From Macrostomum hystrix (taxonomy: Eukaryota; Animalia; Platyhelminthes), in contig CATNEN010000008.1 in assembly GCA_950097015.1 (NCBI GenBank), forward strand, positions 2,356,001 through 2,420,000: 64,000 nt of DNA. The letters run 5' to 3'. Of the stretch, positions 1 through 64,000 are shown one piece after another. The stretch's first letter is position 1. Every line of letters begins with the position of its first letter. The notes below the pieces were generated by a model that was given only the letters and a program-made list of their open reading frames with translations, was not told the origin of the DNA and made no database searches. A program made the translations under genes and the position numbers.

Positions 1-2
1 TC

Positions 3-275
3 CTGGTGTGGAAGAATCTGTTCTATCTACTTCGCCTAGTGTGCAACGTGAGCTTCTGCATTGTGATCTATTCCTATTGTTGCGAAATCACCGAGGAGTT
101 GAACCTGGGCCAGACAATGGACGAAGAATTTGGCGTCTCCACTGATAAACTTCGGAGCAAGGAATCCGATTTGCCAATGCCGGGTGGCATTTCCAACTAT
201 GCCAGTGGCTTCAACCACGGCTTCGATGCTAGGAATCCATACGATGATACTGGCGGCGTTTATGCCAATGCTTGA
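3..275 (+). CDS. Terminal exon of a membrane-protein gene that starts upstream of the window (last TM helix plus Tyr-rich cytosolic tail)
   Basis: Open frame from the window edge: LVWKNLFYLLRLVCNVSFCIVIYSYCC (hydrophobic) followed by a polar tail ending NPYDDTGGVYANA-stop. AT-rich 3'UTR-like sequence follows. Confidence 0.55.
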   Translation: MVWKNLFYLLRLVCNVSFCIVIYSYCCEITEELNLGQTMDEEFGVSTDKLRSKESDLPMPGGISNYASGFNHGFDARNPYDDTGGVYANA

Positions 276-2189
276 TCTGAGTTTCTAGTAGGCAAATCTA
301 AGGCATTAAAATTACTTGGTGTTATAGAGTTCACTTTGTCGTATCGAAGGACGTCATGTGTTTTTTTAACAACAAATCATTTTAAAGAAATAAGAGTTAT
401 GGTATCAAAACTAATTAACCTACCTTCATTTTTATTGCTTCGAAGATTTTTGCGCATCTTTTTTTAGTTTTCTTTTTGTCTCTCGATTTTTTTATTTTTG
501 TTTCATTTTCTTAAGTTTACTTTAGCAGGCTTGTAAATTTTCTGCCTTATTCGTTTCCTGGCCCATGACATTGCTTAACTGCCCAGCATTGATCAAGTAA
601 CAAAGATCGATTAAGATCAGAGATAGCACACATAGGCTTGAGTATGCTGTGATATTATTATAAAAAACTTCCACTGCGTGGTCTAATATTTATGCTTTGC
701 CGAATACATTTTAGGCGCGTCCATTATTACTCTACTAACAGTAGCAAGTAAAAAACACGTTTGCCAATTTTCGCACTTACTTTTTACATTGTTTTTAGAA
801 AACAATATTTAGTTTCACGCTAAGACGCTCAATTAGTTAGTTCTTTCCCAAACTCTTCCACGATATGCATTGAACGCTTTCAGATTGTTCCGAATCGGTT
901 GGCGTAAAAGCAATGGTTTAAGTTACATTTTTTGCTCTTCCACGAATAAGTCTGAAAACACCGTTCCTCCAAATTTTTTTTAAATATCCTTTACAGAGCT
1001 GTCATTGGATCTAAATCGTAACTATTTTTATATTCTGAGGCTGTCGATCTCAAGTATTATCCGTTACAGTAATAGCTAAAGTCCTTTACTCTCTGTGCTT
1101 TTTACTGTACTAAATGGTTCTAAAAAACGCTATCATTTTAAGTAGCACTAAATATTTATTGCTGAATTGCTGTGCGTGCACTTGTCAATCAAATCAAAGA
1201 TAGGCACCCAATCTGTAATTCGTTTTGATATATTAAAACCTTAGTGTGTCCATTTGTTATTAACTTGTATATTTTTACTACTGATACCATTTTATCTACT
1301 AGTATATTAGAAGCCTTGTTGCATCAATCAAATCGTCATCTACATTACAGCAGTGTACATATAAATATCATCAGTTTTCGCAGTAGCCAAAACGTTGACA
1401 AATTATAAATAGTGTTCTTTAATTTGGTTGTTTGACTGGCAAAAGCTCAAAAGCTAAATATATAAAACCGATATATAAAAACGATCTGCCTAGAATGATA
1501 GGCTCAAACGACCTCGAGTTATTTTCGAGCAAATTATGTAAATTAAAAATCTTGTTGGTCGCACGTTATTCTTAAAAAGTTTTACATTATTTATTTAATT
1601 ATATGTTTCGCACTCCAAGGCGCGTCTTTAGGTATATTGTTCGGAACGAAAGTAAAACGAACAAGCCACAAGGAGAATTTATGAATACTTTAATTAATAA
1701 ATAAGCCTAGGGATGCTAAAATACCGGACTTGCCCAAAACCGGGATCCTGCGGTATTCAATACCTTTTATAAACAAAGCTATATAAAAACAATGTGAGCT
1801 TAATGTTGGGCATGCTGTACTAAGATAAACGGATTTGCACTTGCTCCAGATCAAAAGCAATAGTTTATTATGTTCTGAAAAAATGACATTTTCCTATCTC
1901 CGCAGTGTATTTTTTCCAGGTAATCGGCCTTCTAAAAATTTACACAATCTTTGAGTTTCCCGTCCTGTTATACTACAGTGGTCCTTGGATGCACATAGGA
2001 GTGCGAAAAGTGTCATAAATTTCTGAAACTTCATGTTGATACTCGGATTCAAGTGTATGCTTCCACTTGAGCATCCGAAAGATTTCTAACCACAGTTTCG
2101 TTTGATTATTCAAGCTACAAATAGTCACGTTGGTTATCTGTATCTGTATTTATTCAGGGCTACCTTAACCACTCGGCAATTACCATAAG

Positions 2190-2639
2190 CAGTGGCGTAT
2201 CTAGGTGGGGGGATACGGGGATATATCCCCCCCCATTTCGCCGACCTAAGAGTTTCACCAACCCACGAAAAGTCGAAGACGAACGTTATGGCGGAATGTC
2301 ATAGTCGTAATGTCGTTATTCGGCACAATGATGTTCTGAATCTGAATCTGAACTATCTCTGTCTCGTCTCGTCTGCATCTCGCCGTCTCGTCTCTCGCCT
2401 CGACTCTGACGTGAGTCATGACGGTGACGTCTCTGATGACTCTGATTCTGAGTCTCTGACTCGACTCTCTGACTCTCGAAATGCATAACAAAGTAATTAA
2501 AAAGGTAGCGAAATCGGTGTCTACAAATGGACTACAAAAGGTTATATCAGTTGTTTAGCAGCAGCATGCGACTCATTTTCTCTGATAGTTGAAACCGCAA
2601 ATTTATCCCCCCCATTTTAAAATCCTAGATACGCCACTG
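2190..2639. mobile_element. Non-autonomous hAT-type MITE (450 bp)
   Basis: Perfect 16-bp TIR CAGTGGCGTATCTAGG (2190-2205) / CCTAGATACGCCACTG (2624-2639). The 8-bp flanks ACCATAAG (2182-2189) and ACCTTAAG (2640-2647) form a TSD with one mismatch; an 8-bp TSD is typical of hAT. Confidence 0.85.
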
Positions 2640-2727
2640 ACCTTAAGTTTAAGTTTAAGCCTATCTGATCGGCTGACAGAGGCTTTCAATCACCCGTGTT
2701 GACAGAGATAGGGTCTAAGAAACAGTA

Positions 2728-3116
2728 ATCGAACATGCGCGACGGTCGCCTAATAGGCAACTTCGAACATGTTCTTTGTTCCGAGAACATGTTCTTTTAA
2801 ATTAATAAGGCTAGGCCCTACTTAATGTATATTAATAAAGTAATAACATGAAGAAAAAACTATGCCTTCGTTGGTATGAGGTCAACAAACAAGACAGTTA
2901 AACCCATACTAGGCTATGTCTAGTATGGTTTAACACACACACACATGGTTTAACTGTCTTGTTTGTTGACCTCATGCCAAGGAATGCATAGTTTTTTCTT
3001 CATGTTATTAATTTATTAATATACATTAAGTAGCCTTATTAATTTAAAAGAACATGTTCTCTGAACAAAGAACATGTTCGGAGTTGCCTATTAGGCGACC
3101 GTCGCGCATGTTCGAT
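2728..3116. mobile_element. Foldback/palindromic MITE (about 390 bp, arms about 170-190 bp)
   Basis: ATCGAACATGCGCGACGGTCGCCTAATAGGCAAC... at 2728 is mirrored by ...GTTGCCTATTAGGCGACCGTCGCGCATGTTCGAT at 3116. Complementarity runs inward to a short (CA)n-containing centre. Possible 3-bp TSD GTA (2725-2727, 3117-3119). Confidence 0.8.
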
Positions 3117-3136
3117 GTAGCCTAAGAGTCGTCAAC

Positions 3137-6100
3137 ATGGCTGCTGATCGTAAGTGAAAAATTTTGAACCGTAGCAGTTAAAAATTGATGATACTTAAGC
3201 CAGTGAAACAAAACATATAAGATCACCAATTGTTCTATTAAGGACCACTTGGAGTAGACTACTTTTAGTGGTCCTTGAGTTATGTATTGAAGCTATATGG
3301 AATTTATGTGATTTAATTTTCTGTATTCATTTTTGAACTTCTTAACTGGCTAGCCTTATTTCAGATTTCACTGTCTCGTAGGCTTCTGAATAAAATGTTT
3401 TAGTATGATAATTTGTGAATAATGCTATTCAAAGAGCAGAAGTGTAATCAAGTCTGCAGCCATACTTGTATACTCATTAGTGCTTGCTTGCGCACAGTTG
3501 TATTGAAGCAGGTGTTGGTCAAAATTTCCGATCTAAAATATGTTTATATTTAAAATATGAAGGTTGCTTGCTGGCTGCTGATGTGACAAACAGTTCCAGT
3601 CATCTCAGCTTGTTTGTATAAGTCAGAGTTGGTTATTAAATATGTAGTAGAGCAAAAACTTGAGCGAGATACTCAAAATCAATACTAAAAATAATAACAA
3701 AGAGCAATAGATAGGAGCTTTAGCCAAGTGTAAAACATGTAGGAGTCTTGGAGTTTGACTTACTTGACTTAGCTGCAAGGTGGTCCATGGACACAGCGGA
3801 GTGTGAGGATCGCCCAGGCCCATACCAGTAGCCTAACCCCTGTAGGCCTGCAGACAGGTGAGGGTGTGGGGCTGGTCAGGGTGGTCCACTGGTCCATCCT
3901 GTAGCATTGTCTTCTATAGGGAAGAACGTGGCTCGTCTTGTGGCCTAGAGGAACTGGACGAGCTGTGGAATGCTGTTGGACTGGCAGATCTTGTCCATAG
4001 ACAGGTTGGGCCTAAGGTAGCATAGCCAGTCTCTGTTAAAGAAAGGGCAGTGACACACAAAGTGCTCAGCATCTTTGTTGTCATAGGCCTACTCACAAAA
4101 GGGGCAGAGTTCATTCTCAAGGTGGCCCTGAAGGAAACAGTGCCTAGCAAGGTAGGCCTAGCTGTGGCCCTTAAGGGTCATGGCAAGGGCATGGATATCC
4201 TTCCAGTTTTGGTTCAAAAGGATGTTCCTAAGCCTGCAAGACAGGCGTGGAACTATGGCACAGGATTGCTGATAAAAGAGTCTTAGAGATAGTTGATCAA
4301 GTTTTTGGATAGGCCTATGACTTACGTTCAAGGTTACAATACATTTGTTTGTTAAAAATTTAGTTCCACTTTTTAATTAGCTACCTATTGTATTTATTCA
4401 ATAAGTTTATCTATTGTTTAGGTGAACCCCCAGGATTTTTTGGGGAATAGATTTTCAGGTTCTGTCTAGTGTAATTTCCTAATGTGGATTAGGAAACAAA
4501 AAAAATTTATTTCTTTTGAAGAAACTGAATAGGAAAAAATGTGAGACATTAAAAAAATTGGGGGTTTGGCCAATGCATGAAAACCCCTTGGCTATGCCAC
4601 TGGTTTTTTCTAGAACATAGACTATAATATAAAATTATATACACTATCTAGCTCATGCTTTTTTCTAACCTGACACAAAGTTCTAATTAGTCAGCTTAAA
4701 TTTAAATAATTGACAATAATTTTTAATTATTTATTAACTAATCGTTTTAAGTCTAACTAGTTATCCATTGACCAATCAAACTGTATAAAATATAGCTATT
4801 TTAAGCATGGCTAATTTGTATATTTTGTTTTTGTATTAAAAAACAATAAAATGCTATTTTATAATTTTTCTTCTTATCAATTATAGTTTCAAACACATTT
4901 TTCATTAAAAGATAATAAAACTAGCTAATATAAATATAAGTAAGTGTAATTGTCATTATCATATTTACTAAAATTTGCCTTTAGTTTAGTTTATCAATTG
5001 TGTTATTAAGTCACATTTTAAATCCAAATGAATTTTGCATTAACTTGAAAATGAATTGTTGTCAAAGACTGACTATATTTAATTTAATTTCAGCTAGTAT
5101 TTTGCCTTAATTAATTTGTTATGCAGAGATGACAACCATCAGAGGCACTGGCAGAACCAATGCCACCAACCTGCTAGCCAATGATGCTGAAAGTGTGGAC
5201 CTTAGGTTGCCACCAGAGCAGCTAAAACAGGTTCCCCTTAGTGCCATTGGTCCTGTGTTGCTCATTCTATTGAAGCCATTAGAGGAAGCATCAACCAGGA
5301 TTGTGACTGTGCATGGCATTGAATTGCTAGATAATCTGCAAGGCCTGGCTGAGCTGCTCATTAGTAATGGTGAGTCAATAGATAACTAAATAATCTGGTC
5401 TTTGTTTCTCACAGTATCAGTAGCTAGTCTTTGTTTCTCACAATTTTGCTAGTCTTGTTCCCTGGCATGTCAATCGGTAGTCTTTGTTCTTTGAGTGTCA
5501 GTAGCTAGTCTTTGTTCTTAAGTGTCAGTAGCAGAGTAGCAAATAATTATTCCTTAGAATATTTGCCTCCCGCAGTGTCAGTAGCTAGCCTTCGTCCCCC
5601 AAAATATCAGTTGCTAGTCTCTGTTCTCCATTTATTTCATATTTCATATATTTCAGTCTTTATTTCTCAGAATTAAAAAAACTTAAGGCCCAGGCCATTA
5701 TTTGTTCTTAAGAATGTCAGTAGCTAGTCTTTGTTCTCAAGAGTGTCATGTCTAGTCTTTGTTCCTAAGAATATTTGTCCTCCGCCATGTCAGTAGCTAG
5801 TCTTTGTTTGCTGAATGTCAGTTGCTAGTCTTTGTTCTCCATACTGTCAGTAGCTGCTCTTTGTTCTTAGGAATTTCAGTAGCTTTTATGAATAATAAAG
5901 CCATAGCCATTATTTGTTTTTAAGAGTGTCAGTAGCTAGTCTTTGTTTCTCAGAATATCATTAGCTAGTCTTTGTATCGCTTTCACTTAACCCAGAATGC
6001 GTCACAGACTGGGGCCTGTCTGGCTCTGACACAGTCGGAGCGGTACTGGACACCTGGAATCGGCAAGATCAGCGGGCCGACTGCACCGCGCTCTGGCAAA

Positions 6101-7634
6101 TGTTGGTCTCCCTCGGCCGCTTCGATCTGTTGCGCAAGTGCCGTCAGCGTTTCCTAAGGGACGCCGAACTGTATTGGCAGCGTTGCCGGCTTCGACAACC
6201 GGAGCCCCCGGGGCCACCTTTGTTGCCGACTCCGGAGCGCAGATTCGATGTTTACGTCAGCTATTGCGAAAATTCTCACGAAGACTCTGCTAAAGCCGCT
6301 GAGATTGTTGCCAAACTGCGTGAGAACGAATTCGAAGTGATTAGCGCCGAGGACCGACTGGCAGGCACATTTCCCTTGGAGGAATATCACCGATTGCTAA
6401 GCTGGTGGGGCACGCGTTGGGTACATATTTGGGACCTAGATTACCATAGAAGGCATAGATTACTCCTTGAGGTCATCGATTACCATCGAATGCCTAGATT
6501 ACTCCTTGAGACCATAGATTACCATCGAATGACTAGATTACTCCTTGAGACCATAAATTACCATCGAATGCCTAGATTACTCCTTGAGACCATAGATTAC
6601 CATCGAATGCCTAGATTACTCCTTGAGGCCATAAATTACCACTGAAGGCCTAGATTACTCCTTGAGGCCATAGATTACCATCGAATGCCTAGATTACTCC
6701 TTGAGACCATAGATTACCATCGAATGCCTAGATTACTCCTTGAGGCCATAAATTACCACTGAAGGCCTAGATTACTCCTTGAGGCCATAGATTACCATCG
6801 AATGCCTAGATTACTCCTTAAGGCCATAGATTACCATCGAATGCCTAGATTACTCCTTGAGGCCATAAATTACCACTGAAGGCCTAGATTACTCCTTGAG
6901 GCCATAGATTACCATCGAATGCCTAGATTACTCCTTGAGGCCATAGATTACCATCGAATGCCTAGATTACTCCTTGAGGCCATAGATTACCACTGAAGGC
7001 CTAAATTACCACTGATGACCTAGATAACCACTGAAAGATTAGATTACCACTAATGGCCTTGATTACCACTGAAGGCCTAATCTAATTACCACTGGAGTCC
7101 TTGTATTTACACTGCTTGCGATGTATTAGTTTCGGAGCTGTAAGGCCGTGGACTCCCATTCGAGGCCAGATATACTCGTAAATGAAGAATTTTTATCATT
7201 ATAAGCCACGTTTGGCCAGTAGGAGTCATTGTTTACCAATTTAGAACATTTTATTATGATTGGATTGAGTATATTTTAAATAGATTATTTTTTAGATTAA
7301 AAACCTGTTTGAAGTTAGTTTTTTGTCTATAGAGGATGTGATTTACTAAGGCACTTAATATTATTTTCTATCGTGCCATTTGCGCAGCTGCAACCGCGTC
7401 CTGGTGCTGTGGTCCCGCGCCTACCAAGCCGAGGAGAACCTTCGCTACGAGCTAAACCACGCCCGATCCACCGATCCGGCTGCTGCTAGGCGCCGAGTGA
7501 TTCCTGTCCTGCTAGATGACACTCCGCCGCCGGGTCATCTGGCCGGCATCAAAGCGGTTCGCTTCGGCAGTCGAATCTATATACAGCAGCTTGTCCGCTC
7601 TCTGCGCGCCAATCCAACTGATGGAGAAAGATAG
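3137..7634 (+). CDS. MYD88: MyD88-like adaptor (death domain + TIR), about 303 aa, 4 exons
   Basis: Exons 3137-3149 (caacATGG, GTAAGT donor), 5127-5369, 5996-6404 and 7388-7634 total 912 nt with consistent phases. Death-domain motifs: VPLSAI, LQGLAELL, AVLDTWN, LGRFDLL, RDAELY. TIR motifs: FDVYVSYC, DRLAGT, CNRVLVLWSRAY, RRVIPV. Domain order and length match MyD88. The exon-3 donor (GTGGGG) is weak. Confidence 0.8.
3750..4320 (-). mobile_element. Decayed non-LTR retrotransposon (LINE) ORF2 3' end in MyD88 intron 1
   Basis: Minus-strand translation LAMTLKGHS*AYLARHCFLQGHLENELCPFCE*AYDNKDAEHFVCHCPFF matches the C-terminal GH-x-CxxC-H-C zinc knuckle of I/R1/Nimb-type ORF2. It has three in-frame TAG stops and a short repeat tail (TAAGTCAAG) near 3752-3770. 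Confidence 0.7.
5400..5975. repeat. Degenerate tandem repeat (GTCAGTAGCTAGTCTTTGTTCT core) in MyD88 intron 2
   Basis: Core motif recurs more than 10 times at irregular spacing. Confidence 0.8.
6436..7085. repeat. 39-bp minisatellite in MyD88 intron 3
   Basis: Unit CATAGATTACCATCGAATGCCTAGATTACTCCTTGAG(G/A)C. It produces the spurious DYHRMPRLLLETI extension of ORF 6100-6645. Confidence 0.95.
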
Positions 7635-7784
7635 ATATAGATTGTGCCCGGTCCAATTTTAGCAGATGAGTAATCATCAAACTACTCAAGTATTATTTGT
7701 GGTACGATGTAGTCATGGGCTGCTTTGGAATAATAGATGTAAGAGGAGTAATGTAAATTCCATTCATCGGCTGAGGTGGGTGAA

Positions 7785-7900
7785 TGAAGCCGATTGGCTG
7801 GTTCGCGGAGTGAGGTAGTTGAATGACGCCGATTGGCTGGTTCGCGGAGTGAGGTGGGTGAATGAAGCCGATTGGCTAGTTCGCGGAGCGAGGTGGGTGA
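7785..7900. repeat. 39-bp repeat x3
   Basis: GAGGTGGGTGAATGAAGCCGATTGGCTGGTTCGCGGAGT-like units. Confidence 0.85.
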
Positions 7901-8161
7901 TCATTTTGAGGATTTGAACCAGCAAAAAAATTTTTTTGGAGTAAACCACGAATTCGTGCTATAAAGGTGCAATCACATATTTATCACATTTTTGTGTAAT
8001 TGTTTTGCAGTTGTTTTTGCACCCATACAGGTTGCGACTAATAGTCAAGTTTTATCGTTTTTTGTAGATCGCGCTTCCACTGTTTACACAGCTCATGCAA
8101 ATATTGTAAATTTATTAATTTTATTCATACATTGGTGCTAGTAGTATGAATGGAATATTTT

Positions 8162-8400
8162 TGAGGCCATAAATTACCACTGAAGGCCTAGATTAATCCT
8201 TGACGCCATATATTACCATTGAAGGCCTTAATTACCACTGGAGTCCTTGTATTTACACTGCTTGCGATGTATTAGTCTCGGAGCTGTAAGGCCGTGGACT
8301 CCCATTCGAGGCCAGATATACTCGTAACTAATGAAGAATTTTTATCATTATAAGCCACGTTTGGCCAGTAGGAGTCATTGTTTACCAATTTAGAACATTT
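8162..8400 (+). repeat. Direct duplicate of about 7030-7251 (array end plus about 170-bp unique tail)
   Basis: 7083-7251 and 8229-8400 are near-identical (TTACCACTGGAGTCCTTG...TTTAGAACATTT). The second copy is preceded by remnants of the 39-bp unit. Confidence 0.9.
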
Positions 8401-9166
8401 CAATGTTCTTCTTGAATAAATTGTGATTCATTTATTAACTAGTTGCTATTAATTGCGATCAGAAAGCATGTATAGATTTCATTCTTCGAACTTTGCTCAA
8501 CATGCACTCTAATGCTTTCATTTTTCGAATATTTTCATATTCGAGTTCCATCTTAATTCAAATTTTTATTCAAAAGTTGTAGTGTTCTAGCTCGTATCAT
8601 TGACGAACTATCCTTCTTGCTCATCAGCATGTCTTTGCTATCAATTATTAATTATCTTAAAATCTTTTTAGTCTGCTTGTTTAACAGGACTTCTCACGAT
8701 TATCTGCAATGCCTACTGACTACCTGACAATAAAATCTGTCCGATTATTGACTTTTCGTCTTGATTTATTTACAACACTGATGAAGCTACTGAAGATTGG
8801 ATGACTCTTGAGGTCACTGTGTTCCGGTGTACAGAGAAGCTTGTTGAACGAAAACACCAAACAAAAATCTTGTGCAAATTTTGTGACGCTTCAAGTTACG
8901 AGGAGTGTCCCAAAAGTCCGTGCACCTTCTTTATTTTAGCCGGTTCTGAGCAACTAAAAATATTCAGACTGCAGCAGTTACAAAGACAATTATCTGCCCG
9001 TAAGAATGACCTGCTGTTTGTTCATGTATCTACTGCCATTCTCGAGATATTTTACTTTTAGTGCCCCACCCCCTGTACCACTTCTACAAAGTGCCGTAGA
9101 CAACAGCTTTCCATCTGATGCACTTCAACGAAACATCCGTAACACTAACAGAAAAACTGTAAAAGT

Positions 9167-10255
9167 TTAATCATCGACATTGTCATGGGGCTTCTCTACG
9201 TAGTCCCCACCACGCTGTACACACTTCTGCCATCGGGTATGCATGTCATCGATGGCATCGGCAAAATCTGAGCGTGGCATCTCATGAAGGAGAACTTGGC
9301 GAGTCAAAGCCTCGAGATCCCCACGACAAGCAAAGATTCGTCCACGCAGAAGCTTCTTCATTTTTGGAAAGATCGCGAAATCAGCTGGTGACAAATCAGG
9401 AGAATAGGGTGGGTGTGAGAGCAACTCGAAGTTGGCCTGCTCAATCGTCTCCACTGTCTTCTTGGCCGTGTGGGGGCGTGCATTGTCATGGTGGAGAAGG
9501 TACGGCTTCTCACATGACCGACGCTTGTTCTGGATATCAGCCTTGAGTTTCTGTTCTGTGGCGCAATAGCGGTCAGCATTAATCGTCTGCCCTTCTTCGA
9601 AGAACTCGACTGTGAGTGGGCGAGATCGATCGAAGAAAATCGTCATCATGATTTTCTTGGAGTGCTTGTCGCGGTGAGCCTTGACAGGAGGTTGAGATCC
9701 CTTTTTCGCCCAAACACGGCTTTCCTCCTTCGTCTCAGGGTCGAAAAGTGGGATCCATGTTTCGTCCCCAGAGATGACCAGATTGCGGACATCATCCCAG
9801 CCACCTTGCTCCTGAACAAACCTGAGGTTGGATGCTGAAATCTCCAGTCGGAGAGCCTTGAGGTCGGGCGTGAGGAGACGCGGCACCCAGCGGGCCGAGA
9901 TCTTTGACAGCTCCAACTGCTCTGTCATCGTGCGATGAATTGTGGACTTCGGGCTGCCGAGCATGTCTGCGATCTCGCGGACTGTCAGTTTGGCATCAGT
10001 TTCAAGCAATTCTTGAATTTGTTGACCAAGGAGTTTGTTTACAGGCGATTGCGGCCGCCCACTGCGCTGCTGGTCAGAGACTGTCAGCTGGCCACTCTTG
10101 AAGCGTTCAATCCAGCCATAAATGGCCCTCAGTTTAAGACCACTGTCTCCATGTTGCTCTTGAAGATGGTCAGCAATCCAACTGGCATTCCAGCCTGCAG
10201 TCCACAGGGCAAAAACCTGGCTGCGTTGGCTCTCGACGCTGTGCACTGAGCTCAT
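9167..10255 (-). CDS. mariner transposase, 362 aa, uninterrupted
   Basis: HTH region, WVPR linker, GDETW, HHDNARPH and HPPYSPDLSPADF motifs. I count 34 residues between the second and third catalytic Asp (DD34D). Confidence 0.95.
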   Translation of the reverse strand: MSSVHSVESQRSQVFALWTAGWNASWIADHLQEQHGDSGLKLRAIYGWIERFKSGQLTVSDQQRSGRPQSPVNKLLGQQIQELLETDAKLTVREIADMLGSPKSTIHRTMTEQLELSKISARWVPRLLTPDLKALRLEISASNLRFVQEQGGWDDVRNLVISGDETWIPLFDPETKEESRVWAKKGSQPPVKAHRDKHSKKIMMTIFFDRSRPLTVEFFEEGQTINADRYCATEQKLKADIQNKRRSCEKPYLLHHDNARPHTAKKTVETIEQANFELLSHPPYSPDLSPADFAIFPKMKKLLRGRIFACRGDLEALTRQVLLHEMPRSDFADAIDDMHTRWQKCVQRGGDYVEKPHDNVDD

Positions 10256-10335
10256 CTTGGCAACAAGAGTGCAAAACTTCAGCGAAAACTTTGAAAACCC
10301 AGGTGCTCACGTGGGCTCATGACGTGGGCTCTGCC

Positions 10336-10740
10336 CAAGGACTTCTATATAATAGCATATTATTAGGGTATTTCTTGCTTCCAGTCCAGATGCTATTATG
10401 TATAGAATAATACCCCCCTGATTTCGTTTCTTTGGCCTAGGAAAGGCTGAGGACGCGTTTCTTGGCCGAGGCGAAGCCGAGGCCCAGAAGCGCAGTCCGA
10501 AGCCGTTCCAAGGCCATAGACAACGATTTCAGGGGGGTATTATAGTATTTAATCCTAAAGCTTGGCCCGGCTCACGAGATTGCAAACCTAAAACTGTTTA
10601 CAGCAACTGTGACCATAGACTATATGTTTAATCGGCCTAGGCCATTAAATCATTTAACGGCCTAGGCCGATTAAATAATAAATGCACAGAATTAATAGCC
10701 AATAGGCCGGGCCAAGCTGGGGATTAAATAGAAGTCCTTG
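10336..10740. mobile_element. 405-bp MITE with 8-bp TSD (P- or hAT-type) nested in the mariner 5' non-coding region
   Basis: TIR CAAGGACTTCTAT / ATAGAAGTCCTTG with perfect 8-bp TSD GCTCTGCC (10328-10335, 10741-10748). Internal palindromes at about 10409-10542 (centre GCCGAGGCGAAGCCGAGGC) and about 10629-10676. Confidence 0.85.
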
Positions 10741-11811
10741 GCTCTGCCAAACGAAGGACGCCATTTTCACCATAGACAATCCAGAGTAAAGAAATTTTAC
10801 CCCAAAGTGCATAACTCATCCAATCTGACATGACTGAAGTTCGACACAATTTTCAATAGATTGATAAAGCTCGAAAACTCTGCTTACGGCACTTTGTAGA
10901 AGTGGTACAGGGGGTGGGGCACTAAAAGTAAAATATCTCGAGATCTCGAGAATATATTTGTCGCGAATTTCATACCTCTTCTCTCCTTCCTCTGCACTTC
11001 TTGTCTGTTTACCTTTCAATTATTCAGTCAGTTCTTACCTCACTCTAATTCTGTATTGTTCTCTACCTGGGGTGCTTTCATTTTTCTGGAAATTTCACAA
11101 AGTTGAAAACTCTAATAGCAGCCACTTTCACAAGGCCAAAGGACGTCATATAGCAAACATTTGACCTTATGAAAGTGGCTGCTATTTAAGCTTTCGACGT
11201 TGTGAAACCCTCTTCCACCCCAACCTTTTATCTCTTTCCGCCGCCTTCTGATTGGTCCGCCTTTCACTTTCTACCCCAGTTGCGTAACCCCAACCCAACT
11301 CTTGTTATCTTCCGCCAACCCCTCTCTACTTGTTTCAAGTTGCAATATTAGGTAGACTGTCAAGGGCACACCTAAAGTAGGACCTGCTGGCAGAATTTAA
11401 ATTTCCTAATGTTGCTCGTAGTTCTTAAATATGTTTTTCTACGTTACTCGTACAAACGTATGGATGACTTTCCACGTAAATAGTAAAAAACTTGCCTCTT
11501 TCTTTCGTCAATGTTCACTCGTCATATCGTAACTCAATTATCATGGTTTACATCGGAGTAGCATCGTTAGGCATAAAAATTAAGCACAAAATTATATAGT
11601 GTATTTTAAAATCAAGTGCAATGAATATTTTTGACAAAAGAGCTAACGCAATAGTTACAAAAAGCCATTGAATTTGCATGTGTTTTAGTGTTTTACACTC
11701 TTTAGAATGAGAGTTCAAGTTACTGACCCAATAAATTTACTCGCATTTTATTTTAAATCTAAATAATTCAATAAAGCTACTTATAGGCTTTAACTGAGGA
11801 GTTAAGTTAAA

Positions 11812-12417
11812 TGATGACTGAAGGGGAGTAGCTGAATGATGACTGAAGGTGAGTAGCTGAATGAGGACTGAAGGGGAGTAGCTGAATGATGACTGAAGGG
11901 GAGTAGCTGAATGAGGACTGAAGGGGAGTAGCTGAATGAGGACTGAAGGAGAGTAGCTGAATGATGACTGAAGTAGAGTAGCTGAATGAGGACTGAAGGG
12001 GAGTAGCTGAATGAGGACTGAAGGGGAGTAGCTGAATGAGGACTGAAGGGGAGTAGCTGAATGAGGACTGAAGGAGAGTAGCTGAATGAGGACTGAAGGG
12101 GAGTAGCTGAATGAGGACTGAAGGGGAGTAGCTGAATGAGGACTGAAGGGGAGTAGCTGAATGATGACTGAAGGGGAGTAGCTGAATGAGGACTGAAGGG
12201 GAGTAGCTGAATGAGGACTGAAGGAGAGTAGCTGAATGATGACTGAAGGAGAGTAGCTGAATGAGGACTGAAGGGGAGTAGCTGAATGAGGACTGAAGGA
12301 GAGTAGCTGAATGATGACTGAAGGAGAGTAGCTGAATGATGACTGAAGGGGAGTAGCTGAATGAGGACTGAAAGGGAGTAGCTGAATGAGGACTGAAGGG
12401 GAGTAGCTGAATGAGGA
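11812..12417. repeat. 25-bp minisatellite
   Basis: Unit GAGTAGCTGAATGAGGACTGAAGGG, about 24 copies. Confidence 0.95.
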
Positions 12418-12600
12418 ACTGAGAAGAATGTAGAATTAACCCTGAAAGACCGATCCTAATTATCTTTTTACGACGCGTGTATACCTATCCCACATTGTTA
12501 AGGACCAGCATGATAAGCATGATGTAACCAGCATCAAAGGAAACAATAATAGCGTGCATGAGGAAAGATCGTAGTTGTTTTCTAATAGATAATACACTGT

Positions 12601-13756
12601 TTACCGCGACGTTGTCGATGTTTGATTGGTCAATCGTTTCTCGCAGCGGACCCGTTTCTCGAAGACATAGCCGCCAGTGGCTTCGTCTCTGACCTGTCGC
12701 CAGGCCAGACTGATGTCGGCAAGCTCCCAGCCGGAGCTTCCGCGAGAGTCCGTTTGGCTGTCGCCGCCTCCGCTATCGCCTCCGCCGCCGCCGCCGCCTC
12801 CGCCAGCAGCCTGCTGATCCGGCGTGGCCTCTAGCTCGGAGACGAAGCAGCGATAGTCTGGCGGGCAGGAGCACAGAAATTTCACGTCGATCGGCCCGTC
12901 CTCAGTTTGGCGACGCTTCCTAGCGCAGACGCCGCCCAGAAGACGGCGCTCCGGCTTCAGGAATTCCACCGGCTCGCTGACGCTGCACTGGGCAGATCTG
13001 CAGCCGAACTCGTACACCCACTGCTCGGACTCCAGGTGCCACCCGAGCAGGTTGTACAGAGGAGCCTGTGTACAGTGTAGTGTGCACTTTTACACTACTG
13101 ACCTACCATTTCTCATGTCTAATAACTGACCTACCATTTCTCATGTCTAATAACTGACCTACCATTTCTCATGTCTAATAACTGACCTACCATTTCTCAT
13201 GTCTGACCTATCATTTCTCATGTCTGACCTACCATTTTTCGAACTTGATTTCAAGTCTCCCCAGTTGCTGAACTACGCATTCATAGCCCACCAGTGTTAC
13301 CCCGCATCAACCGCTGACCCCTTCAGCTCCGTCCGCGCCAGCTGGCGGGCAGTGACAGTAGATCTGCTCTAGCGCCGGCTCCCAGACATTGCGCGGACTG
13401 ACAAAGACGGCCGCCTTGACATCGCTGGGCCGGCACTGGCCGACCCGTCTGAACTCGCCGCATTTTAGAAACTGCACCCGCATCCTGGAATGCTCAAAGT
13501 GCTGCCAGATGAAGCTGTTGCCTGACCGCACATCCACCGGGGCGCTGCAGTTGATGCAGCCGTTGCAGTAGCGACCCTGGTCAACCACTTTGTCTGGAAA
13601 CTGAATCACGGCGTTGCAGACCCGTTCGCTGCCGAGACAGTCGGGCTCCAATTTTTTACTCTTCTGGGCCGCCGGCAGGTTTGGATAGATAGCTAGCATG
13701 GTTACTAGCACCAGCTGCAGCAGCGGCACCAGCTGCCTGTCGGAAGTTGCCGGCAT
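12601..13756 (-). CDS. Secreted cysteine-rich protein, Argos/giant-lens (SLPTX11)-like, about 300 aa, 2 exons
   Basis: Exons 13756-13319 and 13065-12601 join in phase 0 (GT..AG); alternative upstream ATG at 13810. Signal-like LVPLLQLVLVTMLAI. Cys pattern C..VC..C..C..C / QFLKC..C..IYCHCP / YEFGC..C..C..CSCPPDYRC resembles, from memory, the repeated modules of Argos. Confidence 0.55.
13098..13240. repeat. 28-bp intronic repeat
   Basis: ACTGACCTACCATTTCTCATGTCTAATA, about 5 copies, fills the intron of the Argos-like gene. Confidence 0.85.
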
Positions 13757-14559
13757 GACTGCGTGCCGTGTATCTAAGTGAGCTAGTGCGTGTTCGGATC
13801 TCCGACTCATGATATTCTGCACACTTCCCCCTCACAATGGTAGCCTCGCTATCCCCCCCGCCAATGCGGTTGGAGCCCATCAGACCCAGCTGCTCGCCCA
13901 CCCCACCTCCGCCTCGGCACCCCCGCCGTCATTAATTGATTGGCACTGTGGCACTCTTCACCCGCTCGACCCCACCCCGCTATTTGAGGAATCCTCAAAG
14001 CCAGTGCAGGCCAGAAAGTAATGAAATCAGCCGCGGGGGGGCACCGGTCTGCCGCAGGAAATGACTAGAGGGAGAGGGCGAGAGAAGCGGCCCCGACTGG
14101 ACTGCTGAGAGCCTTGTGGGATTTCTGGATCTGGCTTGGTCGAGAATGCTGGATTAGTGCGCAATGGCCGGGACCCCTAAATGCGCTGCGGCCTTCCCGT
14201 TTGGACCTCATCCGCCACCGGCCCGCCTGTCTGGGCCGGCTTTTTGGCGGCCACTTTCTGCTCACCACTCAAAAATTTTCCCTTTTCCTCATAAGGGAAA
14301 TGCGAACGGTGGGTCGTCGTTTGTGTCCCCCGGGGATCTGTGTGGGTGGGATGGCAACAGACCGGGCTTGGTATAGAGAGTGAATGCGGCGAAATGTTTG
14401 TAGGCCAAGTGGGGATACAAAAGTGAAGTGGCGCAAGCTCAAGAACTTTTAGCTAGCTTTGATCCTCACTGGGATAGCAGAGAGAAAAGATTGTCAGGAG
14501 CTCAGCATCTGGGGAGAAACTGTCCATGGTAAATCCGTGTCTGTTGAAAACTTCCGATT

Positions 14560-14890
14560 AACTTCAGGTCTTCATAATCATAACTTCAGGCCTGCATAAT
14601 CATAACTTCAGGCCTGCATAATCATAACTTCAGTTCTTCAGGTATTCAGAACTTCAGGTCTTCAGAACTTCAGATCTTCAGAACATCAGGTCTTCAGAAC
14701 TTCAGGTCTTCAGGTCTTCAGAACTTCAGGTCTTCAGTTCTTCAGGTCTTCAGAACTTCAGATCTTCAGAACTTCAGGTCTTCAGAACTTCAGGTCTTCA
14801 GTTCTTCAGGTCTTCAGAACTTCAGATCTTCAGAACTTCAGGTCTTCAGAACTTCAGATCTTCAGAACTTCAGGTCTTCAGAGCTTCAGG
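14560..14890. repeat. 16-bp/8-bp minisatellite
   Basis: AGGTCTTCAGAACTTC units. Confidence 0.9.
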
Positions 14891-15784
14891 TTTGGAATGT
14901 TACGATTTTCGAATTCATAAGGTCTTCTAATCGCTCAGGCCAGCAGACTCAGTTTAACACTAAGAGGTTTGAGGAATGTAGACGTATGAGTATGAGTACT
15001 GGATGTAGGAACTCAAACAGGAGGAAAGGGGCATATATTAGGCAAGCTCACTCAGTCAACAATGAGGTCATTTGCACAGCTCCCATCCCCATTACTCTAG
15101 TCAGGGAAGGAATTCCACAAAATCCCACAGATTGAAGCGAGGGATAACCAAGGCGCTGTTCTAGTACTAGAGTGGATTGGGGAGTTTGGCTTCATTTATC
15201 TCCGGGCAAGCGAGACCCACTTGGCCGACAGTCGTTAGTCGTATCCAAGACTTATTTTTCCCTTACTGAATCGCAACCGAGCACAAACTTGCACGGAGAA
15301 AAATTTCAGATCGATTATGGGAGTGTGGTCTCATTCTGCCCACCCAAGGCAATCGCAGGGTTTCTGGCTGATTCTAAATATAGATCTGCATGCAGGGGAA
15401 TAATTTGGTAAAAAAAACTGAACGACCGGAAGGCCTGGTCCATTAGCTCAATGCATTCTCTTCTCTTCTCTACTCTCAGTCGCCCAGACGTGTTCCAGCT
15501 CAGTTTGGCAAACAAATTCGCCAATAAAGTGACGGGCATAAAAAATGTGGATATTGATGAGACAGGCCGGGTGGAGAGGCTGTGGGTGTGAGCTGTAGTG
15601 CTATGGGTGCTGGTACGAGCGAAAAAATGGGGGAAAATGAGCGGAGAGAAGAGCATTGTAAATAATTCATTCAGTTGCAGCACTATCCGGGGTATCATTT
15701 CTTTTTAGCTTCTGTGGTTCGGCTATCTAGCCAGCTCGTCTTACCCTCGATGAGGCTGGACGGAATTCGCTTTTTACCAGTAGA

Positions 15785-16912
15785 GACACCAGATGAGAAG
15801 GGAAGGTGCCAGATGAGAAGGGAAGGTGCCAGATGAGAAGGGAAGACACCAGATGAGAAGGGAAGACACCAGATGAGAAGGGAAGACACCAGATGAGAAG
15901 GGAAGACACCAGATGAGAAGGGAAGACACCAGATGAGAAGGAAAGGTGCCAGATGAGAAGGGAAGACACCAGATGAGAAGGGAAGACACCAGATGAGAAG
16001 GGAAGACACCAGATGAGAAGGAAAGGTGCCAGATGAGAAGGGAAGACACCAGATGAGAAGGGAAGACACCAGATGAGAAGGAAAGGTGCCAGATGAGAAG
16101 GGAAGGCACCAGATGAGAAGGGAAGACACCAGATGAGAAGGGAAGACACCAGATGAGAAGGGAAGGCACCAGATGAGAAGGAAAGGTGCCAGATGAGAAG
16201 GGAAGACACCAGATGAGAAGGGAAGACACCAGATGAGAAGGGAAGACACCAGATGAGAAGGAAAGGTGCCAGATGAGAAGGGAAGACACCAGATGAGAAG
16301 GGAAGACACCAGATGAGAAGGAAAGGTGCCAGATGAGAAGGGAAGGCACCAGATGAGAAGGGAAGACACCAGATGAGAAGGGAAGACACCAGATGAGAAG
16401 GGAAGGCACCAGATGAGAAGGAAAGACACCAGATGAGAAGGGAAGACACCAGATGAGAAGGAAAGGTGCCAGATGAGAAGGGAAGGCACCAGAAGAGAAG
16501 GGAAGACACCAGATGAGAAGGGAAGACACCAGATGAGAAGGAAAGGTGCCAGATGAGAAGGGAAGGCACCAGAAGAGAAGGGAAGACACCAGATGAGAAG
16601 GGAAGACACCAGATGAGAAGGAAAGGTGCCAGATGAGAAGGGAAGGCACCAGAAGAGAAGGGAAGACACCAGATGAGAAGGGAAGACACCAGATGAGAAG
16701 GAAAGGTGCCAGATGAGAAGGGAAGACACCAGATGAGAAGGAAAGGTGCCAGATGAGAAGGGAAGGCACCAGATGAGAAGGGAAGACACCAGATGAGAAG
16801 GGAAGACACCAGATGAGAAGGGAAGACACCAGATGAGAAGGAAAGGTGCCAGACGAGAAGGAAAGGTGCCAGACGAGAAGGAAAGGTGCCAGATGAGAAT
16901 GGAAGTTGCCAG
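15785..16912. repeat. 20-bp purine-rich satellite (about 56 copies)
   Basis: Unit CAGATGAGAAGGGAAGACAC with variants. It accounts for the three overlapping minus-strand ORFs at 15695-16972. Confidence 0.97.
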
Positions 16913-17799
16913 TTTAGAAGGGTTGAAAGAATTAAATGAAATAAGAAAAGAGTTGCTACTCGCGAGTAGCAACGCGCGCGTATGAAAAGTACAGGTTTAC
17001 GATAATGCTATTGGTACGAGCGTGGATGCATTTAAAACACGGAAATAAATAAAAGATTGATAGTAAGATATTTAAACTACGTTTAGCCAATTAAATTCCT
17101 AGCTCGCATGCCTCTGTCAAAGAGAGCAAAGAGAATAACTTGAAATAAAAAAACATGAAAAATGTGCATAATTGAGATTGAGCTTGTACGCACATGTTGA
17201 CTCTAGAATAAAAAAGCACGGGAAAACACGGCTATGGAGTAAAAACACGGAGGAGAAAAATCTAGACTCTGGTTGCGAGCAATTCTGAGCTCCTCTGCCA
17301 TCGCCTCCAGTGCTGTTTGTCTTTCAGCCAAAATAAACTGCTGCATGAGCTTCAGCTTTGTACATACTCGTACTTAAACGCTCGTAGAATAGAGCGAGAG
17401 AGAAGAGAGGACAGGAGAGAGCGGAAGGGACGAGTGAGCTCGGACACCCGCCCCCTCCACCGTCGCCGCCGCTCATTTTACGATTCTGTCCATTGCATGC
17501 CGACTGAGGAAACTACGAGACTCGGAAACTCGTAATTCGGAATTGAAGAAGAGCCCGAATTGCACAGGGCGGAGGGCGGCCTGGAGACACCTCTTACACC
17601 ACCTCTCCACTCGTCCGAGATTACCTGCCTATTTACCCAAGTCCGCTATATTTTCACTCGCTCTCCTCTGCTTTTGCTTCTCTACCCTTCGATTCTTTTT
17701 GCGCAGTTCGAAGCGAATTTCGAATAGTGAAAAAGCAAACTTTGCGAAGCACTCGCGCCAAGCCAAAAAATAGCCTGCAAGATTCTCAAGACAAAAAAC

Positions 17800-20700
17800 A
17801 TGGAGACTTCAACCAGACGCGAGCACCCGCATGACCTCGTCAGCTACAGAGACACCGGCGAATTGTCCGACCTCACCGTCGTCATCGACAACGACTGCGA
17901 GTTGGCGCTCCACCGCTTCCCGCTCTACATCAAGTCGGATTATTTCCGCGAGCGGGCCACCGAGTCCCGGGTCAGCCTGCCAGCGAAGTTCCCCGGCGGC
18001 CGGCCCTGCTTCGAGTTAGTCGCCGATTTCTGCTACGGCAAACGCGTCGACATTGGGCCGGAGAACTGCGTGCAGCTCAACGCGGCCGCCAAACTGCTGC
18101 GCATGACCGGACGGGAGAACCTGGCCGACCTCACTGATCGCTACTTGGACGAAATTCTGCGCAATGCCCAGCTCACTAGATCGATGGGACCCGTCGTTGA
18201 ACTGCTGGCAAAGGCGACCGCCACTGGCTGCGTGGGCGAGGACGGCGATGCCGATGGCGAATCGGATGCCGCAGTCAAGGCCATCGCCGAGAGGTGCTTC
18301 ACCGCTCTGCTGGACGCATGGACTAAGCAGCAGCCATACGGCTCCGGGATAGTCGGCGAAAGGCTGCTCCGATTGCCGCTCCAATGGTTCGCCAAGCTGA
18401 TCGCAGCCACTGGCAACGATAGCGACAGGTGACCTTTGGGCTCCACCTGTTCAGATTGCATTATCTTGAGTATGATACCTGTTCAGATTGCATTATCTTG
18501 AGTATGATACCTGTTCAGATTGCATCATCCTGAGTATGATACCTGTTTCACAATCCTCCCTCAGGCAACGTCGGGCCCTGGCCGAGCTGTCCGCCCGCTA
18601 TCTGCATCGAGTCTTCCTTCGCGACGCCAGATTAGAGAAGCAAGCGGAATCGAAGCAAGCGGCCGAGGAGCCAGCGACCGCAGAGACGGAAGAGGAAAAG
18701 GCAGAGAAAGCTGGCGCAGGATCCGACGCGGAGGCCGACGAAGTTCAGCGTTCGTCTAGGCAGCCGAAGCCGCAGTCCGGCCGAGTTTGGCGGCGCCACG
18801 AAGAGGATGACGAGCAGCAGGACGACCGGCTGTTTGTTCCCCAGGAACCGGCCGGCCAGGTGCTGGACCGGGTGATCCTGGCGCTGCCCGAGGCTACCCC
18901 GCTAGCCGAAGTGATTAGCGCCGATTGGATTCAGAGGGCGTTGAAAATCAGCGAGAAGTTCGGCTGCCAGTGCCGCGGGCGCCTTCTGCAGCTGGCCGGC
19001 AACTCCCTGCACAAGTTCCGGCCTGAGGAGCTGCACCAGATGGCCTCACCGGTGCTGTGCGACATTGTGGGCAGCAGCGTGAGGAACAAGGGAGTGCAGC
19101 CTGAGGTGAGAGCTGCCTGCAGCTGCACCTGGGGTTGGTGTGCCTGTTTGGGTGGTTGGTGTGCCAGTTTAGGTTGTTGGTGTGCCTGTTTGAGTTGTTG
19201 ATGTTCCTTTTTGAGTAGTAAGTGTGCTATTTTAAAGGGTTTTGTGCTGTAGTTGATATGGGGCGATATTCTAAGGGGTTGGTATGCTATTCTAAGGGGT
19301 TGGTGTCTATTCTAAGGGGTTGGTGTCTATTCTAAGGGGTTGGTGTGCTATTCTAAGGGGTTGGTGTCTATTCTAAGGGTTTGTTGTCTATTCTAAGGGT
19401 TGGTGTCCATTCTAAGGGGTTGGTGTCTATTCTAAGGGGTCGGTGTCTATTCTTACGGGGTTGGTGTGCTATTCTAAGGGGTTGGTGTGCTATTCTAATG
19501 GTTGGTGTCCATTCTAACGGGTTGGTGTCCATTCTAACGGGTTGGTGTCTATTCTAAGGGGTCGGTGTCTATTCTAAGGGGTTGGTATGCTATTCTAAGG
19601 GGTTGGTGTCTATTCTAAGGGGTTGGTGTCCATTCTAAGGGGTTGGTGCATCATTTTGGAAATTTAACTCTCGCCACTCCGCCCACGCAGGTGCTGGCCT
19701 GTGTGATTGACAACCACCTGTTAGATTTGGCTCGCGAAGGCAACCTGGAGCCGGATGATTTTGTGAAGCTGGCTGGCAGTGTCCCGGCTGAATTTCGGAC
19801 GGGTCACGACACCCTGTACGAGGTGGTTGAGACTCTGCTGTGCTCCGGTGAGGTTCAGATTTACAGTGTATTTTTAACGCCTAGTTATCCCAGTCCATGG
19901 ACTGTACAGGAAAATTCTACGCATACATTAAAGGCAATTCCATCCCGGATGAGAAGCAGCAGGAGGTCGTCAGCATGGTGGATCTGGCTCGCTGCGATGT
20001 TGAAAGGCTTCAGCGAGCCTTGGAGAAGGGCGTCGTGCCGGCCAAGACCGTGTGCCAGTCGGCAATCGAACTGGCGAGGAAGTTTCGCCAGCAGCTGGAC
20101 CTGCGCCCCGTTGGCGGCAGCGGTAGCAGCGGCGGCCTTCGATTTCGGGTAGGCAGAAAGTGAAAAGAAACATTCTCAGTTATTAACCTAAATAATTTTC
20201 AAGCATGCTGATTGGCTGGGAATGAGATTCCTGCTCTACTTTCTACCCCTCATTGCCACCTCGTTCCATCACGCCTCACTATTGGCTGTCGGTTTTTCAC
20301 CCACCTCACTCCACTCCGGTATGGTCAAATTTGATTGGCCACTGGGTTCGGGTCCTAAATGAATAAAAAAATAAAACTGTGAATTTAGAAATAAAGCATG
20401 AGTTCACACAAAAATTCGACCTCTTGAAGAATCCTACAAACTTGAGCTGGCGGCGGCATCATCAAAGCGAACTTTCGCTGCCTAAAAGGCATGAAAAATC
20501 TAATCGATATTTCATCGGGCCTCAGAAGCTGTGGCGAGAGTTTGCTGAACTGTCGGCTCACACTCGCTACGAGTGCTACAGGCGGATCAAATATGGCCGT
20601 TTGCAGCCATGCGCTGGCTTGTTTGTGTGTAACACTGAGCTAATTGGTAGCTGCATTATCTGCCTGCAATGCAACCAGTCATTGAGTTCGGTTGTCAATC

Positions 20701-21839
20701 TAAATGATTATGTCAATCTGAATGAATTTCTAGACAATCACTTAAAGCTTTTGCGCACACAAATTTCGATTATTAAATTATTAATGAATGTACTTACTCT
20801 GTATTTTTATAGCAGCAAAGTGATTGATTTTTTATACTAGTAGCATATAGGAGGCATAATATTCCATGACTTCTGACTGATTTCATTGTCATCATATATT
20901 ATCATATGTCATCACAGTATTGACAAACCCTTTCCAACACGTACTCTGCCCGTCTACCCGTCTCATCTCTCCCCTGTCACATCTGTCCCCTGTCTCGTCT
21001 GTCCCCTGTCTCATCTGTCCCCTGTCTCATCTGTCCCCTGTCTCATCTCTCCCCTGTCTTATCTGTCCCCTGTCTCATCTGTCCCCTGTCTCATCTCTCC
21101 CCTGTCTTATCTCTCCCGTGTCTCATCTCTCCCCTGTCTCATCTCTCCCCTGCCTCATCTCTCCCGTGTCTCATCTCTCCCCTGTCTCATCTCTCCCCTG
21201 TCTCATCTCTCTCCTGCCTCATCTCTCCCCTGCCTCATCTCTCCCGTGTCTTATCTCTCCCCTGTCTCATCTCTCCCCTGTCTTATCTCTCCCCTGCCTC
21301 ATCTCTCCCCTGTCTCATCTCTCCCCTGTCTCATCTCTCCCATGATGATACAGATGGTATGAAAACTCGCATTGGATTTAAAAGCCGCAAACGCAACCTG
21401 TCCCTCCCCACAATAAGCAGGACGATAATCGAGGTGGCGGCGGTAGTCGCTATGGGGTCGCTGCAGGTTGGAGGTTCGAATCCCTGTCCCGGCCGCAGCA
21501 GCACCAGCTAGAGGGTGCACAGTTGGGCAGCAGCAGCGTTCATTATGCCGATCCGTACAGTTCAGGAGGTCCGCCAATTGTTAATTGAGTTTTTTTTTCT
21601 ATTTTATAGCCTCATGTCGGCTATCAAAACAGAATCGTATTTTTCTAGGCTACCGCGATGAGGAAGCTTATGGCGACTTCTCAGATTCTGCTGCGGGCGG
21701 CCGCTACACGGCCCAGGACTACGATGTTGACCTGCTGCTCCTAGAGGCGGAGAGAAGTGCTCAGCAGCAGCAGCAGCAGCAGCGGTCTGCTAATTATCCT
21801 TATTATCAGTCGCAAACGTGGCGTTCTAGAAGGTGGTGA
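17800..21839 (+). CDS. BTB/POZ + NPH3-domain protein resembling the plant NPH3/RPT2-like (NRL) family, about 626 aa, 6 exons
   Basis: Exons 17800-18428, 18565-19105, 19691-19847, 19934-20148, 21421-21568 and 21649-21839 total 1881 nt, all GT-AG with consistent phases. Motifs occur in NRL order: DLTVVI..LHRFPL, FPGGRPCFELVADFCYG, ENCVQLNAAAKLLRMT, NL..TDRYL, IAERC, VLDRVILALP..CRGRL..G..L, FVKLAGSVP..RTGHDTLYEVVETLL, EVVSMVDL.RC...LQRA. Confidence 0.85.
18445..18548. repeat. 32-bp repeat x3 in NRL intron 1
   Basis: ACCTGTTCAGATTGCATTATCTTGAGTATGAT units fill most of the 136-bp intron. Confidence 0.9.
19250..19645. repeat. 20-22-bp minisatellite in NRL intron 2
   Basis: TATTCTAAGGGGTTGGTGTC units. 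Confidence 0.9.
20950..21342. repeat. 16-bp pyrimidine-rich minisatellite in NRL intron 4
   Basis: TCTCATCTCTCCCCTG units. Confidence 0.95.
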
Positions 21840-21959
21840 TTTGACAGGGTTTCGCTGTGGCGTCATTGGAAGCGAACCATAGACATGTGAGCTGTGCGTT
21901 ATCTTTTAGAATTTGAAGAATGTGACTAAGGAACTCCAGAACACTCGCTTCATGTCCAA

Positions 21960-22630
21960 ACACCCACCTTATCTTCCCAGTCTTATCTTCCCATACCCCC
22001 ACCTCAGTCCAATACTGTCACCTCACTCTCATTCACCAACCTCACTTCCATAAACCCACCTCATTTGAATTCAGCCACCTCACTTTCAAACACCCACCTC
22101 ACTCAAATATACCCACCTCACTCACAAACAACCGCCTCACTCATATATACCCACCTTACTCCTATACACCCACTCCACTCCAATACAACCACCACACTCC
22201 TGTGCACCGATATGACTCCTATACATTCAGCTCACTCCTGATACACCCACCTCATTCCTGTGCACCCACCTTACTCCTATACACCCACTCCACTCCAATA
22301 CAACCACCACACTCTTAATACACTCACCTCACTCCTGATACACTCACCTCACTCCTGATACACCCACCTCACTCCTTATACACCCACCTCACTCCTGATA
22401 CACCCACCTCACTCCTGATACACTCACCTCACTCCTGACACACCCACCTCACTCCTATCCACCCACTCCACTCCAATACAACCTCCACACTCTTGATACA
22501 CCCACCTCACTCCTGATACACTCACATCACTCCTGATACACCAACCTCACTCCTGATACACCCACCTTACTCCTGATACACTCACCTCACTCCTGATACA
22601 CCCACCTCACTCCTATATACCCACCTCACT
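21960..22630. repeat. 20-bp CACCCACCTCACTCCTGATA minisatellite (same family at 23385-23592 and 25185-25250)
   Basis: Repeated CACCCACCTCACTCCT core at three locations, one of them inside an ARMC3 intron. Confidence 0.9.
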
Positions 22631-23811
22631 ACACCATCATTTTGAAAAAATGTTATCTAGAAATATTTTGCAGTTTATATTGTGTACTTTACTGATAGAC
22701 TATTGCTTTTTTCAACATAGAGCTCTTCTATTGTAGACAATGCATGCCGTACTCACCGGTTGAGCACTGCCGAAACCATAGTTGCCAGCAAATTTTATAC
22801 CAACATTTTTAATTTTATTATGAAATTTGTTACATAGCGAAAGTTTTCTTTGATTCTTATTTTTGTAGCTAAAATAAAACTTCTCCCAGGATTAGCTTCT
22901 AAAAGACCAAATTGTACTTCCTAAAAGTCATTCCAGTAGAATAGGCAGATCGAGTTTTTGCTGTCAATCAATTTTTTTTCGATCCTTTATCCGCCCAATT
23001 CTAACGAATTTTATTTTGCAGAACACATTTATATTCCTTTTTTTTATCAAACATGCCTTTGTTTAAGAACTTTCCTAGATACTTTGTGCTTATAGTAAAG
23101 TTTAGAACCAAGAAATTCTTGTTCATCAACATGACTAATTACATCACTTTCTCCACCCATTGTTATACTGCTTGCTGCACAAAATTTCAGATTAGCTTCA
23201 AACTAGCGTAATGCAAAATAAAAAGTGCAAAAATAAACCAAAATATTTGACTTTCTTAGCATTACAATTATGAACCAAATTTTCATTCGTGCTTTAGTTT
23301 CATAAATCGCTTTTTCATTACTTTTTTATTTGAAAAAAAAAGATGTGCATAATTGATCCGTAACTCAATTTATATTATTGGCATACACCTAACTCACTCA
23401 AATATACCAACTTCACTCCTCTACACCCACCTCACTCCTGATACACCCACCGCACTCCTCTACACCCACCTCACTCCTCTACACCCACCTCATTCCTCTT
23501 CACCCACCTCACTCATTTACACCCACCTCACGCCTTTACACCCACCTCACTCCTCTACACCCACCTCACTCCTCTACACCCACCTCATTCCTGTAAAAAC
23601 TGGTCAGTAATATCACATAACAATTTTCGTATCAGATGAAAACCAATGTACTTAACAATTTTTAACTTATATATTTAAATTAAGGGGCTGCAAAATTCGG
23701 AAAAAAAACTGGGAAAGCAAAATAAAAAAGCGAGTCTGAAAGAGAACAAGACAATTGATGTTTTTCGTTTCACAGCAAGCCTGTATTGAAGTTAGCACAA
23801 TCGTAGTTTCT

Positions 23812-26800
23812 TCAATTTTTCTTGTAGTTGGCAGCCTCGATGCTGTCGCGTCTGTACAGTTTGCCCGGCTGGTAGATTAAATCGATAACGTACTCGCTTG
23901 GCGGGTATTTTCTGGCTCCCTAAAGGATGCGAAATTACACGAAATATGATTTTAAACTCGATTAAATTAAAAGTATATTTATTCCATGCAAAAACATTAA
24001 TAGCTGAAGTTTACATCGCATTCAGTAAGCCAGACTTCGTTCCAGGCTCTGTTGAGTTGGCCGCGAACCAGGGTGCAGTCGATGCCAACTCGATCAGCCA
24101 GAAACTGAAAGTTGTAATTATTTTGTGTTCCGAATTAGGCAAGACAGTCTACTATACGGCAAATATGAGTCACGTGACAGTACAGAAGGAGTCACGTGAC
24201 AGTATAAAATGGAGTCACGTGACAGTATAATAATAATAATAATTAATTACACCTGCCCCAATTGGGTCAGATGTGCAGCCGACAGCACAGCCGCAGCTAT
24301 TGCGCGGCGTATCTGAAGGCTGCGTACGGCTGTTCAGTCCATGGACTGGGGGGACGCCACACCCACCTTCAATTATCCCAGCTAATGCTGGTACCCATTT
24401 AACAGCTGGGTGAACTGAAGCAATGCAGAGTTTAGTGTCTTGCTAAAGGACACAAATTGTTTCTGTGGAGTCGGGAATCGAACCCGATTTCGTCCGAGAC
24501 CGTTCAAGTCGTGAGTCCGACGCCCTAACCACTAGGCTACGGTTTACTCCCGATTCGCCGAATCCCGATTCGCCGAAATTCCCAATTCGCCGAATCCCGA
24601 TTCTCCGAATCCCGATTCACCGAAATTCCCGATTCTCCGAAATTCCCGATTCGCCGAATTCCTGATTCGCCGAATCCCGATTCGCCGAAATTCCCGATTC
24701 GCCGATTCCTGATTCGCCGAATTCCCTCTTTGCCGAAAAAATTGTTAAGAACATTTTTTGCTGAGCTACCGTACCTCATTACATTTTTACTTTCGGCTCT
24801 ACAAGGATGTCTACAGCAAGTTTTGCTTTTTCCGAAGTACGTGTGATGTTTTTCTTTGCTCACTCAATCTACGTTCCAGAAAGTTAATAAAGTTTAGAAG
24901 CAAGTTTACAAGTTAATGAATGAAGAAAGTGCATTTCATTTAAGTTAGTTTTTAATTAATTTCAATACAATAGAAATAGAGTTCCAATATTTGACCAACA
25001 CTCAAAGAGGACAATGGTTATGTGGTTTAATTTAATTTATGATAAAGTAAGAAGTATTGAATCAGGATTCAGCGAATCAGGATTCGAGTCAGGAATTTCG
25101 GCGAATCGGGAATTTCGGCGAATCGGGATTCGGCGAATCGGGAGCAAACCCTAGGCTACAAGCTCTCTTAGGTATTCTACAGTGTCTACACCCACCTCAC
25201 TCCTCTACACCCACCTCACTCCTATACACCCACCTCACTCCTCTACACCCACTGTGACAGTATAAATTGGAGTCATAAGACAGCATAAGATGTAATCACG
25301 ATGAACAAACATGGCTTGGCTGACCTTGAACAGCAGAGCCCTGTGATAATGAATGCCTGCGTTGATTATGCCAATCGGAATAACATTGGACTGCAGGTTG
25401 TACTTTAGTTGACTGATTGGCAGCTCGTAGCTGAATTTCATTAGCTGGCCGTTTTCGATTTGGCCACCCATGCGATCCGACACGAATCTAAAGCGGAGAG
25501 ATCGGAAAGCTTTTTTCGAGTTTCTTTTTCAGTTGTGGTTGATTTAATCTGTTAAAATCTTTAAAAAACGTGACTGTGAGAAAATCTTTGCATAATTACT
25601 TCTAAAGTGAATATCTTAATTATGAAAATGTTGAAAAAAGAGAAAAATACTAATTGTATAATTTTGAAAAGTACGTAATAGATAAACTTGGTTGGTTTTT
25701 TGCAAATAAAACAAAGTTCATATTTTTGTGACAAAGTGTGTGTGTGTGTTTCAGCAGATCTTGCAACAGGTTTGTTTACTTACAATTCATCACTCTAACG
25801 TTTAATACGTAACGTTTACTCTTTCGACTTTTCGACTCTTTCGTTTACTCTTACTCTTTCTGTAACGTTTACTGTCACAGTGCTTTAAGGTTTTTGTTGA
25901 TTAAATTCGAGAATAGTAAAGATGTAGCTTTGTGTTTTCATTTTAGTTATAATTGCTGTATCATTTAAGAGATACATGATAGACATTATACACGAGATTG
26001 AGATGTTGAACTTGTCTGAATTAAATATCTTTTTAGACATGTTAGATAAAAAATACATGCTAGAAATGTTAGAAACTTTAGAAGTACGAGACACACACTT
26101 GTTAGATATGCCAGATATATTAGACGTGTCAGATATGTTAGACACGATAAACTTGTTAGATATGTTAGACATGTTAGAAATTTTAGACACTTTTGGTGTC
26201 TGTCAGACTGTTAGGCATGTTTCGACATATTAGAGGTGTTAGACATGTTAGAGATGATAGAAATGTTAAATGGGTATTTTATTAGACTTGTCACACAACC
26301 CCTTTGCAATATACTTGTACATGTTACAATTATTCTGGAACTCACTTGGCCAGCAGCAGAATCTGTTCCCGAGGATTGCTGCACTCTCGCACCAGTCTCT
26401 GAGCTTCATCAATGTAGGCCTTCAGATTCGGATCTTGTGGCGGGCGGAAGCCGGTTGAATCTCCGGTTTGGCTGCCGCTGCCGCCGCCGCTGCTGCTGCT
26501 GCTGCTGCTGCTCTTGCTTTTGCTGTGTTTTTTAAGTTGAGAAGCGAATGTACATGATTTTCAAATCCTTCTGAGCCAAATCCTATCCTTGGTATACTAC
26601 TGACTCGGGAACAGTAAGTAGTATATAACAAAGATCTAAAGTATTCTTATCGGTGTTTGGTTTGGGCAAAAACTCCTTTCGGTTCAATCAATATCGTTAG
26701 GTTATTAGCAGATAATTATATTTCTTAGTACTACCAAAGTAATTTTTTCTTGAACTCAACACACGGTTATATTAGAAAAATAAGTTAAAGTGTAAAGAAA

Positions 26801-29800
26801 AATAAACTAAAACAGTTTCTTTCGCTAATTTTACTCATCAGTATTTCATCATTTTTCTTTGAACTGAATAAGCTTACTCGGAACCCTTCGGACTGAAATA
26901 GAATTGAAACTAAGAATAAGTAAAAAGTCTGAAAAAACTAATTTAATAAGAAAAATCTGCACAAACAAGCACTCACGACTTGATTAGGTTTTTTCCGTTC
27001 GGAGTCCGACTTTCCTCGCGACTGGTCGAGTCGCCTTGTCGATCGGTGGCTTGGCTGTAGTGTTTTTAGGAAAAAAGTACATTTAGACTGAATTTTACGC
27101 TGGGAGACTTGTTGACTAGAACAAATGTAGATTGGCTGGAAAGGGGTGAAGATTTGTGCGTTCATTTGGGGTTTGACTGTAAACCAGCGTGGAGTGACTG
27201 GAAAGGGGCTGAGAATCGTGCGTACATTTGGGGTTCGACTGTAAACCAGCGTGGAGTGACTGGAAATGGTTAGAGATTCGTGCGTACATTTGGGGTTTGA
27301 CTTTAAACCAGCGTGGAGTGACTGGAAAGGGGTAGAGATTCGTGTGTACATTTGTGGTTTGACTGTAAACCAGCGTGGAGTGACTGGAAAGGGGTAGAGA
27401 TTCGTGCGTACATTTGGGGTTTGACTGTAAACCAGCGTGGAGTGACTGGAAAGGGGTAGAGATTCGTGCGTACATTTGGGGCTCGACTGTAAACCAGCGT
27501 GGAGTGACTGGAAAGGGGTAGAGATTCGTGCGTACATTTGGGGTTTGACTTTAAACCAGCGTGGAGTGACTGAAAAGGGGTAGAGATTCGTGCGTACATT
27601 TTGGACTTGACTTTAAACCAGCGATTACTGTCTGGAAAGGATTACCGATTCGTATGAGTAGTTATGCCAAGCTTTTATAGTGGATGAAGTGACTGGGACC
27701 TTGAAAATGTAAATTGTTCTCACGTTAGTTCAGCTGGTTGGGCAACGTTGATGAGTAGCACCGGCCGTTTAATGTTAACAGGCTGAGCGCAGTAGGTCTG
27801 CAGCGGTGCCAGCTTCTCACCTGGGCGAACCTGTCCAACATCGTAGAACAAATCCGGCACCTTGTCCTTGGTGTCTGTATCGGAATTTAATACAATCGAT
27901 TGCATACATTTAAAACCGAAACTAAATGTTCCGATTTTAGATGGTTACGTAGGTTTAATACTCTACAAATAGTAGAAACAAGTACAACTGACTCACCCAA
28001 CTTTCCAGCCAGGGCGTACTTCAAGCTGAGATTGTTACTCAGCAGGCTGGCCTCCGCAGCCTCAGTGTAGGGACTTCGCTTGGTTTCAGAGCTGTTAAAT
28101 TCTTGAAGAATTTCCAGACCGCTGGAAAGGAAATTTTGTAGTCTTCCAATTACTTTTCTAATTCACCCGACTGGGATTCACCCGACTGGGATTCACCCGA
28201 CTGGGATTCACCCGACTGGGATTCACCCGACTGGGATTCACCCGACTGGGATTCACCCGACTGGGATTCACCCGACTGGGATTCACCCGACTGGGATTCA
28301 CCCGACTGGGATTCACCCGACTGGGATTCACCCGACTGGGATTCACCCGACTGGGATTCACCTGACTGGGATTCACCCGACTGGGATTCACCCGACTGGG
28401 ATTCACCCGACTGGGATTCACCCGACTGGGATTCACCCGACTGGGATTCACCCGACTGGGATTCACCCGACTGGGAAATTTGAACTGAGAACGCCCTTAC
28501 CCGATCCTGTAAAACTCCACGGAAGTCTCGTAATCCACCAGCAGCAGAGATATCGCAATCGCTGTCGCCCGACGCACTTCGTCAGCTGACGTCGGCTTCA
28601 TCAGCGGGGCCAGGAGGGCGAGGCCACCGCTGTCGCGGAACTCAGCCCTTGGTTGGGGCTCGCGGATGTAAGCGGCGACAGCTTGGGCTGCCTTCAGCTG
28701 TGACTGGGGCGACCTGAAATTTGGTAAGAGAGCACCCTTTTGAAAAGCATGCCGTTTTTAATGACCTGTGCTGAATTCTATACCTGGAAGCCAGCGGTGT
28801 CATCAGAGCCTCCACCATCCCATTGTCAAGGACGCGTTGACGCAGCGTCTCGTCGGCCGACATGTTTATCAGCGTTGCTAGGCCGTTGCTAACTACCTGG
28901 TCGCTCTCGTGTTTCAAACAGCCGAGCAAATTTTCTAAGCCGTGATTGGCTGAGGCCACAATCCTGGAATTCGGAAAAATAAAGATTTGGTCAAACCAAT
29001 TTTAACACTAGAAAAATCACGGGGTATTAAAAAACCAACTTTTTTCTTTGTGTATCTCCTAAAATATTCAACCAATTGCCTTGAAAATCCAGAGCCACGG
29101 GCTAAAATTTCCCGCTCTATCCGAAACAACTTCCTGAATCACAAGACATCGGCATCTTCGATGCATTCTACCGTTAAAGGAGTGAAATCGATCAATGACA
29201 ATTGCAAAAACCTGGCTCACGAGCAAATCGGCAAATTCGCTGTCGTCAAATTGGCGATGGCCAACGAGCTTGCCTCCTTCAGCTGGCGATTGTCCAGTCG
29301 CAGAATCTTCACCACCTGCTCCAAGCCGCCTAAAGTGCCGTATTGGGGATAATATCGTGAGATTATAAAGTGAGCACACTTTATTGTTTGTACTCTCGAC
29401 TGGCCTGACATGGACCAACTCACCGGCATTGAGCACAGCCTCCTGGCAGAGGAAATTCTCGCCCATGACGGCGATGGCTTGAGCGGCGGCGACGCGAACG
29501 CGGTCATCGTCATAGCTGAGCAACTGCACCAGCAGCGCCTCTGTGTTGCATTCATGCAGAATTCGCTTGCCATCGTCTGTTTCAAGGGTGGACGATGCGC
29601 GGGTCAATCACAGGCCGTGACTTGGGAAGAGAATGACTTGGGAAGAGAATGACTTGGGAAGAGAATGACTTGGGAAGAGAATGACTTGGGAAGAGAATGA
29701 TTTGGGAAGAGAATGACTTGGGAAGAGAATGACTTGGGAAGAGAAAGACTTGGGAGGAGAATGACTTGGGGAGAGAATGACTTGGGAAGAGAATGACTTG

Positions 29801-32773
29801 GGGAGAGAATGACTTGGGAAGAGAATGACTTGGGAAGAGAATGACTTGGGAAGAGAATGACTTTGGAAAAGAATGACTTGGGGAGAGAATGACTTGGGGA
29901 GAGAATGACTTGGGAAGAGAATGACTTGGGAAGAGAATGACTTGGGAAGAGAATGACTTGGGAAGAGAATGACTTGGGAAGAGAATGACTTGGGAAGAGA
30001 ATCACTTGGGAAGAGAATGACTTGGGAAGAGAGTGACTTGGTAAGAGAATGACTTGGGAAGAGAATGACTTGGGAAGAGAATGACTTGGGAAGAGAATGA
30101 CTTGGGAAGAGAATGACTTGGGAAGAGAATGACTTGGGAAGAGAATGACTTGGGAAGAGAATGACTTGGGGAGAGAATGACTTGGGAAGAGAATGACCGT
30201 TCACTCACTGCTCTTGGCCGCTCGACCAATGGCCCTGGCTGCGTGCATTTTCACCTCCGGCTGCGTGAGCGGTGGAGCTGCGTCGGCGTCCTTGGTGTCT
30301 GGAGCAGGCGTGGAAGGCATTGCTGAGCAAGTGTCAGCTTAACATGGTGCCAATCAGTTTACCAAATCCTCACCGTCATCTCCTTTCTTCTTTTTTGCGC
30401 TGCCCTTTGCTTTGGCAGCCGCGGCGCCACCGCCTTTGCCTTTGCCGGCGTCTTTGCCGCCTTTGGCGTCCGGCGGCGTCTCCTCGGGCGGCGCCGGACG
30501 GTCAGCGATGAAAGCGACCAGGCGCGGCAGGCCGCCGTTCTCTTTTAGTTGCTGGGGAAAGAAAAAGTCACGTCATATCCAAATTGCACTACTGCGAGTA
30601 GTCACTATTTAGATAAAAGCCGCTCACCTGAAGACTCTCCGCATCGTCGGCGCAGTTGGAGACCACGTGAAGAGCCAGCACGTGCAGGTCGTGAAGCTCG
30701 GGCTTGCCCAGCATGTTCACGAAGACGCGTAGCGCATTCAGCTCGCGCAGTGCCGCCCGGTTTGCGGCTGTTGGCGCAAAAATTTGTGCATTTTTCTTGG
30801 TAGTCTAAAAATCATCTGTCCTGTTTTTGACACACCAACCACCCCGAATTTCACAACCACCCCCCGACTTTCACACCCAGCACCCCGACTTTCACAACCA
30901 CCACCCCGACTTTCACACCCAGCACCCCGACTTTCACACCCAGCACCCCGACTTTCACACCCAGCACCCCGACTTTCACACCCAGCACCCCGACTTTCAC
31001 ACCCAGCAACCCGACTTTCACACCCAGCACCCCGACTTTCACACCCAGCAACCCGACTTTCACACCCAGCACCCCGACTTTCACACCCAGCACCCCGACT
31101 TTCACACCCAGCACCCGACTTTCACACCCAGCACCCGACTTTCACACCCAGCACCCGACTTTCACACCCAGCACCCCGACTTTCACAACCCCGACTTTCA
31201 CACGCACCACCCCGACTTTCACGACCACCACCCCGACTGTCACGACCACCACCCCGACTTTCACGACCACCACCCCGACTTTCACAACCACCACCCCGAC
31301 TTTCACACCCAGCACCCCGACTTTCACAACCACCACCCCGACTTTCACACCCACCACCCCGACTTTCATAACCACCACCCCGACTTTCACACCCAGCACC
31401 CGACTTTCACACCCACCACCCCGACTTTCACGACCACCACCCCGACTGTCACGACCACCACCCCGACTTTCACGACCACCACCCCGACTTTCACAACCAC
31501 CACCCCAACTTTCACACCCAGCACCCCGACTTTCACAACCACCACCCCGACTTTCACACCCACCACCCCGACTTTCATAACCACCACCCCGACTTTCACA
31601 CCCAGCACCCGACTTTCACACCCACCACCCCGACTTTCACACCCAGCACCCAGCATTCACGCCCACCACTCAAATTCGCAAATGAGTAAACTTACAGTCC
31701 TGACTGGCTCGCACCAGTGACTGCAGTGCCAGTTGCTGAATGACTGCGTACTCTGACTCCAGCAGTTGCATCAGCGTCTCCAAGCCTGTTGAATCCTTAA
31801 TAGACGCCTTGGCTTCGAAGTCCTTGGTGAAAAGGAAATGTAGCATTTGTTAAAGAAAGTGAAACTACGAGTAAATTTAAACCCTCAATCATTGTTCTCA
31901 CCTGCATCAGCAGTGCGATGCACTCCACGGAATTCTTCTGTACATCCGGATCATCCTCCTGCATAGCTTCCAGCAGCAGTTCTAGGCCTTTGTTCTCAAT
32001 TATTGCCGGAATGCTCGCAAACTCCTTGGCCATATTGCTTAGGGCCAGGGCTGCGAACTCGTGGGTTGTCACAAACTCTGCAATTAATTTTTTGTATAGG
32101 CTTTCCAGGTTGCTCATTGATGCCAAAGACATCTCCTAATGCGAAACTCTGGACCTTCGTGTCGAGACCGAAATCACCGAATAACTGCAAATTAGCAAAT
32201 TTTTCAGGCCAACTCACCGTCCGGATTGAGCAGCTTCAGAAAAATGGGAATGGCATCGTCTCGAGTTGACCGCAGGTGTCGCCTAACCTCCGCGTTGAGT
32301 GTCATGGTGGCCAATGCCATCAGGGCATTGCGTTTAATAGCTTTATCCTCCACGGTTAGCAGCTTCATCAGGCCATCGACTGCACCATTTTCCAGCAGAA
32401 CTTTCCTATTGTCATCGCCTGCAATTAGATACCAGTCTCAGATATCTCTACTGCAGCTATTAGGGTTCCATTTGTATTGAATTTCTAATTAAAGCACTCA
32501 CACTTATGCGCAAACTTGTAAATCCCCTCGCATGCCCTGGCCTGCACAGTGTCCTCCGGACTGTCCAGCAGAATGATGGCGGTCATGGCGCTCTTTGTTT
32601 CCACCGCTACCGGCTCGAACTGCAGTTTGGGAAAATAGCCGTATCTATAATTATCTATTATATAAAAGGCTATTCATTAATATATTTAAGCATAGAATGC
32701 TCAATAAGAAGGATCAACTAACCACATCCTCTGCTGCAGCCTTCTTGTCGTCTCCCTTTCCTTTTTTCCCCAT
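23812..32773 (-). CDS. ARMC3: Armadillo repeat-containing protein 3, about 883 aa, 19 exons
   Basis: Exons 32773-32723, 32619-32502, 32418-32218, 32077-31902, 31822-31696, 30767-30628, 30551-30374, 30322-30209, 29576-29424, 29329-29221, 28963-28784, 28713-28501, 28121-27997, 27874-27724, 27054-26977, 26522-26346, 25487-25325, 24104-24015 and 23919-23812 total 2652 nt with consistent phases. ARMC3-typical segments: MGKK..DVFEP, HEFAALALSNM, DPDVQKNSVECI, NNLSLKY, FYDVGQVRPG, MGG..YHRALLFK.LADRVGIDCTLVRG..RAWNEV, EYVIDL. Confidence 0.93.
24228..24540 (-). mobile_element. tRNA-derived SINE with Nin/Deu-like core, 5' end interrupted by a foldback MITE
   Basis: Minus strand has A box TAGCCTAGTGG, B box GGTTCGATTCC, core GTGTCCTTTAGCAAGACAC...CACCCAGCTGTTAAATGGGTACC and an (ATT)n tail. 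Near-identical to 42823-43135. Confidence 0.9.
24541..25150. mobile_element. MULE/Foldback-type MITE (610 bp) with internally repetitive TIRs
   Basis: Ends GGTTTACTCCCGATTCGCCG / CGGCGAATCGGGAGCAAACC. TIRs are built of CCCGATTCGCCGAAT repeats. Perfect 9-bp TSD CTAGGCTAC (24532-24540, 25151-25159). Confidence 0.9.
27160..27622. repeat. 62-bp minisatellite in ARMC3 intron
   Basis: CTGTAAACCAGCGTGGAGTGACTGGAAAGGGGTAGAGATTCGTGCGTACATTTGGGGTTTGA, about 7.5 copies. Confidence 0.95.
28160..28476. repeat. Near-perfect 15-bp minisatellite in ARMC3 intron
   Basis: ATTCACCCGACTGGG, about 21 copies, one substitution seen. Confidence 0.97.
29618..30197. repeat. 16-bp minisatellite in ARMC3 intron
   Basis: GAGAATGACTTGGGAA units, beginning about 10 nt from the splice donor. 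Confidence 0.97.
30850..31650. repeat. 21-bp minisatellite in ARMC3 intron
   Basis: CACCCAGCACCCCGACTTTCA units. Confidence 0.95.
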
Positions 32774-33924
32774 TATTCTGGCTGTAAGAAAATTAGCAAG
32801 TGTAAGGATGTATTGCTGTTTTAACCGGAAATTATGTTAAAAACCCTGATTTAAAAACTTTCAAATTCGGCTTTTGGTTCAATAACATGGATGGACTGAT
32901 TTCAAGGTTTATGTTGGAAAAATCAAGTTGTGGCTTTTATTAACATAAATTAGAATGACTTCCAGAGTTACTAAGCGAGACTTAGAATTCTATTTTTAGT
33001 ATAGCAATTAGTGAGCTGAAGGGGTTAAAAAGGCTCATTAGTAATACAGAATGCAGGACCGGTTTTTTATAATCCTATAAACAAGCATCCGCTAACTCAA
33101 AATTACAATACTAAATTTCATCTTTGTTAGCAAGACGACTTATTTAACAAACAAAAATATATGTACCAGGGACAACTGAAACACTAAAAAGTTTTTTTGT
33201 CCCTGAAACGTACATAAATAAAAGATAATTACATATATATTGTATTTAAGTTAGTTATATTATTAATTTAGATAATGTCAAGGAATCCACCGAAAAATAT
33301 AAATATGTAATTATAGATACTAAAATTAAGGATAAAATAAGAGAACTCCTGTAAATTAATACTAAGTTTTTTATTCTTGGTTTGTCTTTATTCTGTTATG
33401 ACGGCTGTTATTTCACTTAATTGACTCACGTATTATTAAATGTGTGAAAATTCATCTTATAGGATTTTACCACTATATCGTTTGGAGCACTCAGTTTTAG
33501 GTAGTATAGCTGCAAAAAATCAACCAATCAAACACAAATAATTCGAAGCTATTATATATATTCGCGTGTAAAAAAACCGTGCCTGAATATTGCTTGCGTT
33601 TCGTGAAAAATGTTAACTCATGAAATTACGTTAGAAAAACTACCGAAGCGCTAGTACCATGGTTTTTTTGTTTATAAGAAAAAATACACTTGATTCTGTA
33701 AGTAGATATTGAAAAGAGAGAAACTTTTACAAAAATCCTAGTAAAAGTAAAAAAGTGGACACATAAATCTTTTTTTAGTTCCCATCTAAATGTAAATAAC
33801 ACATTATCAATTTTTTAATTGCTCTTCTCTGCTGTTTTTTCCCGATAATCTGCAGATACAATACGGTCTAACATAGGTAATATAATTTTTTTATTTAAGA
33901 CGAATACAAAAAGCTTTTTACATC

Positions 33925-37734
<3,810 letters not shown>

Positions 37735-38804
37735 GGCCTACCTAGCTCTGCCCTAATTGCTATTGAAATTCACTATGGATTAAGCCGACTAATTTTAAGT
37801 AATATCCGTCTACTTTAAGTAGCTACTAGAGGTAGTTTTATCCCGAATTTAATAAAAGTGCAGTCAATCAATTTGTGTCTTCTCTGACTAATATTTTGGC
37901 TAGACACTCGTTAAATTAGTAGCTCTACTACTACTAGGGAATGTATTTAGCTCACACACAAGCACACAAGGCAAACACACCATCACTCCTAGCATGCTAC
38001 TGTTGTGATTAGCAATACCAGCAAGCTGTTGTGTATTGATTGTGTTTTTACCCAGTGAGAGAAGATCCGAATTTATAAAGGCTTTTCTGTGCGACCTATA
38101 TTCAGTTCTACACTTATATTTTGAAATAGGTCATCTACTTAACTGCCTACTATAAGTAGCTATCAGAAAAAATTGCTGTTTGCTAGTTGTTCCAACTGTC
38201 TTCAGTTTTCTAGTTAGAAGCAGAAGCCCACTAGATTTAAACAATGCTTTCAATTTTTGCCTGTTAAGATTATTATTTCTTACCTTTGATCCTAAACAAA
38301 TCAATAATAGAGAATATATATACAATTACATATAGAGCATAGCATCCCCTGACCATGCTACTTCTTTGTCACCAGCAGCTCAAAATCCTGATAACTAATA
38401 ATCATTCTGTCGATTGCTTTTTCCGTATAAGTACCAGTGATAATAATAGTAATTGCAGCGGGGCTGTGGGCAATGGCACATCAGTTGCTCACACAAGACG
38501 CGCAGCGCAGATACTGTACGCAGTATCTATGTACACGCTCACACAAGTGTTCACATCTGCCCTGACTTTCTCTTTGTCTGGCAGTGTACACTTTCACTGT
38601 GCCTTGGAGGTTGGCCCTCAAGGGCGAAAATAGGCACGACAAGGCCCCAAGTCTTCTCTCCGCGGCTGCGACCAAAAAATGTGGCCTCGCCGCGGAATCG
38701 AGCTCAGGGACCTTGGTGCGAGAGGCAAACGCGTTGACCGCTCTGCCTCTCAACCCCCATCAGTATAAGTACTTGGCCTATGTTTAATAGACCGAAGGAC
38801 CGGG

Positions 38805-40056
38805 ACTCAGGGACTCAGCAGACACTGAAGAACCGGTGGTTAACAGACTCAGCAGACACTGAAGAACCGGTGGTTAATAGACTCAGCAGACACTGAAGAA
38901 CCGGTGGTTAACAGACTCAGCAGACACTGAAGAACCGGTGGTTAATAGACTCAGCAGTCGCTGAAGAACCGGTGGTTAAAAGACTCAGCAGACACTGAAG
39001 AACCGGTGATTAATAGACTCAGCAGACACTGAAGAACCGGTGGTTAACAGACTCAGCAGACACTGAAGAACCGGTGGTTAAAAGACTCAGCAGTCGCTGA
39101 AGAACCGGTGGTTAAAAGACTCAGCAGACACTGAAGAACCGGTGATTAATAGACTCAGCAGACACTGAAGAACCGGTGGTTTAAGGACTCAGCAGACACT
39201 GAAGAACCGGTGGTTTAAGGACTCAGCAGTCGCTGAAGAACCGGTGGTTAAAGGACTCAGCAGACACTGAAGAACCGGTGATTAATAGACTCAGCAGTCA
39301 CTGAAGGACCGGTGGTTAACAGACTCAGCAGTCGCTGAAGAACCGGTGGTTAACAGACTCAGCAGTCGCTGAAGAACCGGTGGTTAAAAGACTCAGCAGT
39401 CGCTGAAGAACCGGTGATTAAAGGATTCAGCAGACACTGAAAGACTCCATGGCTAAGGGACTCATGATGCACTAAAGGATCGGTATTTAAGAGACAGCAG
39501 TCACTGAAGGACCGGTGGTTAAAGGATTCAGCAGACACTGAAAGACTCCATGGCTAAAGGACTCATGATGCACTAAAGGATCGGTATTTAAGAGACAGCA
39601 GTCACTGAAGGACCGGTGGTTAAAGGATTCAGCAGACACTGAAAGACTCCATGGCTAAAGGACTCATGATGCACTAAAGGATCGGTATTTAAGAGACAGC
39701 AGTCACTGAAGGACCGGTGATTAAAGGATTCAGCAGACACTGAAAGACTCCATGGCTAAAGGACTCATGATGCACTAAAGGATCGGTATTTAAGAGACAG
39801 CAGACACTGAAGAACCGGTGGTTAAAGGACTCAGCAGTCACTGAAGGACCGGTGATTAAAGGATTCAGCAGACACTGAAAGACTCCATGGCTAAGGGACT
39901 CATGATGCACTAAAGGATAGGTATTTAAGAGACAGCAGTCACTGAAGGACCGGTGATTAAAGGATTCAGCAGACACTGAAAGACTCCATGGCTAAAGGAC
40001 TCATGATGCACTAAAGGATCGGTATTTAAGAGACAGCAGTCACTGAAGGACCGGTG
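38805..40056. repeat. Composite satellite: 34-bp unit grading into a longer composite unit
   Basis: GACTCAGCAGACACTGAAGAACCGGTGGTTAA(C/T)A units, then longer units that add AAGACTCCATGGCTAAAGGACTCATGATGCACTAAAGGATCGGTATTTAAGA. Confidence 0.92.
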
Positions 40057-40291
40057 CAATAGTTGCCTTCAAACCATACAAAATTACACTCTGTGCGCAT
40101 CTTGTTACACTTTGCTAAGCTTAAAATGAACGAGCATACCCTGCCACTCGCCTGGATTTGTCTATGGCCAAAACCTTGCTAAATCTGGTGGCAGAAAATA
40201 CGGCCTGGTTTAAGTCGGGCTAAGCAGGTTTAATTTATTTTATTCGTTGAAGAAATCGGCCTGATTCATTATCGAGAAAGGCTGGCGATTA

Positions 40292-41644
40292 TTGGCTGGC
40301 GAGAAAAGCATGCAGAGGATCTTCCCTGACAGCTCTCCGTGTTTGACAAGTTTGAATGTCATCGACCTTGGCGTGGATCTGAACCCGGTGCGGCAAAGGA
40401 TTCACGCCTGCAAACTGCGCTACCACCGCGAACTCTGGTCCATCATCTGCGATCAGGGCATTAGACCTGAGAAGCAAGAAGATCAGGGCATTAGACGTGA
40501 GAAGCAAGAAGATCAGGGCATTACACCTGAGAAGCAAGACGATCAGAGCATTACACCTGAGAAGCAAGAAGAGGGTGAGGAGGGCGAGGGCGCTGGGAAC
40601 GTCGATTTCGACAAGGAAGGTGAGGGAGAGGAGCTAGTCGGCGAAAACAACCAGAGCAATGCGCTGTGGAAACAGCGGCAGTGGAACAGCCGGCAGTGGA
40701 GGCCGAATAAGTGCAAAAAGCAGAGTGACGCCCTGATGAATAATTTCGCGTTTCCCTTGCCGAAAGGGACTCGCACCTTGGGCAGCGGCACATTTCAGAA
40801 TTCGATGCGTCTGGGAAGTCAGTTTGGATCGACGAACAACAAATCGCATAATCAGACCCCGATGACATCACAGATGCCACAACAGATGCCTGAGCAGATG
40901 CCACAACAGACGTCAGATCAAATGTCACAGCATGTGCCTCATCAGATGCCACAACCTTCTTGTATGTCGCAGCAGATGACACAGAAAATACCACAGCATT
41001 CTTGTATGCCACAGCAGATGCCACAACATTCTTGTATGCCACAGCAGATGCCACAACATTCTTGTATGTCACAGCAGATGCCACAACATACATGTATGTC
41101 ACAGCAGATGTCGCAAGAAATGTCACAAAAGCTGCGACAACAGATGCCACAACACATATCAGAGCAGATGCCACAGCGGATGCCTCCGCAGATGTCAAAA
41201 CAATTTTCGGAGCAGATGCCACAACTATTGTCTCATCAGATACCACAGCAGATGCCGCAAGAGAAGGCTGAGCAAATGCCAAAAAAGTTGTTACAGCAGT
41301 TTGAGCAGCCGCTGCCTGATACCGGCAGAGCCTCTCTGTCAAACCTTGAGTACAGAATGGTGCCAGCGAACAAATACAGTGTGGTTGGGCTCAGTGGCAC
41401 CAACACGGCTATCAGCAGCAGCGGCAACAGCTACAACTGTCGGACGAGCAGTGTCAGCAGCCGCAGCCGAGATCACCTGCGTGAGAAGCTGCCAATGTCT
41501 ACCAAGACAATCTCGGCCGAGGTAGATCACTGTTCCAAGGAAAGCACTTTCGTGCCCCTGCTCTGCGGCAACTGGAATTGCGCCCCGAAGTCTACCAAGA
41601 AAGAGTCTGGAACCAAGACTGTCTCCAGGAACAGGCACAGCTGA
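40292..41644 (+). CDS. Orphan ORF (450 aa) with Q/M/P-rich repeats; function unknown, possibly a large exon or element-borne gene
   Basis: 1.35 kb stop-free with GC-rich coding-like composition. Non-repetitive N-terminal segment, GIxPEKQEDQ x4, many QMPQ units with synonymous variation, Ser-rich tail. No family recognised. Confidence 0.45.
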   Translation: MAGEKSMQRIFPDSSPCLTSLNVIDLGVDLNPVRQRIHACKLRYHRELWSIICDQGIRPEKQEDQGIRREKQEDQGITPEKQDDQSITPEKQEEGEEGEGAGNVDFDKEGEGEELVGENNQSNALWKQRQWNSRQWRPNKCKKQSDALMNNFAFPLPKGTRTLGSGTFQNSMRLGSQFGSTNNKSHNQTPMTSQMPQQMPEQMPQQTSDQMSQHVPHQMPQPSCMSQQMTQKIPQHSCMPQQMPQHSCMPQQMPQHSCMSQQMPQHTCMSQQMSQEMSQKLRQQMPQHISEQMPQRMPPQMSKQFSEQMPQLLSHQIPQQMPQEKAEQMPKKLLQQFEQPLPDTGRASLSNLEYRMVPANKYSVVGLSGTNTAISSSGNSYNCRTSSVSSRSRDHLREKLPMSTKTISAEVDHCSKESTFVPLLCGNWNCAPKSTKKESGTKTVSRNRHS

Positions 41645-42351
41645 ATGCTCATTTTTTGTACTGAAAAGAAAACAATTCGCGAAAAATTGTGTTGGCTAAA
41701 TTTGCACCTCGCTTTCGTTTTTAAACTCACTGTAAGCTGTAGCTGTATACTACCTGGTATATCAGGCACAGCAACTGTACTTGTAACAGCAAGCTGCATG
41801 TGTAACCGCAACATTTTATTACCAAATATGACACTGACAGCAGAAAAAATATCGAATGCCCGGAAGTGAGTCCAGCGACTACGCTTCAGCTACTCGATTC
41901 AGTAGTGTCAGTTGTAAATTCTTCACAAATTTCCTGACTTCCTTTTATTTGACAAACGGTTGAAAATCTAACTTAGGGTGCGTTCGAGTAGCTTAAAATT
42001 ATTACTTAAACTAAACTTAAACTGCAGTTTAAGTTTAGTTTAACCTCTGTAATAAAACAAAAGCGAAACATAATAAATGTCGAAATAAAGTAAAAAGATT
42101 GAAGCTGAATGATTAAGTAGAATAAACGAATAATTAGTATTTACATTCTCGTCTTGAAATTGTGTAGTTTTGGTATCAGATGTACAGTAGCCGTACGCGC
42201 GCAAATTTGACATGCAAACTGGTACGCGTATTTTATTTAGAATGTGTAGTACACCCCAGTCCTTTCAAATACGCGTATATTAGCAAATGTGCGAAAATTA
42301 AATTATTAAAAGCAGTGATAGATAAAAGCCTCTTTAGTTTAAAAAATTATT

Positions 42352-42418
42352 GGCTTCTGGGATTCGAACCCAGTCCGCTCGATTGCGCAGAAAGTCGCTT
42401 ATCCATTATCCTCGGGCC
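42352..42418 (-). pseudogene. tRNA-like sequence inside the Harbinger MITE
   Basis: GGCCCGAGGATAATGG...CTGGGTTCGAATCCCAGAAGCC has a perfect T-arm (CTGGG/CCCAG around TTCGAAT) and an A-box-like start. Acceptor and anticodon arms pair poorly. Confidence 0.5.
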
Positions 42419-42822
42419 TGAATGAAGCTAGAAATCAAAAGAAAAAATATACGTGGTTAAAAATACTCATTTAAATGCAAATATCTTTGCTCTGAAGAAA
42501 CTGTGAGAGCTGTAACTGAAGTCATTCGATGCTAAATTAAAAGACGAATCCAGTGATATATTTCTTAGTAATTAAATAGAAACAATTAATTTCGACAGAA
42601 ACATTCATTTTTTTATAATTTAACATTTTACTTATTTCTGTACAAAAAATTTTACCGTTTCAACAAATTAAAACTGGGGATTTTTTCAGTACTTCAGGAG
42701 AAAAAATCTAAAAACTTTTTTGATCCTCTGAATTTCAGTACAACTACACGTGTACATCTTCATATACAGGCGAAGCAAGACAGTGAGTTCACACTAATTA
42801 AATAATATTATTAATATTCAAA

Positions 42823-43135
42823 GGACTCAACAGAGGTTTTAGCCTAGTGGTTAGGGCGTCGGACTCACGACTTGAAGGTCGGGGGTTCGATTCCCGACTC
42901 CACTGAAACAATTTGTGTCCTTTAGCAAGACACTTAACTCTGCATTGCTTCAGTTCACCCAGCTGTTAAATGGGTACCAGCATCAGCTGGGATAATTGAA
43001 GGTGGGTGTGGCGTCCCCCCAGTCCATGGACTGAACAGCTGTACGCAGCCTTCAGATGCGCCGCGCAATAGCTGCGGCTGTGCTGTCGGCTGCACATCTG
43101 GCCCGATTGGGGCAGGTGTAATCAAAAAAAAAAAT
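42823..43135 (+). mobile_element. tRNA-derived SINE (Nin/Deu-like core), full length, nested in the Harbinger MITE
   Basis: A box TAGCCTAGTGG, B box GGTTCGATTCC, core GTGTCCTTTAGCAAGACACTT...AAATGGGTACC, poly-A tail, 12-bp TSD TTAATATTCAAA (42811-42822, 43136-43147). Confidence 0.92.
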
Positions 43136-44199
43136 TTAATATTCAAATTAAAATACGCGAAAGTTCGAATGTCAAATTTGTGCGCATACGGCTACTGTAC
43201 ATCTGATACCAAAACTACACAATTTCAAGACGAGAATGTGAAGACTAATTATTCGTTTATTCTACTTAATCATTCAGCTTCAATATTTTTTCTTTCTTTC
43301 GACATTTATTCTGTTTAGGTTTTGTTTTAATAAAGAGGTTAAAATGAACTTAAACTGCAGTTCATTCAGTTTAGTTTAGTTTAGTTTAGTTTAAGTCATT
43401 TTAAGCTACTCGAACGCACCCTTAATCTCGCACATTAGACTATGGTCGGAAGTAGTGTATCGGAAAGACTTTAGACCATAGACTATATCTTCTAGGCATC
43501 CGTTTGGTTGAAAAAAATCACGGACTATTGTCGTTGTCTATGTCCGAACCCCCCATTCAACGAGTGTTGAGATTGTTCCAGATCGTTTGCATCGTTTTCC
43601 TTCCGATATCAGGCATATGAGATCTGGGTTCGGTTGGGGATGGATACTTGTGACTGTCTTACGTGCGAGCAGACATCCAGTGTATAATCCCATTTTCCCA
43701 TTTTCCCAATCATCAGACAAAGCCAGCCAATAGGATAAGAGATCCCCAACCCGCCCCAACGCCCCCCAGTCGAGGCCCAACAAAGTTTTGCGGCGGTTTC
43801 CACTACAAAAAGGGAGCATGGAGACGCAGGGAAATTATTCCCCTATAGCTTCTACGGGGTTTTGGATTGTCTCCCCCCGGCATCCCAGCCGAACCCGTCG
43901 TCTGCAGCATCGTCCAGTTTGACTGACACTCGCTAGCCGATTGTTGATATAACACAGTGGGAGCGGTAGAATTTTTTTAGAAATACAAAAGCCACGGAGA
44001 AACGCAAAATAATTGTCCTTGGTGTTCCATCGCACTTGAAAGTCAACAGCCATTGAACTGTTTACCTTAGTTGGTTAGTAAGCAGTGTGCAATATATATC
44101 TGTGTGTGATGACGACTCACCATTCCGCACTACAGATTACTGGGTAAGTCCCACTAAATTATGATTATATACAATTGGTCCTCGATTTCACAAACCTCA

Positions 44200-44850
44200 C
44201 CAGGGAATCCCTAGTCATCGATTGAGTAAATTTAGGACCTCTGGTCCTCGATGGGGGTAACTGAAGGGCATCTGGTCCTCGATAGGGTAAATGTAGGACC
44301 ACTGGTCCACGACTGAGTAAACGTAGGACCACTGGTCCTAGACTGAGTAAATGTAGGACCTCTGGTCCTCTATAGTGTAAATTTAGGACCTCTGGTCCTC
44401 TATAGTGTAAATTTAGGACCTCTGGTCCTCTATAGTGTAAATTTAGGACCTCTGGTCCTCTATAGTGTAAATTTAGGACCTCTGGTCCTCTATAGGGTAA
44501 ATTTAGGACCTCTGGTCCTCTATAGGGTAAATGCATGTCCACTGGTCCTCGATTGAGTAAATGTAGGACCACTGGCCCTCTATAGGGTAAATGTGGGAAC
44601 ACTGCTCCTCTATAGAGTAAATTTAGGACCTCTTGTCCTCGTTGGGTAAATGTAGGACCTCTGGTCCTCGATGTAAATGTAGGACCTCTGGTCCTCGATG
44701 TAAATGTAGGACCTCTGGTCCTCGATGTAAATGTAGGACCTCTGGTCCTCGATGTAAATGTAGGACCTCTGGTCCTCGATGTAAATGTAGGACCTCTGGT
44801 CCTTGATAGAGTAAATTTAGGACCTCTGGTCCTCTATGGAGTAAATGTAT
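44200..44850. repeat. 30/26-bp minisatellite
   Basis: AGGACCTCTGGTCCTCTATAGTGTAAATTT units, with an internal AGGACC/GGTCCT palindrome. Confidence 0.92.
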
Positions 44851-47625
44851 AACCTCCGGCTCCCGAGAGCTTGATACTTTGAACCCCAGAAACGCAAAAG
44901 ACGGAGATTACATGTACGCTATAAAAAGAAAAGCAAGAAAAATAAGTAGCAACACTTCTCCTCACTTCTAAATGCGAGCAGAAATCCAAAACCAGTGCCG
45001 TCCAAAGCTGTTTCTACATTTCTAGTCCGCTAGATGAAATTTGACGCCTCACCTAAAATAACTAACTTCGATAGAAGTAAACCAGCGATGCATTAGTAGA
45101 AATGCAAAAAGGTCAAGTTATTGCTTGCCTGTCCACTGCCTGCACAGTTCGATACGAAATCATTTCAGCCCATCCACCCACCCCACTCCGCTAATGCATG
45201 CATTTTCGAATCTGGTCAGCGACCCCCCGCTGTGAGCTGATCTCCGGCTTTTGCGTACGCGTGCACCAGAATATCCCAGATGTTTTAACAAAAGCTTTCA
45301 TTGGTCTCGCACTAAAACATGTAGTGTATTTGAGTCTAGGTACTCCCTTCCTCCCCTAGTTACCGAGTTACTCAAAATAATCGGCCTGTGTGCCGGGCTC
45401 CTCTCTGTTGAGCTCTCTGAAATGCAAAGTGAAAATCTAAAATGCTAATTTTCTCTTAGAATTCCAGACCCTCAAACTAATGCCTTTAATCCGACGAAAA
45501 AAGTTTTCGCTTTCCTGTGACACGCTATCAGCAATTATCTTCTGCTCCAGGAATTTTCAGCGCCATCGTGTCCGCCTTGCCGTATCAATTATTTAATTTC
45601 AAATGTAGACAAGAATCCTCTCATCTTAATTGCTGATTATCCTAGCAAGCCGTGAAGGCCAATTGGACTGTAAAGCAATAACCAAAGTGGTGGGCAGTCT
45701 GTGCGGTCACTCAAATTCAAATTATGAAAACAAGCCGCTGAGAAAGGGATATTATGGGTCTGAGCAGGCTGGCAATTTCTGACATGTGCCAGACAGGTGA
45801 ACCTTGATTGCATTTACAGCGGCTTGTAACCCGCTGGATGCAGGCGGCACCTGAATCACTGAAGTATGAAAGGGAGACGGAGGGGGTGCAGCAGGAGACA
45901 GACAGGGACAGACCGCCCGACTGGAGCCGCCCGGCAAGCTGAGGATTTCAGGGATTTTCGCATGGCCAGCTGTTGAAGCCCTATCTAGTAAGTTATACAT
46001 TAGTAGGCTGGGATTTGTGAATCGGGGACTGGGTGAGTTGAAGAACTAAGACGTAGCGGTCGAGATGCTTATCGGGGCTAACTGGGGGGGATTCTAGAAA
46101 TCGCTGGGAAGGTTACAATTGTAACCAGGGATAAAAAAGTGTCGCTTGGTTGAATATGGAAGCCATAAAAAAGTTATGGTCACTATTTTTTTCTTTCTTA
46201 CTTTACTTCTGTCTGAGAAAGCGTTCACCGTTTTAGTTATTTTCTGTTGAGCATGTTGGGATAAAACAAAACCGTAGGATTAATCAGCTTCAGGGAAAAC
46301 GTTTAGTGAAAGTGAAATGAACAAATCCTTAGCCCCCAATATGCAGTCAGTGTGGGAGTGTACACTGCCTGAAAATAAGAAATCAAGCCAGATGTACATC
46401 CCTATGCGAGTGCTTCCTGCGTTATTTATTTTTTGTTATAATTTGGATCTGATTTAGCTGTCCCAATTAGTTCTCATGGGAGACGGTGGGAGATGAGTTT
46501 AGTACCGAGTTCAACCTGCCCCCTCTCCCGAGGGGCAAGTCTGCAAAACTATATCGAAGAGAATGAGTAGTGGGGAGAGCTCTGAAATCAGCGATAAGAC
46601 ACAGTCTGAAATGCCCCCGCGGCACTGAAGCACTTCAGTCAGTCATCGACTCAACCGGTGGAAGGGCCCGGGCGAGGCTGAGTAGTGTGTCCGAGAATTA
46701 TGCAGCCAAAATCCATAATCCCGGATGCCCGGTTCCCAATCCTTGGGTCTAGATCCCCATCCCGGGCTCTCATATCCTCTTTAACTGATCCCTGAGATTT
46801 TTTCTGGGAAATCGAGAGATAGAAGAGAGTGGGCGGGTGAGTGAGTGAGCGGGTTGGGAGCCATTAACAAAATCAATAAATCAGGCTAAAGGAGGCGACC
46901 ATACTTCCCCCTTCCCCGCGGCTCAGTGGGCATTTTGCGCGGACCCGCCGGCGCTGAAAACTTGGTGTAAAAGATAAATGGGATATTTTTCTTAGCGACG
47001 GGATAGTAAAAAAAGAGGGATGCTTGGATCTCAAGCCAAATGCTGCTCAAACTCCCCCCGGATCATAATTTAGCGGCTACCCCCCCCCTGCCGCCTAGAC
47101 AGACACTAATGAGACCGAGGAAATGTCTGACACGCACACACAAAGTAGCAAAGTTAAAAGACATAAACATGGCGACAAAAATAGCGGCTAGGCTGTGTTA
47201 TTGGTAGGGGAAAAACTGCAAGGAAAGAATGAAAAGTAGGCACTGCTGCTGATCTCCATTGTACTCTACTCTCTATCCTAGTCTCTACCCTACACTCTCT
47301 ATGCTCTGCTCTCTGTTCTCTACTCTCTACTCTCTACTCTCTACGCTCTAGTCCTTACTCTCTAATCTCTACCTTTTACTCTCTACCTACCTCTAGTTTC
47401 TACCTCTCTCCCTGCTCTCCAGCACCGTGCTGTCTCAGAAGGCAATCTGGACCTATTTGAAAATCTATCTGTCTGCAAATGTCTGCAGGAAATTCGGTAA
47501 AAGCAAATAAATGGGATAGCTGAATGCAATGTGACTGTGGGAAGCCAGACTTCACAGAGGCACCGCCTGTTGGAGACGGTTGGGGATCGGATGAGACAAG
47601 AAATTTAATTTGTAACCCGAAGCTG

Positions 47626-50600
47626 ATGAAGTAAGTCAACTAGCGCCCAGATCCCAGATCGGATCACGATCATCATCGTGACAGAGGACTCCGCAGAGAT
47701 CTTGGCGAGGGTTGAGCAGGGAGCGAGCGGGAATCCTCACAGATGGGCTGATAAAGACAGGCGGGAATCAACTCGTTAAGGAGCTGCTGCTGGTGCAGCT
47801 GGGGAGAGACAGGGGGATCAGCGGTCACGCTGGGCGCCTGGCAACAATCCTCTGGGGCTAACGGGCTGATCCTCGAAATTGCCATTTTTTCATTTGATGA
47901 AGAAAGGAGAGAGAGAGGGGTGGGGCGTGTGTTCCATGCCCCAGCATCCAATATATTGCGTTACACATACATATATTATATTCTTTCTCTTTATCTTGTG
48001 TCATGTCTCAGATGCTTTTACTACCACAGGCCGGTAACAAGAATGAGAGAGAAATGGCAGAAATAGGCAGCCAAAACACATCGCGGGGAGAAAACATTTT
48101 TTTCGAGTTCGTCTCGCCTCCATAGTGGAACAGGCATTCGCGAGGTTAGCTTGAACACGTCATTAGCAGGTGGGAGGACAATTTTGAAACAGGCCCTGAT
48201 TAATTTCTGCTTCGGGCGATTGAGAAGTATAACAAAGATAATAGTGCATTTTTAGTGCAACGTAGCTTTTAAAGTAGCTCGTACAACCGATTTAATTCTT
48301 ATATAGTCTTCACTATTCATTTGGACACTTATTTTAAAGCTTGTAGCTTATAGGCAATGGTTTAACAATGATGCATTCCGAATATCACATTATTCTTTTT
48401 TGCTGTCCTAAAATATTGAACTGATCGCCATGAAAATTCAGAACATTGGGCTAAAAATGTCGCACAATCCGATGAAACCACATCCAAAATCACAAAACAA
48501 CAAAATATCGGCAAAGTCGAGATATTCAACGATTTTAGTCGGTGTGACTGGTGGCAAAAACCACCATATAGGCTTTTATTGTTGAGTTTATACAAGAGCA
48601 ATGTTAGTAGGCAGCGCGTGGTCTTTCTACTGTAAAAGCTTTGGACTTACGACAGAGCCGTCACCTCAAGAGAAGCTTTAGAAAGTGTGACAACCTACCC
48701 CCAGTCCATGGACTAAACAGTTTTTGTACACACCCTTTGAATCCATTCTAAATTTCTCCGGCGATTCTGTCACCACAGACTGTCAGCCCAGCCCGTCTGT
48801 CTGATCATCTCGCTGTTCGTCCTGCTGTCGCTGCTCCCGCCGCAGCCGCCAACAGCCGCCGCCCAGGAGCTGCTGGTCGTCGACGTCCCTGAGGGCGCGC
48901 CCGCCGGCACCCTGGTAGCCAACCTGACGGCCCTCAGCGGCGGCAGACGGACAGACTTCTCGCTGTTGAATTCGCGGACCGACGGTCGAGTGTTTCGCCT
49001 GTCTGCGGACAGTCGCGGCGACTCCTTGATTCTGGCGTCGATGCCACTCAGCCGCCAGGAGGTCATCCGGCATCTGCAGTGCAGTGGCTGCAGCGCAGAA
49101 GACGACGCAGTCCCCGCCTCGGCTGCCAGCGACGATGACGCCGTCGCCGACGCCGACGCCGCGGGTCCTGACGTCGGCGACGCGGACTGGCCGGCCTGCC
49201 AGTGCCCGGTGCTGCTGCGGGCCGGTCCCGCCCAGCTACTGACGCTGCGCATCCGCCTGCAGCCCAGGAACAATCACCCGCCAGAGTTTGTTCGGGTCGG
49301 AGTTGTCGGCGCTCTGGCCGGAGCTCCGGTCAGCGAGGCCGCCTTGTCGCTAAGCGAACAGCTCGAAGTCAACAGCTCAACTGCGACTAGCCTGCCGGTG
49401 GCGGCTTTGGATCGAGACTCTGCCCGATTCGGTCTGCGCAGATTCCACATTCGGCCTCTGCTGGCTAACGACACCGAGGCTGTCGGGCTGTTCGAACTGG
49501 CTCACCGACGTCCGCCGGGCAGGCGTCGACAGAAACTGGCGCTCCGACTGTTGAAGCCGCTGGACCGCGAGCGGAGGGACGAGTACCGCCTGCTGCTGAC
49601 TGCCGCCGACGCTGGCGAACCGTCACTGACTGGCAGCCTCACCCTGACTGTGTCCGTGCTGGACGAGAACGACAACCGTCCTGCCTGGCAGCCCGGACTG
49701 GCCTGGAGTGTCAACGTGTCCGAATCCGCGCCCGACGGCCAGACGGTGACTCGGCTCCGCGCCGTCGACCCGGACGCCGGTGCCAACGGCCGGGTTGTCT
49801 ACCTGCTGGATGAGTCGCGAGCCAGTCTGGAGACATTGCGCAATTTCGAGGTGGACCCGGCCAGCGGCGAGGTCCGCCTAAGGCGCGGTGCCCGACTCGA
49901 CTACGAGCGGACGAAGGCTTACCGGGTGCCTGTGCTGGTGCGAGACCAGGGCCCAGCGCCGAAGCACGCGGAGGGCGAGGTGGCTGTGCGACTGTTGGAC
50001 GAGAACGACGAGGCGCCGAGCATTACTGTGCACCCGCTGGGTGAGAACTGGAGCGGATAAGATGACAGGGAGGGGCGGATAAGATGACAGGGAGGGGCGG
50101 ATAAGATGACAGGGAGGGGCGGATAAGATGACAGGGAGGGGCGGAGAAGATGAGAGGGAGGGGCGGATATAGATAGCAGAAGTGGCGGATCGTAAAAATA
50201 ACTAGCGATGGATTTAGAAACATCAGTAGAGGCGGGGCGGATGTGGTGGCGAACTAGGAAGCAGATCAGGGGCGGATCAGGGGCGGACCAGGGGGCGGAT
50301 CAAGGTACACAAACTGCAGAATGCAAATCTGAGAACTGAAATTAATGCAAAGATCAATTAGGACTTCTTAATATGTCAAAATATTTTAAGCCAACTCAAA
50401 CATCGCAGGAGACAACCAGCAGCAGCATCAGCAGCAGCCTGGACGGCCGCGTCCACCAGTCCGCCGGGAGGACTGCTCGGTGTCGGAAAATCGGCCCTCA
50501 GGCGAAGCGGCCTGCTTCCTATTGGCCGCTGACAGGGACTCCGGCGTCAACGCCATTGTCAACTGCAGCCTGCAGGCCACTGATGGCGACGAAACCGCAG

Positions 50601-53600
50601 GCGGCTTCCGGCTCAGCCTGCAGAGCCGCATGGAGCGTCAGGTGGGTACCCATTGGTACGCACCCGCCCTCTGCCACTCTCATCCGCCGCCGGCGGATTC
50701 TCCTCATCTACCCCCTCGGCTCTCCCCATCCGCCCCTGAACCCATCAAATCGGCTCTCAAATCTAACAACCAAACCCCGCCAGGTTGCCTACCAGCTGGT
50801 GACCACCCGCCCTCTGGATCGCGAGTCACTCCCTGGCGGCTCCGCTTCCGTGCTTATTATTTGCCGCGACTTCGGAACTCCGTCGAGGCAGACAGCTCGT
50901 CGTCTTCGGGTGGCCGTCCTGGACGAGAACGACAACGCGCCGAACTTCAGCAGGCCGCTGTTTCGCCTGCAGCTGGCCGAGGAGCTCGAACCCGGGACCG
51001 TTATCGGCCGGGTTGATGCCGCGGACGCAGACGAATGGCCTCTCTTGAACTACTCGATGGCGCCGAGTGCCGGCTCCGAGGCGTCCGATCTCGTCAGTGT
51101 CGAGTCGGATAGCGGCCTAATGAAGTCGCGGGTTCGATTCGATCGAGAACAGCGGGATCGATATCAGTTTCAGGTGATTTCGATGAACTCAGGGCGACCA
51201 CTCTGAGTAACGGAGCACCTGAGCTCGATTCCCTTTGGGGGCTTTGAGGGGCTTGTGCTGCCATTTTGGACAGATGTACACACCTGTGTGAATGTGTGCT
51301 CAGGGATCAGGGTGCGTGGCTGTGAGTAGACTGTTGGCAAAAAAACCCGTAAATATATGTCAATCAATCAATCCATCAATCAAACCGCTCAGGTTTTAGC
51401 CTTTGACGGCATTCACACGGCCACAGCCGACGTCGAGCTGACCATCACTGACGTCAACGATCACGCGCCGGAGTGGGTGGTCGGGCCTCTCGAGGACAGC
51501 TCGCCGCAGCTGCAGGTTCTCGAGAACTCGCCAGCCAATACGCCAGTCGGCCGGGTCTCGGCCATAGACAGGGACGCCGGCGACAACGGCCGGGTTGCCT
51601 ATCGCCTGGAGCCGCACGGCTCCGCCAGACAGTTCGGCGTTAGACCCGACGGCGAGGTCTACGTTGTCGCCGGCGGCGGTCTAGAATTGGATCGCGAGCG
51701 CACCCCGACGCTGCCTTTGAAAGTTGTCGCCTTCGACCTCGGTCGGCCGAATCGTCGGCAGAATATCACCCGGCTGACGGTGACCCTCTTGGACGAGAAC
51801 GACAACTCGCCGCGGCTGCTATTCCCCAGCTTCGCCAACAATCGCGTCGGCGTCTCCTGCCGCCTGCCAGTCGGTGGCTGGGTGGCCCAGCTGCTGGCTA
51901 ACGACTCCGACGAGGGCGACAACGCGCGCCTGACCTTCGACCTCGTCAATGGACCGTGGCGCGAGCACTTTGCCGTGGATCCAATCAGCGGCAACTTGAC
52001 CTTGCTCAAGCCGCTCCGATGCGGCGGGTCGCGGGATCGAATCTCGTTGCGCGTGTCGGTCAGGGACAACGGCAGATCGCCGAGGTCCACAGCAGGCACG
52101 CTGTTCATCGACACGGAGGATCCTCCGCCGCCGACTCCGCCGGTGGCACCGCCTTTGTCGCCGCTGGCGCCGCAGACGCCGCGCGATCGGCCAGGCTGGA
52201 GGGCTGGCGGCGACTTGACAGGCGAAGGCGGTGGAATCGGCGGCGGAGGCGCCGGCGGCAGCGGCTACTGGGGCGCGGATCCGGGCCTGGCAGCCGTGCT
52301 CTGCCTCATCGCTGCGACGCTCATTCTGACGGGCATTTTGGCCTTCGCCGTCTGCCTGTTGCGTCGACGGGCTACGGGGCGAGGACCCGAGGGTGAGTTT
52401 CAAGATCCTAGATCTTAAATTCCAGATTCTTAAATCCCAGATTCTGAAATCCCAGTTTCTTAAATCTCAGTTTCTTAAATCCCAGTTTCTTAAATCCCAG
52501 TTTCTTAAATCCCAGTTTCTTAAATCCCAGTTTCTTAAATCCCAGATTCTTAAATTCCAGTTTCTTAAATCCCAGTTTCTTAAATCCCAGTTTCTTAAAT
52601 CCCAGTTTCTCAAATCCCAGTTTCTTAAATTCCAGTTTCTTAAATCCCTGTTTCTTAAATCCCAGTTTCTTAAATCCCAGTTTCTTAAATCCCAGTTTCT
52701 TAAATCCCAGTTTCTTAAATCCCAGTTTCTTAAATCTCAGTTTCTTAAATCCCAGTTTCTTAAGTCCCAGATTCTTAAGTCCCAGATTCTTAAATCTCAG
52801 TTTCTTAAATCCCAGTTTCCTAAATCCCAGTTTCTTAAATCCTAGATTCTTAAATCCCAGTTTCTTTAATCCCAGATTCTGAAATCCAAGATTCCTAAAT
52901 CCCAGATTCTGAAATCCTAGATTCCTAAATCCCAGTTTCCTAAATCCCAGATTCTGAAATCCTAGATTCCTAAATCCCAGTTTCTTAAATCCCAGATTCT
53001 TTAATCCCAGTTTCTTTAATCCCAGATTCTTAAATCCCAGATTTTTTATTATTATTAATTTCCAGATTCTTAAATCCCACATTATATAAATCTCAGATTA
53101 TATAAATACCTGATTCCTGAGGCCCATATTTCCAAATCCCAGATTACATAAATGTTGTCCGGTCATGTAAAATTATATAATCACAGTTCCTATCTTAATT
53201 AATCTTAATCCCGATGCAGTCTGTTTGTATGACCCAACTGCTTTTAACTGTATGACAAGCATAGGAAGTCAAGCCATCGTCTGTTCGTCCATCTGAAACA
53301 ACATGGGCATTGTGGCTCAGGACACAGAAATAGAAACGTGACAATTTTCGGCATCATTGCAGTTTTTGCCACTAATTTGCTCCTCTATTCGCACCAAACA
53401 AAGAACAGACTGGCACAATAGTCACAGAAAACTGCTGCATGCTTCAGGGTGGGAAAACAGCACGATACACCAACCACCTAGCAGTGTCAGCCGTCAAGTC
53501 ACACGGGTGGGATGGATGAGGTTCTGCCTGTCCGCTAGGAAACCAGCAGAATTCCTCGATTTCACATGAGGTCAAGCTGGTCAAACTTGACTTTGTGCAT

Positions 53601-56600
53601 CATTTTCCTTTTAAGTATAAACACCATTTATATGGGCAATTCTGCCCATATCGCTGACTCCTGAGCACACCCACCATACATATAAAGAAACCAGAGTGTG
53701 TTTGTGTGCCAGCGTCTGTGATTTTGCTAATTTCTGTTATTCTCTCTTAGTCTGTTTGGCCCAAGCAAAGCCGCATTGTGCGGACAGACCTCACAGACCC
53801 AATCTATCCATCATCAGCGAGGTCGCGACGGCCTCCACCGCGCAGGACTGTGTGTCTTATCTGCAGAATCTGGGAATAATTTCACACCGCAGCAGCTGAA
53901 GGACCGGTGTCCCATATAGGTGCACAGAAACGGTTCTGAAATTTAAGAATGCATATTGGCTGCGGAATGGAATTAAAATGTCGAAGGCAGACAGAAGCGT
54001 CAGCTATCTTTACAAATCTGGTCTTTCGTGTCTGCTCTGTTTTGACAAAATATTAGTATGGTATAGATGATGGTGCTGAAAGAAAAAAGTTTTTTTTTCA
54101 AAACCATCTTTTTTTCCAAGCGAGAAATATTCTGCAATAGAGCAACTTTTTGCATAACATGACCAAGCGAGAAAAACACGAGATGATCTGTCCAAGTCCT
54201 TTCAACCTGTTAAAAGCTATTCCAAGCTATTCCAATCTGTTCCAAGTTACACCAAACTGTTCCAAGTTACACCAATCTGTTCCAAGTTACACCAAAACTG
54301 TTCCAAGTTACACCAATCTGTTCCAAGTTACACCAAAACTGTTCCAAGTTACACCAAAACTGTTCCAAGTTACACCAATCTGTTCCAAGTTACACCAATC
54401 TGTTCCAAGTTACACCAATCTGTTCCAAGTTACACCAAAACTGTTCCAAGTTACACCAAAACTGTTCCAAGTTACACCAATCTGTTCCAAGTTACACCAA
54501 AACTGTTCCAAGTTACACCAAAACTGTTCCAAGTTACACCAATCTGTTCCAAGTTACACCAATCTGTTCCAAGTTACACCAATCTGTTCCAAGTTACACC
54601 AAAACTGTTCCAAGTTACACCAAAACTGTTCCAAGTTACACCAAAACTGTTCCAAGTTACACCAATCTGTTCCAAGTTACACCAAACTGTTCCAAGTTAC
54701 ACCAATCTGTTCCAAATTACACCAAACTGTTCCAAGTTACAACAATCTGTTCCAAGTTACACCAATCTGTTCCAAGTTACACCAATCTGTTCCAAGTTAC
54801 ACCAAAACTGTTCCAAGTTCCACCAATCTGTTCCAAGTTACACCAATCTGTTCCAAGTTACATCAATCTGTTCCAAGTTACACCAATCTGTTCCAAGTTA
54901 TTCCAAATGTTCCAATGCTTCCATCCATAAACAAGCTTTCAGAAGTTGCAGAAGTGACACAACTAAAATTAGCAGTAGCAGAAAGCTATGAGAGAGAGAG
55001 GCCGACAGCGGGTTGAAAGAATTTTTTGAAGAGCAGCCAAGTGCATTGCAAATCCCGCAGCAGTCAAGGGATTTGATCCCCTTCAAGTGGCTCTTGACTC
55101 ACCAGCGCGACACATTAGTCCCCATCACTACCCATGGTGTCTGGCGTGTAGCTTCCCCCTCTTTTGTGGCCATCAAGCAGCAGTTTTCCCAAAAAATCCT
55201 CTTTAATCCCATCTCTCGCCTGAGTCTGCCTGTCTCTATGCGCTAGCTGGAAAACCACTTCATTAGGCCTACTGTCAGTGCTTTTCAATATCCCAAATTG
55301 AAGTGACAAAAAGCGAGTTGGCCTTCTATGAGGCGATGAGGCAAGACACGACCGAACAACAGGGAAATGTTCCCTTTTCTTTCTGGCCAAATTTGAGTCC
55401 CATTGGATTGCCTGCATACTTGGGTGATGTTTCATTTAGCGAGTCTATCAATTTTAGTCATCAATAAAAATTATGCATTCCACTTCTAATTAGCAGGCGG
55501 CACTAACAAACATCGAAATCCGAGCTGTCTATTGGCCAAGGAAATGTCCTTGCCGCAGCCTCCGACTGATGCGTCCGACGCTGCCACAGCCGCTGCGGCT
55601 GCGGCTGCTACTGCTGCTGTTGCAGCCACCGTAGAGCAGACATTGCTGATGAAGGTGAGAGTCAGGCATTTTTGGGTCGGTATAATGTTTTAGAGGGTAT
55701 GAGTGACAGTGTGACAGTGTTGGAGAGGGTTTCAGAGTTCCGAAATGAAGTCAAGCAGTTACATAAAAGTTGCATAAGAGTTATATGCAACAAAATTAAA
55801 GTTTTCAAAGGCCTCATTCAGTCAGGCAGGTCACATGACAACAAACCGGCTGCTTACCCACAAAACAGGCGGAAAGCTGTTGCGCTTAATGGACAGGATT
55901 CGGGCTCCCTCTGGGAGACCAGAAACGATTAGCCCGGTTAAAAATGGGATACACGAATAGAATTAAGCAACTGCGCCATTTTATAAAGAGACAGAAAAGA
56001 ATTGCGTTGCCATGAGGCTTTTGGTGAATCAATATACTGAAAGCCTTGAGGCTGCGCCCAGAAGTGGGACAGAGGACGAATAAAGCGTCTAGCCGCTCAG
56101 TGGGATGAAAGATCCCGAGGAACAAAGTGCGCCTCGTCCCACTTCAGGGAGTCTCTCCGGGGGGGATTTTGTGACCCTGGGGAAAATTGGGGCGATTATT
56201 TTATGGCCGGAAACTGGGCGGGAGGTGGCGGTGGTATTCTAATGTCGCGTTTTTTTCAACAACGGTCGGATTAGGGATCTCTAAAAGCTTGAAGAAGAAG
56301 ACTCGAGCAGTTTAAAGAGGCTGCAGTATTCAGCAAGGCAAGCGTCGAACTTCGGCGGGAACGACACTCACATGAACAGTGGCTGTTCCGGTGGGGAAAT
56401 CCGAACAGCAAGCGCATTTCAGGCCAGCTTTGGTATCTAATGTAAATAAACTTGGTCCAGTCTGTCTTTCATGCCGCCAGTCTCTGACCCTTCTATAATA
56501 GCTTTTCTGTATGCGCCTGATGTATTTTTGTGTGCGATGGTAGGGCACAACAGATCAGCGACCTGCCAAGACCTCGCTGGGGGGGTGCAGCTTTGAATTT

Positions 56601-59221
56601 GTTTAATTTCTGCAGATATCGATAAACTTATCTCGGACAACAGGAGAGGAGACCTGGATTTCGGGGGAAATGCCTTTAAATTGCTTTTCTATTAAAACTT
56701 GGTCTGAAAAAAAGCTTTTGGGAAACCTGAAGATAAATACTGATTTAGAATTGGTTATTGCCCCTATGAAGGACAGGCTGTCTCGCTGAAGGACAGAGTC
56801 TCACTGAAGGACAGGGTGTCTCACTGAAGGACAGGGTATCTCACTGTCTCACTGAAGGACAGGGTGTCTCACTGAAGGACAGGGTATCTCACTGTCTCAC
56901 TGAAGGACAGGGTGTCTCACTGAAGGACAGGGTGTCTCACTGAAGGACAGGGTGTCTCACTGAAGGACAGGGTGTCTCACTGAAGGACAGGGTGTCTCAC
57001 TGAAGGACAGGGTGTCTCACTGAAGGACAGGGTATCTCACTGAAGGACAGGGTGTCTCACTGAAGGACAGGGTGTCTCACTGAAGGACAGGGTGTCTCAC
57101 TGAAGGACAGGGTGTCTCACTGAAGGACAGGGTGTCTCACTGAAGGACAGGGTGTCTCACTGAAGGACAGGGTGTCTCACTGAAGGACAGGGTGTCTCAC
57201 TGAAGGACAGGGTGTCTCACTGAAGGACAGGGTGTCTCACTGAAGGACAGGGTGTCTCACTGAAGGACAGGGTGTCTCACTGAAGGACAGGGTGTCTCGC
57301 TGAAGGACAGGGTGTCTCACTGAAGGACAGGGTGTCTCACTGAAGGACAGGGTGTCTCACTGTCTTACTGAAGGACAGGGTGTCTCACTGTCTTACTGAA
57401 GGACAGGGTGTCTCACTGTCTCACTGAAGGACAGGGTGTCTCACTGAAGGACAGGGTGTCTCACTGTCTTACTGAAGGACAGGGTGTCTCACTGTCTCAC
57501 TGAAGGACAGGGTGTCTCACTGAAGGACAGGGTGTCTCACTGTCTTACTGAAGGACAGGGTGTCTCACTGTCTTACTGAAGGACAGGGTGTCTCACTGTC
57601 TTACTGAAGGACAGGGTGTCTCACTGTCTCACTGAAGGACAGGGTGTCTCACTGAAGGACAGGGTGTCTCACTGAAGGACAGGGTGTCTCACTGAAGGAC
57701 AGGGTGTCTCACTGAAGGACAGGGTGTCTCACTGAAGGACAGGGTGTCTCACTGAAGGACAGGGTATCTCACTGAAGGACAGGGTGTCTCACTGAAGGAC
57801 AGGGTGTCTCACTGAAGGACAGGGTGTCTCACTGAAGGACAGGGTGTCTCACTGAAGGACAGGGTGTCTCACTGAAGGACAGGGTGTCTCACTGAAGGAC
57901 AGGGTGTCTCACTGAAGGACAGGGTGTCTCACTGAAGGACAGGGTGTCTCACTGAAGGACAGGGTGTCTCACTGAAGGACAGGGTGTCTCACTGAAGGAC
58001 AGGGTGTCTCACTGAAGGACAGGGTGTCTCACTGAAGGACAGGGTGTCTCACTGTCTTACTGAAGGACAGGGTGTCTCACTGTCTTACTGAAGGACAGGG
58101 TGTCTCACTGTCTCACTGAAGGACAGGGTGTCTCACTGAAGGACAGGGTGTCTCACTGTCTTACTGAAGGACAGGGTGTCTCACTGTCTCACTGAAGGAC
58201 AGGGTGTCTCACTGAAGGACAGGGTGTCTCACTGTCTTACTGAAGGACAGGGTGTCTCACTGTCTTACTGAAGGACAGGGTGTCTCACTGTCTTACTGAA
58301 GGACAGGGTGTCTCACTGTCTCACTGAAGGACAGGGTGTCTCACTGAAGGACAGGGTGTCTCACTGAAGGACAGGGTGTCTCACTGAAGGACAGGGTGTC
58401 TCACTGAAGGACAGGGTGTCTCACTGAAGGACAGGGTGTCTCACTGAAGGACAGGGTATCTCACTGAAGGACAGGGTGTCTCACTGAAGGACAGGGTGTC
58501 TCACTGAAGGACAGGGTGTCTCACTGAAGGACAGGGTGTCTCACTGAAGGACAGGGTGTCTCACTGAAGGACAGGGTGTCTCACTGAAGGACAGGGTGTC
58601 TCACTGAAGGACAGGGTGTCTCACTGAAGGACAGGGTGTCTCACTGAAGGACAGGGTGTCTCACTGAAGGACAGGGTGTCTCACTGAAGGACAGGGTGTC
58701 TCACTGAAGGACAGGGTGTCTCACTGAAGGACAGGGTGTCTCACTGAAGGACAGGGTGTCTCACTGTCTCACTCCGAACTCACTCATTCCGCCAGTCGTC
58801 GACAACAAGACGAGAGCGATGCGCTCCGGCCAGAAGCGGCAGAGGCAACGGCAACAGTCCGTCACCGCCGCCCTACTATTATCCCCTGGACCCCAGGTAC
58901 AGGCGCGGGCCAGCAGCCGTCAGGGGCGGCGGCGTCGGCAATCAGATGCCTCTGCATGACCTCGGACAGCACGCTTATCAGACCCTGCGGCATCATCCGC
59001 AGCAGCCGCATCAGCAGGTGTCAACTTCTTCGTCATATTCTCGTCTGCCAACCTCCGACTTTGACTGTGTCGGAGGCGGAGGCGGTGGCGAAGGGTCGTC
59101 CTTCCGCACTCTGCGAGCTGGCACCATTGTCAGAGGCGCCGGAGAAAAATGTGTTCCGGGCGGTGGCTCCGGCGACCACAGGCCGCTGAAGACCCCCTAC
59201 ACCACCGTCAGCTTCGTGTGA
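47626..59221 (+). CDS. Non-clustered (delta1-type) protocadherin: 7 cadherin repeats, TM, cytoplasmic tail; about 1157 aa in this model
   Basis: Exons 47626-47630 (ATGAA|GTAAGT, inferred), 48779-50040, 50409-50641, 50784-51173, 51393-52392, 55497-55654 and 58796-59221 have consistent phases. Signal peptide, EGAPAGTLVANL, repeated LDRE / DENDNxP / ADxD motifs, TM LAAVLCLIAATLILTGILAFAVCLL, C-terminus TTVSFV. Extracellular exons are firm; first and cytoplasmic exons are less certain. Confidence 0.88.
50052..50170. repeat. 22-bp intronic repeat next to a splice donor
   Basis: GGCGGATAAGATGACAGGGAGG, about 5 copies. Confidence 0.85.
52410..53150. repeat. 15-bp minisatellite in protocadherin intron
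   Basis: CCCAGTTTCTTAAAT units starting just after the donor at 52393. Confidence 0.95.
54225..54910. repeat. 20/21-bp minisatellite in protocadherin intron
   Basis: TGTTCCAAGTTACACCAA(TC/AAC) units. Confidence 0.95.
56765..58770. repeat. 20-bp satellite (about 2 kb) in the last protocadherin intron
   Basis: CACTGAAGGACAGGGTGTCT units with a 692-bp higher-order duplication. Confidence 0.97.
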
Positions 59222-61312
59222 CGGACTCACTGGCTTGCACTAATCACAACTGTATCATAGCAATGCTTTTAAAGTACATCGATTGCTTAACGTGCTCTCA
59301 AATGATAACTGTAGGCATTCTAATGACAAAGTAGAGGTCATTCCTTGGGCTACATGCTCGTATATGGGCTGGGCCGATTGAACTATAGGCTATTCGAAGG
59401 AACTATAGCCTACTAATTTAACTGTTAAAATTCTGATGAATCAATTAATGTTTTATTACTGTCACATGTTCACTCTAATAAAATGGACTTATACTCGTAC
59501 GAGTAGTTAACTGGATTGCAGCTGTAATTCTGATGGTAACTGTACAGTACAATTCAATCGCGTTGTTTATAATGTGTAAATTATGTAAATTATGTATTTC
59601 TGTGTTTTCTTGCTGAGCGAATTTCTTGTAAATAATGAAGTTCTTCAGAAATGTAACGATTAAATGAACTAATAAATAAGCTGTAAAGAAAAAAAACAAT
59701 CCTTTTCATACTGCTGCGTTATTCGTCACTTTGAATGACGTTAATGATGGCATCCGAATTTTTAGCGAGGGTCACGAGTTCGATTCCGCCGCGAGATAAT
59801 TGTAGCTTTAGCCAATGGACTTCAAGCCTCTGTGCCACTGGCTTTTACAAGAGAACGAGTAACATAGTGGTTTCGGTGGGATAATACATCCAGTCGCATC
59901 ATAGAATGTATTCACTGGCACTAAACTACAAGCATAAACCATAGCTGAATCTAAACAGCCGGACATACCTCAGATTAATACACACAAACACACAGGTCGT
60001 GCCCCTCGCCTAATTGACATTGACATAATAAGGATCTAAATCTATTCTCCCAGCAAATCAATCGGATAACTTGCTCTTGCGCAATCAGATCCAGATGCGC
60101 ATGGTTTCCGCTGATAATGCAACCAGCGGGGAGCCACTTGACTTGCCTATTCGGTGCATCCCACACCGCATCATTGGCGAAACCATTCCATGTTCTTCTT
60201 GTGTATTCTAATCCACCCGAATTGTGGAGGAATCCAATTTAATTTTTGTAATGTATTATACAATCCGATAAACTTTGATTGAACGATCCGTTTCTAAATT
60301 TGAACTGATGTAGGGGCCTAAAACATTTTTTTGTGATCATAATATTGTCTACTATAAGTAATACTTAACAACTTTACCTCCTCTCAGGCAGAAAAACGTT
60401 AAGAACAAAAAATTTAGAAACAATTTTGTTGCAACAGAAAATCAATAGCCAAACAAAATCAGGATAATATGACTCATATATTTTGAGTCTGTGTAATCAA
60501 AGCGTTTTTAATCACAAAACTGATTCACTAAAATTTTATCGAATACTATTGAATACGAATACTAGTTTCAGATTAAAATTGCGATAAGCAAGGTTTTTAA
60601 TAAACACGAGCATGAATAGAATGGTCCTGCTTATTGCGAATTCGCACGATTGAGCTCAAAATCTAATCAACAAGCCTCGTGACTGGCCTGTGCTTTTCCT
60701 GAAGTCTACAGAGAAGCGTTCATTCGTTCAACCTTAGACATCGATAGCCAATCAGCGAACACTTGGGTTAGACAGTAGCGTTCGCCTCTTGACCCGGCAG
60801 CCAATTAGCTATCTTCATAGCTAACCGGCGCGTACACTGTGGTTAGAGGATAACGTACTCTAAGCGAGCGAGCCTAATGACTTAATGACTATCGGCTAAA
60901 TGTACGTATTGGAGGTGTTCAAAGCGATCCCAGACATCAATAGCCAATCAGCGAGCTTAGTTATGGCTAGACTGAGTGTGTACATCGGATAGAAGGTAGA
61001 TAATGTACATCTCCATCAACATAGATATAAAGGCACTTTTTATCTGAGACAAAAATCTAAATCTTTAATTAATTAGTCATCAAAGCGAACTAGATTAGCT
61101 TCAGTAAAATAACAGTAAGTAGCAATTAGCAGAATTATTGAAATAGAACAAAAATGAACGTACGGCCGGTAAAGCATCGCATACTTTATCTAAATAAAAT
61201 AAAATATAATATAGAAGACACTAACTATAAAAACTGATATAGTATTAAACTCAATCCCTTCTAGTTCAGCGTGGTGACTTGCGCCCACAATGTCACTCAA
61301 TAATGGCCCGGT

Positions 61313-62916
61313 TTATTCCTTCGGCTGGGTGATGCGGCCTGCAAACAGCACACTGTTGGTGGCCTCGTCTTTGATCAGCACCAGGAATGGCTCAGTGACA
61401 AAGAAGGGCATCATCATTGGCATGCCGAAGCAGGCGATGGCAACAGCCGTGGCGGCGGCCGCCTCGGCGCCCTCCTCATTCACCTCCAGACAGGCCTTGT
61501 GCACCACCTTGGACACGTAGAGGTCCTCGGCGGTGCTGATGCCGCTAAGGTCGGCGTAGCCTCGCTCGAATAGCCGCTTAATTCCCAAAGCTGGCAGGTA
61601 CTGGGGGTCACTCAGCGAAAACTGCGTCTCCACCTGGGAAGTACAAATCGGGTCAATGATAGGATAGGAGAGGATAGGTCAGGTGGGAATGGGTCAGAAG
61701 AGGATAGGTCAGGTGGGAATGGGTCAGAAGAGGATAGGTCAGGTGGGAATGGGTCAGGGGAGGATAGGTCAGGTGGGAATGGGTCAGGGGAGGATAGGTC
61801 AGGTGGGAATGGGTCAGGGGAGGATAGGTCAGGTGGGATTGGGTCAGAAGAGGATAGGTCAGGTGGGAATGGGTCAGGATAGGATAGGTCAGATGAGAGT
61901 GGGTCAGGAGAGTATAGGTCAAGTGAGAATGAGTCAAACATAGGCTGGGTATTCGATAATAACATGTTGTACCTGACCTAATTAAACATGCCAGGTCAGG
62001 CAGAAAAGGTAGTTTGGACCCACCTTAAACCGTGGCAGGTGCAGGTCAACCTCCTGCTCAATGGCGGAGCCAGCCAGTGTCAGAATGTCCTCCAGGCTGA
62101 CAGCCTTGAGCGCAGCGCAGAGGCCGTGGCGCTCCTGCGGCAGCACGATGATCATGCTGCAGCTGCCGCCAGAGAACGGCAGCTGGACCAGCCGCAGGCC
62201 GCGACCCTCAGCGAATGGAAACTGTTGAGTCTGCTGCATCATGCGCACAGGTGAGCGGTTGCCCTCCGCCGACTCGAACTGGCCATCGTAGGTGCTCTCC
62301 GGGTTGAAGGTGTGCTTCCAGTCACCCTTGAAGTAGATGGCATTTACCAGCACTAGGCGGGTGTTGGAGTCCAGGCTGCCCCTGTCAAATGAAGGGTTCA
62401 ATTAGCGTGAGCTTATTTTAGGTTGAGCACTTTGGCGTGCGAGCACAGTAACAGGTAGAGCTCTTACTCAACCAGCAGGTCCCGGATCTTGCTCTGGGTC
62501 TGCTGCTCAACCCACTGGTTGATGGCCTGCCTGGCGGTCTCGCACTGCTGCTTGAAGTTCACACTGCCCAGCTCCGCTCCGTAGCCCTTGGCGAGGGTGC
62601 CGCTGAACTCCGGCTCGATGGCGAAGGTTTGCTCGGCGAACAGCCGGTTGGCCACTGATAACTTGACGCCCTGGCGCCCGCTGTTCAGCGCCGAGATCAG
62701 CCGGCCCATCTCGGAGTGGGGAGCCTTCAGCTGGCTCAAATTCAGACCGCGGGACAGCTCCACCTCCGTCTCGCCCTTGGCGCCGGCGAGGGTCATGGCG
62801 AGGGCCACCTGTACAGAGGCTGGCGACAGGAAGACATTCTCCGAGGCGTGCTGGTCGATCACCTGGCTCAACAGGGACCACGCGAAGCGGGCCGCGCTCT
62901 CAACTAGGCTAGACAT
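61313..62916 (-). CDS. Intracellular serpin (clade B / leukocyte elastase inhibitor-like), about 375 aa, 3 exons
   Basis: Exons 62916-62468, 62381-62024 and 61633-61313 total 1128 nt. Motifs: NVFLSPASV, INQWVEQQTQSKI, TRLVLVNAIYFKGDW, LPRFK, hinge EEGAEAAAAT, EPFLVLI..LFAGR. No signal peptide. Confidence 0.95.
61660..61940. repeat. 30-bp minisatellite in serpin intron
   Basis: GAGGATAGGTCAGGTGGGAATGGGTCAG(AA/GG) units. Confidence 0.92.
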
Positions 62917-64000
62917 CTTCACTGCACTGCTGGGCTGCAAGTCAGAAATTATGATTCTCAATGGGACAGGCAGCAAGAGAAAACAACTGTTTCTGCAACT
63001 ACTTAAACTTAAACAACGACTGGTCCAGATTAGATATTGGGCCGACAAAAAACTGTCCAAGTCAAAGCGAACAGCCGCCCACCTCAGCGTTTTAGGTCTT
63101 GTGAAACAAGACAAGTGAGGGAGAGGAAGGGGGAGAGATAAAGATAAGCCAAACCCAGTCCGGGGGGTTTATGATGTTCAATGTACATTTGGAGCGAAAA
63201 TGAATGTACATAGACTGGGGACCTAACCTCACTTGTGCAAACACTGCTTTGGCCGGACCGGAGAGGCTCGCGGCGCCGATTAGTTACCCTTGGCCCTCTC
63301 CCCCAGAGTCTCCTCCATGACTTTGCACACATTGCTGGCTTGCAAAGACTTGCTCTCTTTGAATGTTTTCTTTTCGAACAATGCTCAGAGTCTCAGAAAA
63401 TTCTGATTAATTGTGGCTTAGATTTTTCATTAAAAAAAGACACGACTAAATAAGCCAGCTAAAGATTGTCATCTTTAGCTTTAAAAAAAAATTAACCCAG
63501 AAAAGCGCAAAACAGGGACAGCAGCAGTCAAGTAAATGTTTAATATGCGTAATGACTAGGCATCGGCATCGCAATCTCGGGTTCCCAGGATTTTATGATA
63601 TTCCCGGAATTTTAAAGCTAGTTTCCCGGCATGCTGTTCTACCTATTTTGGGATTAATTATTATATCCCATTATAATAATTATATTATATTATTTTTATT
63701 ATTCTGGGATTTGTTCTATGATGGGATTTTTCCTATAATACCGGGAATAGTCCCGACTTTCTCTATGAAAGTTTGATATAAGGCGCATTTGTTGTACAAA
63801 CGTTCACAATGCAACGATGATCGTTATTTTCATAATGAATAAATGCTTCCGTAAATTTGGCACATATACAAATGCTTAATTCGTAAATGCTAAAAACACA
63901 AAAGTTAATAAAATTTTTAAGAACTTTTTAAGTCTATCGTAAATACACACACAGTTAATTAATTTTAGTTTTATCAGAGCTTATATTTACTTGAAAATTA

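Follow-up and report, generated by a model that had tools for sequence, protein, structure and literature searches.

An intact, transcribed BTB-NPH3 gene in the flatworm Macrostomum hystrix that groups with homologs from other animals

The window analysed (the whole stretch of 64,000 bp, positions 2,356,001-2,420,000 of M. hystrix contig CATNEN010000008.1) very probably harbours an intact, transcribed six-exon flatworm gene belonging to a metazoan clade of BTB-NPH3 proteins, for which a role as CUL3 adaptor or scaffold is suggested by analogy. The protein consists of a dimer-type BTB/POZ domain with a 3-box/BACK-like extension, an NPH3 helical domain split by an insert, and a disordered tail. 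A first-pass annotation of this DNA had described a full-length plant-type NPH3/RPT2-like (NRL) gene, resident in an animal genome and not a contaminant. Residence and the full-length BTB plus NPH3 architecture were borne out. The term plant-type holds only loosely: both domains are present, but the animal proteins are placed in a sister clade and have a different C-terminal tail.

Public transcript contigs defined a coding gene of six exons and 626 aa at 17800-21839 on the forward strand (as are all features below), with five GT..AG introns, in agreement with the size and exon number proposed earlier. A spliced contig of 2293 nt (run X3) aligned to the window without a single mismatch, through five GT..AG joints, and the splice joints agreed in three runs (X3, X4 and X5). 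In the contigs of these runs the mRNA (17400..22199) has a 5'UTR reaching to at least 17400 and a 3'UTR ending at approximately 22164-22199. Coding exon 1 (17800..18428; start codon, residues 1-209 plus 2 nt, joint 18428|18565) encodes the BTB/POZ domain (Pfam residues 16-104, approximately 17845-18111), 3-box/BACK-like helices and the LLRLPLQWFAKLI motif. Exon 2 (18565..19105; residues 210-390) encodes the N-terminal half of the NPH3-like helical domain, which is interrupted by an acidic low-complexity insert (approximately 18629-18850). The most conserved NPH3 core, with the pattern D..L.....L....F..LA..VP...R..HD.LY, lies on exon 3 (19691..19847; residues 391-442 plus 1 nt), and the end of the domain (VVSMVDL...LQRALEKGVVPAKTV...) on exon 4 (19934..20148; residues 443-514). 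Exon 5 (21421..21568; residues 515-563 plus 1 nt, joints 20148|21421 and 21568|21649) encodes a disordered Gly/Ser-rich tail. Exon 6 (21649..21839) encodes a predicted acidic helix (YTAQDYDVDLLLLEAE), a poly-Q run and an animal-type end motif, NYPYY...RSRRW-COOH (21792-21836), followed by the stop codon. A homology-guided model of 634 aa had placed the acceptor of exon 4 at 19910 (AG at 19909). This was ruled out by the transcripts of the three runs, which joined 19847 to 19934 (acceptor at 19933) and gave the product of 626 aa. A minor alternative exon within intron 4 (20429-20624) was seen in one run only.

Three of the introns carry minisatellites resembling those of neighbouring genes, as had been noted: a 32-mer x 3.2 repeat at 18445-18547 in intron 1 (18429..18564; 136 nt, GT..AG), a 20-mer x 19 minisatellite at 19267-19648 in intron 2 (19106..19690; 585 nt, GT..AG) and a very high-copy 16-mer satellite at 20960-21341 in intron 4 (20149..21420; 1272 nt). 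Introns 3 (19848..19933; 86 nt) and 5 (21569..21648; 80 nt, GT..AG) are both phase 1. The repeat family said to link the 3' flank to an ARMC3 intron is only loosely borne out, the units at 21993-22630 and 30831-31669 having no more than an ACACCCACC core in common. Among the animal genes flanking the locus are those for a mariner-type transposase, cadherins, a serpin and an aminotransferase.

The ortholog in Macrostomum lignano, BOX15_Mlig026640g1 (P0153; UniProt name 'BTB domain-containing protein'), is 83% identical to the M. hystrix protein, and the exon 3 product is 91% identical to it. Its gene also has six exons, with intron positions and phases equal to those in M. hystrix. Exon-level blastn showed that the TIR gene, a gene of unknown type, the NRL gene and the ARMC3-like gene are collinear on an 883-kb M. 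lignano contig; in both species the TIR gene lies upstream and the ARMC3-like gene downstream. The M. lignano assembly is independent, and comes from another species or a diverged genome (dS of approximately 1.0). The M. hystrix gene is under purifying selection, with a dN/dS against the ortholog that is 0.17 overall and falls to 0.08 for the C-terminal half of NPH3. M. lignano contains in addition a paralog, Mlig013387g2 (P0001), with about 48% identity. Plant or algal contamination or misassembly would have nothing to recommend it beyond the unexpected domain, and is contradicted by the spliced transcripts of the same organism with 0 mismatches, the animal-gene neighbours, the M. lignano gene order and the host minisatellites in the introns; its probability is vanishingly small.

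Pfam searches found both domains, with NPH3 significant outside the BTB. BTB (PF00651) matched exon 1 with an E value of 7.4e-7, and NPH3 (PF03000) matched exon 3 alone with 32.0 bits (profile positions 181-230 of 258), the gathering cut-off being 27 bits. The N-terminal BTB carries NRL-type signatures, as in the BTB-NPH3 superfamily. The BTB motifs (ALHRFPLYIKSDYF, KFPGGRPCFELVADFCYG, NCVQLNAAAKLLRMTG and NLADLTDRYL) and NPH3-region motifs (LLRLPLQWFAKLI, VLDRVILALPE, CQCRGRLLQLAGNSL, FVKLAGSVPAEFRTGHDTLYEVVETLL and VVSMVDL) quoted in the first-pass annotation are all present in the translations. LHRFPL, FPGG, FCYG, AA..L.M and NL fall in alignment columns that are at least 70% conserved in both animals and plants. 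The same majority residue was found in animals and plants in 49 columns, 20 of which lie after residue 125; exon 2 contributes L317, P318, L336, C346 and L350 to the residues conserved across the kingdoms.

Of the NPH3 profile, the M. hystrix protein matches strongly only at positions 181-252 approximately, in the C-terminal third, and exon 2 alone gave no Pfam NPH3 match at E values up to 1. A plant-only profile was built from the region after the BTB of plant sequences. Against this HMM the M. hystrix protein without its BTB scored 46.4 bits, compared with a maximum of 2.1 bits for 500 shuffled sequences; the strong match lies at residues 390-463, and residues 176-244 match HMM positions 71-133 collinearly but weakly (3.4-3.9 bits). 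Less diverged relatives match more of the domain. The M. lignano ortholog reached 41 bits with Pfam NPH3, the Haliotis homolog (P0015) 65.9 bits over profile positions 6-255 of 258, and the Ptychodera homolog covers positions 1-337 of 340 of the plant-only HMM. Only via such relatives, the plant-only HMM and structure can the N-terminal half of this domain be recognised.

Structural comparisons were made with the AlphaFold (AF2) model of the M. lignano ortholog P0153 (pLDDT 80), not with the M. hystrix protein. In this model the acidic insert and the exon 5 tail have a pLDDT below 50, and an acidic helix is predicted at residues 602-620. In a Foldseek search of the Swiss-Prot models all of the top 30 matches were Arabidopsis or rice NRLs (RPT2, NPH3, NPY1-5 and others; E 1.8e-18 to 1.1e-11, TM of approximately 0.5 both ways). 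The match spans residues 23-595 approximately, about 570 residues, so the predicted fold of the ortholog matches NRL models beyond the BTB. An RPT2 cluster in the ESM Atlas matched with a TM of 0.58/0.65 over 439 residues, and language-model features gave a score of 0.96 to plant NPH3 clusters. The BTB has structural matches at Z of about 15, and residues 3-230 superpose on the BTB-BACK modules of A55 and KBTBD2 solved with CUL3 (Z 14.4-14.7, 184-192 residues). No solved NPH3 structure was found in the PDB, where whole-model matches beyond BTB/BACK were designed helical repeats with a TM below 0.25. An ordinary BTB-BACK protein that resembles NPH3 by chance or composition would account for the next-best structural neighbours, which are BTB-BACK proteins (TM 0.3-0.5), and for the partial strength of the NPH3 profile in Macrostomum. 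However, this explanation is very unlikely in view of the plant-only HMM score against the shuffles, the full-profile matches of the Haliotis and Ptychodera relatives, the 30 Swiss-Prot matches that are all NRLs, and the lack of a Pfam BACK match above threshold.

Named homologs were found in nine animal phyla (Porifera, Cnidaria, Hemichordata, Platyhelminthes, Annelida, Nemertea, Mollusca, Bryozoa and Rotifera), on chromosome-size scaffolds. The poriferan homologs are from homoscleromorph sponges, the cnidarian homolog from an octocoral (Xenia), and the hemichordate members include acorn worms. The suggestion that the lineage was lost in most animals was thus too strong. A protein search with an insert-free query (Ptychodera P0019) gave 535 matches. 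The organism survey covered the best 150 of 274 and the best 120 of 535 matches; among those listed, every match bearing an organism name was from an animal or a streptophyte. Word-indexed protein searches with P0001 or an alignment query returned only 8-9 matches, the low-complexity insert having probably swamped word selection.

A tree of 47 rows (IQ-TREE, LG+C20) separated animals from streptophytes with 100/100 support and a long branch, with sponges at the base of the animals and streptophyte algae at the base of the plants. The animal branching order follows the phyla, and the M. hystrix protein groups with those of flatworms inside the animal clade and not within the plant NRL radiation; it is no more than about 20-25% identical to plant proteins. 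On this alignment the metazoan BTB-NPH3 clade is placed as sister to the streptophyte NRLs and not nested within them, which implies that early animals already possessed the gene and that it is no recent gain from a plant. Of the two histories that had been offered, an ancient lineage fits the 100/100 animal clade, the basal sponges, the M. lignano synteny and the phase-1 intron (intron 3) whose position is common to both Macrostomum species, a hemichordate (Ptychodera) and a mollusc (Haliotis). The other, a domesticated horizontal transfer, taken here as the recent entry of a land-plant NRL gene into the flatworm lineage, could draw on the plant NRLs as best language-model and structural neighbours and on the description of the domain as plant-specific (PMC11313873, PMC4327156, PMC1257465). 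We reject it as extremely improbable: the gene lies inside a phylum-ordered animal clade beyond the 100/100 split, is matched by orthologs in nine animal phyla, on scaffolds of chromosome size, shares its intron with a hemichordate and a mollusc and its gene order with M. lignano, and shows low identity to plants.

BTB-NPH3 could be an ancestral eukaryotic module that predates the animal-plant split, with a core job independent of phototropin and auxin, a reading to which we give less than even odds. If so, the core role could be that of a membrane-trafficking/polarity scaffold or a CUL3 adaptor, and the animal clade with its own tail motif would preserve it in sponges, cnidarians, hemichordates and spiralians. 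A single ancient inter-kingdom transfer, in which the gene arose in stem streptophytes or stem animals and moved before either crown radiated, is likewise a possibility that we would rate below even. It would fit the restriction of named matches, among those listed, to animals and streptophytes, and under vertical descent the gene would have to have been lost many times, among others in fungi, choanoflagellates and chlorophytes. The genes of the early-branching animals Corticium and Xenia are intronless, and no intron position was identical between the animal genes and the two plant NRL genes compared; the nearest animal-plant pair is 4 nt apart in a different phase (chance probability roughly 0.07). 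Against such a transfer, each kingdom joins the other at its expected root and the separating branch is long, as common descent predicts and with no donor signal, and the taxon survey took in no more than the best-scoring part of the two match lists (150 of 274 and 120 of 535).

The Arabidopsis NRLs (NPH3/RPT3, RPT2, NPY1-5/MAB4, NCH1, SR1IP1, DOT3 and SETH6) have the same order of BTB, NPH3 helical domain and disordered tail, and the animal protein shares their BTB signatures LHKFPL, FPGG, FCYG, LRCAAE.L.M and NL. The flatworm proteins differ from them in the acidic low-complexity insert that splits the NPH3 domain, and in the tail. The M. hystrix protein ends in ...NYPYYQSQTWRSRRW, with the NYPYY...RSRRW motif, and does not have the polybasic R-R-H-S-[IV]-S-COOH end, whereas the plant rows mostly end in RRHSIS or similar; in NPH3 this end is the reported 14-3-3 site. 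Animal tails have Y-[FW]-P-[YF] followed by [RK]-[WYF]-COOH, which is common to molluscs, hemichordates and Xenia. The BTB-NPH3 body common to both kingdoms appears to be core, and the tails differ. The other invertebrate homologs belong to the same metazoan clade, with the same domain order and the Y-[FW]-P-[YF] tail (and the phase-1 intron in Haliotis), but they are without the long acidic insert of flatworms, and their matches to the NPH3 profile are full-length.

By analogy, the animal BTB-NPH3 protein may act as a CUL3-type adaptor or scaffold. The BTB probably dimerises, as in NPH3 and the BTB-BACK adaptors, and probably docks the N-terminal domain of CUL3, judged from fold similarity only. 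The NPH3 helical domain and the tail could recruit partners or substrates, possibly at membranes. In the model, the N-terminal 225-230 residues superpose on CUL3-bound BTB plus 3-box/BACK modules of the BTB-BACK adaptors, a class that includes KLHL/KBTBD proteins, SPOP and poxvirus A55. Unlike these adaptors, the animal protein has no Kelch, MATH or PHR substrate domain and its helical region runs on into the NPH3 fold. To our knowledge, phototropins and PIN carriers, the known partners of plant NRLs, are absent from animals. As these partners of streptophyte NRLs (phototropin or AGC-VIII kinases, and PIN) are plant proteins, the animal clients must differ.

Work on Arabidopsis NRL5 has raised the possibility that NPH3 domains serve as GTPases in trafficking, whether in place of an E3 adaptor role or alongside it (PMC11313873). 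Applied to the animal protein, the NPH3 domain would be a trafficking GTPase or a RAB/SNARE scaffold and the BTB would only oligomerise, a reading that we hold to be unlikely, though by a modest measure. GTPase activity of several NPH3-domain proteins and interactions with RABE1c, RABH1b and VAMP721/722 are consistent with it (PMC11313873), as is the NPH3 C-terminal core being the most conserved animal-plant part; moreover, animals have RABs and VAMP7-type SNAREs and do not have phototropin and PIN. Against it, the same paper defines no nucleotide-binding motif to look for, and the N-terminal 225-230 residues superpose on BTB-BACK modules in CUL3 complexes. P335 is not conserved.

The caveat that invertebrate homologues may already bear automatic annotations proved correct. 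NCBI and UniProt list 'root phototropism protein 2-like' (Xenia sp.), 'root phototropism protein 2' (Plakobranchus), 'BTB/POZ domain-containing protein At5g48800-like' (Haliotis), 'DOT3-like protein' (Mya arenaria), 'phototropism 2-like' and 'At1g30440-like' (Octopus) and 'NPH3 domain-containing protein' (M. lignano). These names were transferred from plants by similarity and the proteins are uncharacterised. Automatic tagging of these proteins by Pfam, UniProt and NCBI tempers the discovery value; in the searchable literature, no paper dealing with NPH3 in animals was found. A conserved, expressed and constrained BTB-NPH3 family in at least nine animal phyla corrects the stated distribution of the domain, which both reviews and primary papers continue to give as plant-specific. 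The animal clade also serves as an outgroup for separating core NPH3 features from phototropism add-ons, and offers tractable systems for the role of NPH3 without phototropin or PIN; in Macrostomum lignano, RNAi and transgenesis are established.

Transcripts and domain searches confirmed the observation of the first-pass annotation that a gene of the plant NPH3/RPT2-like (NRL) family, to which NPH3, RPT2 and NPY/MAB4 belong, is present at 17800-21839 (+ strand). Every NRL motif that it quoted was found in the ORF translations of this region, for example ALHRFPLYIKSDYF, KFPGGRPCFELVADFCYG, NCVQLNAAAKLLRMTG, LLRLPLQWFAKLI, FVKLAGSVPAEFRTGHDTLYEVVETLL and VVSMVDL. Of the words sampled from 17700-20200, 61-64% were present in three public transcript runs of one organism (X3, X4 and X5), matching the exonic share, and each run yielded spliced contigs that align to the window. 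One 2293-nt contig of run X3 spans 17716-22164 with 0 mismatches and contains five GT..AG joints (18428/18565, 19105/19691, 19847/19934, 20148/21421 and 21568/21649). The coding sequence is 1881 nt and encodes 626 aa, so that the six exons, protein length and GT-AG introns proposed from sequence were reproduced exactly. An acceptor of exon 4 guessed from homology at 19910 was wrong, the transcript joint being 19847/19934. A minor isoform that includes an additional exon (20429-20624) between exons 4 and 5 was seen in a single run only, at a depth of 6.65 versus approximately 24.

Pfam recognised the BTB domain in exon 1 (E 7.4e-7) and NPH3 (PF03000) in exon 3 alone (32.0 bits, gathering cut-off 27; profile positions 181-230 of 258), both on the + strand. 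A plant-only HMM was built from the post-BTB region of 65 streptophyte sequences and compared with the window protein without its BTB. This gave 46.4 bits, versus at most 2.1 bits for 500 shuffles, with the main match at residues 390-463 and a weak collinear match at residues 176-244. Less diverged animal relatives matched the near-full profile: the Haliotis member covered Pfam NPH3 positions 6-255 of 258 (65.9 bits) and the Ptychodera member positions 1-337 of 340 of the plant-only HMM. Animals and plants have the same majority residue at ≥70% in 49 alignment columns, 20 of which lie beyond residue 125. Structures were compared using an AlphaFold2 model of the Macrostomum lignano ortholog BOX15_Mlig026640g1 (P0153; pLDDT 80, pTM 0.72) rather than of the window's own protein. 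All 30 best matches of this model among the Swiss-Prot models were Arabidopsis or rice NRLs, including SR1IP1, RPT2, NPH3/RPT3, NPY1-5, DOT3, SETH6 and CPT1 (E 1.8e-18 to 1.1e-11, residues ~23-595); the PDB contains no NPH3 structure. An RPT2 cluster was matched in the ESM Atlas (TM 0.58/0.65, 439 residues), and language-model features gave 0.96 to plant NPH3 clusters. Based on the plant-only HMM, the relatives, the conserved columns, the ortholog model and the Atlas and language-model matches, the region after the BTB is a genuine NPH3 domain, as the motifs had indicated.

The M. lignano ortholog (637 aa) is also the best relative, being 83% identical and covering all six exons; exact splice mapping showed identical exons and intron phases in the two genes. 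On its 883-kb contig it is preceded by a TIR_2 gene and an unknown gene and followed by an ARMC3-like gene. Blastn of the window against M. lignano showed conserved order and orientation (blocks 5989-7604, 12635-13689, 17789-21841 and 23819-32622; exon identities 67-85%). In the window the TIR_2 ortholog (5989-7604, +) and the unknown gene (12601-13822, -) have no Pfam match, and the multi-exon ARMC3-like gene (23819-32622, -) is collinear with an 874-aa gene of M. lignano. The other genes are ordinary animal genes: a mariner/Tc1-type transposase (9167-10255, -; Pfam Transposase_1, DDE_3 and HTH_32), exons of an aspartate-aminotransferase-like class I/II aminotransferase (35563-37734, +), exons of a protocadherin-like gene with multiple cadherin repeats (48966-52418, +) and serpin exons (61982-63114, -). 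Introns 1, 2 and 4 contain minisatellites resembling those of the neighbouring genes, as had been argued against contamination. Contamination and misassembly are excluded by the mismatch-free spliced transcripts, the synteny with M. lignano, the animal gene neighbours and these minisatellites. Between the two orthologs dN/dS was 0.17 overall, 0.14 in the BTB and 0.08 in the C-terminal half of the NPH3 domain. The transposase ORF is intact (362 aa), and the element is possibly active.

Exon 1 served as phmmer query in a search of 1.84 billion cluster representatives, which yielded 274 proteins at E ≤1e-3 and 89 at E ≤1e-10; a domain scan of 60 matches detected BTB in 57 and NPH3 in 37. Named members from this and further searches belong to Platyhelminthes (Macrostomum, Schistosoma, Paragonimus), Annelida (Paralvinella, Owenia, Capitella), Nemertea (Tubulanus, Lineus), Mollusca (Haliotis, Patella, Littorina, Nucella, Plakobranchus, Octopus and the bivalves Ruditapes, Mercenaria, Mya, Sinanodonta, Saccostrea, Mactra, Dreissena and Mytilus), Bryozoa (Bugula), Rotifera (Adineta, Brachionus), Hemichordata (Ptychodera, Glandiceps), Cnidaria (Xenia) and homoscleromorph Porifera (Corticium, Oscarella); no named arthropod, nematode, echinoderm or chordate protein was among the best 120-150 matches listed. 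Many of these animal genes are carried on chromosome-size scaffolds. The caveat that invertebrate homologues might already be automatically annotated was justified, as NCBI and UniProt names exist ("root phototropism protein 2-like", "At5g48800-like", "DOT3-like", "NPH3 domain-containing protein"). On one contig (L010, ENA ctg5968l, 452 kb), five or more BTB genes without introns, encoding 161-827 aa, are arranged in tandem (526-17490), and one of them, P0075, groups with the sponge BTB-NPH3-like clade; the array is a local expansion in a probably sponge-like genome.

A tree of 47 labelled rows and 526 columns was inferred with IQ-TREE (LG+C20+F+G4 by PMSF, ultrafast bootstrap and SH-aLRT). 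Animals (27 rows) and streptophytes (20 rows) lie on opposite sides of one branch, supported at 100/100. Sponges are sister to all other animals, and monophyly was recovered for each of the molluscs, flatworms, nemerteans, rotifers and hemichordates; on the streptophyte side, Mesotaenium, Spirogloea and Chara are placed as sister to land plants. Since sponges and streptophyte algae are basal on their own sides, each kingdom joins the other's subtree at the expected root, and together with the split itself this excludes a land-plant donor. Of the two origins initially proposed, an ancient lineage or horizontal transfer, the former is thus supported by the animal clade, although the tree is compatible with common descent as well as with a single, very old transfer between stem lineages. 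A phase-1 intron after HD.LY..V..LL..G is common to the window gene, M. lignano, Ptychodera and Haliotis. The suggested comparison with plant introns, made with two plant genes, revealed no identical position: the nearest, in a Brachypodium gene, is phase-0 and lies 4 nt upstream. The Corticium (L005) and Xenia (L008) members are single-exon and intronless; bilaterian members have 3-6 exons.

In the ortholog model the BTB is of the long-form, dimer type (Z ~15 to BCL6 and PLZF) and is followed by 3-box/BACK-like helices, the NPH3 helical domain and a disordered tail. Over its N-terminal 225-230 residues the model aligns structurally with the BTB-BACK modules of A55 and KBTBD2, solved with CUL3 (Z 14.4-14.7). 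The BTB of Arabidopsis NPH3 is reported to bind CUL3. By analogy with this protein and with the A55 and KBTBD2 complexes, we infer that the animal BTB would dimerise and bind CUL3, while the NPH3 domain and tail would select partners. Alternatively, the protein may have a trafficking-GTPase/scaffold role instead, as reported for NRL5 (PMC11313873), a paper that defines no sequence motif for the GTPase role. The animal proteins differ from plant NRLs in the tail. Most plant rows have a polybasic end, RRHS-[IV]-S, whereas the animal rows have Y-[FW]-P-[YF] in common and frequently finish with [RK]-[WYF]-COOH. The animal motif was read in the window protein (NYPYYQSQTWRSRRW, 21792-21836) and in the C-termini of P0015 (Haliotis, TYFPYSHRY), P0019 (Ptychodera, SFWPY...), P0039, P0220 and P0254, and Xenia has PYWPF...; no known function was found for it. 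Because the tails differ, the regulatory inputs are probably different in animals and plants.

NPH3 is explicitly called plant-specific in the literature (PMC11313873, PMC4327156, PMC1257465), and no paper on animal NPH3 proteins was found in the incompletely covered literature searched. The animal branch is recorded by automatic annotation but seems to have gone unremarked in the papers searched. The window gene is an additional flatworm species' member of a known domain family. It is relevant to plant NRL biology and to BTB and CUL3 evolution, but its significance is tempered because databases already show family members in animals.

The satellite in intron 4 (20960-21341) consists of 24 copies of the 16-mer GTCTCATCTCTCCCCT, which has a word depth of ~50,000-77,000 in the transcriptome contigs versus ~24 for exons and represents a repeat family that is transcribed and present at very high copy number. 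The introns of the ARMC3-like gene contain long minisatellites with 16-mer and 21-mer units (29618-30197 and 30831-31669). An array of the 20-mer ATACACCCACCTCACTCCTG is present at 21992-22630 and 23384-23592, its start lying within the 3'UTR of the BTB-NPH3 gene. A related array occurs in the syntenic M. lignano block (L001, 3983-4419), at a different place and on the opposite strand; this satellite family is therefore common to both species.
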